NCBI GenBank assembly: GCA_039030475.1
Contig: JBCCEC010000012.1
Coordinates: 2,744 to 66,743, forward strand
Length of the DNA: 64,000 nt
DNA from: Bacteroidota bacterium
GTDB taxonomy: Bacteria; Bacteroidota; Bacteroidia; Flavobacteriales; Flavobacteriaceae
Direction of reading: 5' to 3'
Shown: in pieces, positions 1 to 64,000 of the stretch
How the letters are laid out: each line of letters opens with the position of its first letter
How positions within the stretch are numbered: position 1 is the stretch's first letter
Position numbers and translations under genes: made by a program
Notes under the pieces: generated by a model
Database searches by the model: none
Seen by the model: the letters and a program-made list of their open reading frames with translations, nothing else
Told to the model about the DNA's origin: nothing

Positions 1-137
1 TCCTTAAAAGTTGAGACCATAAATGTCTTACTGTTTCCTAGTGAGCTGTTTTCTGAATTAAAAATAAATGGATAAAAAATGAGAAGGGCAACATCTGATA
101 AACTTTTACCCTTTTTTCGGTGCAATTATGTTAATCA

Positions 138-1655
138 CTATGCCTTTGCAACTGCTTTTTGAAATTCTGAAGGAGTAAGTTCTGTGTCCTTCTTAAAAGC
201 TTTATTAAAAGTTACCTTGTTGTTATAGCCTACCTCATACGCTACGTGGATAATATTTAACTTATGGGACTCATTGTCCATAAGCAATTGTTTTGCTTCT
301 CTTATCCGGTATATATTGACAAATTCATGAAAACTAACATTAAAATGCTCATTGATAATCTGAGATGCATTGTGTCTTGTAGTGTTTAGGCGTTTTGCAA
401 CCATGTCCAGACTTATGTTGTTTTCCTTGTAGATTTTTTCAATTGCAAAAAGATGTAGTAGATTTTCTTTTAATTCATCCGATAGACTGGGCGTTAGACC
501 AGATTTCTCATACTTTGGAAATAATCTATTTTTATAGGCATAAATACCACTGAACACATCAGGTTGTATATTGGCGGAATAACCAACATAAAGTACCATA
601 AAAGCCATTGTAGCCGCAGATATATCGAAAAGGACACCATTGGAGTAACCATTGATGATAACTATGCCGTACGCGGCATACGTAAACACATACAATATAT
701 GTATATGATATACATTTTTCTGCCAGGTAAGGCTTTTTAAGTCTAGCAGCTTGTTGTCTTTACCCTGGTTATAAACTTTACCGATAAAATAGCCATAGAC
801 GCTTAACGAGATGATCTTAAAAATGACCAAAACTACCAATCTGTTTGAATCTTGGGGTCCTAAGCCATTTTGCATTCTGGAAAGCATCAAGGTTATTTTA
901 CTTTCCTCCGTCATTGTGTAAACATTTAATACAAGGTACGTTAGAAGTACTAGGCTTGGTAGTAAGTGCAATATATCGATGGGTCTAAAAGTATAACCGG
1001 TTGTGGTTTTCTTAAAGTAAAAGTATAATAACGGACCATACAGAAAAATAGCCCATGTTGACATTAAATAAGTATGCGGGTATTGAAAAAAGTAGTTCGC
1101 GGAATTGATGCTAAGATGTAGAATGAACAAAGAATGAATAAATATGAACGAGGCTATCAAAAAACGGGATGTACGGTATATCTGTTTATTCAAACATAGA
1201 ATAAGTACTACATAAAAGCCTACAATGGCAACAAAGAGATAAAATAAAGACCAAGTAGTTACTTTGGGAATCATTTTGTCTGAAATCTTTTTAAACCCTT
1301 GTTCTTTACGTATAGGGTCAAACCCTTCGTTGAGCAAAAAATTTGGTTTGAATTCTAGTTGTAGATATTTGGTCAAATTGGTAGTAGACCTATCCACATG
1401 GTTCAACGCAGCTTCACTAAGCGCAAGTCTTTTTAAAATATGTGTTTTCTCTGCATCGGGATTGACCAGATTTTTTTCATAAATAGGTATTGCCTTATTA
1501 TATCGCTGTATGTTATAATAATAGTCGGCCCATTTCAGCGAATCATATACCGAAATGGTATTGGGTTGACCAGCTTCATAACAACTATATACTCCAACCG
1601 AATTGAATGTACAGCAGATTAAAGACAGGAAAAAAAAGATTTTTGACCATCTCAT
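138..1655 (-). CDS. Membrane-anchored AraC-family regulator (N-terminal TPR-like region, multi-pass TM segment, C-terminal HTH)
   Basis: C-terminal AraC signature (IHVAYEVGYNNKVTFNKAFKKDTELTPSEF); hydrophobic central helices; N-terminal signal-like segment and TPR-like helices. Confidence 0.85.
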   Translation of the reverse strand: MRWSKIFFFLSLICCTFNSVGVYSCYEAGQPNTISVYDSLKWADYYYNIQRYNKAIPIYEKNLVNPDAEKTHILKRLALSEAALNHVDRSTTNLTKYLQLEFKPNFLLNEGFDPIRKEQGFKKISDKMIPKVTTWSLFYLFVAIVGFYVVLILCLNKQIYRTSRFLIASFIFIHSLFILHLSINSANYFFQYPHTYLMSTWAIFLYGPLLYFYFKKTTTGYTFRPIDILHLLPSLVLLTYLVLNVYTMTEESKITLMLSRMQNGLGPQDSNRLVVLVIFKIISLSVYGYFIGKVYNQGKDNKLLDLKSLTWQKNVYHIHILYVFTYAAYGIVIINGYSNGVLFDISAATMAFMVLYVGYSANIQPDVFSGIYAYKNRLFPKYEKSGLTPSLSDELKENLLHLFAIEKIYKENNISLDMVAKRLNTTRHNASQIINEHFNVSFHEFVNIYRIREAKQLLMDNESHKLNIIHVAYEVGYNNKVTFNKAFKKDTELTPSEFQKAVAKA

Positions 1656-1820
1656 TTTGATTGATGAATTAACTCCCTTGAAATTAGTGAATTACAAAAA
1701 ACGATTTGTTAACGAAATCCTAAAAAAAGTAAATTCCGATAAGAACTTACCTTTTTTACAATGCTTAAAAGCTACTTTTTAAATAAAAAACGCTTCGGAA
1801 GTTAAAAAAGGGTAAAAGAA

Positions 1821-1844
1821 AAAACCGGTGCGAACACCGGTTTT
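1821..1844 (-). terminator. Intrinsic terminator hairpin (10-bp stem, UUCG loop on minus strand)
   Basis: AAAACCGGTG-cgaa-CACCGGTTTT; T-run follows on the minus strand. Confidence 0.75.
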
Positions 1845-2012
1845 AAACTAACTAACTCAAAAAAATGCTAACTCAGATAATCTTTTGCAAAATTCTAGTT
1901 TAACCGCTGTACCAAGGTTAATTAAACTTTAGGATTTTGTTATAATTGTCTTGTTTTCTTGAGTTTAGAACGCATAAAATTAACGAATATTGTACGTAGG
2001 AAAAATCTTTGG

Positions 2013-2717
2013 CTAATCTTGTAACGCGAAAACTTTTCTCAGTAGATCAGTAGTTCTTGAAGAAATTTTCGTTCTAATTTCTTTTTCCTCAACTGCAATC
2101 ATTGTATACACCCCTTCTAACGCTTCTTGCGTGGTATAATCTGTTAAATCTGGATTAACGTTATTGGTAAGTGGAAGGTTATTGTATTTGGTAATGATAT
2201 TGCTCCAAATTTGATCGGCTCCAACTTTTTTAAAAGATTTTTCGATAATGGGGTTGAATTTGTCGTACAATTTAGATTTTGTGGATTGCTCTAAATAGTT
2301 GGTAGCTGCGTTGTCATTTGCCAACAAAATTTGTTTGGCGTCATTGAACGTAATTCCCTTTACCGCATCCACAAAAATTGGTGTAGCCTCACTTACGGCA
2401 TCTTCGGCAGCTCGGTTGAGTATCTGTAGCCCTTTATCGGCTAAACTGCCCAAGCCAACATCCCTAAGTGTTTTATCAACTTTTTTCAACTCATCCGGAA
2501 GTAAAATTTTAACAAGCTCATTTTTGAAGAAACCGTCCTTAAGAGCCAATTTGTCTACTTGTTTATCTATTCCCAGATTAAGTGCATCTCGCAAACCTTG
2601 CGCTATTTCTGCGTTTCCAATACCAGTTGTTCCTTGCGGAAGTTGGTTAACAACTTGCTGCAACTCATTACAACCAACTAACTGAAAAATTAAAAGCGCT
2701 AATACGATTCGTTTCAT
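2013..2717 (-). CDS. DUF4197 family lipoprotein
   Basis: Lipobox LVGC; motifs LNRAAEDA, IAVEEKEIR. Confidence 0.85.
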   Translation of the reverse strand: MKRIVLALLIFQLVGCNELQQVVNQLPQGTTGIGNAEIAQGLRDALNLGIDKQVDKLALKDGFFKNELVKILLPDELKKVDKTLRDVGLGSLADKGLQILNRAAEDAVSEATPIFVDAVKGITFNDAKQILLANDNAATNYLEQSTKSKLYDKFNPIIEKSFKKVGADQIWSNIITKYNNLPLTNNVNPDLTDYTTQEALEGVYTMIAVEEKEIRTKISSRTTDLLRKVFALQD

Positions 2718-2786
2718 AGTGTTGTTTTTATAGTTGAGGTGAAATTACTACATAAGCTGAGAAAACTGAATGTTGTCAGAATATAT

Positions 2787-3635
2787 TTAAGAAAATATAA
2801 CCGTTTTGTTATTATAGACCATGGTCTTTCTGTCCACATGGAGCTGTACCGCCCTGGAAAGTACGATTTTTTCCAAGTCTCTTCCCTTCGCAATAAAATC
2901 CTTGATAGCATGCGAATGGGATACTGTGACAACATCTTGCGCTATGATGGGGCCTGCATCCAATACCTCTGTTACATAATGACTTGTAGCACCAATAATC
3001 TTGACCCCTCTTTCAAAAGCGGCATGATAGGGTTTGGCTCCGGCAAATGCAGGTAAAAAGGAATGGTGTATGTTAATGACTTGCTGTGGAAATTCATCGA
3101 TTACTTTTGGCGAAAGGATTTGCATATATCTGGCCAGCACAATGAAATCAACATTGTGTTTTTTTAAAAGATGTAGCTGTTGGTCTTCTGCAGATGCCTT
3201 ATTTTCCTTAGTTACAGGAATATGATAATATGGAATATGAAACTGATCAGCTACATACTCAAGGTCTGGATGATTGCTTAAAATGAATGGAATATCAACC
3301 GGGAGTTCCCCTGAATTGTAGCGGCTTAAAAGGTCATAAAGACAATGATTGTATTTAGAAACGAAAATCGCCATTTTGGGTTTTGTCGCTTCCAAATAGA
3401 TGTTCCAATGCATGTTATACTTTTTTGCCAATTGTTCTTCAAATCCATCTTCAAAACTTGGCAAACTGAAATCAGTGCTATATTCACTTTCTAATCTCAT
3501 AAAGAATACTCCAGCTTCTTTATCAACATGCTGGTCCAAGTAAATGATGTTTCCCTTTTTTTCGTGAATGAATCGCGTTACTGCACTTATGATTCCCGAT
3601 TGGTCTGGACAGTGAATAAGGATAGTTAGCTTCAT
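2787..3635 (-). CDS. purU: Formyltetrahydrofolate deformylase
   Basis: N-terminal ACT domain (CPDQSGII), LARYMQILS, INIHHSFLPAFAGAKPY, LDAGPII; start placed at MKLTIL. Confidence 0.95.
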   Translation of the reverse strand: MKLTILIHCPDQSGIISAVTRFIHEKKGNIIYLDQHVDKEAGVFFMRLESEYSTDFSLPSFEDGFEEQLAKKYNMHWNIYLEATKPKMAIFVSKYNHCLYDLLSRYNSGELPVDIPFILSNHPDLEYVADQFHIPYYHIPVTKENKASAEDQQLHLLKKHNVDFIVLARYMQILSPKVIDEFPQQVINIHHSFLPAFAGAKPYHAAFERGVKIIGATSHYVTEVLDAGPIIAQDVVTVSHSHAIKDFIAKGRDLEKIVLSRAVQLHVDRKTMVYNNKTVIFS

Positions 3636-3779
3636 TATGGTTAGTTTGAGCACGATAAAATTATGATATTCAAAAAAAGTAACCCAAAGTACCTTAGGTT
3701 TTTATAAAATTCTAATCAAAATCGTTTTTATGTTGCATTTTCTGTAAATTGCATGGTGAAATAAGACCCTTTATTGCCA

Positions 3780-6700
3780 ATGGAACAAATAAAGCCCTAC
3801 AAGCCCAAAAATAAGATTAGAATCGTTACCGCTGCTTCGTTGTTCGATGGACACGATGCTGCAATTAATATTATGCGTCGAATTATTCAATCGACAGGGG
3901 TTGAGGTGATTCATTTAGGACATGATCGAAGTGTTGCTGAGGTTGTTGATTGCGCAGTGCAAGAAGATGCCAACGCAATTGCGATGACTTCGTATCAAGG
4001 TGGGCACAATGAATATTTTAGGTACATGTTCGACCTATTAAAAAAAAGAGGTGCGGAACATATCAAGATTTTTGGCGGTGGTGGCGGAGTAATACTTCCA
4101 GAGGAAATTAAAGCGTTGATGGATTATGGTGTTGAACGTATTTATTCTCCTGATGATGGTCGTGAGTTGGGCTTGCAAGGTATGATCAACGATTTGGTGA
4201 TGCGTTGCGATACCGCTGTACCAGATTTAAAGCTATCCAAAGGAAAAAACCTGGAGGGCCAGCTCGAAGCGAAAGATGTAAATACCATAGCACGCTTAAT
4301 ATCCTTGGCAGAAAACAAACATGAGCTTTTTGAAAAACATCAAGATACCATTGAAAAGAATACCAATGCAATACCTGTGTTGGGGATAACAGGAACTGGT
4401 GGTGCGGGAAAATCTAGTTTGGTAGATGAACTTGTACGTAGGTTTCTTAGTGACTTTTCAGATAAGCATATTGGTATTATTTCCGTAGACCCTTCAAAGA
4501 GAAAAACGGGAGGTGCCCTGTTGGGCGATAGAATTCGTATGAACGCGATAAACAACAACCGTGTCTACATGCGTTCATTGGCAACCAGGCGTTCAAATCT
4601 AGCGCTTTCCAAACATGTGGCAGAAGCCGTGCAGGTACTTAAAGCTGCTAATTTTGATTTAATTATACTGGAAACCTCTGGTATTGGTCAATCTGATACT
4701 GAAATTTTGGAACATAGTGATGTTTCCCTTTATGTGATGACTCCAGAATTTGGTGCGGCAACCCAACTGGAAAAGATAGATATGCTGGATTTTGCAGACG
4801 TAGTTGCAATTAATAAGTTTGATAAAAGAGGCGCCTTGGATGCGTTGCGCGATGTAAAAAAACAATACATGCGCAATCAGGGTTTATGGGATATCAATCA
4901 AGATGATTTGCCTGTTTTTGGAACCATTGCCTCACAATTTAACGACCCTGGAATGAACAGGCTTTATAAAATTGTTATGGAAACTTTGACCGATAAAGCA
5001 GGGGCAAAACTGGAATCCAATTTTGAAGTTTCCAACGAGCTTACGGAAAAAGTTTTTGTCATTCCACCCGCAAGAACAAGATACCTTTCCGAAATATCCG
5101 AAAGCAATAGGGCTTATGACAAAAAGGTCGATGAACAAGTTGTCGTAGCACAAAAATTGTTTGGGATTCATCAAACGATTTTATCCATTGTTCCAAGCAA
5201 AAATGAGCAGTCCAATTTGATAAAGTCAGGACTTGATGCAGATATCATCTTGAAACAGGTTAAAGATGAAGAAATCGTATTTGTAAAATTATTAGTGGCG
5301 CAGTTTGATAAAGTTAAAATGAACCTTGACCCCCACCATTGGGAAACCCTATTAAAATGGCAAGACAAGGTAAATCAATATAAATCTGAACGATACACTT
5401 TTAAGGTGAGAGGTAAAGAAGTGCATATCGAAACCCATACTACATCACTTTCGCATAGCAAAATACCAAAAGTAGCATTACCAAAATATCAAGCCTGGGG
5501 CGATATTCTTAGATGGAGCTTGCAGGAAAATGTTCCGGGGGAGTTTCCGTATACTTCCGGATTGTATCCGTTCAAAAGAGTGGGGGAGGATCCTACCAGA
5601 ATGTTTGCTGGTGAAGGTGGACCGGAACGAACCAACAGACGTTTCCATTATGTGAGCTTGGATATGCCAGCAAAGCGTTTATCCACCGCCTTTGATTCGG
5701 TGACCCTGTATGGTAATGATCCAGACCACAGACCGGATATTTATGGAAAAATTGGAAATGCGGGGGTTTCTATTTGCTGTTTGGACGATGCCAAAAAACT
5801 TTATTCCGGGTTTGATTTGAGCGACCCAATGACCTCTGTGAGTATGACCATTAATGGTCCTGCACCTATGTTGTTGGCGTTTTTTATGAACGCTGCTATA
5901 GACCAAAACTGTGAAAAATACATCAAAGAAAATGGATTGGAAAAAGAGGTTGAGAAAAAAATAACTTCAATTTTCAAAAAGAAAAATAGTGATAAGCCCT
6001 CATATTCTGGAGCGCTTCCCGATGGAAATAATGGATTGGGACTTATGCTTTTGGGAGTGACGGGAGACCAGGTTCTGCCCAAAGATATTTACAGCCAGAT
6101 TAAAAAAGATACACTAAATCAGGTAAGGGGAACGGTACAGGCAGATATTTTAAAAGAAGACCAGGCACAGAATACCTGTATTTTTTCTACAGAATTTGCA
6201 TTGCGATTAATGGGCGATGTACAAGAGTATTTTATTGATAATCTCGTACGTAACTTTTATTCGGTCTCAATTTCTGGATACCATATTGCCGAAGCTGGAG
6301 CAAATCCTATCACACAGCTAGCCTTTACACTCTCCAATGGGTTTACGTATGTAGAATATTATTTAAGTAGGGGAATGGACATTAATAAATTTGGTCCTAA
6401 CCTTTCGTTCTTTTTCTCAAACGGAGTAGACCCAGAATATGCAGTAATCGGACGAGTGGCAAGACGTTTATGGGCGAAGGCAATGAGAGAAAAGTATGGT
6501 GCCGATTCACGTGCGCAGATGTTAAAATATCATATACAGACATCCGGTAGAAGTTTGCATGCCCAAGAAATTGATTTTAACGATATACGTACCACCTTGC
6601 AGGCGTTATATGCCATTTACGATAATTGTAATTCGCTCCACACCAATGCCTACGATGAAGCTATTACGACCCCTACCGAAGAATCCGTACGAAGGGCCAT

Positions 6701-7226
6701 GGCCATTCAATTGATCATTAATAAAGAACTAGGATTGGCCAAGAATGAAAATCCTATCCAGGGCTCTTTTATCATTGAAGAGCTCACGGATTTGGTAGAA
6801 GAGGCGGTTTTAGTAGAATTTGATAGAATAACAGAACGTGGCGGCGTTTTAGGTGCCATGGAAACCATGTACCAACGTTCCAAAATACAGGAGGAAAGTC
6901 TACATTACGAAACCTTGAAACATACTGGGGAATACCCAATTATTGGGGTCAATACGTTTTTGAGCTCTAAAGGATCGCCAACCGTACTTCCTGCGGAAGT
7001 GATACGGGCGACCGAGGAAGAAAAGAAGAATCAAATAGCCATTTTGGAAAACCTACATTCTAGGAATGAAACAGAAACCAAGACCCAGTTAAAAGAACTT
7101 CAAGAAGCGGCTGTAAACAATGAAAACCTATTCGAAAAACTTATGGAAGTAACCAAATACGCTTCGTTGGGACAAATTACCAATGCGCTGTTTCAAGTAG
7201 GGGGCCAGTATAGGCGTAACATGTAG
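3780..7226 (+). CDS. icmF: Fused B12-dependent isobutyryl-CoA mutase / MeaB-type GTPase (IcmF)
   Basis: B12-binding DGHDAAI; P-loop GTGGAGKSS; mutase domain with RMFAGEG; about 1150 aa. Confidence 0.88.
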
Positions 7227-7245
7227 AATTTAGAAGCGAAAATGT

Positions 7246-7647
7246 TTAGTCGTTTCCGTTTTTAAAGGACTTTCTCCACTTTTTAAAAGAAGACCTAAAT
7301 AACTTAATTTCTTTTCGTAAAAGATTGAGGTATTCTTTTTCCTTTACCCCATCTCTTTCAAGACCGTTGCAATATGCTAAAATATTGCGCGTCATGATGT
7401 TGATAAAGGTAAGGCTTTCCATTTTCACGGAATATGAACTGCTTAAAGCGGCTTGTTCTACCTCTTTGGTGATTAAAATTGCGTCAGTACGAAGGGATTT
7501 GGAAATATCATCCCGAAAGCTTTGATAATTCCGTAAGGATAAAGCTTCTTTGTTTCGGGAAAAATAAGACGCCACAGCTTCGCTCAAATCTCTAAGTGCT
7601 AATGATTTTCGATATATTACAAGAGAATTTAAAGAACTCCTTTCCAT
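7246..7647 (-). CDS. Hypothetical helical protein resembling the four-helix-bundle (IVP/Avd-like) family
   Basis: 133 aa, amphipathic helices, N-terminal L-V-I-Y-R-K-S-L pattern; divergent from Lrp gene. Confidence 0.5.
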   Translation of the reverse strand: MERSSLNSLVIYRKSLALRDLSEAVASYFSRNKEALSLRNYQSFRDDISKSLRTDAILITKEVEQAALSSSYSVKMESLTFINIMTRNILAYCNGLERDGVKEKEYLNLLRKEIKLFRSSFKKWRKSFKNGND

Positions 7648-7771
7648 TATTTTTCAGTGCAATTTTCAACATTAAAATTACATATGAAATGGATAATGTA
7701 CCTTTGTTTTCAAAATAGAAAATAATTATTTGCTATTGAATGTTAAGTTTTATTGATAAATCACTTTGAAT

Positions 7772-8218
7772 ATGAAAATAGATGATTTGAACTGGAAAAT
7801 TCTGGGCTATCTACAGCAAGATGCTAGAGAATCTTTTGCAAATATTGGGCGTAAAGTTGGGCTTACCCCACCAGCTATAGCAGAGCGCGTAAAAAAAATG
7901 GAAGATTTGGGATTGATAGAAGGATATGGTACTACCGTTTCTTATGCTTTGGCAGGACATCAGTTAAAAGCAATCATTATGCTTCGTGCCTTTATGGGCA
8001 AGCTCAAACCATTTCTTAACAAAGTAAAATCGTTTCAAGAAGTGGTCAACTGCTATCGGATTACAGGAAACGAGAATATCATTATGGAAGTGGTATTAAA
8101 GGACCAAGCCCATTTGGAAAAATTTATTGATGAGCTAATAGTGTACGGAGAATGTAGAACGCATATAGTATTGTCCAATATTGTTGCAAACGCACCGATA
8201 AAACAAAGTAAGAATTAG
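7772..8218 (+). CDS. Lrp/AsnC family regulator
   Basis: IDDLNWKIL..LQQDAR HTH; YRITG RAM domain. Confidence 0.92.
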   Translation: MKIDDLNWKILGYLQQDARESFANIGRKVGLTPPAIAERVKKMEDLGLIEGYGTTVSYALAGHQLKAIIMLRAFMGKLKPFLNKVKSFQEVVNCYRITGNENIIMEVVLKDQAHLEKFIDELIVYGECRTHIVLSNIVANAPIKQSKN

Positions 8219-8292
8219 TGATAAATTTCGTTTATTTTTATAAAGGATAAACAGCCTTTTCGTTTTGGCCAGATTTTTGTTGATACAGCGTT

Positions 8293-9708
8293 ATGAAAAA
8301 AAAATATGCTATACTTTTTTTTGCCACATTTTTGTTTCAAAGTGCGTTTACGCAAGAATTAGTACTTAAAAAAGGAAAGATTATAGATTCGCTGGTTGTC
8401 AACGATACCATTCCAGACACATTTTCTCTTTACTTGCCCACTAACTTTACGACCACCAAAAAGTGGCCATTACTTATGGTATTTGATTTGGATGGAAAAG
8501 AGCGGCAGTCAATGGCCATGTTCTTGCAGGCAGCCGAGGAGGAGGGGTATCTATTGGCGGCACCAAAACTGTCCGACACGGTTCCCTTATCCAACAATAT
8601 GATAAGCGCGAGCAATGTTCTAAATAAAATATCGCGCATTTTACCTGTTAATAAATCGAGGGTGTACACTGCGGGTATTTCTTCTGGGGGGCGTTTTGCC
8701 AATCTGGTTCCAATTTTTATAAAAGACGTGGCAGGTACTATTTCTGCAGGTGCTTCTATTGCGAATTCAGACTTATTAAACCCTAAGCGTTCTTTTCATT
8801 TTATTGGAATCATCGGAAAAAATGATTTCAACTACACCCAAATGCTAAATGTTGAAAAGGTTTTCGATCGGTTTAAGTTTCCCAATCAGATATTGTTGTA
8901 TGACGAAGAACAAAAATGGCCAGATGTAAAATATTTTCAAAAAGCCATGCAGCTATTTACACTGTCGGCAATGGGGAAAAAATTGACGCCCATGGATTCC
9001 AGTTATATTGAAAAGGCCTTTAAGGAAGATTTAGCCAAAGTCAATAGGTTGAAGAATTCGAACAAGCTACTCTTTGCAGAACAATACATGGGAGAGATGA
9101 TGTCCATTTATGGTGTACACAAAAACCTGGATTCTTTGCGGCAAGTTCAAAAAAACCTGAGACGGGACCGTGTGTTCAAAGGAATGAGAAGGGCAGAAAA
9201 CGCAACGTTCTTTAAAGAATCGCTTTTAAAAGAAGATTATCAATATTATATAGAAGAAGATGTGGTTACCCATAATTTTAATAATCTGGGTTGGTGGAAT
9301 TATCAAATGACAGAGATCAATAAGTTTATTTCGGCCAGTAGTATTTATGAAAGGCAAATGGGAAATCGTCTGTTGGGCTATGTTAATGCGTTGGCAGAAG
9401 ATAATATTGATATGGTTAAATCCGAACCGCTTATAGATGAGGATGCACTTGCATTTTTATATATGCTAAAGACCATTTTGGAGCCTGAGAACTTTGAACA
9501 TTACATGAACATAATATCTTTAAGTGCAAAGAACGAAGATTACGGGACTGCCCTGTTTTATCTAGAAGAAGCCCTAAAGAAAGGTTTTGATGACAAAGAA
9601 AAATTGTATAATCTGCCAGATACTGGCTTGTTTAGAATAACACCAAAATTCAATGAGTTGGTGGCTAAGTATTTGAAGGATTCAAGGTATCGAATTAACG
9701 ACCAATAA
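8293..9708 (+). CDS. Secreted alpha/beta hydrolase (esterase-like) with C-terminal helical/TPR-like region
   Basis: Signal peptide; nucleophile elbow GISSG; KWPLLMVFD. Confidence 0.7.
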   Translation: MKKKYAILFFATFLFQSAFTQELVLKKGKIIDSLVVNDTIPDTFSLYLPTNFTTTKKWPLLMVFDLDGKERQSMAMFLQAAEEEGYLLAAPKLSDTVPLSNNMISASNVLNKISRILPVNKSRVYTAGISSGGRFANLVPIFIKDVAGTISAGASIANSDLLNPKRSFHFIGIIGKNDFNYTQMLNVEKVFDRFKFPNQILLYDEEQKWPDVKYFQKAMQLFTLSAMGKKLTPMDSSYIEKAFKEDLAKVNRLKNSNKLLFAEQYMGEMMSIYGVHKNLDSLRQVQKNLRRDRVFKGMRRAENATFFKESLLKEDYQYYIEEDVVTHNFNNLGWWNYQMTEINKFISASSIYERQMGNRLLGYVNALAEDNIDMVKSEPLIDEDALAFLYMLKTILEPENFEHYMNIISLSAKNEDYGTALFYLEEALKKGFDDKEKLYNLPDTGLFRITPKFNELVAKYLKDSRYRINDQ

Positions 9709-10432
9709 ATCTTGGGATTTCCTCTAAATCCCAATCAATAACAAGACCTTTAGCGAGAGACGCTGCGATTTCTTTTCCATATAAATGTTCGCAAAGGTAG
9801 AGTGCTGCCTCAAAGCTTTTGGCGCCGCCAGCGGAAGTAATGTATTTTCCATCGTGCACAAAAAGGACGCTATCCTTTACTTTTAATTGCGGAAACATAG
9901 CTTTATACTTTTCGATATCACTGGGAAATGTGGTAGATGCCACATCGTTTAAAAGTCCAGCTTTTGCCAAAACAAAAGCTCCATCGCAATGCGAGGTGAC
10001 AAATAAAGCTTCTTTGTCCACTTTTTGCACAAAATCCAGCATTATGGAATCCCTTAAGTCGGTATCTAAATGGTGTGCTGCGCTCGGTACGACTAAAATG
10101 TCAATTTTGGGAATTGAGTCCTTTGTGTAATCAAAATCGGGTAAAATCCGAACTCCTTCAAAAGAAGTTATAGGCTCCAATGTATTGGCAACAGAAAAGG
10201 TGTTCATGGATTTGATGTTCTCCCGGAACTGTGTATGCTGGAAAATATCATAGGGTGCTGTGAATTCTGTGTTGTAAACACCATCCATTATTAAAAATGC
10301 GACATTGTATCTTCCAGACTCCAGCTCAGGAAGTTTTCTTTTTAGTTCTTTTGAAGCATTTGCTTGTTGTTGTTTGTCAACACAGGAAACGGACAAAATC
10401 AAGAGCAATATGAATATCAGATGTTTTATCAC
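9695..10432 (-). CDS. DJ-1/PfpI family lipoprotein
   Basis: Lipobox SVSC; TEFTAPYDIF, TSHCDGAFVLA, ITSAG. Confidence 0.88.
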   Translation of the reverse strand: MIKHLIFILLLILSVSCVDKQQQANASKELKRKLPELESGRYNVAFLIMDGVYNTEFTAPYDIFQHTQFRENIKSMNTFSVANTLEPITSFEGVRILPDFDYTKDSIPKIDILVVPSAAHHLDTDLRDSIMLDFVQKVDKEALFVTSHCDGAFVLAKAGLLNDVASTTFPSDIEKYKAMFPQLKVKDSVLFVHDGKYITSAGGAKSFEAALYLCEHLYGKEIAASLAKGLVIDWDLEEIPRFIGR

Positions 10433-10513
10433 GATGATTTTTTATTTAGAGTAATGGGCTAAGGTAATATTAAGAACGATTTCCGCTACTTTTACAAGAA
10501 AGATTTTCTGGAA

Positions 10514-11149
10514 ATGAAATATATTTTAGCAATATTAGTGCTTTTGATGGTTGCCTGTAAACCCGATAAAAAGTATCATGCTTCTGAAAAGCTTCAGTCT
10601 GGGTCTGCAGCAATAAAGGATATTGTTGCATTTCAAAAGGAATTGGATGCTACATTTAAAAACCCCAATTCTTCACCATTGCCAGATAGGTTTAGAAAAG
10701 ATTTTGAGGGACTTGATTTTTTTGCACCCGATACGACTTATGTGGTTAAAGCCAGATTTGAAAGAACTCCAGATGCAGTGCCTTTTTTGATGCCTAGCAC
10801 AACCGACGAAAAAACAAGAGAAATTGTTTATGGTATCGCACACTTTCAGTTAAATGGGGTGGAACATCAACTAGAGATTTACCAAAGTCTCGATTTAATT
10901 TCCCAAAAGCAATACAGGGACTATTTATTCTTACCATTTTTAGATGAAACAAATGGTGCGGAAACTTATGGTGGGGGTCGTTATATTGACTTAACAATTC
11001 CTGAGGGAGATACGATCACAATAGATTTCAATAAGGCGTATAATCCGTATTGTGTTTATAATAAAAAGTACTCCTGCCCTCTAGTGCCAAGGCAAAATTA
11101 TTTGAGAACTAGTGTGAGAGCAGGAGTGAAAGCTTTTGTAAAAGACTAG
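10514..11149 (+). CDS. DUF1684 family lipoprotein
   Basis: FLPFLDETNGAETYGGGRYID, DFNKAYNPYCVYN...CPL. Confidence 0.92.
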   Translation: MKYILAILVLLMVACKPDKKYHASEKLQSGSAAIKDIVAFQKELDATFKNPNSSPLPDRFRKDFEGLDFFAPDTTYVVKARFERTPDAVPFLMPSTTDEKTREIVYGIAHFQLNGVEHQLEIYQSLDLISQKQYRDYLFLPFLDETNGAETYGGGRYIDLTIPEGDTITIDFNKAYNPYCVYNKKYSCPLVPRQNYLRTSVRAGVKAFVKD

Positions 11150-11184
11150 AAAAGCCTTAACACCAAATAGATGTAAGGCTTTCT
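11148..11184. terminator. Hairpin between convergent genes
   Basis: AAAGCCTTA / TAAGGCTTT stem. Confidence 0.55.
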
Positions 11185-11211
11185 AAATAGTATAGAATTT
11201 TTTCGTTGTGT

Positions 11212-12348
11212 TTAGAAAGAATAAACGGCCGCTAAAATAAATGAAGCAAGGCTATCACCAGGGTCTAAATCACTGTCAAAAAAGAAATCCTCAGATGCAC
11301 TATCCAAACGGATTTCAGGTTTGATAATTAAATCGCCTATAGTGGCACTTCCAGTTAAGGTCACAGCAAAAACGCTAGAATCCTCAACTCCAGTACCAAT
11401 TGCTCCAAAGGCACCTGATTCAGCAAAATATTCACCTCTTAAACCAATGGCAAAATTATCTGATGTAGTCAATTGCGGGTATAAAGCAACACCATAAAAA
11501 CCTAGGTCATCAGTATCTTGGTATGTTGCGTTAATGCCTAGAAAGAATTTTTCAGTAAGGTCGAATCCTCCAGTAAAATCAACTTGGAACAATGCTTCGT
11601 TGTCTACTTCTACAAGCGCACCATCGGCATTTACGAATTCATCTCCACCTTGATTTCCATAAATAAAATTTAAAAATTGACCGCTATACCCCAATTGCGC
11701 ACCGAAAGAAATTTCACCAAAAGGATTGAAATCGGTAAAATCTGTAGGATTTAGAACGGCTAACATTGCAGACCAATCGTTTCCTAGGTCAAAATCCGCC
11801 TTAATACCCGTATGTGAAAAAGGGCCATAGGAAAACATGTATGAAGTACTATAGTTAAAGTTTGCGGATGGAGAAATCACCTCATACCCTAAAAATGTAT
11901 TGAAGTTACCAAATGTAAGTCTCGTGTTTTCTCCAACATTCCAAAAAACGTAGAGTTGATTTACTATTGCCGGAGAACCAAATGAATTAAATACAGCGTC
12001 TTCTCCTCGTGGTCCGAAAACCAAATCGGCTACAAAACCTACTTTTTCACTTTCATAAGAAGCAATAAGGTTTACCATACCAATGGCAAAACCTGGGTCG
12101 TTGGCAAAAGATGTGCCTGGAGCTGCTGGAAGGAAGAACCCAACAGTTTCACCATCTTCATCCAGCTGGGGTATTTCTTTGTTCAGTCCGTTAAAATTTG
12201 CCCTATAATAGGCATCGACCGTACCACTAAATTCAAACTTTGGTTTTACATCTTCCTCTTGTCCAAATGTGGTTAAAGATACTAGTGCCAATATGGCGAA
12301 AGCTAAATTTTTTACGAACTTTGTTGTTATAATCGTTTTCATAATCAT
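11212..12348 (-). CDS. Outer-membrane beta-barrel (putative porin) in the amt operon
   Basis: Signal peptide; SGTVDAYY, GYEVISPSANFNYSTSYMFSYGPFSHTG; C-terminal aromatic (VYSF). Confidence 0.8.
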   Translation of the reverse strand: MIMKTIITTKFVKNLAFAILALVSLTTFGQEEDVKPKFEFSGTVDAYYRANFNGLNKEIPQLDEDGETVGFFLPAAPGTSFANDPGFAIGMVNLIASYESEKVGFVADLVFGPRGEDAVFNSFGSPAIVNQLYVFWNVGENTRLTFGNFNTFLGYEVISPSANFNYSTSYMFSYGPFSHTGIKADFDLGNDWSAMLAVLNPTDFTDFNPFGEISFGAQLGYSGQFLNFIYGNQGGDEFVNADGALVEVDNEALFQVDFTGGFDLTEKFFLGINATYQDTDDLGFYGVALYPQLTTSDNFAIGLRGEYFAESGAFGAIGTGVEDSSVFAVTLTGSATIGDLIIKPEIRLDSASEDFFFDSDLDPGDSLASFILAAVYSF

Positions 12349-12423
12349 AATCAGTTTTAGGTGTCCTCACAAAGAGGACCATTTAATATTGTTATTGAGT
12401 TTTTGTAATTGAAAAGGTTATTT

Positions 12424-12451
12424 AACGGAGCGTTCTGCCAAACGCTCCGTT
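12424..12451. other. 11-bp perfect intergenic hairpin between amt and porin gene
   Basis: AACGGAGCGTT-ctgcca-AACGCTCCGTT; no U-tail on the coding (minus) strand. Confidence 0.6.
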
Positions 12452-12459
12452 TCCTTTTA

Positions 12460-13716
12460 TTAGTGTTGATTCATTCTGAAATCAGCATAAGCATCCATTC
12501 CATGTTCGTGGATGTCCAAGCCTTCTACTTCTTCTTCTTCCGAAACCCGTAGACCTGAAACTTTCTTAATAGTGAATAAAATCACGAATGCCGAAACGGA
12601 ACAGAACGTAGCCGCCGCGCCAACTCCTGCAAGTTGTACCAAGAATTGGTCAAAACTGGCCAAACTTCCAAAGATACCAACAGCAAGTGTACCCCAGATA
12701 CCACATATTAAGTGAACTGCGACTGCACCAACGGGGTCATCTAGTTTCAATTTATCGATAAGTGCTACACCAAATACAATGACTACACCTGCTATCAAGC
12801 CTATAAGTACCGCTTCGTTGGGGGACATTTGGTCCGCACCTGCCGTAATTCCTACCAAACCGCCCAAGATACCGTTCAAGAACATGGTTAAATCATAGTT
12901 TTTGTAAGCTATGAGAGAAGTTAAAAATGCGGATACACCTCCAGCGGCAGCTGCCAAAGAGGTTGTGACCAATACCAATGAAGTTAATTCTGGATCGGCG
13001 GAAAGTACGGACCCTCCGTTAAAACCAAACCATCCCAACCATAGAATTAACACCCCTGCTGCTGCAAAAGGTAAACTGTGCCCTGGAATTGCCTTGGGTT
13101 TACCGTCTTCTCCAAATTTCCCTATTCTAGCGCCGAGCAAGAAAATAGCGATCAATGCGCCCCATCCACCTACAGAATGCACCAAGGTAGAACCTGCAAA
13201 GTCATAAAATCCTTCTGCGGTGCCATAAGAAAGTGAAGAAAGGAAACCACCGCCCCATTGCCATGAGCCTACGATAGGGTAAACGAGTCCTACGTATATG
13301 ATGGTAAATAGCATAAATGCCCCAAGTTTTACCCGTTCCGCTACTGCTCCAGAAACAATTGTTGCTGCTGTTGCTGCAAACATTCCTTGGAACAAGAAGT
13401 CTGTCCACCAAGTATACCCTCCATCAGCATATTCAGGAGTCATTCCATTTTCTGGCGCTGCAATACCAAAGCCTGCAAACTTTAGAAAACCTAGATCCCC
13501 ATCCTCAAATCCTGGGTACATTAAATTAAATCCTCCTACATAATAAAGTAGTAAGCCAACACATATTATAAATACGTTCTTAAATAATATGTTTACGGTA
13601 TTCTTTTGTCTGGTAAGACCGATTTCTAAAAAAGAGAAACCTAAGTGCATAAAAAACACCAGTCCTGTACAGATCATCATCCATACGTTATTCGCTGTAA
13701 ATAATCCTGCGTCCAT
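12460..13716 (-). CDS. amtB: Ammonium transporter
   Basis: FQGMFAAT, DFAGSTLVHSVGG, ILWLGWFGFNGGS, DDPVGAVAVH. Confidence 0.97.
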   Translation of the reverse strand: MDAGLFTANNVWMMICTGLVFFMHLGFSFLEIGLTRQKNTVNILFKNVFIICVGLLLYYVGGFNLMYPGFEDGDLGFLKFAGFGIAAPENGMTPEYADGGYTWWTDFLFQGMFAATAATIVSGAVAERVKLGAFMLFTIIYVGLVYPIVGSWQWGGGFLSSLSYGTAEGFYDFAGSTLVHSVGGWGALIAIFLLGARIGKFGEDGKPKAIPGHSLPFAAAGVLILWLGWFGFNGGSVLSADPELTSLVLVTTSLAAAAGGVSAFLTSLIAYKNYDLTMFLNGILGGLVGITAGADQMSPNEAVLIGLIAGVVIVFGVALIDKLKLDDPVGAVAVHLICGIWGTLAVGIFGSLASFDQFLVQLAGVGAAATFCSVSAFVILFTIKKVSGLRVSEEEEVEGLDIHEHGMDAYADFRMNQH

Positions 13717-13750
13717 AATCTTTAAATATTGTTAGTGTTAGTTGAGTTGT

Positions 13751-14089
13751 TTAGTTAATTCCGGCACTACCGCTTTCCTTGGTTCTTATTCGGTAGGCTT
13801 CAATGACATCCGATACGAAGACTTTTCCATCTCCCACATTTCCGGTTGCTGCTGCTTCTATCAACGTGTTCACTGTTCGCTCTAGAAAGTCATCGGTCAC
13901 TACAATGACCAAATACCTTCGTTGTATATCGGAAGTACTGTAAGAGATACCTCGATAAACGTGTCCTTGTTTTTCATTTCCAACTCCAGTTACATCCCAG
14001 TAACTAAAGAAGTTGACCTCAATTCCATGAAGTGCTTTTTTCACCTCATCGAATTTGGATTTTCTAATAATTGCCTCGACTTTTTTCAT
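13751..14089 (-). CDS. glnK: P-II nitrogen regulator
   Basis: MKKVEAIIR, T-loop YRG, GDGKVFV; 112 aa, directly upstream of amt. Confidence 0.92.
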   Translation of the reverse strand: MKKVEAIIRKSKFDEVKKALHGIEVNFFSYWDVTGVGNEKQGHVYRGISYSTSDIQRRYLVIVVTDDFLERTVNTLIEAAATGNVGDGKVFVSDVIEAYRIRTKESGSAGIN

Positions 14090-14112
14090 AATTAAATAGT
14101 TAATTGATCTCC

Positions 14113-14120
14113 CAAATATA
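14113..14120 (-). promoter_or_regulatory. Bacteroidota -7 promoter box of glnK operon
   Basis: TATATTTG on the minus strand, matching TAnnTTTG. Confidence 0.65.
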
Positions 14121-14187
14121 TGTTAAATCGAAAAAGACTATGATAAATATCAGGTAGTTGTGTTGATTTTTATACTTATGAAAAAAA

Positions 14188-14209
14188 TACCCCTAGAATT
14201 TTAGGGGTA
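14188..14209. promoter_or_regulatory. 8-6-8 palindrome (operator or terminator)
   Basis: TACCCCTA-gaattt-TAGGGGTA; T-run follows on the minus strand. Confidence 0.5.
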
Positions 14210-14357
14210 ACTTATTTTAAAGATACTTTTATTAAACATTTGATGATTTTTTCTTAACATAAGAACAAAATATTAGAGATTCTTAATTAGAAACATCCTT
14301 TTTTATAGAAAATGTTTAATAATCAACAAAAAATATTGAGAAAAGTTAATTTTATAA

Positions 14358-14732
14358 CTAATTCCCTAATCTAGAGAGCCATAGCCCAATTGCAACGGCC
14401 AAAACACCTAGAATTATGCTTAATGCCAAGTAGAAAGAAAAGTGAAGAATATCACCGTTTTTTAATAAACTGTGCTTTTCCAGTGCAAATGCAGAAAATG
14501 TAGTGAAGCCTCCACAAAAACCTGTAGCAAGAAATAACGTACTGTTATAGGATACTAAACTGCTCCTTGATGCTATTCCTAGAATTAAACCAATGAGCAA
14601 TGCACCAATAATATTGACTAAAAAGGTTCCCAAGAAGAAATTTGGAAAGATATTATTTAAAGGTTTGGTAATGACATAACGAAGTACGCTACCAAAACCA
14701 CCACCTAAAAAAACAAGAAAAGCTTGCTTCAT
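14358..14732 (-). CDS. crcB: Fluoride channel Fluc/CrcB
   Basis: GGGFGSVLRY, GTFLVNIIG, TGFCGGFTTFSAF. Confidence 0.96.
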   Translation of the reverse strand: MKQAFLVFLGGGFGSVLRYVITKPLNNIFPNFFLGTFLVNIIGALLIGLILGIASRSSLVSYNSTLFLATGFCGGFTTFSAFALEKHSLLKNGDILHFSFYLALSIILGVLAVAIGLWLSRLGN

Positions 14733-14748
14733 TTATTAAATGTACAAA

Positions 14749-14928
14749 CTAAACCGCTTTCTTGTATTGACTTTTAGAAGCTTCTCGAGGTAAAATTTTT
14801 GCTACCGAAGCCTCGGATTTCTTTGAAGCTGTTTTGCTTAACTTACTGCTGGACCCGTTAACGCTGAGAAATAAGAGCAATCCGTTAACAATGAGTAGAA
14901 CCAAAAGAATGCCTAAAAATGTTGTCAT
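14749..14928 (-). CDS. Small single-TM protein (59 aa), member of a three-copy peptide family
   Basis: MTTFLGILLVLLIVNGLLLFLSVNG plus basic tail; ATG at 14928; TACTTTTG box upstream. Confidence 0.65.
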   Translation of the reverse strand: MTTFLGILLVLLIVNGLLLFLSVNGSSSKLSKTASKKSEASVAKILPREASKSQYKKAV

Positions 14929-15039
14929 GTTATACAAAACTAACGTTAAACAAAAGTACGTCTTTTACTACATTGTACGTATTGCCTTATGAATAAAGTT
15001 GTAAAACGGTTAATTTTTGTGGCATAAGTAAACTTATTG

Positions 15040-15228
15040 TTAATTTTTAAGAAAATATTTAATGAAGAATAGGAATATTATGAATGTGATAAAGGAAATC
15101 ATAACCCATTTTACTCCTTTGTAATTTTTGATATGCAAGGATTTATCCTTTCGATAAGATATTGCGATTATAGTTACAAAAGCTACAACAAAAAGAGCTG
15201 CAAAAATTAATTGTCCTGTGCTGAACAT
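15040..15228 (-). CDS. Small two-TM membrane protein
   Basis: 62 aa, two hydrophobic segments around SYRKD. Confidence 0.75.
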   Translation of the reverse strand: MFSTGQLIFAALFVVAFVTIIAISYRKDKSLHIKNYKGVKWVMISFITFIIFLFFIKYFLKN

Positions 15229-15268
15229 ATTTTCTATTTTTACGCAAAGCTAAATCAAAACGAGAATA

Positions 15269-15655
15269 ATGGAAAGTAAAATTAAGGCAGTAGAATTGTT
15301 TCACAACTCTTTTGGTCTTGGAGTGCTGCAGGAACCCAAAGCAGATTTGGGAGCAGCAAAAAATAAGTTGCGATTTAACCTCATGGATGAGGAAAACAAG
15401 GAGTATTTGGAAGCTGCCAACGATGGAGATTTAATTGAGGTTGCCGATGCACTGGGAGATATGCTCTATATTCTTTGTGGAACAATTTTGGAACACGGCA
15501 TGCAGTATAAAATAGGAGAGGTCTTTGAGGAAATTCAGCGAAGCAATATGAGTAAATTAGGATTGGACGGCAAACCTATTTATCGTGAAGATGGAAAAGT
15601 GCTAAAAGGACCAAATTATTTTAAACCGAATATAGAAGGCGTTCTGGATAAATAA
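15269..15655 (+). CDS. MazG-like nucleoside-triphosphate pyrophosphohydrolase
   Basis: LMDEENKEYLEAA, EVADALGD, RSNMSK..REDGKVLKGPNY. Confidence 0.9.
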   Translation: MESKIKAVELFHNSFGLGVLQEPKADLGAAKNKLRFNLMDEENKEYLEAANDGDLIEVADALGDMLYILCGTILEHGMQYKIGEVFEEIQRSNMSKLGLDGKPIYREDGKVLKGPNYFKPNIEGVLDK

Positions 15656-15685
15656 AAAAAGCACCTTTTTAAAGGTGCTTTTTTT
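15654..15685. terminator. Bidirectional terminator
   Basis: A7-GCACCTT..AAGGTGC-T7 between convergent genes. Confidence 0.85.
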
Positions 15686-15688
15686 GTG

Positions 15689-16753
15689 CTATACTTTAAA
15701 GCGCCATCCAAATTTATCTTCTGCACGATTGTATTGAATATCGGTAATTCGTTTTTTTAGAAGTGTGGCGTAACTTTCTGGTAATTCTGGTAATTCATAA
15801 TCAGTTTCCTTATGCCCAAAAGCGGAAATTGGTGAAATTACAGCAGCTGTTCCGGCACCAAACATTTCTTTGAGCGTTCCGTCTTTTGCCGCATTTACAA
15901 CTTCATTTACCGTAATCTTTCTTACCTCGGTTGCAATCCCTTCGTCTTTGGCAATATCCAGGATACTTTTACGGGTGATGCCATCCAAAATACGATCACT
16001 TGTCGGTCCTGTGATAAGGGTGTCGTTGATACGAATGAAAATATTCATGGCACCAGCTTCCTCTATAAATTCATGGTTGTTGTCGTCTGTCCAGATGACC
16101 TGATTATATCCCTTTTCAATGGCAAGTTGGGTTGGATAAAACTGACCGGCGTAGTTTCCTCCCGCTTTCGCAAAACCTACCCCACCGTTAGCTGAACGAG
16201 AATATTTTTCTTCGATTAAAACTTTTACTTGTCCAGAAAAATAGGAACCAGATGGCGCACAAGCTATTATAAATTTGTATTCATCAGCAGGTGAAGCATG
16301 AAATCCTGTGCCGGATGCTAACATAAAAGGGCGAATATATAGCGAGCTGCCCGGTGTTTGCGGAATCCAGTCTGAGTCTGTTTGCAGTAAAGTGGTTAGG
16401 CCATCTATGAAATAAGATTCGGGGAGTTCAGGTATCGCTAATCTTTTGGCAGATTTGTTCAAACGTTTATGGTTTTCCAAAGGTCTAAAGAGCCAAGTAT
16501 CCCCAGCTTCATCCTTATAGGCCTTCATTCCCTCAAAAATAGATTGTCCATAATGAAATATTTTTGCCGAAGGTTCTAAAGTTATAGGTTGATAAGGGAT
16601 AACCTTTGGAGTTTGCCATGAACCGTTGACAAAATCGCAGACCAACATATGATCTGTGTAAACACTTCCAAATGAAAGATTGTCAAAATCAACATCGTTG
16701 ATTTTGGTAGTTTTAGATTTTTCTACCCTGATAGCTTTAGTCGTTGTTTCCAT
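15689..16753 (-). CDS. ilvE: Branched-chain amino acid aminotransferase
   Basis: HYGQSIFEGMKAY, YIRPF, AKAGGNY (PLP lysine), ILDGITR, GTAA. Confidence 0.95.
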   Translation of the reverse strand: METTTKAIRVEKSKTTKINDVDFDNLSFGSVYTDHMLVCDFVNGSWQTPKVIPYQPITLEPSAKIFHYGQSIFEGMKAYKDEAGDTWLFRPLENHKRLNKSAKRLAIPELPESYFIDGLTTLLQTDSDWIPQTPGSSLYIRPFMLASGTGFHASPADEYKFIIACAPSGSYFSGQVKVLIEEKYSRSANGGVGFAKAGGNYAGQFYPTQLAIEKGYNQVIWTDDNNHEFIEEAGAMNIFIRINDTLITGPTSDRILDGITRKSILDIAKDEGIATEVRKITVNEVVNAAKDGTLKEMFGAGTAAVISPISAFGHKETDYELPELPESYATLLKKRITDIQYNRAEDKFGWRFKV

Positions 16754-16861
16754 ATCGAAAAAAATATTAACAGATAAAATTAGCTAATTATCCCTATTTT
16801 TTGGTGCTTTATCAATTTAAAATCAAGTTATTCGTTCACACTTTATTTATTTTTTTTGATT

Positions 16862-17326
16862 ATGAAAGTATTTAACATTTTAACTGCCATATTCTTACTG
16901 TTTCAAACGGTTGCACACGCTCAGAATACAGGTTTTGAAACGTATGGCGCCTCGTTCGAGGCAAAGGCAACTTCAGACCTTGAAAATGAAGTTTTTGAGA
17001 AAATAGGTGTAAAAGATACTATTGCGACCCAAGTATCCGGAACTATCGTAGATGTATGTAAAGCTAAGGGATGTTGGATGAAAGTAGCTATGGGAAATGA
17101 AGAAGAAGTTTTTGTAAAGTTCAAGGACTATGGCTTTTTTGTTCCCACGGATTCGGAAAATGGAAAGGTAGTTATGGATGGAATTGCATTTGTTGAAGAA
17201 GTTTCGGTAGATGAACAACGGCATTATGCAGAGGATGCAGGAAAATCAAAAGAAGAAGTTGCTAAAATAACCAAGCCTAAAAAAACCTTAAGGTTCGAAG
17301 CTTCCGGAGTACAGATAAAAAAGTAG
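16862..17326 (+). CDS. DUF4920 family protein
   Basis: Signal peptide; VCKAKGCWM, FKDYGFFVP. Confidence 0.9.
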   Translation: MKVFNILTAIFLLFQTVAHAQNTGFETYGASFEAKATSDLENEVFEKIGVKDTIATQVSGTIVDVCKAKGCWMKVAMGNEEEVFVKFKDYGFFVPTDSENGKVVMDGIAFVEEVSVDEQRHYAEDAGKSKEEVAKITKPKKTLRFEASGVQIKK

Positions 17327-17327
17327 T

Positions 17328-17990
17328 TTGAAGCGTAAAATTATTACTACTGCTGACGGTTCTAAAACCATCCAAATTGAAGATTGGGACGAACAGTACC
17401 ACTCAAAACATGGTGCTGTACAAGAGGCGTATCACGTTTTTATCAAGAATGGTCTTCGGCTATTTCAAGATACAAGTATCAAAATTTTGGAAATAGGATT
17501 TGGTACGGGACTTAATGCATTGGTAACCTTTTTGGAAAGTGAGAATTTAAATCTATCCATAGATTATGTAGGTGTGGAAGCATTCCCAGTGAAAACGGAA
17601 GAATTAGCAGCACTAAACTACATTGAGAATTTAAACGCGCATGAACACCAGGAGCTTTTTGAAAAGATGCACAGCTCATCTTGGGAAACAAAAACTGAAA
17701 TTGCTCAAAATTTTAGATTACTGAAGCAATTGAAGGATTTTAAATCCATAAACGACATTAATTTGTTCGATCTTGTTTATTATGATGCTTTTGGCGCAAG
17801 GGTACAACCTGATTTATGGACGGAAGAATTGTTCTTGAAAATGTACCTCGCATTAAAAAGAAAAGGTGTTTTGGTTACATATTCTGCAAAAGGTAGTGTT
17901 CGTAGGGGTTTGGAAGCAGTTGGTTTTTCTGTTGAGCGATTACCGGGGCCTCCTGGTAAACGTGAAATGCTCAGAGCAAGAAAGAATTAG
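17328..17990 (+). CDS. mnmD: tRNA mnm5s2U34 methyltransferase (stand-alone MnmC methyltransferase domain)
   Basis: TTADGSKT, YHSKHGA, LEIGFGTGLN, YDAFG, RLPGPPGKREM; TTG start. Confidence 0.9.
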   Translation: MKRKIITTADGSKTIQIEDWDEQYHSKHGAVQEAYHVFIKNGLRLFQDTSIKILEIGFGTGLNALVTFLESENLNLSIDYVGVEAFPVKTEELAALNYIENLNAHEHQELFEKMHSSSWETKTEIAQNFRLLKQLKDFKSINDINLFDLVYYDAFGARVQPDLWTEELFLKMYLALKRKGVLVTYSAKGSVRRGLEAVGFSVERLPGPPGKREMLRARKN

Positions 17991-18125
17991 GTTTTCATAA
18001 TAATTTGTTAAGCAGCGTATTCAAGTTGTCTTAAAAACAATTAAAGTTTAAACATTTATGTTAAACCTTAATTAATACCTCAAAAACAGCAAGTTAAACC
18101 ATTAAATTTGTTTCAAAACGATTTT

Positions 18126-19091
18126 ATGAAGGTGTTGATAACGGGTGCTACGGGTTTAGTTGGTAAAGCCATTACAGAGGTTTTGCATACTAAAGGTATC
18201 GCCGTTAATTACTTGACCACTAGCAAGGACAAAATAGTTTCAAAAGAAAACTATACTGGTTTCTATTGGAATCCTGCAGAAGGTGAAATCGATATAGCTT
18301 GTTTTGAAGAAGTTTCGGCAATAATTAATCTAGCGGGAGCAAGCATAGCCAATAAATGGACGACCGTTTATAAGAAAAAGGTGCTATCAAGTAGAATAGA
18401 TAGTATTCAAACGTTGCATGATGGGCTGAAAAAAATAGACGCTTTCCAAATCAAATCCTTTGTTTCTGCTTCCGCAATTGGTATTTATCCCTCCTCTCTC
18501 TTTTCGTATTATGACGAGAAAGAAAATAAGGTAGATGATAGTTTTTTAGGTGAGGTCGTAGAAGAATGGGAGAAAAAAATAGACACTTTACAAGCCTTCG
18601 ATTTTAATTTAGCCAAAATAAGGATTGGAATTGTGCTATCTACCGAGGGAGGGGCTTTACCAAAAATGGCCATGCCTGTTAAAAATTATGTTGGGGCAGC
18701 TTTTGGAAATGGTAAACAATGGCAATCTTGGATTCATATCGATGATTTGGCCAATATGTTTGTATTTGCTTTAGAGAATGCGTTAAGGGGAACCTTTAAT
18801 GCGGTAGCGCCCAATCCAGTGACCAATAGTAAAATGACCAAAGAATTGGCGAAAGTTCTCAAAAGACCTTTGATATTGCCCAATATTCCTAAACCTATGA
18901 TGGATTTGGTCTTAGGGGAGATGTCCTATCTACTTTTTGCAAGTCATAGGGTAAGTAGTAAACGTATCGAAAAGAAAGGATTCAATTTTGAATTTTCAAA
19001 TATATGTTGCGCTATCGAGGACTTATATATAGCTGAAAAGACAGCAGCGTGCGAAACGAAGACTGCTAGTTTAAACAAAGAACTCGTCTAG
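18126..19091 (+). CDS. TIGR01777 family NAD-dependent epimerase-like oxidoreductase
   Basis: ITGATGLVG, INLAGASIA, SWIHIDD. Confidence 0.9.
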   Translation: MKVLITGATGLVGKAITEVLHTKGIAVNYLTTSKDKIVSKENYTGFYWNPAEGEIDIACFEEVSAIINLAGASIANKWTTVYKKKVLSSRIDSIQTLHDGLKKIDAFQIKSFVSASAIGIYPSSLFSYYDEKENKVDDSFLGEVVEEWEKKIDTLQAFDFNLAKIRIGIVLSTEGGALPKMAMPVKNYVGAAFGNGKQWQSWIHIDDLANMFVFALENALRGTFNAVAPNPVTNSKMTKELAKVLKRPLILPNIPKPMMDLVLGEMSYLLFASHRVSSKRIEKKGFNFEFSNICCAIEDLYIAEKTAACETKTASLNKELV

Positions 19092-19118
19092 CAAATTGCT
19101 TCAATATGATTAGAATAC

Positions 19119-19144
19119 AATCCGCCGATAAGGCGGATTTTTTT
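19119..19144 (+). terminator. Intrinsic terminator
   Basis: AATCCGCC-gataa-GGCGGATT followed by T-run. Confidence 0.85.
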
Positions 19145-19155
19145 ATGATTTCTTG

Positions 19156-19194
19156 TGACATTTTGACATTTTTGGACAATTGGCAGTACTTTTG
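19156..19194 (+). promoter_or_regulatory. grpE-dnaJ promoter overlapped by TGACA-like direct repeats
   Basis: TTTG 19162-19165, 21-nt spacer, TACTTTTG 19187-19194; TGACA 19156 and 19164, GGACA 19174, TGGCA 19181. Confidence 0.7.
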
Positions 19195-19227
19195 CCACTT
19201 CAGAAATTGAAAATAAAATTTAAGTAT

Positions 19228-19803
19228 ATGAGCAAGAAAAGTAAAGTTGAGGAAATGGACAGCGAGCTTAATGATTCCCAAACGCTGGAGACTCCTGAAC
19301 TTAACGATGAAAATGCAGATGCTGAAAACGAAAATGAAGAAATAGAAGAAGTTTCCGAAGAAGAACGATTACGTGAAGATTTGGCAAAGGAAAAAGATAA
19401 ATTTCTTCGACTTTTTGCAGAATTTGAAAACTTTAAGAGACGTACTTCAAAAGAACGCGTTGAGCTTTTTAAAACAGCAGGTCAAGAAGTAATCGTATCA
19501 CTTTTACCTGTTATGGATGATTTTGATAGGGCACTCAAGGAGATTTCCAAGTCTGAGGACAAAGAGATGTTCAAAGGAGTTGAGCTCATCAGCAATAAGT
19601 TCAAGGAAACGCTCAAAGGAAAAGGGTTGGAGCAGGTTGAAGTTGGAGCAGGAGATGTTTTTGATGCAGAAGTACATGATGCAATTACTCAAATTCCAGC
19701 CCCTAATAAAAAAATGAAAGGAAAAATAATCGATGTGGTCGAAAAAGGATTTAAGCTAGGAGACCGTATTATACGACACCCCAAAGTGGTGGTCGGTAAC
19801 TAA
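19228..19803 (+). CDS. grpE: Nucleotide exchange factor GrpE
   Basis: LRLFAEFENFKRR, LLPVMDDFDRA, FDAEVHDA, IIRHPKVVV. Confidence 0.97.
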   Translation: MSKKSKVEEMDSELNDSQTLETPELNDENADAENENEEIEEVSEEERLREDLAKEKDKFLRLFAEFENFKRRTSKERVELFKTAGQEVIVSLLPVMDDFDRALKEISKSEDKEMFKGVELISNKFKETLKGKGLEQVEVGAGDVFDAEVHDAITQIPAPNKKMKGKIIDVVEKGFKLGDRIIRHPKVVVGN

Positions 19804-19809
19804 GAATAT

Positions 19810-20928
19810 ATGAAGGAGGACTTTTACGAAATATTAGGTGTTTCCAAGGGCGCATCGGCTGCTGAAATCAAAAAGGCTTATAGGAAAAAAGCTATCGAGT
19901 TTCATCCCGATAAAAATCCTGGTGATACAAAAGCCGAGGAAATGTTCAAAAAGGCTGCGGAAGCTTACGAGGTTTTGAGCGATCCGGATAAACGTGCCAA
20001 GTACGATCAATTTGGTCATGCTGCTTTTGAGGGTGGTGCAGGATTTGGCGGAGGTGGTATGAACATGGATGATATCTTCAGTCAATTTGGTGATATTTTT
20101 GGAAGCGCTTTTGGGGGCGGATTTAGCGGCTTTGGCGGATTTGGCGGAGGCGGACAGCGAAGGGTCAAAGGAAGCAATCTACGTATACGCGTAAAACTGA
20201 CTCTGGAAGAAGTAGCGAATGGTGTAGAGAAGAAAGTAAAGGTCAGAAGAAAAATACAGGCCGCAGGAGTAACGTATAAAACATGTCCTACTTGTAACGG
20301 TAGTGGACAGGTTACCAAAATAACCAATACCATACTGGGCAGGATGCAAACTGCTGCCACATGTAGTACTTGTGGTGGTGCTGGCCAGGTTATCGATAAG
20401 AGGCCAAGTGGTGCCGATGCACAAGGATTAAAGATAGAAGAAGAAACTGTTTCCATTAAAATTCCGCCAGGAGTGGAAGAAGGAATGCAGTTGAAAGTAA
20501 GCGGAAAGGGTAACGGCGCTCCAGGCGATGGTATACCAGGTGATTTGTTGGTTGCTATTGAAACCATTGAGCACGATACATTAAAGAGAGAAGGAGACAA
20601 TTTACACTACGATCTCTACATTAGTTTTTCCGAAGCTGTATTGGGAAGCTCTAAAGAAATAGATGCTGTAACTGGAAAAGTGCGGATAAAACTAGAATCT
20701 GGAATCCAATCGGGAAAAATATTACGATTGCGCGGAAAAGGTATTTCCAGCATAAACGGGTACGGTAGCGGTGATTTGTTGGTTCATGTTAACGTTTGGA
20801 CTCCAAAAGAGTTGAGCAGGGAACAAAAAGAATTTTTCGAACGTATGCAAAATGATGAAAGTTTTATGCCAAAACCCGAAAAATCAGACAAGTCCTTTTT
20901 TGAAAAAGTTAAAGATATGTTCTCCTAA
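19810..20928 (+). CDS. dnaJ: Chaperone DnaJ
   Basis: J domain with HPD, G/F-rich linker, CxxCxGxG repeats. Confidence 0.98.
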
Positions 20929-21111
20929 CGAATATTAGGTTTCTGTTTAAATAAAAAACGTATATTTGAAACTGATGTTGGGAATCCAATATCAAATTTT
21001 CTTTTTCATAGCAATTTTTTTCCCATCCTTGAATTTTTTTAAGGGTGGGTTTTGTTTTTTAAACCACCTTGTCTTCTTGTCCAAATACATATCTTTGAAA
21101 AAATTGTTTAC

Positions 21112-22050
21112 ATGGATAACATCCTTGTTGCCAAAAATGTTTCCAAGTCCTATGGAAACTATACTGCATTGAGCAACATATCTTTAGAAATACCAAAAAA
21201 CTGTATTTATGGCCTTTTAGGGCCCAATGGGGCAGGTAAAACTACGTTCATCAGAATTATAAATCAGATAACGTATCAAGATAAAGGAGAAGTTTTATTC
21301 AATGGTCAGCCGCTAGCTCCCGAACATATTTCCCATATAGGATATCTACCGGAAGAAAGGGGTTTGTACAAAAGCATGAAGGTAGGGGAGCAGGCATTAT
21401 ACCTTGCACAACTTAAGGGATTGTCCAAACAAGATGCAAAAAAAAGGTTGAAGTTTTGGTTTGAGCGATTAAACATAGGAGACTGGTGGAACAAAAAAAT
21501 TCAAGAACTCTCTAAGGGAATGGCGCAAAAAATCCAATTTATCGTAACCGTACTCCATGAACCCAAACTATTGATTTTTGATGAGCCTTTTAGCGGTTTC
21601 GATCCTATCAATGCCAACATCATCAAAGATGAAATTTTACAGCTGAAAGATAAAGGTACTTCGATCATCTTTTCTACACATCGTATGGAGTCTGTAGAGG
21701 AATTATGTGAATATATCGCATTGATTCACAAGTCTGAAAAAATATTGGATGGTAAACTATCAGAAATAAAAAAGGAATATAAAAACAACATTTTCAAAAT
21801 AGGGCTAGAAATAGAACAAAATGGAGATGCTCTGCTAAAACAATTGGAGGAAAAATTCAATATCCTGTCCTCCAGTTTTGATTTTCAAGAAAAGCAACTG
21901 GATTTTACGGTTCAATTACCATCAAATAATACAAGAGATGTGCTTTTGGAAATATCCAAACAAGCAAATGTCAATAGATTTGAGGAGACCATTCCCTCGG
22001 CAAACGATATATTCATTCAGACTGTAAACAATAAAGAGGATAATGGGTAA
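21112..22050 (+). CDS. ABC-2 transporter ATP-binding protein
   Basis: GPNGAGKTT, LSKGMAQK, IFDEPFSG. Confidence 0.93.
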   Translation: MDNILVAKNVSKSYGNYTALSNISLEIPKNCIYGLLGPNGAGKTTFIRIINQITYQDKGEVLFNGQPLAPEHISHIGYLPEERGLYKSMKVGEQALYLAQLKGLSKQDAKKRLKFWFERLNIGDWWNKKIQELSKGMAQKIQFIVTVLHEPKLLIFDEPFSGFDPINANIIKDEILQLKDKGTSIIFSTHRMESVEELCEYIALIHKSEKILDGKLSEIKKEYKNNIFKIGLEIEQNGDALLKQLEEKFNILSSSFDFQEKQLDFTVQLPSNNTRDVLLEISKQANVNRFEETIPSANDIFIQTVNNKEDNG

Positions 22051-23383
22051 GCTGGGGTTGATCATAAAGCGGGAATATTTGGCAAAGGTGCGAAACAAGT
22101 CATTTATTATCATGACATTTCTCAGTCCTATTCTCATAGTGGGAATGATAGTTTTGATAGCCTACCTAACCGAAATTAACGATAGTGAAAAACGGATTAT
22201 TTCGGTCCTTAATGAAAGTGAATTTCTTTCAAAAGAATTTGAACCTACGGAAAGCATGTCTTATGTTCTTTTTAGGGACCTTACATTACAAGAAGCTAAA
22301 GATTCAACGGTTTCATTGGGCTATTATGGTTTGCTCTATCTTCCTAAAGGTATGGATTTAGAAAATGTTGCCGAGTCCTCTTATTTATTTACAAAGGATA
22401 ACCCCAATACGAGTGTAACCCAACGCATAGAAAGTATTTTTCAAAAGCAATTGCTTCAAAAAAGATTGGGAAAGCTTGGGGTTTCTTCGGAACAGTTCTC
22501 CGATATCGAAGCACAGTTCGAAATTAATTTAGCCGCGTTCAGCGGAGAAAAAAGCATAAAGGGCATCAATGAGATCAAGGCTTTTATTGGGGGTGGGTTT
22601 GGTTATGCCATTATGATGTTCATTATCATTTATGGTGGTTTTGTTATGCGTAGCGTCATCGAGGAAAAAACCAGCAGAATTATAGAGGTTATCATTTCTT
22701 CGGTAAAGCCGTTCCAACTCATGCTGGGAAAAATTATAGGAACTTCTCTAGCGGGAATAACCCAATTCACTATATGGATACTATCGGCATCACTTTTGTT
22801 GTTTCTTATTGCACTTTTCTTCGGAATTGATTTTGGTGTGATGGACGCAAATGCATCTATGCCACGTGGACCTATTGGTGGAGTAGCTCAATTTTCCAAT
22901 TCGCTTGATAGCGATACCATGCTTTATGCCAACGAAATCCTAAATATTCCATGGATGCTTTTGATAAGTTCTTTTTTGATTTACTTTGTTTTGGGATATC
23001 TTATTTACAGTTCAATTTATGCTGCCATTGGAGCGGCCGTAGATAATGAAACAGATACCCAACAGTTTATTTTTCCAATTATATTACCGCTCATGTTAGG
23101 GATTTATGTAGGTTTCTTTTCTGTGTTCAGTAACCCTAATGGGCCTATTGCGGTAGGCTTTTCCTTATTTCCATTGACTTCCCCAATAGTAATGTTAATG
23201 AGGCTTCCTGGGGGTATTGGAGAAGGTGGAGTACCTTTATGGCAATTATTGTTGTCCATTGGTTTGCTGATTGTTACGTTTTTGGGCATAGTATCATTGG
23301 CGGCCAAAATCTATAGAGTTGGTATTTTAATGTATGGAAAAAGGCCAACATACAAGGAATTGTTTAAATGGTTGAGATATTAA
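22043..23383 (+). CDS. ABC-2 permease (NatB-like)
   Basis: IIKREYLAKVR, VIEEKTSRIIEV, GKIIG; overlaps the ATPase gene. Confidence 0.92.
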   Translation: MGKLGLIIKREYLAKVRNKSFIIMTFLSPILIVGMIVLIAYLTEINDSEKRIISVLNESEFLSKEFEPTESMSYVLFRDLTLQEAKDSTVSLGYYGLLYLPKGMDLENVAESSYLFTKDNPNTSVTQRIESIFQKQLLQKRLGKLGVSSEQFSDIEAQFEINLAAFSGEKSIKGINEIKAFIGGGFGYAIMMFIIIYGGFVMRSVIEEKTSRIIEVIISSVKPFQLMLGKIIGTSLAGITQFTIWILSASLLLFLIALFFGIDFGVMDANASMPRGPIGGVAQFSNSLDSDTMLYANEILNIPWMLLISSFLIYFVLGYLIYSSIYAAIGAAVDNETDTQQFIFPIILPLMLGIYVGFFSVFSNPNGPIAVGFSLFPLTSPIVMLMRLPGGIGEGGVPLWQLLLSIGLLIVTFLGIVSLAAKIYRVGILMYGKRPTYKELFKWLRY

Positions 23384-23389
23384 GTTAAA

Positions 23390-24268
23390 ATGCAGGAAGA
23401 AACCAGTGAGATAAAAGAAATTATTGAAGAAGATATCTGGGGTTCCATTAAAGAATTTTTGGACTTTGGATTTCACCTTGGAGAAGGTGACAAATCCATC
23501 AACCTGACTGTTGGCTTGTTGCTTCTTGTTACTGTAGCCTTTGTTTTTACCAAGTTTGTAATGAAATGGCTAAAACATTTGTTCACCAGGAAAATGGATT
23601 TGGAGGATAAACGGAAATTTGCCAGTGTTTTTAAGTTTATCAATTATGTGATTTATCTGGTGGTCGTGCTGGTTACATTGAGCGCTGCCGGAATCGACAT
23701 CACACTTATCATTACCGCTTCTGCAGCTTTGTTCGTAGGATTGGGACTGGCATTGCAAGAACTGTTTCAAGATATTCTGGGAGGTATTTTTATTATTATT
23801 GATAAATCTTTACAAGTTGGTGATATTGTTGAGGTCGATGGAAAAGTTGGTAAAGTATTTGAGATAAAATTACGAACAACCAGGGCATTGACCCGTGATG
23901 ATAAAGTCATTATTATTCCCAATCATAAATTTGTTAGCGATATTGTATACAATTACACGCAGAACCACAGAACTACACGTGAAAAGGTAAATATTGGGGT
24001 AGCTTACGGAAGCGATGTTGCCTTGGTCACTAAAATTTTAGAAGAAGTTGCTGCTGAGCAGAAGCAAGTACTAAAAAATCCAAAACCATTTGTTCTTTTT
24101 GATGATTTTGGTGATTCTGCGCTCCTTTTTTCGCTTCACTTTTTTACCAATGATAGTTTTGGTGACCCTAAAATTAAAAGTGAGATTCGCTATAATATAA
24201 ATACCAAATTCAAAGAAAACGAAATCAGCATACCATTCCCTCAACGAGATGTTCATTTAAAACAATAA
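23390..24268 (+). CDS. Small-conductance mechanosensitive channel family protein
   Basis: GLGLALQ, VGDIVEVDG, IIIPN, IGVAYGSD, IPFPQRDVH. Confidence 0.93.
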   Translation: MQEETSEIKEIIEEDIWGSIKEFLDFGFHLGEGDKSINLTVGLLLLVTVAFVFTKFVMKWLKHLFTRKMDLEDKRKFASVFKFINYVIYLVVVLVTLSAAGIDITLIITASAALFVGLGLALQELFQDILGGIFIIIDKSLQVGDIVEVDGKVGKVFEIKLRTTRALTRDDKVIIIPNHKFVSDIVYNYTQNHRTTREKVNIGVAYGSDVALVTKILEEVAAEQKQVLKNPKPFVLFDDFGDSALLFSLHFFTNDSFGDPKIKSEIRYNINTKFKENEISIPFPQRDVHLKQ

Positions 24269-24330
24269 AACCCCTAGAACATATAAAAACACCAACATAT
24301 CATACAGTAACAAGGTTAATCTTTATTTTC

Positions 24331-25179
24331 TTGGGCATATTATACAGTGAAATATCTTTAGGCCAGAGTTCGGATATCTTTAGATTGGAGTATCTGAACA
24401 TTCCAGAAAACGATACGGGGATTAAAACACAGCGCTATAGATTTCTCTTTAACCTTCCTATTAAACTTAACGAAAAGAAAGACTATCTAATCACTGGTGT
24501 CGAATACAATAAACTGGATATTGGATACTCTCAGGATTTTCCTTTTGACAGTAGTGAATTAAATAGGTTTCATGTGGTAGACTTTAACTTGGGATACATC
24601 ACAAAATGGAACGAAAATTGGAACCTAGTAGCAATACTTACACCAAGGTTGGCTTCCAATTTCATAAACGGAGCTATGACAGATGATTTTTTTATGAATG
24701 CAACGGCTACATTATGGAAGGAGAACTCCAAGGCGGACAAACCGTTTAGAATTGTTTTAGGGCTTTCCTATAATAGTACTGCCGGTCTTCCCATTCCGCT
24801 ACCTATTGTTAGTTACTATAAAAGATTTCATCCAAATTGGTCATATACCTTGGGCATACCACGGACAAATTTCAAATACCACATCACTAAAAAGCATACG
24901 TTGGAAACCACACTATTATTGGATGGATATTTTATCAATCTTCAGAACGATATCCTTTTACCAGATAATCGAGTTGGGTCAAGAATAACCCTTTCCGCAT
25001 TAGTGGGAGCGCTTGGTTATCAATATAATATGTCAAAACGGATGTCTCTTTATGCCTTGGTTGGGCGCTCCTTTGAACAAGGCGGGAATTTAAGAAACGA
25101 TAATAGGGAAGACGTTTTTTTATTGAATGACGAATCAAATCTTTATATTAGAACTGGGTTCAAGATTGGAATTTTTTAA
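24331..25179 (+). CDS. Outer-membrane beta-barrel protein (DUF6268-like); true start may be ATA at 24283
   Basis: Alternating aromatic strands, C-terminal GFKIGIF; frame is open upstream. Confidence 0.7.
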   Translation: MGILYSEISLGQSSDIFRLEYLNIPENDTGIKTQRYRFLFNLPIKLNEKKDYLITGVEYNKLDIGYSQDFPFDSSELNRFHVVDFNLGYITKWNENWNLVAILTPRLASNFINGAMTDDFFMNATATLWKENSKADKPFRIVLGLSYNSTAGLPIPLPIVSYYKRFHPNWSYTLGIPRTNFKYHITKKHTLETTLLLDGYFINLQNDILLPDNRVGSRITLSALVGALGYQYNMSKRMSLYALVGRSFEQGGNLRNDNREDVFLLNDESNLYIRTGFKIGIF

Positions 25180-25189
25180 ATAGCACATT

Positions 25190-26353
25190 ATGTCAAAAAT
25201 ATTGGTAATAGAAGACGAATCAGCCATACGTAGAGTTTTGGTAAAGATTTTAGGGGAAGAAAGCGATACCTATAATGTACTTGAGGCAGAAGATGGCTTA
25301 AGAGGTATTGAAACCATAAAAAAAGAGGATTTTGATTTGGTGCTCTGTGATATAAAAATGCCAAAGATGGATGGCGTTGAAGTGCTCGAAGCTGCAAAAA
25401 AGATTAAGCCAGAGATACCGTTTATTATGATTTCGGGTCATGGTGACTTGGATACTGCCGTAAATACAATGCGTCTTGGAGCATTTGACTACATATCCAA
25501 ACCCCCAGATTTAAACCGGTTGTTGACTACGGTGAGAAATGCGCTAGATCGTAAAGAACTGGTCGTGGAAAATAAGATTCTTAAAAAGAAGGTTTCCAAG
25601 AACTATGAAATGGTGGGTGAAAGCCAGGAAATAGGTGTCATAAAAGATATGATCGAGAAGGTCGCTCCGACAGATGCCCGTGTTTTGATTACTGGTTCCA
25701 ATGGAACGGGAAAAGAACTTGTTGCACATTGGCTACATGAAAAGAGCCCTAGGTCCTCAGCACCTTTCATTGAGGTCAACTGCGCTGCTATTCCATCAGA
25801 ATTGATAGAAAGTGAACTTTTTGGTCATGTTAAAGGTGCATTTACGTCTGCCGTAAAAGATAGGGCAGGTAAATTTGAAGCAGCCAATAAGGGTACTATT
25901 TTTTTGGATGAAATAGGGGATATGAGCCTATCCGCCCAAGCCAAGGTGCTAAGAGCGCTACAAGAAAATAAGATTTCTAGGGTTGGTACGGATAAAGACA
26001 TAAAAGTAGATGTTCGTGTTTTGGCGGCCACCAACAAAAATCTAAAGAAAGAAATAGAAGAAGGTAAATTTAGGGAAGACCTGTATCATCGTTTGGCGGT
26101 CATTTTAATAAAAGTGCCGGCATTGAATGATAGAAGAGAAGATATTCCCATGTTAATCGACTTCTTCTCGGAAAAAATAGCTTCGGAACAGGGCACAGCC
26201 CAAAAAAGTTTTTCAAAAAAGGCCATAGCGCTTCTAAAAGGCTATGATTGGACAGGAAACGTACGAGAGTTACGTAATGTGGTGGAACGATTAATTATTC
26301 TTGGAGGAAAAGAAGTTTCTGAAGATGATGTAAAATTGTTTGCCAGCAAATAG
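25190..26353 (+). CDS. Sigma54-type response regulator (REC + AAA+), lacking C-terminal HTH
   Basis: LCDIKMP receiver; GSNGTGKE; ELFGHVKGAFTSA; FLDEIGD; WTGNVRELRNVVER, then ends. Confidence 0.9.
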   Translation: MSKILVIEDESAIRRVLVKILGEESDTYNVLEAEDGLRGIETIKKEDFDLVLCDIKMPKMDGVEVLEAAKKIKPEIPFIMISGHGDLDTAVNTMRLGAFDYISKPPDLNRLLTTVRNALDRKELVVENKILKKKVSKNYEMVGESQEIGVIKDMIEKVAPTDARVLITGSNGTGKELVAHWLHEKSPRSSAPFIEVNCAAIPSELIESELFGHVKGAFTSAVKDRAGKFEAANKGTIFLDEIGDMSLSAQAKVLRALQENKISRVGTDKDIKVDVRVLAATNKNLKKEIEEGKFREDLYHRLAVILIKVPALNDRREDIPMLIDFFSEKIASEQGTAQKSFSKKAIALLKGYDWTGNVRELRNVVERLIILGGKEVSEDDVKLFASK

Positions 26354-26363
26354 CATATAATTT

Positions 26364-27074
26364 CTATTTAGAGCAATCCCCTAAACGTGAGAGTGCCTCG
26401 TCGGAGAGGGTCTTTACACGTTGATGGTATAGCTTTTTAGGCTCGGATAACTTAGTGTCCAAAAGAGTTAATCTTGCTTCTTCCCTTGTTTTTGAGATAA
26501 ATGCGAAGGCCTCTTTACAATTCACTTCTTTTACTACTTTATCCAAAGAATTTTCAAAGCCTAACAAACAATTATGTATTTGTTGTTTTGAAGGTTTTTT
26601 TTGTGGTTCAATAACGCCGTTTTGAGCGAGTAATACATCTTTCGTATTTAAAACCAACAAGTTATTACCGTAAACACTGGAAAAATCTTGGTCATAGTTC
26701 TTGAGAACATTCATTCCAATTTCGGTACTTTCCAATGCACTGTGCAACGATTTTCTAGACTCCTCAAAAGAAGTAGCTTTTGTGGCAGTTTTCAGGTGGG
26801 CAAGAGTTTTATCAAGGCTTTCAATAGTACCTTCACAACCACAGTCTATAAAATTATATTTGGTTTTTTCGATTCCATTGAGTGCTTTATAGGCATAATA
26901 TTTAGACCTGTTGAAATCGTTGGCTACAATAGCCCTTTGCGTCTGACTTTGTATATATTCCAAGTTGGAATTGGCATACTCACATGCATTTCTTATGCTA
27001 AAAGAGGATAGCAGAAATAGGCTGATAACACCAATAACAAAGATGATGAAAAGAATAACCTTTTTAGTTCTCAT
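26364..27074 (-). CDS. Hypothetical exported helical protein
   Basis: 236 aa ORF, N-terminal hydrophobic segment, several Cys (CGC). Confidence 0.7.
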   Translation of the reverse strand: MRTKKVILFIIFVIGVISLFLLSSFSIRNACEYANSNLEYIQSQTQRAIVANDFNRSKYYAYKALNGIEKTKYNFIDCGCEGTIESLDKTLAHLKTATKATSFEESRKSLHSALESTEIGMNVLKNYDQDFSSVYGNNLLVLNTKDVLLAQNGVIEPQKKPSKQQIHNCLLGFENSLDKVVKEVNCKEAFAFISKTREEARLTLLDTKLSEPKKLYHQRVKTLSDEALSRLGDCSK

Positions 27075-27253
27075 AACGCTAGATTTGGGACTTTGCGTCT
27101 TATTATTCCTACTAAATTAGTTCAAGAATCACATGAAAGCCAAAAAAATCGTTAAAAAACAATCAATCGCTATGAGTTGCATTAAGGATCGGTGAATAGT
27201 TGTTTTGAAGCGATGAATGGAGTATTGGTGAAAAAAAAAGTATATTCATAACC

Positions 27254-28135
27254 ATGAAAAAAATTGATACAGGAGATTACTTGGTGAAAAAAGAGATAGT
27301 GCTTTCAAAACGTGCCACTTCAGAAGATTTTCATGCAAGTGATGAGAACCTCAAAGATGAACTCAAGAATATCAGAAAAGATTTAGGGAAATTCCAAAAT
27401 ACGCTTTACGCTCATGGAAAGTATAGTGTACTTATTTGTCTTCAGGGAATGGACACTTCTGGCAAGGATAGTCTGGTACGGGAAGTCTTTAAAGACTTTA
27501 ATGTAAGGGGGGTGGTAGTGCATAGTTTCAAAGTACCTACCGAACTGGAATTAAAACACGACTATCTGTGGCGTCATTATATTGCATTGCCGGCGCGCGG
27601 TAAGTTCAGTATTTTTAATAGAACCCATTATGAAAATGTATTGGTAACAAAGGTACATCCAGAATACATCTTGGGCGAAAATATTCCCGGAATCGAATCG
27701 GTATCTGATATAGATGCATCATTTTGGGAAAATCGATATAGGCAGATCAATGATTTTGAAAAGCATATCGCCGAAAATGGTACTGTAATCTTCAAGTTTT
27801 ATCTTCATCTTTCCAAGGAAGAGCAACGACAACGTCTATTGCGCAGACTAAGGCTAAAAGAAAAGAATTGGAAGTTTTCCCCTAGTGACCTTAAAGAGCG
27901 AAAGTTGTGGGATGATTATCAAACCTGTTATGAAGAAGCGATCAATAAAACATCAAAGCCCCATGCCCCTTGGTTTGTGATTCCTGCGGACAATAAAAAA
28001 GCAGCACGTGTAATCGTCGCTTCTATCCTCTTGCAAGAGTTAAAAAAGTATAAAGATGTTAAAGAACCTGAGTTAGAAGAGAAAATAAGAGTTAATTTAG
28101 AAAGCTTTAAGCAAGAATTGGAAAAAGAATCCTAA
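27254..28135 (+). CDS. ppk2: Polyphosphate kinase 2 family
   Basis: QGMDTSGKD Walker A, FNRTHYE, SDLKERKLWDDY, PWFVIPADNK. Confidence 0.93.
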   Translation: MKKIDTGDYLVKKEIVLSKRATSEDFHASDENLKDELKNIRKDLGKFQNTLYAHGKYSVLICLQGMDTSGKDSLVREVFKDFNVRGVVVHSFKVPTELELKHDYLWRHYIALPARGKFSIFNRTHYENVLVTKVHPEYILGENIPGIESVSDIDASFWENRYRQINDFEKHIAENGTVIFKFYLHLSKEEQRQRLLRRLRLKEKNWKFSPSDLKERKLWDDYQTCYEEAINKTSKPHAPWFVIPADNKKAARVIVASILLQELKKYKDVKEPELEEKIRVNLESFKQELEKES

Positions 28136-29532
28136 TGAGAGTAATCGTACTAATGGCCATTCTTTTGGTCAGCACCCCTTTTTTTTCACAGACAGATGAT
28201 GAAAAACAACTCAAGGCGATATATGACAAGGCCTTGACCAATGGAAAAGCTTATGATTGGCTGAACTACCTTTCCAACCAGATAGGTGGACGTCTATCAG
28301 GATCGGTGCAGGCCCAGCAAGCCGTTGATTATACCAAAAAACAATTGGATTCCATAGGACTCGATAGGGTATGGTTACAACCTGTAATGGTTCCAAAATG
28401 GGTTAGGGGAACTCCAGAGTTTGCATATGTAGAGACAAAACCTGGACTTACCACAAATGTGCCTATTTGTGCACTTGGCGGTTCAGTGGCTACACCAGAT
28501 GGAGGTTTAAAGGCCAATATAGTTGAGGTACAAGGTATAGAGGATTTGGAAAAATTGGGGAAGGATAAAATAGCAGGTAAGATCGTTTTTTACAATCGTC
28601 CCATGGACCCAACCAAAATAAGTACGTTTTCAGCTTATTCAGGTTGTGTGGACCAACGTTATTCGGGAGCTGCCGAGGCTGGTAAGTATGGTGCTGCCGG
28701 GGTAATTGTACGTTCAGTAAACCTGCGTTTGGATGACTATCCACATACAGGCTCTATGAGTTATGGGGATACTCCTGTCTCCGATAGAATTCCAGCTGCG
28801 GCAATTAGTACAAAAGGTGCAGAATTGTTGAGTACCACCCTTACGTTGAACCCAGATATTAAGTTTTATTTCAAACAAAACTGTAAACAGTTTGATGATG
28901 TAAAATCCTATAATGTCATTGGAGAGATTAAAGGCTCTACGTATCCTGATGAAATTATGATAGTGGGCGGACATCTAGATTCTTGGGATTTAGGCGATGG
29001 TTCTCACGATGATGGTGCGGGAGTGGTTCAAAGTATGGATGTATTACGATTGATAAAGGCCAATGGGTACAAACCCAAAAGGACCTTGCGTGTTGTTTTG
29101 TTTATGAACGAGGAAAATGGTTTGCGAGGCGGTAATAAATATGCTGAGATTGCAAAAAGTAAAAAAGAGAACCATGTTTTTGCTTTGGAAAGTGACGCTG
29201 GTGGATTTACCCCTAGAGGTTTTTCTTTTGATTGTACCGATGAAAATTTTGATCAGGTACTCAGTTGGAAAAAGTTGTTTGAGCCGTATTTGATACATCT
29301 ATTCATAAAAGGCGGTAGTGGGGCGGATATTGGACCTTTAAAAACTGATGATTTAGTACTTGCTGGATTACGACCGGATTCCCAACGTTATTTTGATCAT
29401 CACCATGCGGAAAATGATACGTTCGAGCATGTAAATAAACGTGAATTGGAACTAGGTGCGGCCACCATGGCAAGTTTGGTGTATCTTTTTGATAAATATG
29501 GAACGATTACCTCTAAAAAGATAAAGGGCTGA
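28135..29532 (+). CDS. M28/M20-type metallopeptidase with PA domain
   Basis: GHLDSWD, DDGAG, NEENG, YFDHHH; signal peptide. Confidence 0.9.
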   Translation: MRVIVLMAILLVSTPFFSQTDDEKQLKAIYDKALTNGKAYDWLNYLSNQIGGRLSGSVQAQQAVDYTKKQLDSIGLDRVWLQPVMVPKWVRGTPEFAYVETKPGLTTNVPICALGGSVATPDGGLKANIVEVQGIEDLEKLGKDKIAGKIVFYNRPMDPTKISTFSAYSGCVDQRYSGAAEAGKYGAAGVIVRSVNLRLDDYPHTGSMSYGDTPVSDRIPAAAISTKGAELLSTTLTLNPDIKFYFKQNCKQFDDVKSYNVIGEIKGSTYPDEIMIVGGHLDSWDLGDGSHDDGAGVVQSMDVLRLIKANGYKPKRTLRVVLFMNEENGLRGGNKYAEIAKSKKENHVFALESDAGGFTPRGFSFDCTDENFDQVLSWKKLFEPYLIHLFIKGGSGADIGPLKTDDLVLAGLRPDSQRYFDHHHAENDTFEHVNKRELELGAATMASLVYLFDKYGTITSKKIKG

Positions 29533-29677
29533 AAAAGAGCTACAAAACAATAAAACTTAAACATTTCCTATTTTTCTTGATTCCAAATTGTTGTCTTTTT
29601 TGATACTAAAGACAATCAATAAAACCGCTACCTTTGCATTCTTTAAAATTTCAGGTTAATACTATAATAGAAAAGAG

Positions 29678-30610
29678 ATGCAAGACGGAATTTACGCAAA
29701 ATTTAATACTACAAAGGGTGAGATTTTAGTAAAATTGACCCATGATAAGACCCCTGGTACGGTAGGCAACTTTGTGGCCTTGGCAGAGGGCAATATGGAA
29801 AATGGCAGCAAGCCACAAGGGAAGCCCTACTATGATGGACTTAAGTTTCACCGTGTCATACAGGATTTCATGATTCAGGGAGGATGTCCTCAAGGAACGG
29901 GAACGGGTGACCCAGGATACAAGTTCGATGACGAGTTTCATCCAGGACTTACGCATGAGGGGCCAGGCGTACTTTCCATGGCCAATGCGGGCCCTGGAAC
30001 CAATGGCAGTCAATTTTTTATAACGCATGTTGCTACACCTTGGTTGGATAACAAACATACAGTTTTTGGTTTTGTGGAACACGGACAAGAAGTTGTCGAT
30101 GCCATTGCCCAAAACGATGTTTTGGAAACACTCGAAATTGTAAGAGTGGGATCAGAAGCAGAAAGTTGGAATGCAATTGAAGCATTTAGAACTTTTGAAG
30201 GAGCTAGGGAGCAGCGAATTGCAGAAGAAAAGGCGCAGGCAGAAGCAGAAATGGAAAAATTGGCAGCTGGTTTTGATACAACTGAATCGGGATTACGTTA
30301 TAAAATGATTCAAAAGGGTAGTGGAACAAAAGCTGAAAAGGGTAAAACGGTGTCGGTACACTACGAAGGTAGCTTAACGAACGGACAGGTTTTTGACTCC
30401 TCGTACAGTAGAAATCAACCTATAGATTTTACGTTGGGCGTAGGCCAAGTAATTTCTGGTTGGGATGAAGGTATTGCGTTATTAAAAGTGGGTGATAAGG
30501 CTCGTTTTGTAATACCGTCACATTTAGCTTATGGTAGTGCTGGTGCCGGTGGTGTGATCCCTCCAGATGCAACTTTGATATTTGACGTTGAATTGATGGA
30601 CGTTAAATAA
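29678..30610 (+). CDS. Peptidyl-prolyl isomerase, cyclophilin-FKBP fusion
   Basis: [13 protein letters not shown] and [16 protein letters not shown]; [26 protein letters not shown]. Confidence 0.95.
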
Positions 30611-30633
30611 AAACTGGTTAACTTAAAATGAAC

Positions 30634-30660
30634 AAAAGCTCTCAAATCTTGGGAGCTTTT
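30634..30660. terminator. Terminator shared by PPIase gene and convergent small peptides
   Basis: AAAAGCTCTCA / TGGGAGCTTTT. Confidence 0.75.
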
Positions 30661-30742
30661 ATTTTGATTTATTTACACTTACCAATAACAGACAAAGGTT
30701 AAGTGCAAGTAATAAAAGTAAAACTGTAAAAAACGTGCCCAT
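30659..30742 (-). CDS. Unannotated 27-aa single-TM peptide MGTFFTVLLLLLALNLCLLLVSVNKSK
   Basis: Manual translation, ATG 30742 to TAA 30659; aligns in register with 30866-30952 and 14749-14928. Confidence 0.65.
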   Translation of the reverse strand: MGTFFTVLLLLLALNLCLLLVSVNKSK

Positions 30743-30865
30743 CTGTATTCTATTTATTTTTCGTATATAATTCTTATCCTAACAACAACCGAACGGAAAA
30801 AAACCCTACTATATTGTCCATTCACTTTTTTAATACCCTTCATTGAGTACAAAGAATATCAAAAT

Positions 30866-30961
30866 CTACTTTTTTGAACTAGTCAGACTCAATAAAAGCA
30901 GTACTATATTAACAACCAGTAAAACTGATAGAATTGCAAAAAAGGTTCCCATAGTGTTCAT
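30866..30961 (-). CDS. Unannotated 28-31-aa single-TM peptide (MNT)MGTFFAILSVLLVVNIVLLLLSLTSSKK
   Basis: Manual translation, ATG 30961 or 30952 to TAG 30866; paralogue of adjacent peptide. Confidence 0.65.
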   Translation of the reverse strand: MNTMGTFFAILSVLLVVNIVLLLLSLTSSKK

Positions 30962-31033
30962 TTAATAGGTGGGAAAGTTTAGTTTGTTTAAACTTTAGAT
31001 GGGAAAAAGCTAATAGGTTGCGTTTAGGTTAAA

Positions 31034-31041
31034 CAAAATTA
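31034..31041 (-). promoter_or_regulatory. -7 box upstream of the tandem peptides
   Basis: TAATTTTG on the minus strand followed by TTTAAC, same context as TACTTTTGTTTAAC at 14945-14958. Confidence 0.55.
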
Positions 31042-31149
31042 TAGTAGATTTCTATAGAGCAGATTCATGGGCATTTTTAAGAAATGCGTTTTAAAGCTTT
31101 AAAGTTGATAGGTGAAGCAAGCCACGGAGTACTTACCTCCTTTTAAAAT

Positions 31150-31176
31150 AAAAAACCCAAGCTTTTGCTTGGGTTT
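31150..31176 (-). terminator. Terminator of cold-shock gene
   Basis: AAACCCAAGC-tttt-GCTTGGGTTT; T-run on the minus strand. Confidence 0.8.
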
Positions 31177-31202
31177 GTTCTATAAAAAAGTGTGCTGTTA
31201 CC

Positions 31203-31397
31203 TTAATCTATAACTTGTACATTTACGGCGTTCAATCCTTTTTTACCTTGCTGTAGTTCGAATTCTACGGCGTCACCTTCTCTAATTTCGTCAATTAAGC
31301 CTGAAACGTGTACGAAGTGATCTGTGTTTGAACCTTCTTCAGTAATAAAGCCGTAGCCTTTTGAATCGTTGAAGAATTTTACTGTTCCTTTACTCAT
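31203..31397 (-). CDS. Cold-shock domain protein
   Basis: GTVKFFN..KGYGFI (RNP1), FVHVS (RNP2). Confidence 0.96.
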   Translation of the reverse strand: MSKGTVKFFNDSKGYGFITEEGSNTDHFVHVSGLIDEIREGDAVEFELQQGKKGLNAVNVQVID

Positions 31398-31483
31398 AAT
31401 AAAAACTAAAAATTAATTTGAGCTGCAAAGGTACATTTAATTTATTGGAAACTAGGATTTTTTATTTTTTTTTGAAAAGTTTT

Positions 31484-32122
31484 CTAAGCTGTTGGATCTG
31501 GTGTTAAACGCAGGTAAGGTTTCACTTCCTCAACTCCCTTGGAAAAAATTTCTTTAGCCTCTTCGGTGGGTATGGATGTACTTACAACCACTTTTTCTCC
31601 ATGTTCCCAATTTGCGGGTGTTGCAACTTTATGATGGGCCGTTAATTGTAATGAATCAATTACGCGCAATAATTCATAAAAATTACGTCCTGTTGAAGCG
31701 GGATAGGTTAAAATCAACTTGACTTTTTTGTCTGGACCTACAATGAAAACCGAACGTACTGTGAGCGTATCATCCGCATTTGGATGAATCATATCGTAGA
31801 GGTCGGAAACTTTTCTATCTTCATCCGCTATAATTGGAAAATTGACCACTGTATCCTGGGTTTCATTGATATCTTTTATCCATTCTGCATGCGATTCTGC
31901 GCCATCCACGCTTAAAGCCATCATTTTTACGTTTCGTTTTTCAAACTCACCCTTGAATTTGGCAGCTGTACCCAACTCTGTAGTGCAAACTGGTGTAAAA
32001 TCAGCGGGATGGGAAAACAATATTCCCCAACCATCACCCAGATAATCATAAAAATTCAGCGTTCCCTGTGAAGTTTCTGCAGTAAAATCTGGAGCCGTAT
32101 CGCCTAATCTAATTGTACCCAT
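31484..32122 (-). CDS. 1-Cys peroxiredoxin (Prx6)
   Basis: HPADFTPVCTTE, YPASTGRNF, ATPANW. Confidence 0.95.
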   Translation of the reverse strand: MGTIRLGDTAPDFTAETSQGTLNFYDYLGDGWGILFSHPADFTPVCTTELGTAAKFKGEFEKRNVKMMALSVDGAESHAEWIKDINETQDTVVNFPIIADEDRKVSDLYDMIHPNADDTLTVRSVFIVGPDKKVKLILTYPASTGRNFYELLRVIDSLQLTAHHKVATPANWEHGEKVVVSTSIPTEEAKEIFSKGVEEVKPYLRLTPDPTA

Positions 32123-32284
32123 AAATATGTTGTTAAGATTGAATAATAAATTACCCTACAAAATTAGTAGATTGTTTTTCTTAATGTTTTAGTTCTCGTT
32201 AAAAGTGTATTAAAGTTTTATTCTTTGAATGGGTCAATCTAGGTAACCATAGTGATAAACATCAAAGTTTGTTATTTTTAGATT

Positions 32285-32827
32285 ATGGAAGAAGACTCAC
32301 TGGAAAAACTACGATATCCCATTGGTACATATGAAATCCCTGAAACGATTACCGAGAATCATCTAAAGGAGTGGATTGCTATATTGGAGCATTTGCCAAA
32401 ACGATTGAGCGACATGGTCACTCCACTTACCACTCAACAATTGGAAACTCCGTATAGGCCAGGAGGTTGGACGGTTAGGCAGCTGATACATCATATTTCG
32501 GACAGCCACCACCACAGTTACGTGCGATTTAAATGGGCACTAACTGAAAATGCCCCTGTCATAAAACCTTATTTTGAGAAAGAGTGGTCCAAATTGTTCG
32601 ATGCCAAGACTGCACCTATTCAAATGTCGCTGGACCATCTTAAAGCAGTTCATGCCAAATTGGTCTACCTCCTAAAAGGGCTTTCTAATGAGGAACTCCA
32701 GCGAAAATTTATACACCCGGTCGGGAATGCAGAAACAACCTTATTGGAAAATGTGGGTCGCTACGCATGGCACGGTAGCCATCATTTTGCCCATATTGAG
32801 AATTTGATTGATAGAGAAGGCTGGTAA
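32285..32827 (+). CDS. yfiT: YfiT family (DinB superfamily) bacillithiol transferase
   Basis: LRYPIG, TPYRPGGWTVRQLIHH, YAWHGSHH. Confidence 0.9.
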   Translation: MEEDSLEKLRYPIGTYEIPETITENHLKEWIAILEHLPKRLSDMVTPLTTQQLETPYRPGGWTVRQLIHHISDSHHHSYVRFKWALTENAPVIKPYFEKEWSKLFDAKTAPIQMSLDHLKAVHAKLVYLLKGLSNEELQRKFIHPVGNAETTLLENVGRYAWHGSHHFAHIENLIDREGW

Positions 32828-32828
32828 T

Positions 32829-33350
32829 TTAAATGGATTTGGTTAAAATCCACATGCCACTTTCAGAAGGTTTTACCCCCTCTAGGGTAAGCTCGCTTTC
32901 TCTTTTTATTTGAAACCCTCTTTTTAGATAAAAATTGATTGCATTTGCTTTTTTCATAGTGTCAAGCCAGACTATCTTTTTTTTGAGGTCTTTTGCGTAT
33001 GCTTCAATTAATTGGATTGTTTTTTTTCCGTAGCCTTTACCAGAAAATTCTCGAAGCAAATAGATTTTCTCAATCAGCAATGCATCTTCTGCCGATAGCT
33101 CATCCAAATCACAATCTTTTACGAGCTTAACAATCCCAAGAATTATATCATCGGTTTTCACTAAAAAATGAACCATATTGGCATCTTCCAATTCAGTTTT
33201 TACGATGTCTGCGGTAAAGCTTTTTTCGATGTATGGGGTTGGGTTTTCACCTTCCCATAAATGAAGGTAATGTTCTTTGTACGATTTTGTCCCTACAGCA
33301 ATATAATCGCTCATCGTTGTAGCGGTGACAGGTTCCAACCTAATCTTCAT
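32829..33350 (-). CDS. GNAT family N-acetyltransferase
   Basis: IEKIYLL..SGKGYGKK, AINFYLKRGF. Confidence 0.88.
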   Translation of the reverse strand: MKIRLEPVTATTMSDYIAVGTKSYKEHYLHLWEGENPTPYIEKSFTADIVKTELEDANMVHFLVKTDDIILGIVKLVKDCDLDELSAEDALLIEKIYLLREFSGKGYGKKTIQLIEAYAKDLKKKIVWLDTMKKANAINFYLKRGFQIKRESELTLEGVKPSESGMWILTKSI

Positions 33351-33389
33351 TTTTTAGTTTTTAGTACTCCCCATTTATGAAGGTGAACA

Positions 33390-33953
33390 TTAAATCGTAT
33401 CAATCCATTTTATGTTGCAACCAATACTTGGTTTTTGATTAGCACTAATGGCTTCACTATTTAAAAGCGAATTCATCGCTACTCTTAAATCTGAACCAGT
33501 GACCGGAATTCCATTGCCAGGCCTGGAGTCGTCCAATTGACCTCTATAGACCAGTTCTAAGGTTGCATCAAAAAGATAAAAATCTGGAGTGCATGCCGCA
33601 TCGTATGCTTTGGCTACTTCTTGCGATTCATCATACAGGTACGGAAACGAATACTGCGCTTCTTTAGCTTTCTGCTTCATTAAATGTGGTGCATCTTGCG
33701 GATAGTTGACAATATCGTTACTAGAAATGGCTATAAAATTTATACCCTTGTCTTGGTAGGCTCTTCCCATTTTGGAAATTTCTGGGTTAACATGGATCAC
33801 AAATGGACAATGGTTGCAAATAAACATGATCAATGTACCGTTTTCTCCCTTCAATTCCTCAAGGGAGCAGGATTTATCAGTTACGGTATTATGTAGCGTG
33901 AATGAAGGTGCTTTTGTGCCCAAAGGCAACATATTACTTGGTGTACGAGCCAT
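33390..33953 (-). CDS. Thioredoxin/AhpC-TSA family redoxin
   Basis: CNHCPFV, ACTPDF, YRGQLDDSRP, SIGCNIKW. Confidence 0.9.
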   Translation of the reverse strand: MARTPSNMLPLGTKAPSFTLHNTVTDKSCSLEELKGENGTLIMFICNHCPFVIHVNPEISKMGRAYQDKGINFIAISSNDIVNYPQDAPHLMKQKAKEAQYSFPYLYDESQEVAKAYDAACTPDFYLFDATLELVYRGQLDDSRPGNGIPVTGSDLRVAMNSLLNSEAISANQKPSIGCNIKWIDTI

Positions 33954-33968
33954 TGCAGATAGATTTGA

Positions 33969-36488
33969 TTACATCATTTGTCCAAAGAAAATAGCGTTCA
34001 TAAGCAACTTATTGGTTCCATACCAAAACGCCCTAAAATTGGTGTTATCCGTAAATAGAACAACCCTTCCTTTTCCCATTCTTTTTACTTTAAAGGGTAC
34101 ACTGTTCTTGATAAGTTCTTCATTTTCTTCAGAAATATAACCGCTCAACAGTGGGTCGTTGGTATATTGAATTGGATTATCGTAGCTATTTTTTTCTGGT
34201 TCCAAATAAATATTGGTGTTTCGGAACAGTGCCAATTTATCATTTTTATAACCATAGTTAATAGGGTGGGAACGGTCAAGTTTAGCTTCGAAAATTGCAC
34301 CTCCTGTAACTTGTGCACCGCTAAAATCACGTTTACGGTCAAAGGGAATATTTTTAGCGACCAAAGTATCTTCCTTCATCTGTAGTTTTAAGAACTCATT
34401 TTTCTTGAACCAGTTGACCGTGTTTCTATACCCAATGATAGTACCACCGCTCTTAACCCAACTTTTAATTTTTTCAGCTCCTTTTTTATCCAATATCTTA
34501 CTTCTCCATCCGCTAGGAATGATTAAATCCGAATACTGCGTCAAATCGACCGTATCGAAGTAACGGGTATCGATTTTTGTGATTTTAATATCATAACGCG
34601 TATCGAAGAGATGCCAAATTTCGCCTGCGTCGTAGGGGCGTATGCCATCACCGACTAAAATTGCCACTTTTTGTTTTTTGACCGGATCAAAGTCATTACT
34701 GCCCAGATCAATTCCTTGGGTAAGGCCAGTAGAAACAGCTGTGATTTTAATACCACTTTCTTTAGCTATCCCGTTTAAAAACTCATAAAGTTTCTTGGCA
34801 TTCATTTCCTGGTTCTGTACAGGTATCATGATAGTACCGTAATCATAACTCTTACCTTCTAAAGTAAATGGAGATTTAGCCGTTTTTGCTCTTAACCCTT
34901 TTTCTAAAATTTTGTTCAGCACTTTTGGGGAATAGTATTCGTTCCATTCAAACAGATAAGCATAACTACTTTGATTATCTACTCCGCCGTTGGGAGGTTT
35001 AAAATCTATCACTTCATCACCTGCATTGGAAAGTGAAGCAAGGTTTGCATAATCTACATTGAATGCCAAAGGAAAAGTCCAAGCGGATATGTCATAAAAA
35101 AGACTGTCTTGAAAAGTTGTTCTTTTCTCGAACATGGAGTTGATAAGTCTTGGATTTTTTTGATTCATGGGTACCACATAGCTATATCCCTTTTTATACA
35201 TTTTTCCTTCAATTTTGGTATCAGAGGCAAGCTCATGAAATTTTATCTTGTGCCTGTTCAAAATTTCCGCTAAATGCCAAGTTTTGTAGGCATCTTTGCT
35301 ATCACCAAAGACGATTGCTTTGGCTTTGCTCTTAGCCGTTTCATTACGCATGTCACCATAAAACTTTTGTTGATAATCCAATAGTTTAGTGCGCATGTTT
35401 TTAGCGGCTTCAATCGTTGACATTGCAGTTACAAATTGATTTCTGATAGTGAACGGAAACGTTAAAATACCGTTTTCACTTTCTTGAATATGCCCTCTTG
35501 AGCTGCCTTGTTCGAAAAGAATTCCTATGCCTCCGTTTACATCTGGAAAAGTAGAGCCCTTTCCATAATAATAGTCATCAAAATTTTCTTCTGAATAGTA
35601 TAATGAACCAATTTTATCCAGCGCCTTGGCGTGATAGGTTCCAATTTCTCTTGTAAGCTCCTGATTTACTTTTGGAGTTAATGGATTTACTCTTGTCGGT
35701 TCTCCAGGTTGAAAGAAAAAAGTTGAGTTTGTCCCCATTTCGTGATGGTCGGTAAGAATGTTGGGCAACCATTTATGGAAAGTTTCAATACGTGCCCTAC
35801 TTTCGGGTAATTGAACAGGCAGCCAATCACGGTTCATATCGAACCAATAATGATTCGTTCTTCCTCCTGGCCACACCTCATGATATTCTCTTTCGTTGTT
35901 ATCGGGGTTCAGGTTCTTGTTTTTATTTACATTGGCCCAATACGCAAAACGCTGAAGTCCATCTGGATTAAAACAAGGATCTAATAGAATGACCATATTG
36001 TCCAACATGGCTTCAATCTCCGGACCTTGTGCAGCTGCCAAATAATACGCATAAGCCAAAGATGCGTTGGATCCACTTGCTTCATTCCCATGAATGGAAA
36101 ATCCCTGATACACTATGATAGGCATTTCAGATGTATTCAGAACAGTATTTCCTTCGGACAGCCCAATATGTTGCTGGCGTATAGTTTCAATATTCTGATG
36201 ATTTTCAGGTGTGGTAATCGTAAGTAAAAGTATAGGTCTGCCCTCAAATGTTTCTCCACGATTTTCTAGGGTTATCCTATCACTGGAAGCAGCAAGTTGC
36301 TTCATGTAGAACATAAGTTTATCATGCGTTACATGCCACTCTCCAACTTCATGTCCAATAATTTCTGATGGTTTTGGAATGTTTGGGTCATAAGTAACAT
36401 CGTCAGGTAAATAATAATCCAATGTTACATTTTGGGCAGTAAGGGTAAAGCAGAAGAGTACAAAAAGTAAGAAGCTGGTTAATCGCAT
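33969..36488 (-). CDS. Secreted M14 zinc carboxypeptidase
   Basis: SIHGNEASG (HxxE), NPDG, DHHEMG; signal peptide. Confidence 0.9.
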   Translation of the reverse strand: MRLTSFLLFVLFCFTLTAQNVTLDYYLPDDVTYDPNIPKPSEIIGHEVGEWHVTHDKLMFYMKQLAASSDRITLENRGETFEGRPILLLTITTPENHQNIETIRQQHIGLSEGNTVLNTSEMPIIVYQGFSIHGNEASGSNASLAYAYYLAAAQGPEIEAMLDNMVILLDPCFNPDGLQRFAYWANVNKNKNLNPDNNEREYHEVWPGGRTNHYWFDMNRDWLPVQLPESRARIETFHKWLPNILTDHHEMGTNSTFFFQPGEPTRVNPLTPKVNQELTREIGTYHAKALDKIGSLYYSEENFDDYYYGKGSTFPDVNGGIGILFEQGSSRGHIQESENGILTFPFTIRNQFVTAMSTIEAAKNMRTKLLDYQQKFYGDMRNETAKSKAKAIVFGDSKDAYKTWHLAEILNRHKIKFHELASDTKIEGKMYKKGYSYVVPMNQKNPRLINSMFEKRTTFQDSLFYDISAWTFPLAFNVDYANLASLSNAGDEVIDFKPPNGGVDNQSSYAYLFEWNEYYSPKVLNKILEKGLRAKTAKSPFTLEGKSYDYGTIMIPVQNQEMNAKKLYEFLNGIAKESGIKITAVSTGLTQGIDLGSNDFDPVKKQKVAILVGDGIRPYDAGEIWHLFDTRYDIKITKIDTRYFDTVDLTQYSDLIIPSGWRSKILDKKGAEKIKSWVKSGGTIIGYRNTVNWFKKNEFLKLQMKEDTLVAKNIPFDRKRDFSGAQVTGGAIFEAKLDRSHPINYGYKNDKLALFRNTNIYLEPEKNSYDNPIQYTNDPLLSGYISEENEELIKNSVPFKVKRMGKGRVVLFTDNTNFRAFWYGTNKLLMNAIFFGQMM

Positions 36489-36522
36489 TAAATTCTCTTT
36501 AAGTTAGTTAGGTATTAAAAAT

Positions 36523-36553
36523 AAAAAACGACCTGCGTAATACAGGTCGTTTT
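36523..36553 (-). terminator. Intrinsic terminator
   Basis: AAAACGACCTG / CAGGTCGTTTT. Confidence 0.8.
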
Positions 36554-36575
36554 AAGGTTTTTTTAAAGTTTCTAC

Positions 36576-36947
36576 TTAGATATCATCAAAATCAACGTCG
36601 GTAAAATTGCTCTTGGTCTCGCCTTCATTTGGGCTATTCTCTTCTTCTTTCTTAAAATCTTTTTGATGGCGTTCCGAAATAACTTCTTGTCCTTTTTCGT
36701 CTATGATGTAGTCCATCATTTCTTCCATGATATCCTTGAAAGCGGTAAAATCCTCTTTATATAAGTATATTTTATGTTTTTTATAATGAAAGGAACCATC
36801 GTCATGGGTGAATTTTTTACTTTCTGTGATAGTCAGATAATAGTCACCGGCTTTAGTACTTCTTACATCAAAAAAGTAAGTTCTTCTCCCGGCCCTTAAG
36901 ACTTTGGAGTAAATTTCCTCTTGGTCCATTATATCTTTATCTCCCAT
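36576..36947 (-). CDS. PUR-family DNA/RNA-binding protein (DUF3276)
   Basis: YSKVLRAGRRTYFFDVR, YLTITESKK, KHKIYLYKEDF. Confidence 0.9.
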   Translation of the reverse strand: MGDKDIMDQEEIYSKVLRAGRRTYFFDVRSTKAGDYYLTITESKKFTHDDGSFHYKKHKIYLYKEDFTAFKDIMEEMMDYIIDEKGQEVISERHQKDFKKEEENSPNEGETKSNFTDVDFDDI

Positions 36948-37026
36948 ATGGTCTAGTATAATTTAGTGCAATGATGAATAATTCTACCAAAAATGTAAAA
37001 AAAAAGCTAAAACAGCAACTTTTTTA

Positions 37027-38778
37027 TTATTCTTTCTCGGAGAGTTGGTTAAGATAAAGTTCTTTATAGTATCCTTCTACACTGTTCAATTGCTCATGTG
37101 TTCCTTCCTGTAATATTTTACCATTTTCGAGTACAATAATCTTATCGGCATTTTTTGCTGTCGATACTCTATGGCTTACCAATAAGGTGGTTTTCTCTTC
37201 GGACAGCTGTTTTAGATTATTAAGTATTTCTTCTTCAGTTTCAGTATCCACTGCTGAAAGGCAATCATCAAAAAGGTATATTCTTGGGTCTTTTAACAAC
37301 GCTCGAGCTATAGAGACACGTTGTTTTTGCCCACCACTTAGGGTAATGCCCCGTTCACCCAAAATAGTGTCATATTTTTTAGTGAAACCTTCTATATTTT
37401 CGTGCACTACAGCTTTTTTTGCAACTGTGACAATATCTTCAAAAGAAGCGTCTTCATCACCAAAACGGATGTTGTTTGCAATGGTATCGGAAAAAAGAAA
37501 GGCATCCTGTGGTACTGCCCCGGTAGCACTTCGCAGACTATTTAAGTTTAATTGACGTATTGGAGTACCATCAATCAATATTTGACCGGAAGACACATCG
37601 TACAGTCGGGCTACCAAATCCAAAATAGTAGATTTTCCTGAGCCTGTTTTTCCTAAAAAAGCAATGGTTTCACCTGCTTTTATATGAAAAGAAATGTTTT
37701 CCAAAGCGGTTATATCCGTATCCTCATACGTAAAAGTTACATTTTTAAACTCTATGTCTCCCTTGATCGGGGTAGTTTTTTGAATCTCATTTTTTATGGT
37801 CGGTTGTACCTTTAAAAATTGATTGATTCTTTTTTGTGATGCTTCCGCTCGTTGTATAATTGAAGTAAGCCACCCCACAATGGCCACTGGCCAGGTCAAC
37901 ATATTAACATACAGGATAAACTCGGCTATAATACCAATAGTTGCGATTTCACCATTTATATATTGTTTTCCACCAATGTAGATAACAAAAATATTGCTGA
38001 CCCCAATAAGCAGAATCATCAATGGGAAAAACCAGGCATTTACCTTTGCTAAATCCATACTGGTATTTTTCCCTTCTAAAGCCAAATCACCGAGTTCGGC
38101 ATTGATTTTTGGTTCAAGTCCGTACGCTTTTATGACTGCAACTCCAGAGAACGATTCTTGCGTAAACGTTGAAAGTGTGGACAGGTATTCTTGAACTTTT
38201 GTACTTCTTTTATGTATGATTTTACTGATTTGGTATATCAGAACCGATAAAAACGGCAGCGGCAGCAAGGTGTAAGCTGCCAGGGTTGGCGCTTTTATGA
38301 ACATCAACGGAATTAAACAAACAAAAAGTGTAATGGTCTGTATCCCATACATAATGGCAGGTCCACCATACATACGCACTTGGTTGACATCCTCACTGAT
38401 TCGGTTCATTAAATCCCCGATACGATTCTTTTTATAGAAATTGAGGTTTAGGAACTGGTAATGATCAAAGACCTCATTTTTTAAATCGTATTCAATATAG
38501 CGGGAGACATTTATAATGGTTTGTCGCATCAAAAAAGTAAAAAGACCAGAAAGCAGGGCGGCACCTACGATTATTAAAATATATTCGAACAATAGCCCTT
38601 TGGCTTCCGATACGGGAATCGTGTTTGATATAAAATCTTCGACCGCTTGAATGGACTTGTTCACATAAGAAGGCATGATAAGAGAAAAAACACGTGCCAC
38701 TATGGTAATAAAAATGCCCAACAACAATTTTAACCAGTACTTTTTAAAGTATTTGTTCAGGTGTTTTAGTTCCTTCAT
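37027..38778 (-). CDS. ABC exporter, fused TM + ATPase
   Basis: GKTGSGKST, LSGGQKQR, LFDD. Confidence 0.93.
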   Translation of the reverse strand: MKELKHLNKYFKKYWLKLLLGIFITIVARVFSLIMPSYVNKSIQAVEDFISNTIPVSEAKGLLFEYILIIVGAALLSGLFTFLMRQTIINVSRYIEYDLKNEVFDHYQFLNLNFYKKNRIGDLMNRISEDVNQVRMYGGPAIMYGIQTITLFVCLIPLMFIKAPTLAAYTLLPLPFLSVLIYQISKIIHKRSTKVQEYLSTLSTFTQESFSGVAVIKAYGLEPKINAELGDLALEGKNTSMDLAKVNAWFFPLMILLIGVSNIFVIYIGGKQYINGEIATIGIIAEFILYVNMLTWPVAIVGWLTSIIQRAEASQKRINQFLKVQPTIKNEIQKTTPIKGDIEFKNVTFTYEDTDITALENISFHIKAGETIAFLGKTGSGKSTILDLVARLYDVSSGQILIDGTPIRQLNLNSLRSATGAVPQDAFLFSDTIANNIRFGDEDASFEDIVTVAKKAVVHENIEGFTKKYDTILGERGITLSGGQKQRVSIARALLKDPRIYLFDDCLSAVDTETEEEILNNLKQLSEEKTTLLVSHRVSTAKNADKIIVLENGKILQEGTHEQLNSVEGYYKELYLNQLSEKE

Positions 38779-38959
38779 AAAAGGGAAAAGCTCGATTTAG
38801 ATTTTGAAGATAGTTTGATAGCACGGCAAATATATAGGTTTACCCACAAAGTAAATGTTATAAAACCAATAAGAAAACAACTTTGGTAGGTTGGATAGAA
38901 ATATAAGATTACTTTTGCGCTGAGAAAGCCAAATAACGACTTTAAAAAGTTCTTTAAAA

Positions 38960-39907
38960 ATGCTTACGAGAAGGCATATCAGAGTAAAAGTAATGCAATG
39001 TATTTATGCATTGATCCAATCTAAGGACGATTCTTTAGAGAAGCAGGAAAAATTCCTAAAAGTAAGTATTCAGAATATGTATGTGCTTTATTTGCTCATG
39101 CTAAGCCTATTGGCCGAGCTTCATAGGCTGGCGGAAAAACATGCAAATCATGCCTCTACAAAGTATCTCGCAACTGAAGAGGATGCATACCCGAATAGGA
39201 AAAAGTTCATAGAAAACGAACTTTTACTCCAAATCTCCAATAACAAGTTACTGAAAAGGGAACTTGACGGAAGAAAACTCAATAATTGGTACCTTAATGA
39301 AGAGTATGTTAAGATAATCTACAAGGAAGTTGTAGCTAGTGATATCTACAAAACGTACATGTCGAGCGAAAAAAGTTCTTATGACACGGACAAAACTATG
39401 ATTATTGAACTTTTCAAAAATGTAATTGCGCCGAATGAAAAGATATATGAATATTTTGAGGACGATAAGCTTACATGGGTCGATGATATCCCTATAGTAA
39501 ACACGTATTTGGTAAAGCGATTGCGAAAAGCCAATGCCACCGTAAATGAAACGTTCTTTTTGCCCGAGCTATTAAAGGATGTGCAAGATATGCAGTATGC
39601 AAATCAGCTATTGACCAAGACATTGTTGAACGATGCAAAATGGGAAAAAGAAATAGAAGGCAAAACGCCCAATTGGGATAATGACCGTATTGCCGAGATC
39701 GATTCCATAATCTTAAAAATGGCCATATGCGAATTGCTTAATTTTTCATCCATACCGGAAAAAGTTACGCTAAACGAGTATTTGGAAATTGCAAAAGAGT
39801 ATTCAACACCAAAGAGCAGTATTTTCATTAATGGCGTACTGGACAAATTGGCAAAGGAATACAAGTCTACAGGGCAGCTACAAAAAATGGGAAGAGGACT
39901 GCAATAA
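38960..39907 (+). CDS. nusB: Transcription antitermination factor NusB (Bacteroidota long form)
   Basis: MLTRRHIRVKVMQ; C-terminal NEYLEIAKEYST..FINGVLD. Confidence 0.92.
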   Translation: MLTRRHIRVKVMQCIYALIQSKDDSLEKQEKFLKVSIQNMYVLYLLMLSLLAELHRLAEKHANHASTKYLATEEDAYPNRKKFIENELLLQISNNKLLKRELDGRKLNNWYLNEEYVKIIYKEVVASDIYKTYMSSEKSSYDTDKTMIIELFKNVIAPNEKIYEYFEDDKLTWVDDIPIVNTYLVKRLRKANATVNETFFLPELLKDVQDMQYANQLLTKTLLNDAKWEKEIEGKTPNWDNDRIAEIDSIILKMAICELLNFSSIPEKVTLNEYLEIAKEYSTPKSSIFINGVLDKLAKEYKSTGQLQKMGRGLQ

Positions 39908-39946
39908 ACAATATTTGATTAATTTTGAAAAAAATAATTACTTAAC

Positions 39947-40429
39947 ATGAAACAAATAACATCTTTTTTAAGTTTGATTTTGGTAGTATCCCTCGTTTTT
40001 ATTTCGTGCAAGGATAAGGCCACCAGTAAAATAGTTGCTGATAATGTAGAAAGTGCTACCAGTAGAGATGAAGCACAAAAGCAGCTTCCCATAATGAGTT
40101 TTGAAAAATCTGAACACGATTTTGGAACCATAGCACAAGGAACACCTCAAGAGACCATCTTTAAATTTACCAATACAGGAAATGCACCTTTAATTATTAC
40201 AGATGCTAAAAGTAGCTGTGGTTGTACCATTCCCGAGTATCCAAAAAATACACCAATTGCACCGGGAGCTACAGGTGAACTGTTGGTTAAATTCAATGGG
40301 TCAGGTCAAAATCAAGTTACCAAAACAGTGACTGTTACCGCAAACACTGAAAAAGGTTCCGAACTTTTGAGAATCAAGGCTTTTGTTAATCCAAAGGATG
40401 CTGCGCAGACAGTAGGTCCTGTTAAATAG
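39947..40429 (+). CDS. DUF1573 lipoprotein
   Basis: Lipobox ISC; HDFGTI, SSCGCT, PIAPG. Confidence 0.9.
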   Translation: MKQITSFLSLILVVSLVFISCKDKATSKIVADNVESATSRDEAQKQLPIMSFEKSEHDFGTIAQGTPQETIFKFTNTGNAPLIITDAKSSCGCTIPEYPKNTPIAPGATGELLVKFNGSGQNQVTKTVTVTANTEKGSELLRIKAFVNPKDAAQTVGPVK

Positions 40430-40442
40430 AGATACCACCTGA

Positions 40443-40733
40443 ATGGAAAACATTGGACAGTTTTTACCACTGATATTGATTTTTATAGTGGCGTATTTTT
40501 TTATGATCCGCCCACAAATCAAACGTCAGAAGGATGAGAAGAAATTTGCTTCGGAGCTAAAGAAAGGAGATCGTATCATAACAAAAAGTGGACTTCATGG
40601 AAAAGTTGTTGAGTTGAACGACAAAGATTATTCCTGTGTCATTGAAACTATGGCGGGCCGCTTAAAGTTTGATCGTTCTGCGATTTCGTTAGAAATGAGC
40701 AAGAAATTGAACACTCCCGAAAAGAAGAAATAG
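40443..40733 (+). CDS. yajC: Preprotein translocase subunit YajC
   Basis: YFFMIRPQ, LKKGDRIITKSGLHG. Confidence 0.93.
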   Translation: MENIGQFLPLILIFIVAYFFMIRPQIKRQKDEKKFASELKKGDRIITKSGLHGKVVELNDKDYSCVIETMAGRLKFDRSAISLEMSKKLNTPEKKK

Positions 40734-40755
40734 CTTAGAGCTAAATTTTGATAAT

Positions 40756-40784
40756 AAAAAGCACCTGAAACCAGGTGCTTTTTT
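40756..40784. terminator. Bidirectional terminator
   Basis: A5-GCACCTG-aaac-CAGGTGC-T6. Confidence 0.85.
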
Positions 40785-41379
40785 AGTACTTGTAGGCGTC
40801 GTTTAATCCAACACCTTTCTGTATTATCGGAACAATTTTTTCCAACCTCCGTAATTTTGTTTTCTCTTGTTTTGCCTCTAGGATATAGTTGCAAAATTCC
40901 TTTTGCTTAGAAGGAGATAATTTTTCAAAGGAAGACTTCAAGGCATCACTTTGTGATAATTTGTCAATTAATAACGTAGGGATTTCTATCTCTTTTATTG
41001 TTCTCTCAATCTTAATTTCCTTTCCCTGTTTTTGATTTTCGATAGATTCAATCATGTATTGCATTACACTTTTTGAATCAATTTCATTTTCAGAATTAAA
41101 GTTCCAATGGCGCATTCCCTTTGTTTTTCCTTCTTGGGCATTGCGTAGAACATTTTTTGGGTCCTTTAGAAAAACTCCATTGAAAAACCATATCCCAAAA
41201 TGATTTTTAAATCTACATATCCCAAAGACATTTTTACCATTTACTGTATAAATTGGAATGTTCCATTTATAATCTTCTTTACATTTTGTTTGTAGCGCCA
41301 ATTTTCTAAGTAGCGCAATCCCATTTTTAAATTGATGTTCTTTGCTATAGTATGCATCAAGCTTATCGGTTTTTTCCAT
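40783..41379 (-). CDS. YdeI/OmpD-associated family protein
   Basis: KWNIPIY, WFFNGVFLKDP, LSPSKQKEF..AKQEKTKLRR. Confidence 0.88.
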   Translation of the reverse strand: MEKTDKLDAYYSKEHQFKNGIALLRKLALQTKCKEDYKWNIPIYTVNGKNVFGICRFKNHFGIWFFNGVFLKDPKNVLRNAQEGKTKGMRHWNFNSENEIDSKSVMQYMIESIENQKQGKEIKIERTIKEIEIPTLLIDKLSQSDALKSSFEKLSPSKQKEFCNYILEAKQEKTKLRRLEKIVPIIQKGVGLNDAYKY

Positions 41380-41381
41380 AA

Positions 41382-42611
41382 CTACTTAATTTGAACGGCA
41401 GTTAGCTCACAAATCTTCACGATTACCTGTGTTGCTTTTTCCATGCTTTCCAAAGGTACATATTCGTATTTTCCATGAAAATTATGCCCTCCAGCAAATA
41501 TATTTGGACATGGTAGTCCCATAAAACTAAGTTGTGAACCATCGGTCCCCCCGCGTATTGGTTTAATAATAGGCTCTATCCCCAAAGCTTCCATGGCATC
41601 TTTGGCAATTTCTACGATATGGAACACCGGTTCTACCTTTTCGCGCATGTTTTTATACTGATCTTCTATGTTAAGTGTAATGAAGTCTCCGTATTTTTTT
41701 GTCAGCTTTAGGGCGATATCGTTCAATAATTCTTTTCTGGCCTCAAAGTGTTCTTTGTCATGATCTCTTATGATGAGCTCCATCGCTACTTTTTCAATCT
41801 CGCCCTTAATTTTATGAACATGAAAAAAACCTTCACGCTCCGTAGTGTGTTCGGGAACTTCATGAGGTGGGAGAAGACTTAAGAATTCATTGGCAATCCC
41901 AATAGCATTGACCATTTTGTTTTTCGCATAACCCGGGTGTACACTTTTGCCTTCAATCTTAATTTTTGCACTTGCGGCATTAAAGTTTTCAAATTCAAGT
42001 TCGCCAACTTGACTTCCATCAATGGTATATGCCCAGGCTGCGCCAAATTTTTCCACATCAAATTTATGTGCTCCTCTACCTATTTCCTCATCGGGCGTAA
42101 AAGCTATCCTAATTTTACCATGCTTTATTTCGGGATTTTTAACCAAGTGTTCCATAGCAGTGATAATTTCTGCTATGCCCGCCTTATCATCTGCGCCCAG
42201 TAATGTTGTTCCATCGGTAGTGATTAAGGTCTGACCTTGGTATAGCAGTAAATCTTCAAAATAATCTGGTGACAGCACAATATTCTTATCCTGATTAAGG
42301 ACAATATCTTTTCCATCATAATCCTTTATCAGTTGAGGCTGAACATTTTTACCCGTAAAATCTGGGGTGGTATCAAAATGCGAGATAAAACCAATAGTAG
42401 GTACTTTTTTTTCAATATTGCTTGGAAGCGTAGCCATGATATACGCATTCTCATCTATGGAGACTTCCTGCATTCCAATTTGATGGAGTTCTACCACTAA
42501 CTTTTTTGCCAAATCCCACTGTTTTTTGGTACTCGGTGTGGTTTTAGAGTTAGGGTCGCTTTGCGTGTCAATGGACACATATTCTAGAAATCGGGGTAGT
42601 AATTTTTCCAT
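41382..42611 (-). CDS. pepT: Peptidase T
   Basis: [32 protein letters not shown]. Confidence 0.96.
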
Positions 42612-42866
42612 AATGTGCGTTTCATCAAAAATAACGTTTATTCAATCGTGATTTTATGAAAAAACGAAGGCTAAAAAGTATCTTTCAAAGCTTTGAAAAA
42701 TTGACGGAGTTAAAACAATTTTTTTAGTAAAGAAACTGAACAAAATCATATAATACGATGCAACTAATTTGCATTTTTATACATATGCTGAAAACGGATT
42801 AACGAAAAACCGTTAATTCGATGAATTCTGTATGTAGAGTTTATATTTTTGTGGAAAATATGTAAG

Positions 42867-43910
42867 ATGTACAAAATTCTCATCCGTCCAATCCTGTTTT
42901 TATTTGATGCTGAAGCCGTACATCATTTTTCTTTTGGAGCCATAAAGTTCTTCTCAGGGTTGGGTTTGGGGAGGTTGTTCAGAAAAGCTTATGTGATTAA
43001 TGATCCTAAACTGGAGCGCGAGGTTTTTGGATTAACATTCAAAAATCCGGTTGGTCTCGCAGCTGGGTTTGATAAGGATGCCAAACTTTACAACGAACTG
43101 TCCGACTTGGGTTTTGGTTTTATAGAGATTGGCACTTTAACACCCAAACCACAAGATGGAAATCCAAAAAAACGCCTTTTTCGATTGATAAATGACGAGG
43201 CCATCATTAATCGTATGGGGTTCAACAACAAAGGAGTTTTTGAAGCAGTTGAGCAGTTAAAAAAGAAACATCGAGTGTTAATAGGTGGTAATATTGGTAA
43301 GAACAAAGCTACTTCCAATGAAAGCGCGATTAAGGATTACCTTATTTGTTTTGATGCACTTTTTGAGCATGTAGATTATTTTGTGGTGAATGTTAGCTCA
43401 CCAAATACACCTGGTCTAAGGGAACTGCAAGATAGAAAACCGCTTACGGAATTACTTAATAAACTAAAGCGACAAAACGGTAAACTCGCAGGAAAATATA
43501 ACGTAAAGGAAAAACCGATACTTTTAAAAATCGCACCTGATTTAACGGATGATCAATTATTGGATATTGTAGGGATAATGGCGCATACCGCTATTGATGG
43601 AATAATAGCGACCAACACAACAATTTCTAGAAAAGGTTTGACATCGGATTTGATCGTTGCGGAGGAAAAAGGTGGGCTAAGCGGAAAACCTTTGGCCAAA
43701 AGAAGCACAGAAGTCATTCGATTCTTATCTGAAAAAAGCAATAAAGCATTCCCCATAATTGGAGTGGGGGGAATCCACTCTCCCGAAGATGCTCTGGAAA
43801 AACTGGATGCAGGAGCAGATTTGATCCAATTGTATACAGGGTTTGTTTATGAAGGCCCTGCAATCGTAAAAAAAATTAATCAAGCCCTTTTAGAGCGAAC
43901 CGAATCTTAG
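42867..43910 (+). CDS. pyrD: Quinone-dependent dihydroorotate dehydrogenase
   Basis: [32 protein letters not shown]. Confidence 0.97.
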
Positions 43911-43916
43911 TACCCA

Positions 43917-44456
43917 ATGAGAAGATATTTTTTTAGTACTTTTTTTCTCCTGCTTACTGCTACAATAATATTGGCGCAAGACGGTAAAATCCCCAAAACC
44001 AATTTTACCAAAATGTATCTTCCGGTTTGGTTAGCGGCAAAAGAACACTGTCTTGAAGTCGCAAAAGCCATGCCCGAAGAACTTTATGGTTATAAACCAA
44101 CTCCACAAAGCAAGTCTTTTGCGGAGCAGATGGTACACATTGGCTACACCATCGAATTGTTGACCAAACGATATGTACAAGGTATGGAAGTAAAGCCAAG
44201 TACCCCAGATGCCACCGTAATGAGCAAGAAAGAAATTGTAGACTTGTTGGAAAAAGGATTTTCATATACCACGGAAGTCATTTATAGCATTGAACAATCT
44301 AAATTAGATGAAACCTGTGTTATGTACCATAGTGGCAATACGGTTAGTAGGGCTTTTGCATTGTTTTATGTGCAAGACCATCTGACCAATCATAGGGCCA
44401 AAGCCAATCTTTATTTGCGTATGAACAAAATCAAACCGCCCGAATACACGTGGTAG
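43917..44456 (+). CDS. Secreted DinB family protein
   Basis: Signal peptide; SFAEQMVH, DHLTNHRA. Confidence 0.85.
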   Translation: MRRYFFSTFFLLLTATIILAQDGKIPKTNFTKMYLPVWLAAKEHCLEVAKAMPEELYGYKPTPQSKSFAEQMVHIGYTIELLTKRYVQGMEVKPSTPDATVMSKKEIVDLLEKGFSYTTEVIYSIEQSKLDETCVMYHSGNTVSRAFALFYVQDHLTNHRAKANLYLRMNKIKPPEYTW

Positions 44457-44547
44457 GTTAGGGGCATACGTGATTTTGAATAACAGCTTTCTTCTTTTGC
44501 ACTAGCATTATTTTGTAATTTTCTAGACTAAACCTAGTATAGTACGT

Positions 44548-45165
44548 TTGAATTTAGATACACTCATACTTTTCACAATGGCATCATTTGCTTTGGCCAT
44601 TTCACCCGGACCTGATAACATATTTGTATTGACCCAAAGCGTATCAAATGGTGTAAAATCTGGGTTGGCTACGGTTGCTGGATTGGTAAGTGGATGTTTA
44701 GTGCATACCACATTGTTGGCATTCGGTGTTTCCGAAATAATTAAAAGAAGTGATGCACTATTTTTTGGTATAAAGTTATTTGGAGCTCTATATCTGTTGT
44801 ATTTGGCAGTGAGGGTTTATAAAAGTGATTCTTCTATTTTGTTGGATAAAAAGAAAACATCAAAAACAAACCTGTCCAAATTGTTCAAGAAAGGTTTTGC
44901 GATGAATGTCCTAAATCCAAAGGTCGCGATTTTCTTTTTGGCATTTTTCCCAGGTTTTCTGTTTAGCGAAAGCATGAATACGGTAATTCAATTCTATATA
45001 CTCGGATTACTATTCATGGTTTCGGTATGTATTGTTTTTGGTACTATCGCCGTTTTAGGAGGCACTATAGCAACCTATCTTTCAAAAAGCCCCAAAGCAG
45101 GGATTTACTTAAAATGGTTGCAGATTGTTGTTTTTGTGGGAATTGCCATTTATCTCTTTGTATAG
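44548..45165 (+). CDS. LysE/RhtB family exporter
   Basis: ISPGPDNIFV, NVLNPKVAIFF. Confidence 0.92.
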   Translation: MNLDTLILFTMASFALAISPGPDNIFVLTQSVSNGVKSGLATVAGLVSGCLVHTTLLAFGVSEIIKRSDALFFGIKLFGALYLLYLAVRVYKSDSSILLDKKKTSKTNLSKLFKKGFAMNVLNPKVAIFFLAFFPGFLFSESMNTVIQFYILGLLFMVSVCIVFGTIAVLGGTIATYLSKSPKAGIYLKWLQIVVFVGIAIYLFV

Positions 45166-45266
45166 TTTGGATGTTCCCATGTACTGGCCTATTTGTTGCT
45201 GTTCGACTTATCGGCTTTGAACTTTTACTTTGATTATACTTGTAGATTGTTGTTTGCAATCCATTT

Positions 45267-45566
45267 TCAATTGCTTAATTGTGATTCAATTTCCATTCGC
45301 TGGTGCAATATTCTAATGATTTCTACCATTTTCTTTTTTTGGTTGACTCTATAGAATACCAAATGTGATTTTATCCGGGAACACAAATATCCTTTTCTCA
45401 CGTTGCTATAATCTTTTCCGTATTCAGGATTTTTGGCGATGTACTCAATTTCATCCAAAATTAAATTAAGATATCTATCGGCCTGTTTGAGCGACCAATT
45501 CTCGACAGTGTAAAGCCAAATTTTTTCAAGATCTTCATTTGCCGCTTGGCTTATTTTATAAATCAT
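45267..45566 (-). CDS. parE: ParE family toxin
   Basis: YKISQAANEDLEKI, SHLVFY, IIRILHQRM. Confidence 0.92.
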   Translation of the reverse strand: MIYKISQAANEDLEKIWLYTVENWSLKQADRYLNLILDEIEYIAKNPEYGKDYSNVRKGYLCSRIKSHLVFYRVNQKKKMVEIIRILHQRMEIESQLSN

Positions 45567-45814
45567 TATTTGGAAAGATGTTTATTATGGAGGTACTCGA
45601 GAAACTGTGTTTTGTTAAAGTCTTCTACAAAACCTGATTGTTCTCCTTTTTTCAGCTCTTTGATAAGCTCAACTCTTTTAGATTCTTCATGCTCAAACAT
45701 TCTTAAAGCAGCCCTCACGACTTCGCTAGCTGATGAGTACTTTCCAGTCTTGATTTGCTGACTAATGAAATCATTAAAATAATCGCCCAATAAAATAGAT
45801 GTGTTCTTTGCCAT
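45566..45814 (-). CDS. parD: ParD1-type antitoxin
   Basis: NTSILLGDYF, GKYSSASEVVRAALR; 1-nt overlap with toxin gene. Confidence 0.92.
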   Translation of the reverse strand: MAKNTSILLGDYFNDFISQQIKTGKYSSASEVVRAALRMFEHEESKRVELIKELKKGEQSGFVEDFNKTQFLEYLHNKHLSK

Positions 45815-45830
45815 ACCGTATTGTTTATAT

Positions 45831-45852
45831 CAAAAATACCAACTTTTGGTAT
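45831..45852 (-). promoter_or_regulatory. parDE -7 box overlapped by 7-3-7 palindromic operator
   Basis: ATACCAA-ctt-TTGGTAT at 45836-45852; TATTTTTG on the minus strand at 45831-45838. Confidence 0.7.
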
Positions 45853-45933
45853 AGGTCCAAAATGAATTTTAAAACGTTCCATTGAAACCATTTGTAGCTA
45901 ACGTAGAAATAATGGTAATTTTACATTCAGTAT

Positions 45934-46797
45934 ATGTCAAAAATCAAACTTATAGAATGTCCAAGAGATGCCATGCAAGGCATAAAAACCTTTATTCCAA
46001 CCAGTGAAAAAGTAAGGTATATTCAATCTTTGTTGGGCTGTGGTTTTGATACGTTGGATTTTGGAAGCTTTGTTTCACCAAAAGCAATACCCCAGATGAT
46101 AGATACTTCGGAAGTTTTGGGACAATTGGACCTTTCCAAAACAAAAAGTAAGCTTTTGGCCATTGTTGCCAATGTAAGGGGAGCGAGTGATGCATGCCAA
46201 CACCCTCAAATTGATTACTTAGGCTACCCTTTCTCGATTTCGGAAAATTTTCAGATGCGTAACACGCATAAAACCATAGCACAGTCCGTAGAAACTTTAA
46301 AAGGTATTCTGGATTTGGCGCATGCTAACGATAAGGAAGTGGTGACTTATATCTCAATGGGTTTTGGAAATCCATATGGTGACCCGTGGAATGTTGAGAT
46401 TGTAGGGGAGTGGACAGAGAAGTTGGCAGACATGGGGGTGAAGATTCTATCACTTTCCGATACTATAGGAAGCTCTACCCCAGAGGTCATACAATATCTG
46501 TTTTCGAACCTAATTCCAAAATATCCGCATATCGAATTCGGCGCACATTTGCACACAACACCTACTAAATGGTATGAAAAGGTAGATGCGGCATACAAGG
46601 CGGGCTGTAGGCGTTTTGATGGTGCAATTCAAGGTTTTGGTGGGTGTCCCATGGCAAAAGATGAACTGACAGGGAATATGCCTACTGAAAAGATGCTTTC
46701 CTATTTCACTACCGAAAAAGCAAATTCTGGCGTAAACTGGATGGTTTTTGAGGCAGCCTATAATAAAGCTACAACATTGTTTTCTGCCTTTCACTAA
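45934..46797 (+). CDS. hmgL: Hydroxymethylglutaryl-CoA lyase
   Basis: ECPRDAMQG, SFVSPKAIPQM, LSDTIG, HLH, GGCPMA. Confidence 0.93.
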   Translation: MSKIKLIECPRDAMQGIKTFIPTSEKVRYIQSLLGCGFDTLDFGSFVSPKAIPQMIDTSEVLGQLDLSKTKSKLLAIVANVRGASDACQHPQIDYLGYPFSISENFQMRNTHKTIAQSVETLKGILDLAHANDKEVVTYISMGFGNPYGDPWNVEIVGEWTEKLADMGVKILSLSDTIGSSTPEVIQYLFSNLIPKYPHIEFGAHLHTTPTKWYEKVDAAYKAGCRRFDGAIQGFGGCPMAKDELTGNMPTEKMLSYFTTEKANSGVNWMVFEAAYNKATTLFSAFH

Positions 46798-46842
46798 ACG
46801 ATTTCCTTCTTTTTGTTTTTTAATTGAATTCGCAGTAAAAAT

Positions 46843-46865
46843 TTATTTAAATCAAGTCTAAATAA
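46843..46865. promoter_or_regulatory. Putative Fur box 1 (7-9-7)
   Basis: TTATTTA-aatcaagtc-TAAATAA, adjacent to the -33 box. Confidence 0.7.
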
Positions 46866-46866
46866 A

Positions 46867-46898
46867 TTTGTCACATTGATTTTCTAAAGATATATTTG
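46867..46898 (+). promoter_or_regulatory. Bacteroidota promoter of the DUF4856 operon
   Basis: TTTG 46867-46870, 20-nt spacer, TATATTTG 46891-46898. Confidence 0.8.
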
Positions 46899-46907
46899 CC
46901 TTCGAAA

Positions 46908-46930
46908 TTATTTTTAAATAATCTAAATAA
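46908..46930. promoter_or_regulatory. Putative Fur box 2
   Basis: TTATTTT-taaataatc-TAAATAA between promoter and ATG. Confidence 0.65.
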
Positions 46931-46938
46931 ACTATACA

Positions 46939-48165
46939 ATGCTTCTAAAAAGATTTTTCTTTTTTTCGTTTGCCGGTCTATTTCTTCTTTCTTGTTCTGA
47001 AGATGATGATTCAGATGACACGAGTCCAGATGAAATAACTATTGAAAACCCCGCGACCTACACATTCACAAGAAACGGGGAATCTACGGTCAGTTTTGGA
47101 GGTCAAACTACCAGAATTCAAATGGGTGAAGAGCTCAACGATAAGCTTTTGGATGAAACTGCTACCGAAGCTGTGTTGGATGCCATGTTTGCTCATGAAG
47201 AAGGGGAAAATAATTTTTCAAATCCGGATTTAAATGCATCTGATAAGAGCATTCGCAGTAAAACGGCGGCTTCAAACGATTTCTTTTCGGCCAATACAGC
47301 AGACCAGGGATTAATTAGGGCCGATTTTGAAGATTGGATAAAAAAACAAGTCGATGATGTTTTTACTAGATGGAATGATGCCGCTGCTGAAGGTGAAGCA
47401 GGTCAAATCGCAGATGGTTCCTCAACTAGATATGTGAGTGCTCAAGGGTTGGAGTACAATCAATTGGTCAACAAAGGCTTAATAGGTGCGTTGATGGTAG
47501 ATCAAGCACTTAACAATTATTTGGGAAAAGGAGTTCTTGATGCTGGAGAGAACATTGCCGAGAATGATGCAGGTACCGTTGAAGAAGGAAAAAACTATAC
47601 GACCATGGAACACAAATGGGATGAAGCGTATGGTTATGCTTATGGATTGAATGCAGATCCAGCCAATCCAAATGATGATTTGGGAGCGGATGATTTCTTG
47701 AATAAATATATAGGTAGGGTAGAAGGTGACTCAGATTTTACCGGAATCGCAGATGATATTTATCAAGCATTTAAGCTAGGTAGAGCAGCTATTGTTGCGA
47801 AAGACTATACAACGCGTGATGAGCAGGCCGAAATTATCAAAGGATTGATTTCAGAAGTTATTGGGATAAGAGCGGTTTACTATTTACAACAGGCAAAAAA
47901 TCTACTTGATCAAGAAAATCCTGATTTTGGTGGTGCTTTTCATGATTTATCCGAAGGCTATGGATTTATCTATAGTCTACAGTTTACAAGAAAGCCCAAT
48001 ACCGATGCACCCTATTTTACCAAAGCAGAGGTAGATGCATTTCTTGTTGATTTAATGGATGATGGAGTCAATGGTTTATGGAATGTATCCACTACGACCC
48101 TGGACGAAATTTCTGAAGCTATCGCATCAGAATTTGACTTCACTTTGGAACAAGCAGCGGAGTAA
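46939..48165 (+). CDS. DUF4856-like acidic lipoprotein
   Basis: Lipobox LLSC; acidic linker; MEHKWDEAYGY, FHDLSEGYGFIYSL. Confidence 0.85.
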   Translation: MLLKRFFFFSFAGLFLLSCSEDDDSDDTSPDEITIENPATYTFTRNGESTVSFGGQTTRIQMGEELNDKLLDETATEAVLDAMFAHEEGENNFSNPDLNASDKSIRSKTAASNDFFSANTADQGLIRADFEDWIKKQVDDVFTRWNDAAAEGEAGQIADGSSTRYVSAQGLEYNQLVNKGLIGALMVDQALNNYLGKGVLDAGENIAENDAGTVEEGKNYTTMEHKWDEAYGYAYGLNADPANPNDDLGADDFLNKYIGRVEGDSDFTGIADDIYQAFKLGRAAIVAKDYTTRDEQAEIIKGLISEVIGIRAVYYLQQAKNLLDQENPDFGGAFHDLSEGYGFIYSLQFTRKPNTDAPYFTKAEVDAFLVDLMDDGVNGLWNVSTTTLDEISEAIASEFDFTLEQAAE

Positions 48166-48200
48166 GTCTTGTTGTTAAGCGTTAATCTAACTTTTTAAGC

Positions 48201-48240
48201 AAAAGGAATGGATTTTACTAAGGTAAAATCCATTCCTTTT
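48201..48240 (+). terminator. 18-bp perfect intra-operon hairpin with U-tail
   Basis: AAAAGGAATGGATTTTAC-taag-GTAAAATCCATTCCTTTT. Confidence 0.75.
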
Positions 48241-48282
48241 ATTACTTTTGAACCTTTTACTTAGAATAAATAAAAACAAAAA

Positions 48283-49416
48283 ATGAAAAAATATTGGTAT
48301 TTTCTTTTTGCAGTTCCATTTCTTATTTGGGCGTGTTCTTCAGATTCCAATGACGGCGACGGTACTGGGGAGGATGAGGTTCCCGTTACATTCGATAGAA
48401 GCGCTATGTTGGTAAATTGGGCCGATAACATAATAGTCCCTGCGTACCAATCTTTTTCTGCCAAACTCACCACTTTGGAAGAATCGTACGAAAATTTTGC
48501 TTCGGATAGGAGTGTCGATAACTTAACTGCTTTTCGGGCTGCATGGTTAGACGCTTACACTGCATGGCAACAAGTCTCTTTGTTCGAAACAGGTCCCGCA
48601 GAAACTGTGGGGTATCGCCTGAACATGAATACGTATCCTACGGATATCGACTTGATAGAATCACATATTGCCGATGGTAATTATGACCTTTCTCTGCCAT
48701 CAAATAGAGATGCAAAAGGATTCCCTGCTTTAGATTACCTATTAAATGGATTGGAAACTGACGATGTTGCGTTGGTCAACAGATTGGCTAGTGGCACAGA
48801 AGCTGACGATACTTTAGCTTATGTCGATGCTGTGATTTCAGATATGAAATCTTTAACGGACGATGTTGTTGGACAATGGACAGGTGATTATCGCGATACT
48901 TTCGTAGAAAATGATGGTTCTTCATCAACCGCATCTGTAGATCGCTTTGTGAACGATTATATCTTCTACTACGAAAAGTTCCTTCGAGCTGGGAAAATGG
49001 GAATTCCCTTGGGCGTCTTCACAGGGGAAACCGCTCCTAACACAATTGAAGCCTTCTATAAAGCAGACATAAGCAATACACTTTTTTTAGAAGGTTTAAC
49101 CGCAGTACAGGATTTCTTTAATGGAAAGCATTTCAATTCATCAACAACTGGTGAAAGTTTGGCATCGTATCTTGCGGATTTAAATTCCGTAAAAGACGGT
49201 GATGATTTGTCAGAACTTATCAATAGCCAATTGAATACGGCCCGTACTGCAGTCTCAGGTTTGGATACTTTTAGAAGTGAAATTGAAAACAACGATACCC
49301 CTACCACTATGAATATGGCTTATGATGAGGTCCAACGAGCTGTCCCGCTCTTTAAGGTAGATATGGTATCGGCAATGAGTATCAGTATTGATTTTGTTGA
49401 TGCTGATGGAGATTAG
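48283..49416 (+). CDS. Imelysin-like (M75) lipoprotein
   Basis: Lipobox IWAC; NWADNIIVPAY, WLDAYTAWQ, KGFPALDYLL. Confidence 0.85.
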   Translation: MKKYWYFLFAVPFLIWACSSDSNDGDGTGEDEVPVTFDRSAMLVNWADNIIVPAYQSFSAKLTTLEESYENFASDRSVDNLTAFRAAWLDAYTAWQQVSLFETGPAETVGYRLNMNTYPTDIDLIESHIADGNYDLSLPSNRDAKGFPALDYLLNGLETDDVALVNRLASGTEADDTLAYVDAVISDMKSLTDDVVGQWTGDYRDTFVENDGSSSTASVDRFVNDYIFYYEKFLRAGKMGIPLGVFTGETAPNTIEAFYKADISNTLFLEGLTAVQDFFNGKHFNSSTTGESLASYLADLNSVKDGDDLSELINSQLNTARTAVSGLDTFRSEIENNDTPTTMNMAYDEVQRAVPLFKVDMVSAMSISIDFVDADGD

Positions 49417-50784
49417 ATGTCCTTATCCTTTTCCAAATATTTAAAAACAACTATAGAGGCCGCCCCTTTGGCGGTCTTTCGTATTCTTTTTGGTATCATG
49501 ATGCTGATCAGCATCATTCGTTTTTGGGCAAACGGCTGGATTGAAAAACTGTATTTGGAACCAAAATTTCACTTTTCCTATTATGGTTTCGAGTGGGTGA
49601 AACCTTTGGGCAATGCAACTTATTTAATCTTCGTTATTTGTGCCCTTGCATCAATCGGTGTAGCACTGGGGTATAAGTACCGACTGTCCATTTTGGTTTT
49701 TTTCCTTTCGTTTACGTATATCGAGTTAATGGATAAGACCACATACCTCAATCATTATTATTTTATTAGTGCGCTATCTTTTCTAATGATTTTTTTACCG
49801 GCAAACGTATACTATGCGCTCGATGCTAAAAAAAATCCTGAAAGCGCTTTTCAGTATATTCCCAAATGGACGGTTGATGCTTTAAAATTGATGTTGGGCA
49901 TCGTTTACTTTTACGCGGGATTGGCAAAGCTGAATTCTGATTGGTTGGTAAAAGCAATGCCTTTAAAGATTTGGCTGCCTTCCAAATTCGATGTTCCATT
50001 GATAGGGGAACTTATGGGAAAAGAGTGGGTGCATTATGCGTTTTGTTGGGGAGGTGCTGCGTATGACCTTGCAATTCCATTTCTTCTATTATATGCTAAA
50101 ACGCGGTACGTTGCCTTTTTCTTGGTGGTTGTATTTCATATATTGACACGGGTACTGTTTCCAATTGGAATGTTCCCATATATTATGATTGTTTCAGCCC
50201 TTATTTTTTTTGATGCGAGGTTTCATAATAACATATTGAAATACCTTTCACGATTGGTAAAAATCACTAAAAACAACTTCGATAACAACAAAACTTTAGC
50301 GTTTACTACCAGTCTTTCAAACCAGTTGCGATATATAGTAGTACTCTTGTTTTTTGCAATACAGCTTGCCTTTCCTTGGAGGTATCTTTTATATCCCGGA
50401 GAATTATTTTGGACAGAGGAGGGATATCGTTTTTCATGGAGGGTAATGTTGATGGAAAAATCGGGCTATGCCCAGTTTAAAATTGTTGATAAGGAAAACG
50501 GGAAATGGTTTTATGTTGACAATACCGATTTCATAACCTCTTTTCAAGAAAAACAAATGGCTTTTCAGCCAGATTTTATTGTGGAATATGCCCACTATTT
50601 AAAAAATCATTTTAAGGCACAAGGCCATAAGAATATTGGAGTTTACGTAGAGAGTTACGTAGCTCTTAACGGTAGATTGAGCCAACCGTTCATAGACCCC
50701 AAAACAGATTTGACCAAAGAACATGATTCATTTAAACATAAAACATGGATACTTCCATTTAGGGATGAGATCAAAGGTATTTAA
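49417..50784 (+). CDS. HTTM / vitamin-K-dependent gamma-carboxylase-like membrane protein
   Basis: LAVFRILFG, MDKTTYLNHYY (H113), YFYAGLAKLNSDW (K171), IGMFPY, FSWRVM, YVALNGR..FIDP. Confidence 0.88.
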   Translation: MSLSFSKYLKTTIEAAPLAVFRILFGIMMLISIIRFWANGWIEKLYLEPKFHFSYYGFEWVKPLGNATYLIFVICALASIGVALGYKYRLSILVFFLSFTYIELMDKTTYLNHYYFISALSFLMIFLPANVYYALDAKKNPESAFQYIPKWTVDALKLMLGIVYFYAGLAKLNSDWLVKAMPLKIWLPSKFDVPLIGELMGKEWVHYAFCWGGAAYDLAIPFLLLYAKTRYVAFFLVVVFHILTRVLFPIGMFPYIMIVSALIFFDARFHNNILKYLSRLVKITKNNFDNNKTLAFTTSLSNQLRYIVVLLFFAIQLAFPWRYLLYPGELFWTEEGYRFSWRVMLMEKSGYAQFKIVDKENGKWFYVDNTDFITSFQEKQMAFQPDFIVEYAHYLKNHFKAQGHKNIGVYVESYVALNGRLSQPFIDPKTDLTKEHDSFKHKTWILPFRDEIKGI

Positions 50785-53215
50785 GAGTACAGTTTTTTTG
50801 CTGCTATTTTCCATTTTGGTGCAAGCCCAAACGAGTTTTTCCGGTGTAGTAACAGGTATTGACAATCAGCCCATTTCTGGAGCGGAAGTCTACCTTAAGG
50901 AATTGGAATTACTAACAACCACATCGACAACGGGAAATTTTTATTTTGATAACATTTTACAAGGAAGCTACAATTTGGTTGTTTTTGCCTATGGCTACAA
51001 GGTTTATGAGCAGAATATAAATACATCAAGTCAAGATTTGGCTATTTCTCTTGAACCGATAGGGGAGAAACTGTCCGAAGTGGTTTTAACCAAAGAACGG
51101 GAAAAAGTATTTGCGCTGCGAAACCTTAGAAAAGTTGAAGGAACCGCTATATATGCAGGTAAGAAGACAGAGGTAGTGGCAATTGATTTGATCACAGGTA
51201 ATTTAGCATCAAACAATGCACGTCAGATTTACGGTCAAGTCGTAGGACTAAATATATATGATAACGGTGATGCCGGACTGCAGTTAAATATTGGGGGAAG
51301 GGGTTTAGATCCAAATCGTACCGCAAATTTTAATGTACGCCAGAATGGTTACGATATCAGTGCCGATGTCTTAGGGTATCCAGAAAGCTATTATACACCA
51401 CCAGTAGAAGCTTTGAATGAAATACAGGTTGTACGTGGAGCAGCATCTTTACAGTATGGAACACAATTTGGAGGCTTGATCAACTTTAAGTTTAGGCGAC
51501 CCAATCCAAATAAAAAAATAGAACTGATATCTCGACAGACCATCGGATCAAATGGTTTGTTCACTAGTTTTAATAGCTTGAGCGGTACTTCGGGCAAGTT
51601 TAGTTATTATAACTATTTTAATTACAAGCAAGGCGATGGCTTTCGACCAAATTCAAATTTTAATGCTAGAAACTATCACGGTCATTTTGGGTATCAAATA
51701 TCTGAAAAGACAAAACTTACTTTCGAGGCTACTATACTGGACTATTTGGCGCAACAACCGGGAGGATTGACGGATGTGCAGTTCAATGAAGACCCTACCT
51801 TTAGCAACCGAGAACGCAATTGGTTCGATATTGATTGGAAGTTGGGTTCTTTACGTTTGGATCATAGCTTCTCGCCAGCAACAGATTTTAGCCTCAATCT
51901 ATTTGCATTGGATGCGTCGCGGAAAGCCTTAGGATTTAGGGAAAACAGAGTGGATATAATTGACGAGGGGGGCGTTCGAGAATTATTAGTCGATGATTTT
52001 CAGAATTGGGGTGCAGAAGCCCGCTTGCTATCACGTTATAAAATTGGTCAAAAAGATGCGATTTTTTTAATAGGGTCTAAGTATTATCAGGCGTTTAATA
52101 AACAACGCCAGGGAGCTGGCCCTGCGACAACGGCTCCAGATTTCGATTTTGTGGATGAGGAATTCCCTGCATTTCCAAGAAAATCCAGCTATAATTTCCC
52201 CAACTTAAACTTGGCCATTTTTGGAGAGAATATCATTAATTTGAGTGACCGTTTTTCAATCACACCTGGCTTTCGTTTTGAGTATATAAAAACATCTGCT
52301 ACTGGTAATTTTACCGCGATATTTACCGATTTGGCCGGTAATGTTTTAGAAACCCGTATAACCGAGGAAGATCGTGACTTAGAGCGTTCTTTTGTGTTGT
52401 TGGGACTAGGTGCCTCCTATAAACTTAATAAGAGTGTTGAATTTTATGGAAACATATCTCAAAACTATCGTTCTGTGACTTTTAATGATTTAAGGGTAAT
52501 AAATCCATCACAAATCATCAGTGAAGATTTAGAGGATGAAGAGGGCTTTACAGCAGATATTGGTGCAAGAGGTAGGTTTAAGGAATTTTTTTCCTATGAT
52601 ATTAGTAGTTTTTTATTGTATTATGATAATCGAATTTCTAGGACAATTCCATTTGTTGATGATCAAAATAGAGTTAAGAACCTAACGGATAATGCTGGTA
52701 CGGCTGTCATTTATGGCTTGGAACTTCTTGGCGATTGGAATGTAAAAGAAACATTGTTGGATGTTTCGCAAGATATAAAGCTTAACCTATTTGGAAATCT
52801 TGCCTTGACTTCTTCTGAATATATAGAACAAGCAGAGGGAATCAACAATGTAGAAGGGAAAAAGGTTGAACATATACCAGAAATAAACTTTCGTTCTGGA
52901 GTGCGATTTGGCTATAAAGATTTTCTTGGTTCTTTACAGTACACCTATTTATCAAGACAATTTAATGATCCGCAAAATTCGCCGCCTCTTACCGAATCAA
53001 CTGCACCTAGTGCTGGTATTATTGGTGAATTACCAGCTTATGGCATTATGGATTTATCTTTTTCATACGCTTATAAACAGTTCAGGTTAGAAGCAGGTAT
53101 CAACAACCTTTTTAACGAATCTTACTTTACAAGAAGAGCGACAGGATACCCTGGACCCGGAATTATTCCAGCAGAACCAAGGACATTTTATACAACGCTT
53201 CAGATTAAATTGTAA
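50765..53215 (+). CDS. TonB-dependent receptor (FecA-like) with N-terminal extension
   Basis: Signal peptide; plug motifs IGGRGL, EIQVVRGAASLQYG; C-terminal YTTLQIKL; start placed at MRSKVF. Confidence 0.93.
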   Translation: MRSKVFKSTVFLLLFSILVQAQTSFSGVVTGIDNQPISGAEVYLKELELLTTTSTTGNFYFDNILQGSYNLVVFAYGYKVYEQNINTSSQDLAISLEPIGEKLSEVVLTKEREKVFALRNLRKVEGTAIYAGKKTEVVAIDLITGNLASNNARQIYGQVVGLNIYDNGDAGLQLNIGGRGLDPNRTANFNVRQNGYDISADVLGYPESYYTPPVEALNEIQVVRGAASLQYGTQFGGLINFKFRRPNPNKKIELISRQTIGSNGLFTSFNSLSGTSGKFSYYNYFNYKQGDGFRPNSNFNARNYHGHFGYQISEKTKLTFEATILDYLAQQPGGLTDVQFNEDPTFSNRERNWFDIDWKLGSLRLDHSFSPATDFSLNLFALDASRKALGFRENRVDIIDEGGVRELLVDDFQNWGAEARLLSRYKIGQKDAIFLIGSKYYQAFNKQRQGAGPATTAPDFDFVDEEFPAFPRKSSYNFPNLNLAIFGENIINLSDRFSITPGFRFEYIKTSATGNFTAIFTDLAGNVLETRITEEDRDLERSFVLLGLGASYKLNKSVEFYGNISQNYRSVTFNDLRVINPSQIISEDLEDEEGFTADIGARGRFKEFFSYDISSFLLYYDNRISRTIPFVDDQNRVKNLTDNAGTAVIYGLELLGDWNVKETLLDVSQDIKLNLFGNLALTSSEYIEQAEGINNVEGKKVEHIPEINFRSGVRFGYKDFLGSLQYTYLSRQFNDPQNSPPLTESTAPSAGIIGELPAYGIMDLSFSYAYKQFRLEAGINNLFNESYFTRRATGYPGPGIIPAEPRTFYTTLQIKL

Positions 53216-53222
53216 AGCAAAA

Positions 53223-53251
53223 GAAAGCGGCTGAATCCAATAGCCGCTTTC
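53223..53251. terminator. Terminator between convergent TBDR and DUF6686 genes
   Basis: GAAAGCGGCT / AGCCGCTTTC. Confidence 0.8.
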
Positions 53252-53283
53252 CAAACCTACTAACTCCTGAGAACACTTAGGAA

Positions 53284-53634
53284 TTAGTTTTCTATAAACT
53301 GATAATTAATGTCTTTGTGCTTCAGTAGCCTAATCTGCGCTAGCTCAATATGCAACAAATTTTTAATTTCTTCCAATTCTTGTTTGTTTACAAGTATGGT
53401 AAAATACTTATTTCCTACTGAAATTGGTATTTTTCGTTGATTTAGGGATTGAATATGATTTTTTTCCCAGTACGTTACATTCAACCGGAAAATGTATTTT
53501 CTAAAATTTTCAAGTTCCCATTCATAGAATTCAAAACATAGATTGCTGAAGACCAACTGGAAAAGTTTGTTATGATTGCAAAAAGTAAACAATCCATTTT
53601 TAGTTTGGCTTAAAACTTCTATAGATTGGCACAT
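53284..53634 (-). CDS. DUF6686-like protein
   Basis: 116 aa; FQLVFSNLCFEF, ELEEIKNLL pattern. Confidence 0.65.
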   Translation of the reverse strand: MCQSIEVLSQTKNGLFTFCNHNKLFQLVFSNLCFEFYEWELENFRKYIFRLNVTYWEKNHIQSLNQRKIPISVGNKYFTILVNKQELEEIKNLLHIELAQIRLLKHKDINYQFIEN

Positions 53635-53665
53635 AATATTGCGTATTTGGATGTAAATATATCAA

Positions 53666-53688
53666 TTATTTATAATGGGTCTAAATAA
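53666..53688. promoter_or_regulatory. Putative Fur box 3
   Basis: TTATTTA-taatgggtc-TAAATAA, same 7-9-7 geometry, 32 nt upstream of the DUF6686-like start. Confidence 0.65.
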
Positions 53689-53764
53689 AAACCTGATGTA
53701 TTTTTCAAATATCCTATTTGGATTAAAATATGGTATCTTTGCACGCAATTAATTCGTAATTGCA

Positions 53765-55237
53765 ATGGAAGCCCACCTAAATAAGATTATCGGCGAAGGT
53801 CTAACGTACGACGATGTACTGCTTGTACCTGGATATTCTGAAGTACTGCCAAGAGAAGTCAACATTCAAACAAAGTTTACCAGAAACATTACCATTAACG
53901 TACCCATTGTCTCCGCTGCAATGGATACTGTGACCGAGTCGCAAATGGCAATTGCCATGGCCCAAGAGGGTGGAATAGGCGTCTTGCATAAAAATATGAC
54001 CATTGAACAGCAGGCGATTAAGGTAAGGAAGGTAAAGAGAGCCGAAAGTGGAATGATCATTGATCCTGTTACACTTCCGTTAGATTCTGTTGTTCGAGAT
54101 GCAAAGGCCAATATGAAAGAGCATAGTATTGGCGGAATCCCTATAGTTGATGAAGATAAAAAGTTGATAGGCATCGTTACCAACAGGGATTTACGATTTG
54201 AAAAGAACGACGATAGGCCCATTGCCGAAGTAATGACTTCAGAAAATTTGGTGACTGTAGGGGAGGGCACATCACTTTCCGATGCTGAAGTAATTTTGCA
54301 AGAAAACAAAATTGAGAAACTTCCGGTAGTCAATGATCAGTATGTACTCGTAGGACTCATAACGTTTAGGGATATTACCAAATTGACCCAAAAACCTATG
54401 GCAAACAAAGACCAATATGGTCGTTTGCGTGTAGCTGCGGCGATTGGGGTGACTCCAGATGCAGTTAATAGGGCAGGGGCATTGGTGAACTCGGGAGTTG
54501 ATGCTATAGTTATTGATACCGCACACGGCCATACCAAAGGTGTGGTTAATATTCTGAAAGAAGTAAAAAAATCTTTCCCTGAGTTGGAAGTAATCGTAGG
54601 AAATATTGCTACTGGCGAAGCCGCCAAATATTTGGTCGAAGCTGGAGCGGATGCGGTCAAAGTTGGTATTGGCCCTGGCTCTATTTGTACGACCAGGGTG
54701 GTTGCCGGTGTGGGATTTCCACAATTTTCTGCAGTATTGGAAGTTGCAGCTGCGATAAAAGGTTCCGGTGTTCCTGTAATTGCCGATGGCGGTATACGCT
54801 ATACAGGGGATATTCCAAAAGCTATTGCCGCAGGTGCGGATACGGTCATGTTGGGCTCATTACTGGCAGGTACAAAAGAATCTCCCGGGGAAACAATCAT
54901 CTACGAAGGGCGTAAGTTCAAGTCGTATCGTGGTATGGGTTCTGTGGAGGCTATGAAAGAAGGTAGTAAAGACCGTTATTTCCAAGATGTGGAAGATGAC
55001 ATCAAAAAATTGGTTCCTGAAGGTATCGTTGGACGTGTACCCTATAAAGGAGATCTCTACGAAAGCATGCACCAATTTATTGGCGGGTTACGTGCCGGAA
55101 TGGGCTATTGTGGTGCCAAGGATATCGAAACGCTTAAAGATTCAGGACGTTTTGTGAAAATTACGTTTAGCGGTATCAACGAGAGCCATCCGCATGATGT
55201 AACCATAACTAAAGAGAGTCCTAATTATAGTAGATAG
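53765..55237 (+). CDS. guaB: IMP dehydrogenase
   Basis: [12 protein letters not shown] pair, [17 protein letters not shown]. Confidence 0.98.
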
Positions 55238-55323
55238 TCGACGGATATTTGGCTATTGGTCAATGTTGATTTTTGGTTGACGTAATCAATTCACTTTGTT
55301 TGCTTATCTTTTGGGAATTAAAG

Positions 55324-56454
55324 ATGAGTTTAGCCAACCCAGTTTATGTATTGACCGTTTTATGCCTCATGGTGATCTTATCATTTTATGCAGGTAAGAC
55401 CAAATGGGGCAAACCTTTTGGTGCAGCGTTATTGGTTATTGTTTTTACTGCAATCCTTGCTAATCTAAAGCTTATTCCCTCAGCCTCGAATTCCATTCCA
55501 TTGTACAAGGCCATATTTAGCTATTTGGCTCCTATTTCAATATTTTATTTGCTTTTGGGAGCTAATTTAACGGCTATAAAGAAAGCAGGAACACCAATGA
55601 TAGTTCTGTTTTTGATTGGTTCATTGGCCACGGTGCTTGGAATTATTTGTTCATGGTATTTAATTTCGCCTCAAGCTATTTTGGGAGATGATGGAAAAGT
55701 ATTGGCGGGAATGCTCACCGGAACGTATACTGGCGGTAGCATAAATTTTAATGCAGTTGCTTTGGCGTATAATTTTCAAGAAAAAGGGAGTTTATATGCA
55801 GGTACTATTGCTGTTGATAATGTGGTCACTGCTATTTGGGTGGTAGTGACAATAGCCATACCTGTAGTACTTCGACGTTTTTTTAAGGACAAAAAAATAG
55901 GAAGTCCTAATTCCACCAAGGATGAAACTGTTTCGGATGCGTTGGATTTGTATGCTTTGGGGATCCTTTTGGTTTTAGGTTTAACGGCATTCCTAGTATC
56001 CGAACTTATTGCCGATTTATTTCCTAAGATACCCTCTATTATTACCATTTCCACAATAGGAATCGTACTGGCCCAGTTTCCATTTATTACCAAGCTTAAG
56101 GGGAGTCGAACCCTAGGGTTATATTTAGTTTACTTATTTCTAGCGGTTATTGGTGCTTACTGTGAAATTGGAGCCGTTGTAGCACTTAAGGAAATAGGGT
56201 TTACCTTATTTGGATTTACCTTATTGGCTGTGGTAATTCATGGATTGCTAATTATCCTTTTAGGGTCTTTGGTATTCAAGGACTGGGATATGATTGCAAT
56301 AGCGAGTCAGGCTAATGTGGGTGGAAGTACATCTGCTATTGCCTTAGCTGAATCTTTTAATCGTAAAGAACTTATTTTACCTGCAATATTGGTAGGCACA
56401 TTGGGAAATGCTCTAGGAACTTATTTAGGCTTTATGGTCGTGACACTATTATAG
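55324..56454 (+). CDS. DUF819 family membrane protein
   Basis: About 11 TM segments; GTYTGGSINF, ASQANVGG, GTLGNALGTYLG. Confidence 0.88.
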   Translation: MSLANPVYVLTVLCLMVILSFYAGKTKWGKPFGAALLVIVFTAILANLKLIPSASNSIPLYKAIFSYLAPISIFYLLLGANLTAIKKAGTPMIVLFLIGSLATVLGIICSWYLISPQAILGDDGKVLAGMLTGTYTGGSINFNAVALAYNFQEKGSLYAGTIAVDNVVTAIWVVVTIAIPVVLRRFFKDKKIGSPNSTKDETVSDALDLYALGILLVLGLTAFLVSELIADLFPKIPSIITISTIGIVLAQFPFITKLKGSRTLGLYLVYLFLAVIGAYCEIGAVVALKEIGFTLFGFTLLAVVIHGLLIILLGSLVFKDWDMIAIASQANVGGSTSAIALAESFNRKELILPAILVGTLGNALGTYLGFMVVTLL

Positions 56455-56467
56455 AATCGTCAGACTT

Positions 56468-56992
56468 TTATTTTCCAGCGTATGTCTGCCAATCCTGGTC
56501 TTTATAGATATTGTCACCGAAGTAACGAGCAATTTGCATAAAAGGCTTTACCTTTTGATAACCCGGTACAGGGGAAAGCATTTTTAGATTTTCGTCCAAA
56601 AACACAACCGTAGGATAACTCATTTTACCTTGTAAAAGTGCAGCGGCGAACTCATGATAGCCTCTTCTTCCAGAAGCTACATATTTAAAGGATTTACCCT
56701 CGTATTCAATAGGGTCTTTACCTTCCGCATCTAATTTAACCATATAAAAATTGTCCTGCATATAGGCGGCAACTTCCGGATTTTGGAATGTATCCTTATC
56801 CATTTTCTTGCACCAGCCACACCAGTCCGTGTAAACATCTACGAAAATTTTCTTTGTATTCCCTTCGTTTTTGGTGAGTGCTACTGCCTCATCCCAAGAT
56901 ACCCATTGTACATCTTGTGCTTGGGATTGGAATCCTGTTAAAAGAAAAAAAAGTAAGCCAATTTGTGTGAAGTAGGTAAAAATCGAGCGCAT
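56468..56992 (-). CDS. Exported thioredoxin-like protein (DUF255-like)
   Basis: TDWCGWCKKM, SYPTVVF. Confidence 0.9.
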   Translation of the reverse strand: MRSIFTYFTQIGLLFFLLTGFQSQAQDVQWVSWDEAVALTKNEGNTKKIFVDVYTDWCGWCKKMDKDTFQNPEVAAYMQDNFYMVKLDAEGKDPIEYEGKSFKYVASGRRGYHEFAAALLQGKMSYPTVVFLDENLKMLSPVPGYQKVKPFMQIARYFGDNIYKDQDWQTYAGK

Positions 56993-57073
56993 TGTTCTTT
57001 ATTTTTTTTGAGGTTTAGTCCATGGACCAGTACAAAACTAACGAAAATTGTGCCAAAATAGTATTGTACTGCG

Positions 57074-57113
57074 TAATGCCAACAATCAGGTTAAGTTGAT
57101 ATAGCGTTGGTTA
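57074..57113 (-). repeat. Truncated attC-like element E (possible array boundary)
   Basis: Minus strand: ACCAAC-gctatatcaaCTTAACCtgatt-GTTGGCA; CTTAACC shared with element B. Confidence 0.35.
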
Positions 57114-57170
57114 TCCGGGAATTAGGTTAAGAATAACACTAATGATTTCAACTTTTTGGACCAATTTGAT

Positions 57171-57602
57171 TTAATCCTCTTCATTTTTGGTAATGATCAG
57201 TTCTATTGATGCTGATGAATTTTTGTAGGTATCAGATAGGATTCGGATTTTATAATTCTCAAAGGGAATAGTAAAATTAGCTTTGTTTTTAATTTCGGAA
57301 CTATAAAAACGGATACTTTTTTCGATATCCTTTACTGCCATTTTTAAAGTATATGCTACATTGGAAAAATAATTACGATTCTCATCTTCAGGAGGTGCAT
57401 CATACCCCCATTCTTCAACAATATCTGTTAGTTTAATGGTTATACGTTCATCTGGATTTCCAATGATCAAACTTTCAGCACTGGATACGGTAAGGACTTG
57501 TCCAAATTGCATTTTTCGTTTTTTCGTTTTTTCTTGCGCGATTAAATTTCCGTAAATAGTAGATATTGCAATCAATAATAATATTATCGTGTTTTTTTTC
57601 AT
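57171..57602 (-). CDS. Hypothetical secreted protein
   Basis: 143 aa with signal peptide; 4-nt overlap with the paiB remnant. Confidence 0.7.
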   Translation of the reverse strand: MKKNTIILLLIAISTIYGNLIAQEKTKKRKMQFGQVLTVSSAESLIIGNPDERITIKLTDIVEEWGYDAPPEDENRNYFSNVAYTLKMAVKDIEKSIRFYSSEIKNKANFTIPFENYKIRILSDTYKNSSASIELIITKNEED

Positions 57603-58243
57603 AATTCATCTTTTGCAAATAGTGCTTTCTTTCTTTTTTCCATCTCTTCTGCAATGACAAACCCACTTTCGTCTTGTTGCTTCAGTTTCTTGATAATATT
57701 TTGATAGCTCTCCTCATCGCGGTCTTGACTTAGTTTGAATACCGTGTCCATTTCCTTTATTTCAATCTCAAAACCTACAATTAATTTAAGCGCTTTTTGT
57801 TTGAACTTGCTAGGCAAATTATCAAAAACAGTTGTTGACTTTTCATTTTGTTTTTCGAAATGAATTGATGTGATTCTAAGTATTTCTTCCAATTCTAGTT
57901 CATCAACAAACTTTATTGTTCCTTTCACGTGCACACTCATGTAATTTCAAGTGGAGGGTGTATTTGGGTTGCTGTACCATGTGCCACTTATATAGGTATG
58001 CTTTCCAGTAAAAACTACAAGTACATTTGCATTATGCAAGAATGATTTGTGGTGGTCGGTATTCTTCATAATGTGGCCGCGAAGAACCTCTCTTCCTTCT
58101 TTAACTTCAATAAAAACTGGGATCTGGGTGGCAATAGGTTTGTTCTCTAAATCACATCCTGTTATAAAAGCAAAAGGATTGTTCGCGACAAACTCTCTAA
58201 TGATCAGTTCATTGTTTTCTTTATGGTACGGAAGATTATACAT
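57599..58243 (-). pseudogene. paiB: PaiB-like FMN-binding negative regulator split by an in-frame TGA
   Basis: Reads HTYISGTWY..PST*NYMSVHVKG; TGA at 57947-57949 where the family has Trp (PTWNY). Confidence 0.85.
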
Positions 58244-58318
58244 GAGTTTAGTTTATTGTCTTGTTCCCACTCTTTACGGCTTAATTCAAAAAGTATTTTT
58301 TTAACTTCTTGTTTTCTG

Positions 58319-58442
58319 AACAGTTTTGAATAAGCGCAATAGCGGATAAAATGCTACCACTTTTCAGATTACAATATACTTAAATAACAACAACGGTTCG
58401 AGTCTAAACCCAAACCGCTATTGTTTTTATGTTTTATGTAAT
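58319..58442. repeat. Degenerate attC-like element D
   Basis: AAC-agttttgaataagcg-CAATAGCGG (58337-58345) ... CCGCTATTG (58415-58423). Confidence 0.5.
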
Positions 58443-58504
58443 CAGAATTAAATTTTACTTTCCTTCAAGTCTGTCGTTTTGTACTTTGTTGGCTTGAGCT
58501 AGTA

Positions 58505-59575
58505 TTATTCCAGTTTTGCCATTAATCCCCAGCCGTTGGCTTTATCTATAATGACACAGTGTATTTTGTTTTCTCCTTTTTTAAGCGGCAGGTATAATTT
58601 GTTGGTATTAATGGCCATATGCCCCATATATTGTATTCCCTTCGTTCTAAAAGCATTATTGCCTTTAAAAATAAGTTCACCATTCAGGTAGAGCATTATT
58701 TTGTCACTATAATCAAATGAAAAAATTCTAGTTTCGTTACTATCCGCTTTTATCGTAGTGGATGCTATGGTGTAGTCTTCTTTGTTTCTCTCAAAGGCTC
58801 CAGAAGAAGTTTTCTTAAGATATTTAGAAATAGGTAAGAGGCCAGATTTTTCCGTTGTGACAATCTGGTACTTTTCTTTTAAGAAATCATTGAATTGGAG
58901 ATTCCCTTCGTATGGTATGGCTTTGGTAATTTCCCATTGCCTTATTATTGCAGGGTCAATAGTATCGGTCTTATCGGTTTGGACATCATCTAACACATCA
59001 CTGGATGTAAATCTGAAATTTGAAAACCTATTCTTGAATAAGGAGAAAAGACCAATTTCCCCATAGCTATGGTCTGTTCTAAGGTCATCGATAGTCATGA
59101 CCTTTTCATCATTAACAAAAACCTCGGTCTTTTTATTGGCAACTTCTACACGTAGCGTATTCCAACCTGTATTTTTAAACGAAACCTTTGCTTGGTATTC
59201 TCTATACAGTTGCCAATTCGACTCATTATTAAAGATGGGCGTATACTGAACAGCATCTACTTGGTTGGATTTATGCAATCTCATATATACTTCTTCCATG
59301 GTGTCGTCTTGCTTTCTAAAGGTAATGCCTGCAAAACTTCTGATGGAGTTGGCGTACACATCTACCTCGATAGTCCCGTTTGCGAAAGTTTGATTTTTAA
59401 CGGTGGCTCTTCCACCATTTAAAATTAGCGTTTCCCTGTTGTCAAATCTTTCGAACGAAGCTTCTTTTGGAATATCCCAATTAGAAGTGATCATATCGAT
59501 TTTTGTAGTAGAATTTTGACCGATGGCCAGTTGAAAACTTAATACTATGATGAATGGGCAAAGAAGTTTTTGCAT
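58505..59575 (-). CDS. Secreted DUF1080-like protein with C-terminal beta domain
   Basis: Signal peptide; FANGTIEVDV, WNTLRVEV, GEIGLF. Confidence 0.7.
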   Translation of the reverse strand: MQKLLCPFIIVLSFQLAIGQNSTTKIDMITSNWDIPKEASFERFDNRETLILNGGRATVKNQTFANGTIEVDVYANSIRSFAGITFRKQDDTMEEVYMRLHKSNQVDAVQYTPIFNNESNWQLYREYQAKVSFKNTGWNTLRVEVANKKTEVFVNDEKVMTIDDLRTDHSYGEIGLFSLFKNRFSNFRFTSSDVLDDVQTDKTDTIDPAIIRQWEITKAIPYEGNLQFNDFLKEKYQIVTTEKSGLLPISKYLKKTSSGAFERNKEDYTIASTTIKADSNETRIFSFDYSDKIMLYLNGELIFKGNNAFRTKGIQYMGHMAINTNKLYLPLKKGENKIHCVIIDKANGWGLMAKLE

Positions 59576-59632
59576 GACTTTTTATTTACAAATTTCCGTT
59601 TGTTTATCTTCTTTTGGCTTATCAGTTGATTG

Positions 59633-60502
59633 CTAATTTCTATCATTTTGGTAATTATCCTTATAGGTGGAAGGGCTAACTCCCGCCATTTTTCTAAAAA
59701 ATCGGGTCAAATTGTTAGGTTCGCTAAATTTTAAGGAATGTGCTATTTCGGCAATTGTTTTATCCGAATAGCGAAGTTCTGTTTTTACCTCTTGCAATAG
59801 TCTATTATTTATTACTTCTTTTGATGTATGCCCGGTATGTTCTTTTACCATAGCATTCATTTGATGACGTGTTATATGCAATAGATTACAATAGTCCGCA
59901 ACAGAATGTAATGTGCGAATGTTCAGTTCAAGCAGTTCTTTAAATTTATAAATTATTGAATTTGATTGGGTTTCGGGCGAAATGTTATAACATTTTGAAT
60001 ACAAACGATTTAACTTTGACAACGAGAAGTATAAAAGCGAACGTAATATATGAGGGCTATCATTTTGATAATTCTTTATCTCAGCGATGATTTCATTTAA
60101 AACGAATCGTATAACATCGTAATCTTCACTGATCAACTGTAAATATTGAGGGTATTGGTAATTGTAAAAGTACTGTAACCGATAAGCGAACAATTTATCA
60201 TCAAAAAAGTCCGCTAAAAAATCATTCTGAAAAACAAGATGAAAACCTTTGACTCCAGAAAGCGAAATTTTACAACTTTTCTTTTGGAAAGGGCAGATGA
60301 AAAAAAGACTATTTTCTGCAACCTCCAACACATGTCCGTTCAATTCAATCGTTCCACTGGCTTTTTCAAAAACCATGATTTCAAAAAAATTGGTTGTGTG
60401 AGGTGCAGGGTCGAAAAAAACGTTTGGGTTTCCTTCAAACTTGTGCAGATCCATCAGTAATTCGAATCCGTACTTTCTTTTTTCAAAAATAAATGTTCGC
60501 AA
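59633..60502 (-). CDS. AraC family regulator
   Basis: TIAEIAHSLKFSEPNNLTRFFRKMAGVSPS; TTG start. Confidence 0.92.
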   Translation of the reverse strand: MRTFIFEKRKYGFELLMDLHKFEGNPNVFFDPAPHTTNFFEIMVFEKASGTIELNGHVLEVAENSLFFICPFQKKSCKISLSGVKGFHLVFQNDFLADFFDDKLFAYRLQYFYNYQYPQYLQLISEDYDVIRFVLNEIIAEIKNYQNDSPHILRSLLYFSLSKLNRLYSKCYNISPETQSNSIIYKFKELLELNIRTLHSVADYCNLLHITRHQMNAMVKEHTGHTSKEVINNRLLQEVKTELRYSDKTIAEIAHSLKFSEPNNLTRFFRKMAGVSPSTYKDNYQNDRN

Positions 60503-60531
60503 ATTGTAATTTTATTTTATTGTGATTTTTC

Positions 60532-60612
60532 AATGTTCTACAATGTGCGGGCAGCGGAACATAGACTTGAATGGTATCGTATATACAGCGTGGCGGGCTT
60601 TTGCAGAACATT
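60532..60612. repeat. Degenerate element C: one attC-like arm plus rearranged copy of the 62454-62512 hairpin element
   Basis: 60551-60573 matches 62490-62512 at 20/23; flanked by AATGTTCTACA / TGCAGAACATT inverted repeats. Confidence 0.6.
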
Positions 60613-60643
60613 TTGGTATAATTCTTTCATAAATTTTTTAATA

Positions 60644-61798
60644 TTAATACTTAGAGTATCCCAGCAGTTTAAAGAGTTCAGGTGATTGCTTTAAATAGTG
60701 ATCTTTATTAGTTTCTTGGAACCAGGCTTTTGATATTTTTTCATTGTTGTAAAGACGTCCATCTTTCCAATCTGAAATTCCTTGAATAGAAAGCCTTTGC
60801 CAGTCTTCGTTTATGAAACTAACTGCCTTAATATTCTTGTTATAGATAAAGGTGAAAAAATTGACAAACCATTGATCCCACACTTTAGTGTTTTCTTTAT
60901 CAATACCTTTGATTGGGTTGGACTCTGCAATCATTATTGGTTTCTTGTGTGCTTTGGCAAAATTCAAAACGGTATCACAATAAGAACCGAAGTTAGCACT
61001 GCCATACGCATGACCAAAAACGGAGATGCCTATCCAGTCCACGTAGTTGTCACCGGGATACCATGCGGACAACTTATAATCTTTGAACGGTTTGGAAGCA
61101 TATGAATGCCAGACAAAGGCAATATTGTTAACTTCTTTTTTCCGCAACAGATCAACGATATGCCGGTATGCCTTTACATACTCCTTGGGCTCTAGTTCGT
61201 TATGTGGCCCGTCAAATTCATAGCCTATCCTCAAATATATAGGTCGGTTGGTAGATTTTGCCCAAGCCCCGTATTTTTTGATGACCTTATCATAATCACC
61301 TTTGCCGGCAAAGCCGGCAATATTCCATTTACCTACCATCCACATGGCACTGTGCACCACAGTATTGGGAAACTTATCAACTAACATTTGGTGATTTTGT
61401 GTGCCGCCGGTATCATTTTTATGAGATTCTGTAATACCTTTAAACTCTGGTATTCCCCAATAAGCTGACCAGCCACCCGGAATTTTTTGACCAGGAAAAC
61501 TCTCCAGATATTCTGAAATACTTTCAACCGTTTGACCCATGATAAGCAGGGTTTTTTTATGAGGAGGAACAAATTTTGTCTGTTCGTAATCGTAAACAAA
61601 ATTAGGATCAACTTCTACATTGATTTGCGATACCATCTTTTCAATGGATAATTCGGTTGATACCGAATCTTTAACTATTTTTTCCTGTGACCAAGCGAAT
61701 GGTGGTAAAGAAAACAATAGACCAATCGTTAAAAGAATAATCCTATATTGACTTGTTGATTTACAGATCTTCATACTCAAATTGATTTCTTTTTTCAT
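60644..61798 (-). CDS. GH26 glycoside hydrolase, resembling beta-1,3-xylanase
   Basis: LRIGYEFDGPHN (acid/base Glu), WYPGDNYVDW, KPIMIAES (nucleophile); signal peptide. Confidence 0.8.
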   Translation of the reverse strand: MKKEINLSMKICKSTSQYRIILLTIGLLFSLPPFAWSQEKIVKDSVSTELSIEKMVSQINVEVDPNFVYDYEQTKFVPPHKKTLLIMGQTVESISEYLESFPGQKIPGGWSAYWGIPEFKGITESHKNDTGGTQNHQMLVDKFPNTVVHSAMWMVGKWNIAGFAGKGDYDKVIKKYGAWAKSTNRPIYLRIGYEFDGPHNELEPKEYVKAYRHIVDLLRKKEVNNIAFVWHSYASKPFKDYKLSAWYPGDNYVDWIGISVFGHAYGSANFGSYCDTVLNFAKAHKKPIMIAESNPIKGIDKENTKVWDQWFVNFFTFIYNKNIKAVSFINEDWQRLSIQGISDWKDGRLYNNEKISKAWFQETNKDHYLKQSPELFKLLGYSKY

Positions 61799-61826
61799 TT
61801 TTATATAAGTTGACGCGGCTTTGAAA

Positions 61827-61966
61827 TTGGCGCTGATGGTCTCGGTTAAGATTTCGTTGTGGAATCATCCGCAGGATTATTCTGTTGTAGAAATCAGCCT
61901 TATTTTATAAATTGAACTTTGTTTTAACTCTTTGCCACAGTAAATTATAAGTATTGTTAGCTATTG
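61827..61966. repeat. attC-like element B
   Basis: TTAAGATTTCGTTGTGG ... CCACAGTAAATTATAAG imperfect arms; ends GTTAGC at 61956. Confidence 0.55.
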
Positions 61967-61969
61967 CTT

Positions 61970-62431
61970 TTATTCAATAAAGATATAGTCTGTATAATCA
62001 GTAGTTTCTTGAAGTGATTTAGTGTATTTTGGTAGACTGTCCAATAATATAATTTGTCCAGGCCTCCAGAGCTTTAATGCTACTTCGGGGATATTTGATT
62101 CTCCAGAATGTTCATACGGAAAGTAAAAATCCCTTGTAGCTTCATTGTCAAAAATTAACAGATGAGCGAACTTGTCTTTATTGTCGCCTCTTTGTCCCTT
62201 AATTATATAAGATTTAACTCCTGGAACGTATTTGTTGAAAGTTGGGGTCAATTGTTCATGTCCAAATTTTTCCAACTCTTCAGGTGTAGTGGTTTCCAAA
62301 AGAGTCAATGGTCTAAAAGCCATTACCCTTCCCGATTCAAAATCAAATTCAGTTTTTTCATTTTTTGACGAAAACGAAATTAAAATCATTGTTGTTAAGA
62401 CAATAACGCATGAGTAAATTATTTTTTTCAT
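61970..62431 (-). CDS. Hypothetical secreted protein
   Basis: 153 aa ORF with signal peptide, bounded by palindromic elements. Confidence 0.7.
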   Translation of the reverse strand: MKKIIYSCVIVLTTMILISFSSKNEKTEFDFESGRVMAFRPLTLLETTTPEELEKFGHEQLTPTFNKYVPGVKSYIIKGQRGDNKDKFAHLLIFDNEATRDFYFPYEHSGESNIPEVALKLWRPGQIILLDSLPKYTKSLQETTDYTDYIFIE

Positions 62432-62453
62432 GTCTAAAGGTTTTTAAATTCAA

Positions 62454-62512
62454 GTTGTAGCCGCCCGCACATTCGAGTCCATGTGGAGCGCAGCGGAACA
62501 TGGACTCGAACG
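62454..62512. repeat. GC-rich hairpin element (13-bp perfect stem)
   Basis: TTCGAGTCCATGT-ggagcgcagcgga-ACATGGACTCGAA, preceded by GTTGTAGCCGCCCGCAC. Confidence 0.75.
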
Positions 62513-62637
62513 TTTTGGTGTATGGGCAGTAATAGCGAAATTACATGCAATACTATTCGAGAAGTAATTTACGTAATAAAAAAGAATAGCGATTTGAATG
62601 AGTACTCAAATCGCTATTACTTATACACGTTGCTGAC
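62509..62637. repeat. attC-like element A (best preserved)
   Basis: AAC..GTGTAT-gggc-AGTAATAGCGA ... TCGCTATTACT-t-ATACAC-GTT; starts a few nt after the stop of 62643-63479. Confidence 0.7.
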
Positions 62638-62642
62638 AATAG

Positions 62643-63479
62643 TTATTTGACTTTAACTTGACTCCAAATCCCAGTTTTAGCAGTTTCTTGAGCATATTCT
62701 AAAAATGTTTTTGCTTTTCTGCCTAATACGCGTTCAATGTCATTAACTACTTGCTGATTTTTTGGATTGGTCAAAACATGACTAAATAAGTACTCAATTA
62801 ACCACACAACATCATTAGGTATTTGCATTTGTTTCATACCATCTATATACTGTTCTAACGTGATGTCGTAAAAGTTTAAACTTCTGTCGCTAGTCTTTGA
62901 AATAATGTTAATGATATCTTTAAAGGTGATTAATTCTGGACCTGTTACCTCAATGATTTCGCCGTTATAAGAATCATCAAGTAAGACAGTGGCCGCAACT
63001 TCGGCAATATCATTAGCATCTACAAATGGAATTAAGACATCAGACATTGGTAATGCCACTTCTCCAGATAGAATAGGCTCTAAAAAGAAACTTTCACTCC
63101 AATTTTGGTTAAACCAAGAAGCTCTGACAATGGTATAATCCATCCCAGAATTTATAACAATTTTTTCACAAGCTTCAGCTTCTGCTTCCCCTTTTCCAGA
63201 GAGTAAAACCATTTTTTTAACCCCTAATTCTTTGGCTAGATAAGTTAAACTCTCTATGGCTTCTTTAGCTCCTGGAACAGCCAAGTCAGGATAATAGGTA
63301 ACATACATTTTTTCAATGCCGTTTAAGGCATTTACCCAAGTCTCTTTATCATCCCAATCAAAGCTTGGTGATGCTTGTCTTGAGCCAATTCTAGGTTCAA
63401 ATCCTTTGTTTTGTAATTGCTCTACTACACGGCGACCAGTTTTTCCGGTTCCACCGATAACTAAAATGTTTGTTTTCAT
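62643..63479 (-). CDS. NmrA-like NAD(P)H-binding protein
   Basis: VIGGTGKTG, IVRASWFNQN, FVDANDIA, TGPELIT. Confidence 0.9.
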   Translation of the reverse strand: MKTNILVIGGTGKTGRRVVEQLQNKGFEPRIGSRQASPSFDWDDKETWVNALNGIEKMYVTYYPDLAVPGAKEAIESLTYLAKELGVKKMVLLSGKGEAEAEACEKIVINSGMDYTIVRASWFNQNWSESFFLEPILSGEVALPMSDVLIPFVDANDIAEVAATVLLDDSYNGEIIEVTGPELITFKDIINIISKTSDRSLNFYDITLEQYIDGMKQMQIPNDVVWLIEYLFSHVLTNPKNQQVVNDIERVLGRKAKTFLEYAQETAKTGIWSQVKVK

Positions 63480-63489
63480 AATAATTGTT

Positions 63490-63975
63490 TTAAAATGTTT
63501 TTTGAATAAATATTGATATTAATAAGAGGGTAAATGAAATCATACTTGAAATGGTTCTAATGCTTTGATAATGATTCCAAGCACTTTCATAATAGACTCT
63601 AAAATTCTTTAGTTCTACTAAACTAAGTTTGGTAATATTCAATGCCTCTAATTCATTGTTTAAAGGGACGTTTCCTAAAGCTGTAACCCCAAAAGTGCCA
63701 ATTAGATAAATGATTGCTGATGCCAAGACCAACCAAAACACAAGTTTGTTATTAAACTGCAAGCAGGTATTTATAATCAATGTAATCAAGCTTCCAAAGA
63801 ACACTATAAAGAATGCTGGGTTTAAGATTTCTCTATTGATGCTCTGCATGCTTTCCAAGTAAGTAAAATCACCTACTCTTTTTGTTCCCAATATGACCGA
63901 AACAGACCAAGCGAAGAAAAAACCTGTGGATAGTGCATTCAATAGGACCGTTGTAAAAAGAACATAAGTTTTCAT
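63490..63975 (-). CDS. DUF1772 / anthrone oxygenase-like membrane protein
   Basis: GFFFAWSVSV, MQSINREILNP, GNVPLNNEL, W..YQSIRT. Confidence 0.88.
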   Translation of the reverse strand: MKTYVLFTTVLLNALSTGFFFAWSVSVILGTKRVGDFTYLESMQSINREILNPAFFIVFFGSLITLIINTCLQFNNKLVFWLVLASAIIYLIGTFGVTALGNVPLNNELEALNITKLSLVELKNFRVYYESAWNHYQSIRTISSMISFTLLLISIFIQKTF

Positions 63976-64000
63976 GCCTTTATTTTTTTGGTCAAGTGAT

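Follow-up and report, generated by a model that had tools for sequence, protein, structure and literature searches.

A candidate family of very small single-pass membrane proteins behind ECF-type promoters in Flavobacteriaceae

In this study, we asked whether two very short open reading frames in a flavobacterial genome are genes and, if so, in what kind of process their products may act. The frames lie in a 64,000-nucleotide stretch of a Flavobacteriaceae draft genome, the whole of which is called the window in what follows, and their neighbours are the cold-shock gene csp (31397..31203, minus strand) and a convergent PPIase gene (29678..30610) that encodes a cyclophilin-FKBP fusion. A sequence-only reading of the window had claimed that two tandem paralogous transmembrane (TM) peptides are encoded here, and both ORFs are indeed found on the minus strand. 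ORF A (30952..30866) encodes a single-helix membrane peptide of 28 aa, MGTFFAILSVLLVVNIVLLLLSLTSSKK, and ORF B (30742..30659) encodes its paralogue of 27 aa, MGTFFTVLLLLLALNLCLLLVSVNKSK. An in-frame ATG at 30961, upstream of ORF A, would extend the peptide to 31 aa; this start is specific to the window, and the relatives start at the position of 30952. We looked for orthologues, promoters and further paralogues, and then weighed what the family is likely to do.

Two short reading frames and their family

ORF A and ORF B are alike in register at 14 of 26 residues, but only seven of these 14 residues are written with the same codon, which bears out the earlier remark that residues are shared although codons differ. 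On the DNA level the two are identical at 48 of 78 positions (62%), and no likeness was seen between the UTRs or upstream regions of the two copies. No other ORF in the 4.26-Mb draft genome starts with MGTFF, and the two are 210 nt apart; the per-genome HMM E-values for the pair (2e-13 and 3e-10) make it clear that the similarity is not due to chance. The terminator that had been placed at the second stop codon is there as well: a bidirectional intrinsic terminator (30634..30660, both strands), made up of a GC-rich hairpin flanked on either side by T-runs, abuts the ORF B stop, is kept across the genus alignment and is predicted to stop transcription of the peptides as well as that of the convergent PPIase gene.

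A DNA search of the locus together with small-ORF extraction recovered the tandem pair in each genome of the same genus, Flagellimonas (formerly Muricauda/Allomuricauda), in which type A is typically MNTFFGVLSFLLIVNALLLVWSVNGSKK and type B typically MTTFFSILxxLLALNLCLLLLSVNRAK. When counted at the genus level with a per-genome threshold of E <= 0.01, a peptide HMM matched 84 of 201 Flavobacteriaceae genera, and in an order-wide sample its matches were confined to the Flavobacteriaceae; in that sample, one large genus with at least 20 sampled genomes gave no match. In 29 further genera, the loci of which were inspected by hand, the short form was always located between csp and the PPIase gene, either singly or in tandem, as an ORF of 26-35 codons beginning with M-x-T-F-F/L. 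Over the whole family, the proteins range from 27 to 60 residues and have a single helix.

The substitution pattern speaks for selection on the protein, as had been claimed. The in-frame pN/pS values are 0.17/0.76 for ORF A (22 equal-length orthologues) and 0.22/0.78 for ORF B (26 equal-length orthologues), that is, ratios of ~0.23-0.29 with synonymous sites saturated, as opposed to 0.7-0.8 and 2.1-2.2 in the shifted (+1, +2) frames. Furthermore, several species encode the identical A peptide in different DNA. The check proposed earlier, namely conservation in relatives combined with dN/dS, has thus yielded orthologues within the genus and in other genera and a low in-frame pN/pS, and to judge from these alignments both reading frames are under purifying selection. 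As to their unannotated status, which had also been asserted, ten out of ten short peptides of relatives (up to 36 aa) were not found in a collection of 15 billion proteins, in which only one 31-aa family member was seen. A Pfam scan of four peptides gave no match, and the sole match in an NCBIfam scan of the short forms was between ORF A and an XrtV sorting-system accessory model, with 12.6 bits against a cut-off of 35. With 87 nt and 84 nt, respectively, ORF A and ORF B fall below 90 nt, which we take to be the default minimum gene length of Prodigal. This minimum and the lack of the relatives' short forms in the protein collection explain how the family could be overlooked. Their conservation marks both ORFs as real genes, members of a Flavobacteriaceae family that is undescribed and almost never annotated.

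Promoter motifs and the genes that share them

An ECF-type promoter motif, referred to here as motif A (30995..31023, minus strand), is found ~40-50 nt before the ORF A start. It consists of a -35 element, ACGCAACC (31023..31016), and a -10 element, ATCTAA (31000..30995), and can be written as ACGCAACC-N15-ATCTAA. The motif is invariant in the genus alignment, and in almost every other genus it is retained in front of the first peptide or of the only one. In its strict form it is present in only two other places in the same genome, namely upstream of a gene for a 147-aa lipoprotein, which is followed by genes for an ECF sigma factor and a single-pass anti-sigma-like protein, and upstream of the gene for a 414-aa LVIVD-repeat lipoprotein; in a genome-wide ranking with a two-block PWM the operon came first (31.3 bits), followed by peptide A with 28.6 bits and the LVIVD lipoprotein with 23.9 bits. 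The same three loci are also found downstream of motif A in the genus, where we counted 28 occurrences in 16 genomes as compared with 6 for a reversed control, and there was no occurrence in 10 genomes of other families.

The sigma factor of the lipoprotein operon contains the Sigma70_r2 and r4_2 domains and matches TIGR02937 with 81 bits (cut-off 42.9). The lipoprotein/ECF-sigma/anti-sigma operon is present in 134 of the 201 genera, and in 12 of 14 other genera ACGCAACC-N15-CATCT[AT] precedes its start by ~20 nt. A promoter of the ECF type is expected to be bipartite, with an AAC-core -35 and a -10 element 16-17 nt apart, and to have a copy at the sigma operon; motif A shows this arrangement, with a spacer of N15/16. 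As an ECF sigma factor usually directs transcription of the operon that encodes it, motif A is most simply read as the promoter of this particular sigma factor, and we infer that the motif is recognized by the ECF sigma from the lipoprotein/sigma/anti-sigma operon, with peptide A among very few predicted targets. However, a CGT -10 box, which has been reported for one flavobacterial ECF motif, is missing from motif A, and the motif could also be a site for another factor.

The lipoprotein/ECF sigma/anti-sigma operon is located outside the window, next to recA (contig C4:104342-106964 of the same genome), and its sigma gene (~104.9-105.4 kb) has a probable TTG start (LDLEELIHNCKKGK...). The same contig has a weaker site of the motif-A type (21 bits), which faces a rhodanese-like gene at C4:103234. 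Between motif A and ORF A, the 5'-UTR contains a C-rich block, TTCCC(C)...AACCATTAAA (30961..30976, minus strand), which is kept across genera and could be a binding site for an sRNA or a protein or else a translation signal. Folding predictions for the ORF A leader gave no conserved structure; the MFE values in the peptide loci range from -0.4 to -12.5 kcal/mol and are mostly above -9.

ORF B is preceded by a different promoter-like motif, motif B (30780..30812, minus strand), which is found ~35 nt upstream of the start and reads GTAGGGTTT (30809..) N12 TTGTT or, in a fuller form, R-GTAGGGTTT-N12/13-(T)TGTTA. Across genera, there are 28 distinct sites with fixed spacing before second or sole peptides. 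The form GTAGGGTTT-N11-13-TTGTT, almost always with N12, occurs 35 times in 11 genus genomes as compared with 7 times for a control, and it was not found in 6 genomes of other families. Four further sites in the same genome score 20-24 bits, after which there is a clear drop. Among the targets, those that are conserved comprise peptide B, a ~454-aa lipoprotein, a membrane protein of 55-57 aa with QFGY at its end, ~315-aa lipoproteins and, in two genus genomes, a FecR gene. In these two genomes motif B is located 24 nt upstream of fecR and also upstream of a divergent lipoprotein gene; in one of them the order is a lipoprotein gene divergent from an ECF sigma gene, then motif B, FecR and a TonB-receptor-like gene. 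FecR, ECF sigma and CarboxypepD_reg domains were confirmed in the motif-B-linked operon.

The peptide and an operon with an ECF sigma, FecR and a TonB-dependent transducer hence have a fixed-spacing motif in common, as would be expected within a FecI/FecR regulon. Based on this sharing, motif B is probably the target promoter of a trans-envelope ECF system of the FecI/FecR/TonB-transducer type, although in the one operon examined the motif does not precede the sigma gene but separates it from fecR. A role of motif B in the heat-shock response was also considered, as there is one weak site upstream of dnaK; this idea was dropped because the dnaK site is below the PWM cut-off and the conserved targets are lipoproteins and the FecR operon.

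The earlier reading had proposed yet another promoter element, a -7 box at 31034-31041. This sigma-A-like box, TAATTTTG (31041..31034, minus strand), does exist, but it is not a conserved promoter: it is specific to this genome, is missing in 13 of 13 aligned genus relatives and sits at the edge of a ~95-nt insertion (31042-31140, minus strand) that separates the csp terminator from the ECF-type promoter and that only this genome has among the 14 aligned. The long leaders that had been assumed do not hold either, since ~35 nt from the conserved promoter motifs is short. A sigma-70 scan of the locus gave no match, as is expected for a Bacteroidota host. Terminator prediction and the genus alignment revealed no terminator between ORF A and ORF B, and promoter A should therefore yield a transcript of both ORFs and promoter B a transcript of ORF B only.

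A profile of the short peptides led to a third paralogue within the same window. The long paralogue (14928..14749, minus strand) is a 59-aa protein, MTTFLGILLVLLIVNGLLLFLSVNGSSSKLSKTASKKSEASVAKILPREASKSQYKKAV, with the same N-terminal helix and, in addition, a Lys/Ser-rich tail ending in YKKAV. Only 16 nt separate its stop from the start of the downstream gene crcB (14358..14732, minus strand), which encodes a fluoride channel (Pfam CRCB, E = 7.7e-28), and the two genes are probably co-transcribed. Among eight other genera, crcB is directly adjacent to the long form in four and separated from it by one ~340-aa gene in the other four. On the upstream side a divergent MazG-like gene is followed by a two-helix membrane ORF of 62 aa (MFSTGQLIFAALFVVAFVTIIAISYRKDK...; 15040..15228, minus strand) and then by the long paralogue. 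The same neighbours are found in other genera, where the 62-aa ORF always precedes the long form. This ORF, for which Pfam and NCBIfam gave no family match, may share one unit with the long form and crcB. In many genera the short pair and the long form are 14-17 kb apart.

The long form is preceded by a sigma-A-type -7 box, TACTTTTG (14958..14951, minus strand), and a TAnnTTTG box is found at the equivalent place in eight out of eight other genera examined; TAnnTTTG is the housekeeping sigma-A -7 consensus in flavobacteria (PMC9723704). A fluoride riboswitch before crcB was not detected with Rfam, and the long-form locus gave only sub-threshold look-alikes of leaders and sRNAs. A profile search with the long form returned 97 database proteins, 88 of which are 55-64 aa long. 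Their source names are nearly all 'hypothetical protein', none has a Pfam domain, and they share a K-[IL]-[YF]-P-[LR]-[DE] motif as well as a C-terminal Y-K-K-A-[VI]. Scans of the long form against Pfam and NCBIfam gave no family, a word-index search gave no match when the long form alone was the query, and a related-locus scan with the single protein found one relative, Flagellimonas sp. 389. The sequence-only reading had missed the long paralogue beside crcB, and it had also missed that ORF A and ORF B have ECF-type promoters of two different kinds.

One conserved helix face

Both short peptides have a hydrophobic core (residues 3-23) and a Lys tail. Among 64 distinct family sequences M1, L11, N15 and S22 are invariant, and F4, L8, L18 and L19 are nearly so; the importance that had been attached to Asn15 and Ser22 is thereby borne out, and both lie on the same face of the helix. 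The conserved residues form a stripe, F4-L8-L11-N15-L18-S22, flanked by F5-L12-L19, whereas positions 6, 9, 10, 13, 16, 17, 20 and 21 vary among hydrophobic residues. Over residues 3-24 the periodicity of conservation peaks at 100 degrees per residue (permutation p < 1e-4), and it is this repeat that points to a single conserved face. The pattern is, as predicted from the alignment, that of one helix-packing face with a central Asn, and it is common to all three paralogues. In an AlphaFold2 model built on the long-form alignment, residues 2-24 form a helix (pLDDT >90), and the tail is of low confidence. With a conserved ORF of no more than 50 aa and one TM helix predicted from sequence and in the AlphaFold2 model, the short forms conform to what is called a small single-pass membrane protein. 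The N-terminus is uncharged and the Lys/Arg residues are at the C-terminus, and following the positive-inside rule the predicted topology is N-out with the Lys-rich C-terminus in the cytoplasm.

A heptad-like stripe of Leu and Phe with a central Asn on one face is reminiscent of TM leucine zippers mediated by Asn, such as those in MS1, phospholamban and sarcolipin, although the likeness is one of pattern only. MS1 peptides are designed, whereas phospholamban and sarcolipin are natural regulators of SERCA with a Leu/Ile zipper, and in all of these Asn drives oligomerization or the binding of a partner. The TM helix of the anti-sigma protein was searched for a polar partner of Asn15; it contains only small-residue motifs and nothing convincing was found.

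Possible roles of the peptides

The reading we prefer, and consider reasonably probable, is that the peptides belong to an undescribed, stress-wired family of very small single-pass membrane proteins in Flavobacteriaceae that act via helix-helix contact. As each tandem copy stands behind a different ECF-type promoter, we regard them as putative components of an envelope-stress response rather than as toxins. According to this model, envelope or surface signals would lead to the synthesis of the tail-less helices A and B from the ECF-type promoters, while the 59-aa paralogue would be made constitutively from its sigma-A promoter together with crcB. The tail-less helices would then pack through their Asn-centred, leucine-zipper-like face with each other, with the long paralogue or with another membrane protein, and this packing would change the activity of the putative partner.

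Small membrane proteins that are part of stress regulons are known, and what would be new is the family; three paralogues behind three promoters are unusual. Escherichia coli MgrB, a PhoP-induced feedback inhibitor of PhoQ with 47 aa, is similar to the peptides in having fewer than 50 aa and one TM helix, in belonging to an envelope-signalling regulon and in its presumed helix-helix contact with a partner. However, it has no sequence relationship to ORF A or ORF B, the topology of the peptides is likely to be the opposite (N-out and C-in, without a periplasmic domain), and their regulator would be a putative ECF sigma factor and not a two-component system, with three paralogues under different promoters. 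In Bacillus subtilis, YhdK with YhdL (sigma-M) and YxlD/YxlE (sigma-Y) are likewise small membrane proteins tied to ECF sigma/anti-sigma signalling, and a YhdL/YhdK complex is described in PMC6827917. The genes for YhdK and YxlD/YxlE are located inside the sigma operon, in contrast to the 27-28-aa peptides, which are unlinked predicted members of the regulon. An effect of the peptides on an anti-sigma factor is speculation.

A more specific version of the model, which we hold to be a long shot, would make the three paralogues parts of a switch within ECF signalling that is built from small proteins, in which the constitutive long form occupies the partner and copies made by the pathways compete for the interface. 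Candidates for the partner are the single-pass anti-sigma factors and the site-2 protease by which these are cleaved, and each activated ECF pathway would make its own tail-less copy (A, B or both). If this were true, it would provide pathway-specific feedback and cross-talk between two envelope-sensing systems. To our knowledge, ECF signalling in Bacteroidota has been little studied, and two paralogous helices of 27-28 residues, two ECF-type promoters and a constitutive longer paralogue elsewhere make up a regulatory design that is testable.

The earlier reading had named type-I-toxin-like peptides as one of two options. Such peptides would be depolarizing toxins whose translation is checked by an antisense or divergent small RNA and which occur in tandem like ldr, ibs and zor-orz. 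A hydrophobic peptide can be toxic regardless of what it does in its own host. With Ibs, ShoB, Ldr, Fst and ZorO the peptides share small size, hydrophobicity, a basic C-terminal end and tandem copies, and these are given as general features of type I toxins in two accounts (PMC2887945, PMC8309996). Other observations make a toxin less likely. A conserved sigma-A -7 box (TAnnTTTG), as a signal of an antisense RNA, was not found on the antisense strand in 14 genus genomes, and the only Rfam match at the locus, to Phe_leader, is sub-threshold, with no sRNA family found there. Homology to Hok, Ldr, Fst, TisB, ShoB, Ibs, TxpA and other toxin families was not found in Pfam or NCBIfam. Moreover, the leaders of ORF A and ORF B are unalike and their promoters are different, and both look like distinct stress promoters; the long paralogue, constitutive by its promoter, is co-oriented with crcB; and the invariant polar residues on one face would suit a specific packing but not general membrane damage. 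[quoted passage not shown] Taken together, a type I toxin identity of ORF A and ORF B is unlikely, and we would give it a very small chance.

The helix face common to all three paralogues would also fit accessory subunits of one membrane complex, in which the long form would be the constitutive subunit, maybe of CrcB or the 62-aa protein, and A and B its stress-specific replacements. KdpF, CydX (PMC4325964) and AcrZ are precedents for such small subunits. The position of the long form, 16 nt upstream of crcB and always after the 62-aa membrane ORF, is in line with this. However, the ~340-aa gene that comes between the long form and crcB in half of the eight genera, the lack of a fluoride riboswitch or other shared regulation, and the distance of 14-17 kb to the differently regulated short forms all weaken the case, and we know of no requirement of Fluc channels for accessory subunits; we consider this explanation improbable, if worth keeping in mind. 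Finally, the RNA itself could be the functional product, as a stress-induced small RNA or an attenuator, with the ORFs being incidental. The predicted transcript is a short one with a strong terminator at its end, and the Phe_leader (RF01859) match at 30629-30737 (minus strand) covers ORF B and the terminator; however, its 33 bits are far under the gathering score of 55, and it is explained by a Phe/Leu-rich coding sequence beside a hairpin. As the next gene, that for the PPIase, is convergent, there is nothing downstream to attenuate, which rules out an attenuator. A conserved leader fold was not predicted, and identical peptides arise from different DNA in several species. It is the codon pattern, with synonymous sites saturated and amino acids kept in this frame only, that rules out an RNA-only reading, to which we attach next to no probability.

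Marine Flavobacteriaceae are abundant degraders of polysaccharides in the ocean, and a family that is present in a large share of them and has so far gone unseen would represent a blind spot of annotation. The two small predicted ECF regulons provide motifs that can be used for annotating relatives. Outside the window, there is a strong terminator ~110-130 nt beyond a motif-B site at contig C28:25966 (minus strand) of the same genome; the interval contains no convincing ORF and is a candidate small RNA of the motif-B regulon. A weaker GTAGGGTTT-type site at contig C38:14638 (minus strand), also outside the window, is located upstream of the gene for a 51-aa membrane protein, which by its sequence presumably resembles the YqaE/Pmp3 family.

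Follow-up and report, generated by a model that had tools for sequence, protein, structure and literature searches.

A GGCX-type membrane enzyme in a predicted Fur-controlled imelysin operon of Bacteroidota

Four consecutive genes of a flavobacterial contig – encoding, in this order, a DUF4856 lipoprotein, an imelysin lipoprotein, an HTTM protein and a TonB-dependent receptor – make up a real, uncharacterised variant of the imelysin iron-uptake systems. Their sequences, and the analogy with related operons, strongly support the view that this cassette is a Fur-repressed outer-membrane uptake system, widespread among Bacteroidota and switched on when iron runs short. The HTTM protein is, on alignment and modelled structure alike, a true homologue of human GGCX, and we consider it very probable that the cassette is an iron-regulated one that contains such a homologue. 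The analysis started from 64,000 nucleotides of contig JBCCEC010000012.1 (assembly GCA_039030475.1, positions 2,744 to 66,743), here called the window, from whose first letter all coordinates are counted.

Operon layout and conservation

All four genes lie on the + strand within 46939-53215, where the earlier note had placed a four-gene operon, and their open reading frames carry Pfam domains. The DUF4856 gene (46939..48165) and the imelysin gene (48283..49416) are separated by a 117-nt gap; from there on the genes abut or overlap, as had also been claimed. The imelysin stop codon occupies 49414-49416 and the ATG of the HTTM gene (49417..50784) follows immediately at 49417, while the receptor gene (50765..53215) overlaps the HTTM gene by 20 nt if it starts at a conserved Met at 50765. 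The longest receptor frame begins at 50723, but four relatives have in-frame stops in this extension, and it is this comparison with relatives that led us to choose M15 of the longest frame as the probable start.

The gap between the first two genes contains a perfect 18-bp hairpin (48201..48240, + strand); since a stem of at least 8 bp occurs there in only about 4 of 79 related loci, we regard it as a local feature. Beyond the receptor gene, between it and the convergent DUF6686 gene, a 9-bp GC-rich hairpin (53224..53250) with a T-run on the minus strand is probably a terminator. No open reading frame of at least 600 aa occurs within 14 kb of the operon, so that no NRPS adjoins it, in agreement with the earlier note, and a domain search of the operon and the neighbouring frames found no biosynthetic genes.

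The receptor has plug, barrel and N-terminal CarboxypepD_reg domains, preceded by the signal peptide MRSKVFKSTVFLLLFSILVQA. With the NCBIfam models it misses the cut-off of every receptor subfamily, and phmmer found no relative of it in the PDB.

A survey of synteny across Bacteroidota finds the arrangement conserved: contig ends aside, 80 of 80 related loci have all four genes in this order, which recurs in three other lineages of Bacteroidota, namely Rhodocaloribacter, Kapaibacteria and Portibacter. A sample of 251 Bacteroidota genomes contains 32 with DUF4856, of which 30 have a VKGC gene within 3.3 kb of it, and an imelysin gene stands directly upstream of VKGC in 44 of 51 VKGC-bearing genomes. 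The HTTM gene is linked more tightly to the imelysin gene than to DUF4856, and what stays constant from lineage to lineage is an imelysin gene with an HTTM gene after it. Among the four operon proteins, the HTTM protein is the most conserved (67-77% identity).

Predicted control by iron

The region upstream of the DUF4856 gene contains two copies of a 23-bp inverted repeat with the promoter between them, an arrangement in which operator and promoter overlap. The distal Fur-type box, TTATTTAAATCAAGTCTAAATAA (46843..46865; ATTTA-N9-TAAAT), reaches 30.8 bits with our position weight matrix (PWM), the highest score of any site in the genome, and abuts a TTTG at 46866-46869 that is probably the -33 element. 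It is followed by the -7 element match TATATTTG (46891..46898, + strand), which fits what we take to be the Bacteroidota -7 consensus, TAnnTTTG; many related loci have 'TATATTTG(C/T)' in the corresponding position, and the literature mentions -7 and -33 elements. The proximal box, TTATTTTTAAATAATCTAAATAA (46908..46930, PWM 24.8 bits), is situated downstream of the -7 element and ahead of the start codon, and is likewise conserved in related loci.

Of 76 related loci, 73 have at least two copies of the consensus of these boxes, TTATTTAaAaTtAgTCTAAATAA, ahead of the DUF4856 gene. Sites of at least 22 bits number 10 in the genome, against 0-1 in composition-preserving shuffles, and those outside the operon precede feoB, a second receptor, DUF6607 and a PepSY_TM gene. 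The boxes of the window share the ATTTA-N9-TAAAT architecture with ATTTAGAATTATTCTAAAT, an EMSA-tested Fur box of Riemerella anatipestifer (PMC5609570). In the same species, RAYM_09779-RAYM_09794 are all up-regulated when iron is restricted and in a fur mutant (PMC5609570); by annotation they have the identical order – receptor, 'vitamin K-dependent gamma-carboxylase', imelysin, hypothetical – their orthology resting on annotation and gene order. They appear in a table of that paper, which leaves the carboxylase homologue without discussion. Taken together, the conserved boxes, the same motif at feoB and at another receptor, and the published induction in Riemerella make iron control of the operon, as the earlier note had suspected, well supported by sequence and analogy.

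The HTTM protein as a GGCX homologue

The HTTM protein (455 aa; PF05090, E 2.5e-81; PF22777 VKGC_lumenal_dom, E 8.7e-63) has the HTTM membrane domain of GGCX, the first part of its lumenal domain, and with them the GGCX fold that marks the VKGC family. By phmmer, residues 12-448 align with human residues 58-505 (E 1e-47; 30% identity over 430 aligned positions), and the AlphaFold model (pLDDT 89.5) superposes on GGCX cryo-EM structures (Foldseek E ~1e-24, TM 0.82-0.84). The motifs LNH113YY and AGLAK171LNSDW are where they had been reported, and the His-Lys spacing is indeed 58 in both enzymes, the alignment pairing H113 with H160 and K171 with K218 with no indel between the motifs. The claimed likeness to GGCX along the whole length stands for the bacterial protein, all of which aligns, but not for the human one, in which residues 506-758 are left unmatched.

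In the GGCX structure paper, Lys218 with Trp223, Asp263 and Phe286 forms the quinol-deprotonation site, Asn159, His160 and Tyr395 are assigned to the substrate carboxylate, and Phe299 to CO2. Their bacterial equivalents are K171, W176, D217 and F240 for the first group, N112, H113 and Y337 for the second, and F253 for the last. The residues named in that paper were checked across three sets, including 81 orthologues and an alignment of 128 sequences (the query and 127 representatives at 34-70% identity). N159, H160, A214, K218, W223, D263, F286, F299 and M402 (human numbering), shared by the query together with Y395, are invariant in the 81 orthologues and in a paralogue. In the wider alignment N159, H160, K218, W223, F286 and F299 are each kept in at least 125 of 128 sequences, and the quinol-deprotonation site is kept in most (K in 125, W in 127, F in 127 and D in 121 of 128). 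N112, H113 and F253 do not vary. Position 337 is Tyr in the query, and the Tyr395 equivalent is more variable, with 60 Tyr and 21 Phe among the 81 orthologues and 50 F, 39 Y, 17 H and 9 M among the 128 aligned sequences.

The protein also differs from GGCX. Human residues 1-57 and 506-758 – the latter comprising the C-terminal domain and some of the propeptide clamp – have no bacterial counterpart, the human enzyme having 758 aa and the bacterial one ending 7 residues after the end of the alignment. The propeptide exosite, a bipartite lumenal clamp, is not recognisable in the alignment: just two of the clamp residues Y415, Y425, L426, V430 and F431 are identical, namely Y425 and F431. Nor does the alignment with human GGCX retain R436, H440 or the Cys99-Cys450 disulfide pair. 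Human G396 and D400 are replaced by basic residues, namely Arg338 in 113 and Arg342 in 80 of the 128 sequences.

Judged by its residues, the enzyme is probably catalytically competent. Its cofactor would be menaquinone, which, as the earlier note had assumed, is available, since menA is present in the genome; no VKOR homologue passes the cut-off in the host genome, so no quinone epoxide recycling enzyme is evident there. A Leptospira orthologue reportedly has epoxidase activity and no carboxylase activity.

The two lipoproteins

The IPPA family is defined by the change of G-x-H-x-x-E to the Pro variant G-x-P-x-x-E/D (PMC3143127), and the imelysin lipoprotein of the window (377 aa; PF09375, E 1.8e-31) belongs to it: it combines an imelysin domain and a lipoprotein signal (lipobox Cys C18) with the motif G146-F-P-A-L-D151, in which G, F and D are invariant. 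The family profile matches PDB entries 3n8u, 3pf0 and 4ecg. The host, a marine flavobacterium, has only this one imelysin gene in its genome. The protein ends in an invariant V-D-A-D-G-D tail, kept in all HTTM-linked copies examined; it is the most conspicuous acidic feature of the two lipoproteins. The D-x-D-G-D tail is also found in imelysins without an adjacent HTTM gene; one genome has DUF4856, an imelysin with its tail intact and the receptor, and no HTTM gene anywhere. A D-G-D tail is a hallmark of IPPA proteins generally; the Psychrobacter IPPA (PDB 3pf0) has it, and so does a classical imelysin-DHOR-imelysin operon.

The DUF4856 lipoprotein (408 aa; PF16148, E 5.6e-152) has its lipobox Cys at C19 and invariant motifs E224-H-x-W-D-E229 and F334-H-D-L-S-E339. 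Its AlphaFold model is all-alpha (pLDDT 92.8), and matches no fold in the PDB (best E 0.66).

Both lipoproteins are acidic (pI 4.1, D+E 16-19%), and both carry predicted surface-export signals (LES): C19-SEDDD in the DUF4856 protein and C18-SSDSND in the imelysin, with the consensus C-S-S-D-D-D in both families. These N-termini match the known Bacteroidota forms SDDDD and SDDFE, so their wealth of Asp and Glu requires no special explanation. The earlier proposal that the D/E-rich lipoproteins as such are carboxylation targets is not supported in that form: the N-termini match export signals, the acidic imelysin tail also occurs without HTTM, part of the clamp is missing from the enzyme, and its Tyr395 equivalent varies within the family. 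Because of the export signals, any contact of the lipoproteins with an inner-membrane enzyme would be transient. That the enzyme carboxylates some protein or ligand is a possibility.

What the enzyme may do

Like the classical imelysin operons – P. aeruginosa PA4370-PA4373, V. cholerae VC1264-1266 and that of the Psychrobacter IPPA – and like EfeUOB, the cassette appears to be under iron/Fur control; in common with them it has an IPPA-type lipoprotein with the G-x-P-x-x-E/D motif and the C-terminal D-G-D tail, and it pairs an imelysin with an enzyme that would use an oxygen species. The partners differ. The classical operons supply a canonical imelysin and a di-haem peroxidase (DHOR/EfeB), neither of which is found among the operon genes here; instead, the imelysin has as its neighbours DUF4856, a GGCX-type enzyme and a TonB-dependent receptor dedicated to the operon. 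The classical and the HTTM modules stand side by side in some genomes.

We propose that the active enzyme would work at the periplasmic face of the inner membrane, where it would generate a strong base with the help of menaquinol and O2; this base would deprotonate, and probably carboxylate, a carbon adjoining a carboxylate. The substrate would come from the imelysin partner – an acidic residue of that protein, at a stage when its lipid anchor still sits in the inner membrane, or else the ligand that it carries – and the product would be a malonate-type iron-binding group. That the enzyme works on or with the imelysin in this way has, in our estimate, an even chance. That the substrate is a protein residue seems unlikely, and we consider it slightly less likely still that, in full, this minimal GGCX homologue turns Asp or Glu of the imelysin into beta-carboxy-Asp or Gla under iron starvation, with menaquinol, O2 and CO2. 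A candidate site for such a reaction, which would take place before the lipoprotein leaves the inner membrane, is the flexible, invariant D-x-D-G-D tail, where carboxylation would create a malonate-type iron site.

The EfeB and DHOR peroxidases are thought to serve iron redox in other imelysin systems, and the HTTM protein might similarly be a redox partner, with menaquinol, with or without O2, reducing or oxidising the iron delivered by the imelysin and Fe(II) then passing through FeoB. The pairing of D-G-D-tailed IPPA-type imelysins with DHOR in classical operons is consistent with this idea, as are the same Fur-type box at feoB and the lack of an inner-membrane transporter gene in the operon. 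Plain electron transfer, however, needs neither Phe299 nor the Asn159-His160 pair, yet at least 127 of the 128 aligned sequences keep them, and to our knowledge no enzyme of the GGCX family has metal-redox activity. Moreover, HTTM and DHOR occur at the same locus in two genomes, so the former is not a mere replacement for the peroxidase. On balance we consider a redox role improbable.

A decidedly less probable alternative is that a free small molecule in the periplasm, such as an imported ligand or a simple carboxylate, is carboxylated to give a malonate-type chelator or to release iron, with the imelysin not acting as substrate carrier. Its best precedent is MloH of Streptomyces malonomycin biosynthesis (Law et al. 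2018, cited in PMC12647623 and bioRxiv 10.64898/2026.08.19.745780), a bacterial member of the same enzyme family which these sources describe as carboxylating an aspartyl residue, and as acting on a biosynthetic intermediate rather than on a ribosomal protein. The missing human C-terminal part, which contributes to the propeptide clamp, points the same way, and the bacteria-specific Arg338 and the basic residue 342 beside the substrate pocket would suit a small polyanion. By these descriptions, however, MloH belongs to an NRPS/PKS cluster, whereas the HTTM gene lies in a putatively Fur-controlled uptake operon with no biosynthetic genes in it or around it, and a free substrate would leave the tight linkage to the imelysin gene without explanation.

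Finally, it is highly improbable that the HTTM protein is non-catalytic – an assembly or maturation factor for lipoproteins, as its distant relative LMF1 is for lipases, or an inner-membrane passage for imported iron: it is the operon's only inner-membrane protein and is translationally coupled to its neighbours, and the natural cassette devoid of it works or at least persists, but it is also the most conserved protein of the operon, and its full catalytic set is near-invariant in a family that comprises several thousand 50%-identity clusters, which points to selection on chemistry.

If carboxylation of the imelysin were borne out, prokaryotes would have their first Gla-like protein modification, and the large bacterial VKGC family would gain its first physiological protein substrate. 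A relative of the human blood-clotting carboxylase is found in an operon predicted to respond to iron starvation, and its role there is now testable.

The operon and its surroundings

The earlier note described a four-gene operon, and four forward-strand genes do lie at window positions 46939-53215. They encode a 408-residue DUF4856 lipoprotein (PF16148, E 5.6e-152), a 377-residue imelysin lipoprotein (PF09375, E 1.8e-31), a 455-residue HTTM protein that combines an HTTM domain (PF05090, E 2.5e-81) with the lumenal domain of vitamin-K-dependent gamma-glutamyl carboxylases (VKGC; PF22777, E 8.7e-63), and a TonB-dependent receptor with a plug, a barrel and an N-terminal CarboxypepD_reg domain. 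The first two genes are 117 nt apart; the HTTM start codon stands immediately 3' of the imelysin stop codon, and the HTTM and receptor genes overlap by 20 nt if the receptor starts at the Met common to its relatives (50765) – a longer version of its reading frame, from 50723, is broken by stops in four of them. As to ligand class, the receptor scored below every NCBIfam subfamily cut-off, and phmmer found no PDB relative.

The genes on either side (HMG-CoA-lyase-like, LysE, guaB and DUF819) are unrelated, and no large synthetase gene was found near the operon. A DUF6686 gene (116 residues; 53284-53634, reverse strand) is convergent with the receptor gene; found at this place in just 6 of 80 related loci, it was ruled out as a fifth member. 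Between the DUF4856 and imelysin genes lies a hairpin (48201-48240) whose 18-bp stem is perfect and whose loop is 4 nt long; it could serve here as a transcript attenuator or stabiliser; its absence from most relatives rules out a conserved attenuator. A marine metagenome run contains the window sequence, and the search of sequencing runs for transcripts met it in DNA or unclassified runs only.

A minimal relative of human GGCX

In a phmmer search of all PDB chains, the sole match to the HTTM protein was the human carboxylase, GGCX (E 1e-47), with query residues 12-448 corresponding to human 58-505 at 30% identity over 430 aligned positions. The functional residues named by cryo-EM work on GGCX were mapped onto the bacterial protein via the transcribed phmmer alignment. 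Retained are N159 (N112 in the HTTM protein), H160 (H113), A214 (A167), K218 (K171), W223 (W176), D263 (D217), F286 (F240), F299 (F253), Y395 (Y337) and M402 (M344); altered are M401 (to Val), R406 (to Lys), and R436 and H440 (both to Gln), and the human C99-C450 disulfide is missing. Software alignment therefore confirms the sequence motifs that the earlier note had likened to those of GGCX, as well as the distance of 58 between their His and Lys.

An AlphaFold model built from 45 sequences (pLDDT 89.5) has the GGCX fold: in Foldseek, 16 structures of GGCX match it (E down to 6e-25, TM 0.82-0.84), and nothing else does so below E 0.1. The protein combines a complete predicted catalytic set with a GGCX fold. 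The likeness, previously described as running along the whole length, does cover query residues 12-448 but leaves the last 250 human residues without a counterpart: the HTTM protein ends at about human residue 512 and therefore lacks this C-terminal stretch, which in the human enzyme makes up the C-terminal domain and supplies part of the propeptide clamp. The HTTM protein has the fold and the catalytic residues of a VKGC and not its propeptide clamp; 'minimal bacterial VKGC' describes it best. Its closest named relative is from Flagellimonas sp. HMM57 (90% identity).

Across 81 orthologues the catalytic residues are invariant but for Y337 (Tyr in 60, Phe in 21). In a wider alignment of 128 sequences, made up of the query and 127 representatives (34-70% identity), the Asn, His, Lys and Trp positions and those of F286 and F299 are retained in at least 125, the Tyr395 position holds Phe, Tyr, His or Met, Arg338 (human Gly396) is kept in 113, and position 342 (human Asp400) is commonly basic. 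Bacterial VKGC relatives are numerous: clustered at 50% identity, they form 4,980 groups when matches of E up to 0.001 are counted, and 1,721 when the limit is E 1e-30. To our knowledge, MloH is the sole member with a known reaction, and we know of a protein substrate for none. Conservation of the catalytic residues in bacterial orthologues, including that of the flavobacterium Kordia algicida, had already appeared in a published figure.

The window's own genome carries a second GGCX-like paralogue (C6:63466-64785, or 8466-9785 of the fetched locus L083), 439-443 residues long and 37% identical, which is flanked by ribF (FAD synthetase) and serS and has no iron-uptake genes around it. It retains the Asn, His, Lys, Trp, Asp and both Phe residues; the Tyr395 position is occupied by His, and position 401 by Met.

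Probable control by iron

The DUF4856 gene is preceded by a 23-bp inverted repeat in two copies (46843-46865 and 46908-46930), separated by a stretch in which TATATTTG fits the Bacteroidota -7 element. The motif (consensus TTATTTAaAaTtAgTCTAAATAA) is present at least twice in 73 of 76 related loci. When a matrix built from the related-locus sites was run over the whole 4.26-Mb genome at a threshold of 22 bits, it returned 10 sites, against 0-1 in each of five shuffles preserving local composition. Two of the 10 are the operon's own boxes, which match by construction; independent sites precede feoB, a second TonB-dependent receptor gene and a DUF6607 gene, and a weaker one (17.6 bits) abuts a PepSY_TM gene.

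The core of the repeat, ATTTA-N9-TAAAT with TC before TAAAT, is built like the Fur box of Riemerella anatipestifer, ATTTAGAATTATTCTAAAT, and purified Fur bound promoter fragments carrying the Riemerella box (PMC5609570). Consecutive Riemerella genes annotated as TonB-dependent receptor, 'vitamin K-dependent gamma-carboxylase', 'putative lipoprotein imelysin' and hypothetical protein all belong to a set of 17 genes that rose under iron restriction (2.1-3.1) as well as upon loss of fur (1.4-1.9) (PMC5609570), the match to the window operon being one of annotation and gene order. The operon, then, has a Fur-type operator, and the iron regulation proposed for it is backed by the boxes, by the sites at feoB and the second receptor gene, and by the induction of the like-annotated Riemerella operon.

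Two boxes (C42:18211 and C5:44357) lie in less expected places, one preceding the gene for the small subunit of a NiFe-hydrogenase and the other that for a multihaem cytochrome c, which hints that iron-rich respiratory enzymes are controlled by the same regulator. Next to the operon, a strong box (53666-53688, 25.7 bits) lies 32 nt upstream of the DUF6686 start, in a region shared with the guaB promoter.

Distribution of the cassette

A one-genome-per-species scan found at least 582 loci encoding close HTTM relatives. In the best 80 of these – from many Flavobacteriaceae genera and from Roseivirga and Fulvivirga – the four genes stand in the same order in all 80, contig ends aside, and the HTTM protein is the most conserved of the four (67-77% identity). 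The usual neighbours in related loci are the HMG-lyase-like gene (in 54) and guaB (in 49). Zobellia uliginosa is among the carriers of the full cassette, and an HTTM orthologue occurs in Zobellia galactanivorans.

When 251 evenly sampled Bacteroidota genomes were searched, 32 proved to have DUF4856, in 30 cases with a VKGC lumenal domain within 3.3 kb. Loci fetched from this sample show the four-gene order under the HTTM source names Rhodocaloribacter litoris, Candidatus Kapaibacterium and Portibacter marinus; 14 further genomes have the imelysin-HTTM-receptor order with a weak or undetectable DUF4856 relative upstream. An imelysin gene lies directly upstream of VKGC in 44 of the 51 VKGC-bearing genomes, so the imelysin-HTTM pair forms the constant core of a cassette whose order is retained in several lineages across the phylum. 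A natural variant comes from the same family: G239 (locus L094, G239:C16:52000-66000) has DUF4856, imelysin and receptor genes with a 99-nt gap in place of HTTM, and a search throughout that genome found no HTTM domain.

In a different class, genomes of family f27 (for instance locus L084, G028:C1:381000-397000) carry a cassette nearly as similar to those of flavobacteria as these are to one another (against flavobacterial profiles, HTTM scores 799 bits and DUF4856 616 bits), which suggests that the whole cassette has moved by horizontal transfer. The HTTM gene of L084 apparently starts with TTG, two codons past the imelysin stop. One cassette HTTM reading frame (G103:C18:51213-51653) has a single in-frame TGA, and may be a pseudogene or reflect a sequencing error.

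The lipoproteins and the imelysin tail

In both lipoproteins the lipobox Cys is followed by a Ser/Asp-rich stretch, with the consensus C-S-S-D-D-D in both families. [quoted passage not shown]

The DUF4856 protein is modelled confidently as all-alpha (pLDDT 92.8), and Foldseek found no solved relative of this fold in the PDB. Two motifs are invariant in it, E-H-x-W-D-E-A-Y-G-Y and F-H-D-L-S-E-G-Y-G-F; they resemble a His/Glu site that has been duplicated, and the protein may bind metal. A hidden imelysin was rejected, profile-profile alignment having covered the signal peptides only and no PDB fold having matched; nor is DUF4856 among the published lid families of Bacteroides TonB transporters found by text search.

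The window imelysin is of the IPPA type, in which the His of the G-x-H-x-x-E motif is replaced by Pro (G146-F-P-A-L-D151), the same change as in the Psychrobacter protein IPPA (PMC3143127). It ends in an invariant V-D-A-D-G-D, and a D-G-D end is found in every HTTM-linked imelysin examined. Tailed imelysins number 46 in the phylum sample, 44 of them HTTM-linked, and among its 11 canonical imelysins 10 are tailless; within the window's own genome, a D-x-D-G-D end occurs in 2 of 3,583 reading frames of at least 150 residues. As an HTTM-specific substrate tag the tail was nonetheless rejected: HTTM-less G239 has an imelysin ending in V-D-S-D-G-D, the classical imelysin-DHOR-imelysin operon of G172 has the tail on its second imelysin, and the Psychrobacter IPPA chain (3pf0) ends in F-N-S-T-D-G-D, its last six residues being disordered in the crystal (PMC3143127). 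The tail is a hallmark of the IPPA family in general, not proof of a substrate, and its occurrence without a linked HTTM gene makes it less likely to be a carboxylation target.

A possible mechanism and its rivals

That this is an iron-regulated cassette with a GGCX homologue we hold with high confidence; the steps proposed below are graded separately. Upon iron starvation, two surface lipoproteins and a receptor would be made to capture and import an iron species, together with an inner-membrane enzyme, the HTTM protein. The GGCX active site faces the ER lumen, so that of the HTTM protein would lie on the periplasmic side. With menaquinol (menA is present in the genome) and O2, the enzyme – probably catalytically competent – would generate a strong base that deprotonates, and probably carboxylates, a carbon adjoining a carboxylate. 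Because of the gene linkage, the candidate source of that carboxylate is imelysin, which would offer either its ligand or, for as long as it is lipid-anchored in the inner membrane, an acidic residue of its own. We give the coupling to imelysin an even chance, and think it rather unlikely that the substrate is a protein residue. The interpretation in the earlier note is borne out in part: the case for iron regulation and for GGCX homology stands, and carboxylation of the lipoproteins is unproven.

Several findings count against an ordinary GGCX-like cycle. The HTTM protein lacks the C-terminal part that helps to build the propeptide clamp, the Tyr395 position varies, a cassette without HTTM exists and, in the window's own genome, VKOR found sub-threshold matches only, so that a VKOR partner recycling the quinone epoxide was rejected. 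LruB was also set aside as a possible connection to the Leptospira carboxylase orthologue: it lies in a peroxidase-type imelysin operon, and the literature checked shows no such connection.

The main rival, unlikely in our estimate, is a quinol-driven role in iron redox chemistry, by analogy with the peroxidase partners EfeB and DHOR of other imelysin systems. It would account for the common tail and the Fur-boxed feoB, and leaves unexplained why the CO2 pocket and carboxylate-binding residues are retained. In two genomes (loci L096 of G163 and L097 of G079) the imelysin-HTTM-receptor unit adjoins a canonical imelysin and a DHOR di-haem peroxidase; with HTTM and DHOR side by side, HTTM is therefore no simple stand-in for the peroxidase. 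DUF4856 was not found in either locus, which may mean that it and the canonical imelysin/DHOR pair serve as alternative front ends. L097 additionally has a CCP_MauG peroxidase. Carboxylation of a free small molecule by the HTTM protein ranks lower and is improbable, and a non-catalytic role is lower still, at very little chance.

Relation to known systems and significance

Among the Fur-regulated imelysin systems (PA4370-4373, VC1264-1266, EfeUOB), the operon represents a variant: its IPPA-type imelysin is partnered by DUF4856, an enzyme of the GGCX type and a dedicated receptor. Full-text literature searches found HTTM and imelysin together in no paper and DUF4856 mentioned in none; in the literature searched, a carboxylase homologue is listed with imelysin only in four table rows of the Riemerella RNA-seq study, undiscussed (PMC5609570).

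The operon well deserves attention, since it opens the function of bacterial VKGC homologues to testing by giving one of them a defined setting: an iron-starvation condition, a candidate partner in imelysin, and point mutants at K171 and H113. The outcome would bear on how imelysin-based iron uptake works, on the existence of Gla-type chemistry outside eukaryotes, and on O2-dependent menaquinol chemistry for iron acquisition in abundant marine Bacteroidota.

What the first reader, a model, noticed from the sequence alone, without database searches (positions are those of the whole stretch)
57074..64000. Decaying integron-like cassette array with attC-like spacers and no integrase in view
Seen: functionally unrelated genes (hypothetical + paiB, DUF1080-like + AraC, GH26, hypothetical, DUF1772 + NmrA) all lie on the minus strand. 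Most intergenic gaps hold an imperfect palindrome with AAC/GTT-type ends: A 62509-62637, B 61827-61966, C 60532-60612, D 58319-58442, E 57074-57113. Element A has 11-bp and 6-bp stems separated by a 4-vs-1 bulge and an asymmetric spacer next to the AAC/GTT ends. A and B begin within about 10 nt of the upstream stop codon. Known: this geometry is typical of attC sites. The ends deviate from the RYYYAAC consensus and B-E are eroded. Inference: an old cassette array of a Bacteroidota-type system whose recombinase lies elsewhere or is not a classical IntI.
Basis: partly seen in the sequence, partly recalled or inferred. Interest (0 to 1): 0.75.

Follow-up and report, generated by a model that had tools for sequence, protein, structure and literature searches.

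The report
Orphan integron-like cassette array, Flavobacteriaceae
The last 7 kb of this Flagellimonas/Muricauda window is a decayed, recombinase-less string of mobile gene cassettes. It belongs to an integron-like gene-capture system widespread in Bacteroidota, whose recombinase lacks the domain that defines classical integron integrases.

Summary
Elements A (62499-62645) and D (58311-58444) are clear copies of a ~145-nt structured element. B is an eroded copy, C only a 3' remnant, and E unproven.

In related genomes this element ends each unit of ORF-element arrays. The arrays start directly downstream of a 371-379-aa Xer/IntI-like tyrosine recombinase, in the same orientation, and begin with an attI-like ...AAACAA-GTT site.

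The decisive test used 49 consecutive element pairs. In 33, the four variable bases after GTT of one element are the exact reverse complement of the four bases before AAC of the next (4% by chance). This is the integron cassette signature and places the crossover at G|TT.

The stems covary. Two conserved A.C mismatches make the non-coding strand the better folder.

The recombinase lacks the IntI-specific insert, having 25 aa where VchIntIA has 68.

This genome holds only recombinase fragments. In the window several sites are mutated (GTT to ATC or ATT) and paiB carries a nonsense codon. The array sits between lysA and a thioredoxin-like gene, which are adjacent in about 24 congeners.

The closest described relative is the rAID-1 cluster of gut Bacteroidales. 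I call it a new variant of a known kind.

The parts
62499..62645 (-). Element A, the best-preserved attC-like site; it ends the DUF1772-NmrA cassette. Parts: R'' GTCAGCAAC 62629-62637; stem 2 at 62623-62628 / 62518-62523; L stem at 62610-62620 / 62528-62538; R' CGTTCGAG 62505-62512 (G 62511, TT 62510-62509). The NmrA stop codon TAA (62643-62645) lies in the conserved 5' leader.
   Evidence: nhmmer profile E 1e-18 to 1e-21; fold z -3.7; homologous to elements in relatives.
62575..62618 (-). Intrinsic-terminator-like hairpin inside element A: a 13-15-bp stem AATAGCGATTTGA/TCAAATCGCTATT followed by CTTTTTTATT. It uses the element's 5' L arm as its own 5' arm.
   Evidence: Terminator scan; fold.
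62472..62510 (-). Second hairpin unit, beginning exactly at the TT of A's R': TTCGAGTCCATGT-13 nt-ACATGGACTCGAA. Its 3' arm is the complement expected for the R'' of the cassette that starts here. Origin unexplained.
   Evidence: Inverted repeat I24; fold z -3.5; found nowhere else in the genome or loci.
61815..61969 (-). Element B, an eroded full-length element that ends the hyp153 cassette. R'' ATAGCTAAC (61956-61964) is intact. In the 3' arm (61835-61862) the stem is damaged and R' GTT is replaced by ATC.
   Evidence: 79-84% identity to elements in G006, G013 and G001; profile E 1e-3; no significant fold.
60566..60598 (-). Element C remnant: only the 3' arm survives (GCCCGCCACGCTG-TATATAC-GATACC-ATT), with R' GTT mutated to ATT. 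It follows GH26.
   Evidence: Weak profile match to the 3' half (E about 1). It is followed by the same cassette leader as A.
60535..60571 (-). Degenerate copy of the second hairpin unit, forming the 5' leader of the AraC-DUF1080 cassette (TTCAAGTCTATGTTCCGCTGC...).
   Evidence: Direct repeat D1, 79%; manual alignment.
58311..58471 (-). Element D, ending the AraC-DUF1080 cassette. Core 58311-58444: L stem 58415-58423 / 58337-58345, inner hairpin 58386-58425, R' CTGTTCAG with GTT at 58319-58321. The displaced or mutated R'' GACTTGAAG (58463-58471) is the exact reverse complement of the cassette start TTCAAGTC.
   Evidence: Profile E 1e-13 to 1e-22; fold z -3.1, stronger on the minus strand; 8/8 complementarity.
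58321..60571 (-). The one cassette whose two ends still obey the rule: TTCAAGTC...AraC (59633-60502)...DUF1080/3-keto-disaccharide hydrolase (58505-59575)...GACTTGAA...element D...G.
57073..57112 (-). Element E: AACCAAC-24 nt-GTTGGCATTAC. A possible terminal scar (R'' and R' only) at the edge of the variable region; not significant on its own.
   Evidence: Conservation with about 24 congeners, and with another organism in run X2, begins at 57065. GTTGGCA is a common R' type.
57599..58243 (-). paiB (FMN_bind_2) pseudogene. An in-frame TGA at 57947-57949 replaces the Trp of ...PSTWNY....
   Evidence: Two ORFs match profile positions 1-94 and 107-167; translation.
57171..63975 (-). Cassette cargo, all co-oriented: hyp143 (57171-57602), paiB*, DUF1080, AraC, GH26 (60644-61798), hyp153 (61970-62431), NmrA (62643-63479), DUF1772 (63490-63975). 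GC is 34.6% against 37.5% for the rest of the window.
56468..57065 (-). Conserved thioredoxin-like gene and its promoter region, forming the core-genome flank. In congeners lysA (with or without a 137-aa membrane gene) lies directly upstream. In this genome lysA is on contig C73, followed by two genes and another element.

Best explanation
Window 57066-64000 continues for at least 1.2 kb on the contig and probably joins contig C73. It is an integrase-less, decaying array of mobile gene cassettes inserted between lysA and a thioredoxin-like gene of a Flagellimonas/Muricauda genome.

Structure of a cassette. Each cassette carries one to three genes and ends in a ~145-nt structured element that plays the part of an integron attC site. 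Its parts are:
- R'' (NNNNYAAC);
- a short unpaired spacer (4 nt against 6 nt);
- an 18-bp stem with two conserved A.C mismatches;
- a variable central hairpin, often terminator-like;
- R' (CCGTT-RNNN).

Shown in relatives. The arrays begin immediately downstream of, and co-oriented with, a 371-379-aa Xer/IntI-like tyrosine recombinase and an attI-like site (...ATATAAACAA-GTT). The bases 3' of GTT in each site belong to the next cassette.

Inferred mechanism. The recombinase binds the element folded from the non-coding (bottom) strand, where the two A.C positions become G.T wobbles. It cleaves between G and TT and exchanges strands with attI or another element. Circular cassettes are thereby excised and inserted.

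State of this genome. The recombinase survives only as fragments and several sites are mutated, so the array is frozen. The elements can now act at most as transcription terminators or insulators.
For: 1. A and D are homologous to each other and to intergenic elements of other species.
2. In relatives, ORF-element arrays follow the recombinase on the same strand: L031, L032, L033, L034, L035, L037, L041. This also holds in other genera. Of 65 element hits beside recombinase genes, 63 are downstream on the same strand, although 2.7 times more upstream DNA was searched.
3. Cassette rule: in 33 of 49 consecutive pairs the 4 nt after GTT equal the reverse complement of the 4 nt before AAC of the next element. 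Random expectation is 4.3%; an element matches its own partner in only 2 of 90 cases.
4. attI: the 7-10 nt after ...AAACAAGTT match the first cassette's R'' flank in 8 loci. The same rule holds in two unrelated repeat families, including a Paludibacter MAG.
5. Covariation: 89.3% of cells are paired against 69.5% in shuffles; 183 against 51 double changes; 15 of 19 pairs are compensatory; slid controls give 27-43%.
6. Strand asymmetry: 196 top-strand A.C against 12 G.T. The bottom strand is more stable in 79 of 90 (arms only) and 68 of 90 (whole element).
7. The same cassettes occur in different contexts with breakpoints at the predicted sites: L013/L014 at CCGTT|, and C77/L044 at YAA|C. C115 starts G|TTGTAAGC and its R'' is GCTTACAAC.
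8. In the window, the AraC-DUF1080 cassette keeps 8/8 end complementarity.
9. The region is absent from about 24 congeners, whose lysA and trx genes are adjacent.
10. Decay: mutated sites, paiB nonsense codon, and no intact recombinase in the genome.
Against: - No recombination event was observed directly.
- Near-identical strains (runs X2, X4) show the same gene order and no cassette polymorphism.
- Only one cassette in the window still obeys the end-complementarity rule. B, C and E are weak on their own.
- The core of A is a textbook intrinsic terminator, so termination could be the element's main present role.
- About 15 further copies in this genome are scattered singly rather than in arrays.
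- The contig ends 1.2 kb beyond the window, so a recombinase in the assembly gap cannot be excluded.
- The bottom-strand mechanism is inferred from sequence asymmetry alone. The asymmetry could instead reflect selection against folding of the mRNA.
Confidence: 0.85

Rival explanations
1. This is an ordinary accessory-gene island. The palindromes are intrinsic terminators or REP-like extragenic repeats with no role in recombination.
For: - A contains a canonical terminator.
- 24 of 90 elements carry a terminator-like hairpin with a T tail on the coding strand, against 8 on the other strand.
- Copies in this genome are scattered behind single genes.
- B, C and E do not fold significantly.
Against: - Terminators or REPs do not explain why the bases after GTT match the next element's R'' flank in 33 of 49 pairs.
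- They do not explain the attI match.
- They do not explain the strict placement downstream of a recombinase.
- They do not explain why the outer stems fold better on the non-transcribed strand.
Confidence: 0.06
2. This is a classical integron remnant: a CALIN whose attC sites are substrates of a canonical IntI integrase.
For: - The overall attC-like anatomy and AAC/GTT ends.
- The crossover rule.
- TIGR02249 is among the best NCBIfam matches of the associated recombinase.
Against: - No protein in 41 genomes of the genus reaches the IntI cut-off.
- The array-linked recombinase scores 197-216 bits against a cut-off of 265. It lacks model positions 181-238, having 25 aa where VchIntIA has 68.
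- The recombinase is co-oriented with the cassettes.
- The sites have no conserved extrahelical bases.
- IntegronFinder surveys report almost no integrons in Bacteroidetes (10.1101/2022.02.28.482270).
Confidence: 0.03
3. The elements are MITE-like non-autonomous transposons, or passengers of another transposable element, that landed behind genes.
For: - They are imperfect palindromes of 120-150 nt present in multiple copies.
- IS3 and IS21 elements interrupt some arrays.
Against: - They show strict orientation and a 0-25-nt distance to the upstream stop codon.
- They have no target-site duplications.
- The flanks co-vary with the neighbouring element rather than being duplicated.
- No transposase is consistently associated.
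Confidence: 0.03

Closest known systems
Sedentary chromosomal integrons and their integrase-less derivatives (CALINs; attC sites such as the ~120-nt Vibrio cholerae repeats)
   Same: - Arrays of co-oriented, functionally unrelated cassettes.
- Each cassette ends in an imperfect palindrome with AAC...GTT ends, an unpaired spacer, a long stem and a variable terminal structure.
- The crossover at G|TT means the distal R' bases belong to the next cassette.
- An attI-like site lies beside the recombinase.
- The non-coding strand is the better folder.
- Orphan arrays without a recombinase occur.
   Different: - The recombinase lacks the IntI-specific I2 insert and has a ~100-aa N-terminal extension, including a 70-aa beta/alpha domain.
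- It is transcribed in the same direction as the cassettes.
- There are no conserved extrahelical bases. Instead two conserved A.C (bottom-strand G.T) positions occur.
- The boxes are NNNNYAAC / GTTRNNN rather than RYYYAAC / GTTRRRY.
- Many sites carry terminators, and many cassettes carry their own regulators.
rAID-1 (recombinase-associated acquired interbacterial defence) clusters of gut Bacteroidales (Ross et al. 2019, bioRxiv 10.1101/471110; PMC12247911)
   Same: - Same phylum.
[quoted passage not shown]
- The intergenic repeats were described as 'reminiscent of integrons'.
- A Bacteroidales (Paludibacter) MAG in my sample obeys the same crossover rule.
   Different: - rAID-1 is defined by orphan immunity genes. 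The cargo here is metabolic and regulatory (NmrA, GH26, DUF1080, AraC, PaiB).
- The hosts here are marine Flavobacteriaceae.
- The published work does not define the site structure, the crossover point or an attI, and calls rAID biogenesis an open question.
- I could not test recombinase identity to BF9343_RS08045.
'Integron-like' subgroup of simple tyrosine recombinases (Smyshlyaev et al. 2021, PMC8138268); archaeal XerA
   Same: - The recombinase's best matches are NF040815 (XerA / integron integrase, 207-229 bits), TIGR02249, and the structures 5HXY, 4A8E and 2A3V.
[quoted passage not shown]
   Different: That classification concerns the proteins only. No cassette arrays or sites were described for the insertion-less members.

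Membership tests
Classical integron (IntI + attI + attC) | Integrase of the IntI family carrying the additional domain (I2 helix) in the catalytic domain | tested here: not met
   TIGR02249 scores 197-216 bits against a cut-off of 265, matched in two pieces (2-180 and 239-315). Against 2A3V, query 274-298 (25 aa) faces IntIA 180-247 (68 aa). No hit over the cut-off in 41 genomes of the genus.
Classical integron (IntI + attI + attC) | Cassette-associated imperfect palindromes with R''/L''...L'/R' boxes and conserved AAC/GTT | tested here: met
   Based on 90 aligned elements. AAC/GTT is paired in 93.6% of cells. The 16-pair stem shows compensatory changes in 14 pairs.
Classical integron (IntI + attI + attC) | Crossover in R' (G|TT), so that the distal R' bases derive from the next cassette and complement that cassette's own R'' | tested here: met
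   33 of 49 consecutive pairs match exactly at 4/4 variable positions, against 4.3% at random. Also seen in L109 and L058. In the window itself only the C-to-D cassette complies.
Classical integron (IntI + attI + attC) | attI site next to the integrase gene, receiving the first cassette | tested here: met
   In relatives, a conserved ...ATATAAACAAGTT whose 3' flank complements the first element's R'' in 8 loci. Absent from the window.
Classical integron (IntI + attI + attC) | Extrahelical bases in the folded bottom strand that set strand choice | tested here: inconclusive
   No conserved bulged bases. Two conserved A.C/G.T positions (87/90 and 63/90) and an asymmetric spacer give strand asymmetry instead.
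Classical integron (IntI + attI + attC) | Detection by the IntegronFinder attC covariance model | not testable with these tools
   The model is not available here. Rfam has no matching family.
CALIN (cluster of attC sites lacking an integrase) | At least two attC-type sites in an array with no integrase nearby | tested here: met
   A and D are strong and B is an eroded homologue. No tyrosine recombinase lies on contig C12. The sites are not canonical attC, so this is a CALIN only by analogy.
rAID-1 | 5' XerD-like recombinase with more than 44% identity to BF9343_RS08045 | not testable with these tools
   The reference sequence could not be fetched. Bacteroidales MAG homologues are 41-50% identical to the Flagellimonas enzyme.
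rAID-1 | Two or more co-directional downstream genes of low GC, with conserved intergenic motifs | tested here: met
   Arrays in relatives. GC of the window array is 34.6% against 37.5%.
rAID-1 | Cargo of orphan immunity genes against interbacterial toxins | tested here: not met
   The window cargo is NmrA, DUF1772, GH26, AraC, DUF1080 and PaiB plus two unknown ORFs.
REP/BIME or MITE repeats | Copies dispersed irrespective of gene orientation; target-site duplications or a RAYT/transposase partner | tested here: not met
   At nine of ten further genomic loci a co-oriented ORF ends 5-25 nt upstream of the element; C77 is the exception. The flanks complement the neighbouring element and are not duplicated.
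Intrinsic terminator | GC-containing hairpin followed by a T run on the transcribed strand | tested here: met
   Met for the inner hairpin of A and for 24 of 90 elements. It does not account for the outer stems or the R boxes.

The most novel reading that the evidence does not exclude
Bacteroidota carry their own widespread lineage of integrons, probably including the rAID-1 clusters of gut Bacteroidales. These are gene-capture platforms run by a Xer/XerA-like tyrosine recombinase that never had, or has lost, the I2 insert thought indispensable for recombining folded single-stranded sites. The recombinase would recognise hairpins of the bottom strand marked by two conserved G.T wobbles instead of extrahelical bases. 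Its ~100-aa N-terminal extension, which includes a 70-aa beta/alpha domain, might supply the missing function.
Probability: 0.6. Interest if true: 0.85.

Novelty: new variant of a known kind. Interest (0 to 1): 0.7.

Why it matters
Integrons are regarded as nearly absent from Bacteroidetes. Their single-strand recombination is attributed to one structural innovation, the I2 helix of IntI (eLife 2020, PMC7790495).

A phylum-wide system that follows the integron cassette rules with an insert-less recombinase bears on several questions:
- It would show either an independent route to the same solution or the ancestral state of integrons.
- It would give a concrete, testable mechanism for how rAID-1 arrays of gut Bacteroidales are built. 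That question was still called open in 2025.
- It would reveal a large pool of mobile accessory genes in marine Flavobacteriaceae that current integron finders do not report.

This particular window adds an example of how such arrays die. The recombinase is lost, the sites erode, and the cargo begins to pseudogenise at a non-canonical chromosomal location.

Tried and rejected
- Rfam scan of 50000-64000 at E up to 1: nothing relevant.
- BLAST of the intergenic elements against the own genome: no hits. The profile search was needed to find the copies.
- Classical IntI model TIGR02249: no hit over the cut-off in 41 genomes.
- The rest of contig C12 beyond the window holds a small membrane ORF and a truncated AraC gene, with no recombinase.
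- The second hairpin family (62472-62510 and 60535-71) was searched in the genome and all loci. There are no further copies, so it remains unexplained.
- I looked for the expected partner boxes of the cassettes ending in A, B and E and of the cassette starting after D: none found.
- I searched the fetched arrays for the window's cargo genes as cassettes. Only NmrA/DUF1772 homologues turned up, and none of those loci showed a profile hit in the combined search.
- Public runs (Logan contigs): same order in close strains and no joints at element ends.
- Literature searches for flavobacterial or Bacteroidota integron-like arrays found only IntegronFinder surveys, rAID-1 and the tyrosine-recombinase classification.
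- The C115 and C27 recombinase remnants lie divergent from the neighbouring cassettes, unlike the canonical layout. I did not resolve whether they belonged to such platforms.

Full report
**Observation**

All ORFs between 57171 and 63975 lie on the minus strand. They belong to unrelated Pfam families: two unassigned ORFs, PaiB/FMN_bind_2, 3-keto-disaccharide hydrolase (DUF1080), AraC, GH26, NmrA and Anthrone_oxy (DUF1772).

An 11-bp stem and a 6-bp stem are separated by a 1-versus-4 bulge, and an unpaired spacer sits next to the AAC and GTT ends. It starts 5 nt after the NmrA stop codon.

The five elements differ in quality:
- A and D fold much better than shuffled sequence (z -3.7 and -3.1).
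- B does not (z about -0.2) and C only weakly (z about -0.8 to -1.0).
- E is a 5-bp inverted repeat.
- The core of A is also a textbook intrinsic terminator on the coding strand: a 13-15-bp stem followed by CTTTTTTATT.

**From the window to a family**

A DNA search of 40 relatives gave two results.
- The thioredoxin-like gene (56468-56992) and its promoter are conserved in nearly all genomes of the genus, up to window position about 57065. Beyond that point only the NmrA/DUF1772 genes have homologues at the DNA level, elsewhere in the relatives' genomes.
- The intergenic elements B and D nevertheless hit several places in other species.

A and D hit the same loci, so they are homologous to each other. 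A profile built from six copies finds about a dozen copies in the window's own genome, and 19 after iteration. At nine of ten loci examined outside the window, a co-oriented ORF ends 5-25 nt upstream of the element; C77 lacks such an ORF. These upstream genes are functionally unrelated: NmrA-like, FAD monooxygenase, carboxymuconolactone decarboxylase, HxlR, a beta-lactamase-fold protein and an OMP-like protein.

**Arrays and the recombinase**

No genome of the genus has an IntI over the TIGR02249 cut-off. The best sub-threshold hits are recombinases of 371-379 aa. When I fetched their surroundings, the element proved to punctuate arrays that start right behind these genes on the same strand. 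Examples:
- G003: 11 elements over 16 kb.
- G011 (Flagellimonas yonaguniensis), G008, G012, G050, G002 and G041.

A scan of one genome per species found the recombinase family across Bacteroidota. In 22 of the loci the same element family lies downstream. Of 65 hits, 63 are downstream on the recombinase strand, although 2.7 times more upstream sequence was searched. Genera include Mariniflexile, Polaribacter, Algibacter, Flavobacterium, Arenibacter, Maribacter, Aquimarina, Aequorivita and Pseudopedobacter, plus Chitinophaga and Bacteroidales MAGs.

**The decisive test**

Ninety near-full-length elements were aligned. The consensus reads:

AAACT-NNNNYAAC-AATG-KMTATA-A-GYAATWGCGG-(about 70 variable nt)-CCGCWACTRC-T-CATAKMC-GAGACC-GTT-RNNN

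I compared consecutive elements of the same array.
- In 33 of 49 pairs, the four variable bases after GTT of element n are the exact reverse complement of the four bases before AAC of element n+1.
- Random pairs do so in 4.3% of cases.
- An element matches its own partner box in only 2 of 90 cases.
- Most exceptions span long gaps where an intermediate element was probably missed.

This is the hallmark of integron cassettes. The crossover lies at or near G|TT, so the distal half of each R' box belongs to the following cassette.

The rule extends to the start of the arrays. After the recombinase stop codon there is a conserved ...ATATAAACAA-GTT. In the 375-aa subtype there is instead a hairpin followed by ...TCCANNN-GTT. 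The next 7-10 bases complement the first cassette's R'' flank in eight loci. This is an attI-like site.

Two unrelated repeat families obey the same rule, including attI. One is in a Paludibacter MAG (Bacteroidales) and the other in an unnamed chromosome.

**Structure**

I tested a three-helix model: AAC/GTT, plus an 18-position stem interrupted by two fixed mismatches. On 57 non-redundant sequences:
- 89.3% of cells are paired, against 69.5% in shuffles and 27-43% with slid partners.
- There are 183 double-change cells against 51.
- 15 of 19 pairs show compensatory changes.

The two interruptions are conserved A.C oppositions on the coding strand, present in 87 of 90 and 63 of 90 elements. 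Across the stem there are 196 A.C against 12 G.T. The complementary strand therefore forms an uninterrupted helix with G.T wobbles.

With DNA energy parameters the bottom strand is more stable in 79 of 90 elements (arms only) and 68 of 90 (whole element), with p about 1e-14 and 1e-8. I infer that the non-coding strand is the recombination substrate, as in attC sites. This is not shown. Selection against mRNA folding is an alternative.

A quarter of the elements (24 of 90, against 8 of 90 on the other strand) carry a terminator-like hairpin with a T tail on the coding strand. A is one of them.

**The recombinase**

- All catalytic residues (R, K, HxxR, H, Y) are conserved.
- The best family matches are NF040815 (XerA / integron integrase, 207-229 bits, cut-off 220) and TIGR02249 (197-216 bits, cut-off 265). 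The TIGR02249 match comes in two pieces that skip model positions 181-238.
- Against VchIntIA (2A3V), residues 101-273 align to 6-179 and residues 299-368 to 248-317. This leaves 25 residues where IntIA has 68, which is the region of the integron-specific I2 insert. Alignment to archaeal XerA is colinear.
- An AlphaFold model (mean pLDDT 78) shows a 70-residue beta/alpha N-terminal domain, a core-binding domain and a catalytic domain. Its best structural matches are XerA (5HXY, 4A8E) and IntI4 (2A3V).
- Database names are 'tyrosine-type recombinase/integrase' and 'XerD', and once 'Integron-related Integrase' in Zobellia.

**Mobility**

- The AraC + carboxymuconolactone-decarboxylase module occurs twice in this genome, on C1 and C115. 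On C115 it begins G|TTGTAAGC and its element's R'' is GCTTACAAC.
- A 169-aa-ORF cassette is shared by two species at 89% identity. The homology ends exactly at CCGTT| of R'.
- A 1.3-kb module on contig C77 of this genome is 84% identical to one inside the recombinase-linked array of an Allomuricauda MAG. The breakpoints are at YAA|C on both sides and the ORF is inverted. This fits an insertion in the opposite orientation; I did not pursue it further.

**What the window holds**

In congeners, lysA (with or without a 137-aa membrane gene) directly precedes the thioredoxin-like gene. Here lysA lies on contig C73, followed by two genes, an element (R' GTTGGCA) and the contig end. The window side runs from the end of contig C12 in this order:

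AraC, small membrane ORF, DUF1772, NmrA, A, second hairpin, hyp153, B, GH26, C remnant, AraC, DUF1080, D, paiB*, hyp143, E, trx

The array is therefore a lineage-specific insertion of more than 9.5 kb at a site that is not a recombinase platform. Its GC is 34.6% against 37.5% for the rest of the window.

State of the sites:
- A is intact-looking.
- B is full-length, but its stem is damaged and GTT is now ATC.
- C keeps only its 3' arm, with GTT now ATT.
- D has a good core and GTT, but its R'' is displaced and reads AAG.
- E is unproven.

One cassette still shows the rule. It starts TTCAAGTC right after C's R' and carries GACTTGAA 150 nt before D's GTT. An 8/8 match has a chance of about 0.003 in a 200-nt gap.

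Other signs of decay:
- paiB has an in-frame TGA at 57947-57949 in place of a conserved Trp.
- The genome (97% complete) has no intact array-type recombinase. It holds only a truncated N-terminal half on C115 and an internally deleted remnant on C27. The best full-length relatives are 26-32% identical Xer-like proteins.
- Contigs of public runs from near-identical strains (about 40 SNPs in 7 kb) show the same order. Another organism in one of these samples shares the trx promoter only up to 57065, the same boundary.

**Comparison with what is known**

- IntegronFinder surveys report only In0 elements in Bacteroidetes, plus one complete integron in Salinibacter (10.1101/2022.02.28.482270).
- Ross et al. 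(10.1101/471110) described rAID-1 clusters of gut Bacteroidales. These have a 5' XerD-like recombinase, co-directional low-GC genes and intergenic repeats 'reminiscent of integrons'.
- A 2025 follow-up still calls the mechanism of rAID biogenesis open (PMC12247911).
- Smyshlyaev et al. (PMC8138268) note that the insertion is 'not fully conserved' in their integron-like recombinase subgroup.
- I found no description of the flavobacterial arrays, their site structure, the crossover rule or the attI.
- Earlier notes of this scan reached the same reading in at least 13 other genomes. They are not independent evidence. One of them pointed me to rAID-1, which I then checked in the paper.

**Verdict**

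The feature is a decayed, orphan member of an integron-like system that differs from classical integrons in four ways: its recombinase, its orientation, its site signature and the autonomy of its cassettes. I call it a new variant of a known kind.

Shown: homology, array architecture, crossover rule, attI, covariation, strand asymmetry, absence of the I2 region, and decay in this genome. Inferred: single-strand (bottom-strand) recombination, cleavage exactly at G|TT, resolution by replication, and present-day inactivity.

Noticed in passing
window 62472-62510 and 60535-60571: A second hairpin unit begins exactly at the TT of the R' of A, and at the mutated R' of C. In the A copy its arms are a perfect 13-bp palindrome (TTCGAGTCCATGT / ACATGGACTCGAA), followed by GTGCGGGCGGCTACAAC. 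The C copy is degenerate. The unit looks like a cassette's 5' leader joined to its own R'' with everything between lost. No other copy exists in the genome or in any fetched locus.
   Followed up: partly
window 57947-57949: paiB (FMN_bind_2) is split by an in-frame TGA where the family has Trp (PST*NY). This is probably a TGG to TGA nonsense mutation.
   Followed up: partly
window 62575-62618; also L014 7673-7715, L013 7838-7880: In the Flagellimonas subfamily the 5' L arm of the element (GCAATAGCGG) has two possible partners. On the coding strand it can pair with the adjacent sequence to form an intrinsic terminator. It can also pair with the distant 3' L arm to form the recombination hairpin. 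One sequence thus serves two mutually exclusive structures.
   Followed up: partly
G000 contig C77:7906-9216 versus L044:12425-13730: The same 1.3-kb module, carrying a 322-aa ORF inverted relative to the array, sits inside the 5' arm of an element in both genomes. It is flanked by two YAAC boxes. In its own orientation it ends in what looks like a ~55-nt mini-site (CAAAAC-AAGG-AAGAA...TTCTT-TG|TT). This suggests opposite-orientation insertion into an R'' box, and the existence of short site types like those reported for rAID-1.
   Followed up: partly
L013 (G005:C8) 7255-7302 and 7813-7836: A 169-aa ORF is flanked by a 24-nt direct repeat, AAACAGTAGCTAACAATGTATAAA. The repeat is the R'' plus the first stem arm of an element.
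   Followed up: no
L014 (G018:C5) 7780-10610: Six successive intergenic gaps share the motif AAAGTTCAAATAAACGATTG just after GTTAC. This is a conserved cassette leader, possibly a promoter or ribosome-binding context, or a second site type.
   Followed up: no
G000 contigs C115:226-798 and C27:19126-19521: Two remnants of array-type recombinase genes: one truncated, one internally deleted. Both are oriented divergently from the neighbouring cassettes, unlike the canonical co-oriented layout.
   Followed up: partly
L031 (G003:C1:3348001-3368000) 103-2409 and 14809-16055: An IS21-like pair (514 aa and 245 aa) ends the array, and an IS3-like pair interrupts it.
   Followed up: no
L025/L042 (G047:C7): A shorter recombinase of 284-287 aa from the same broad family lies next to a tRNA gene. 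A single element lies upstream on the opposite strand. This is a different architecture, perhaps an integrative island.
   Followed up: no
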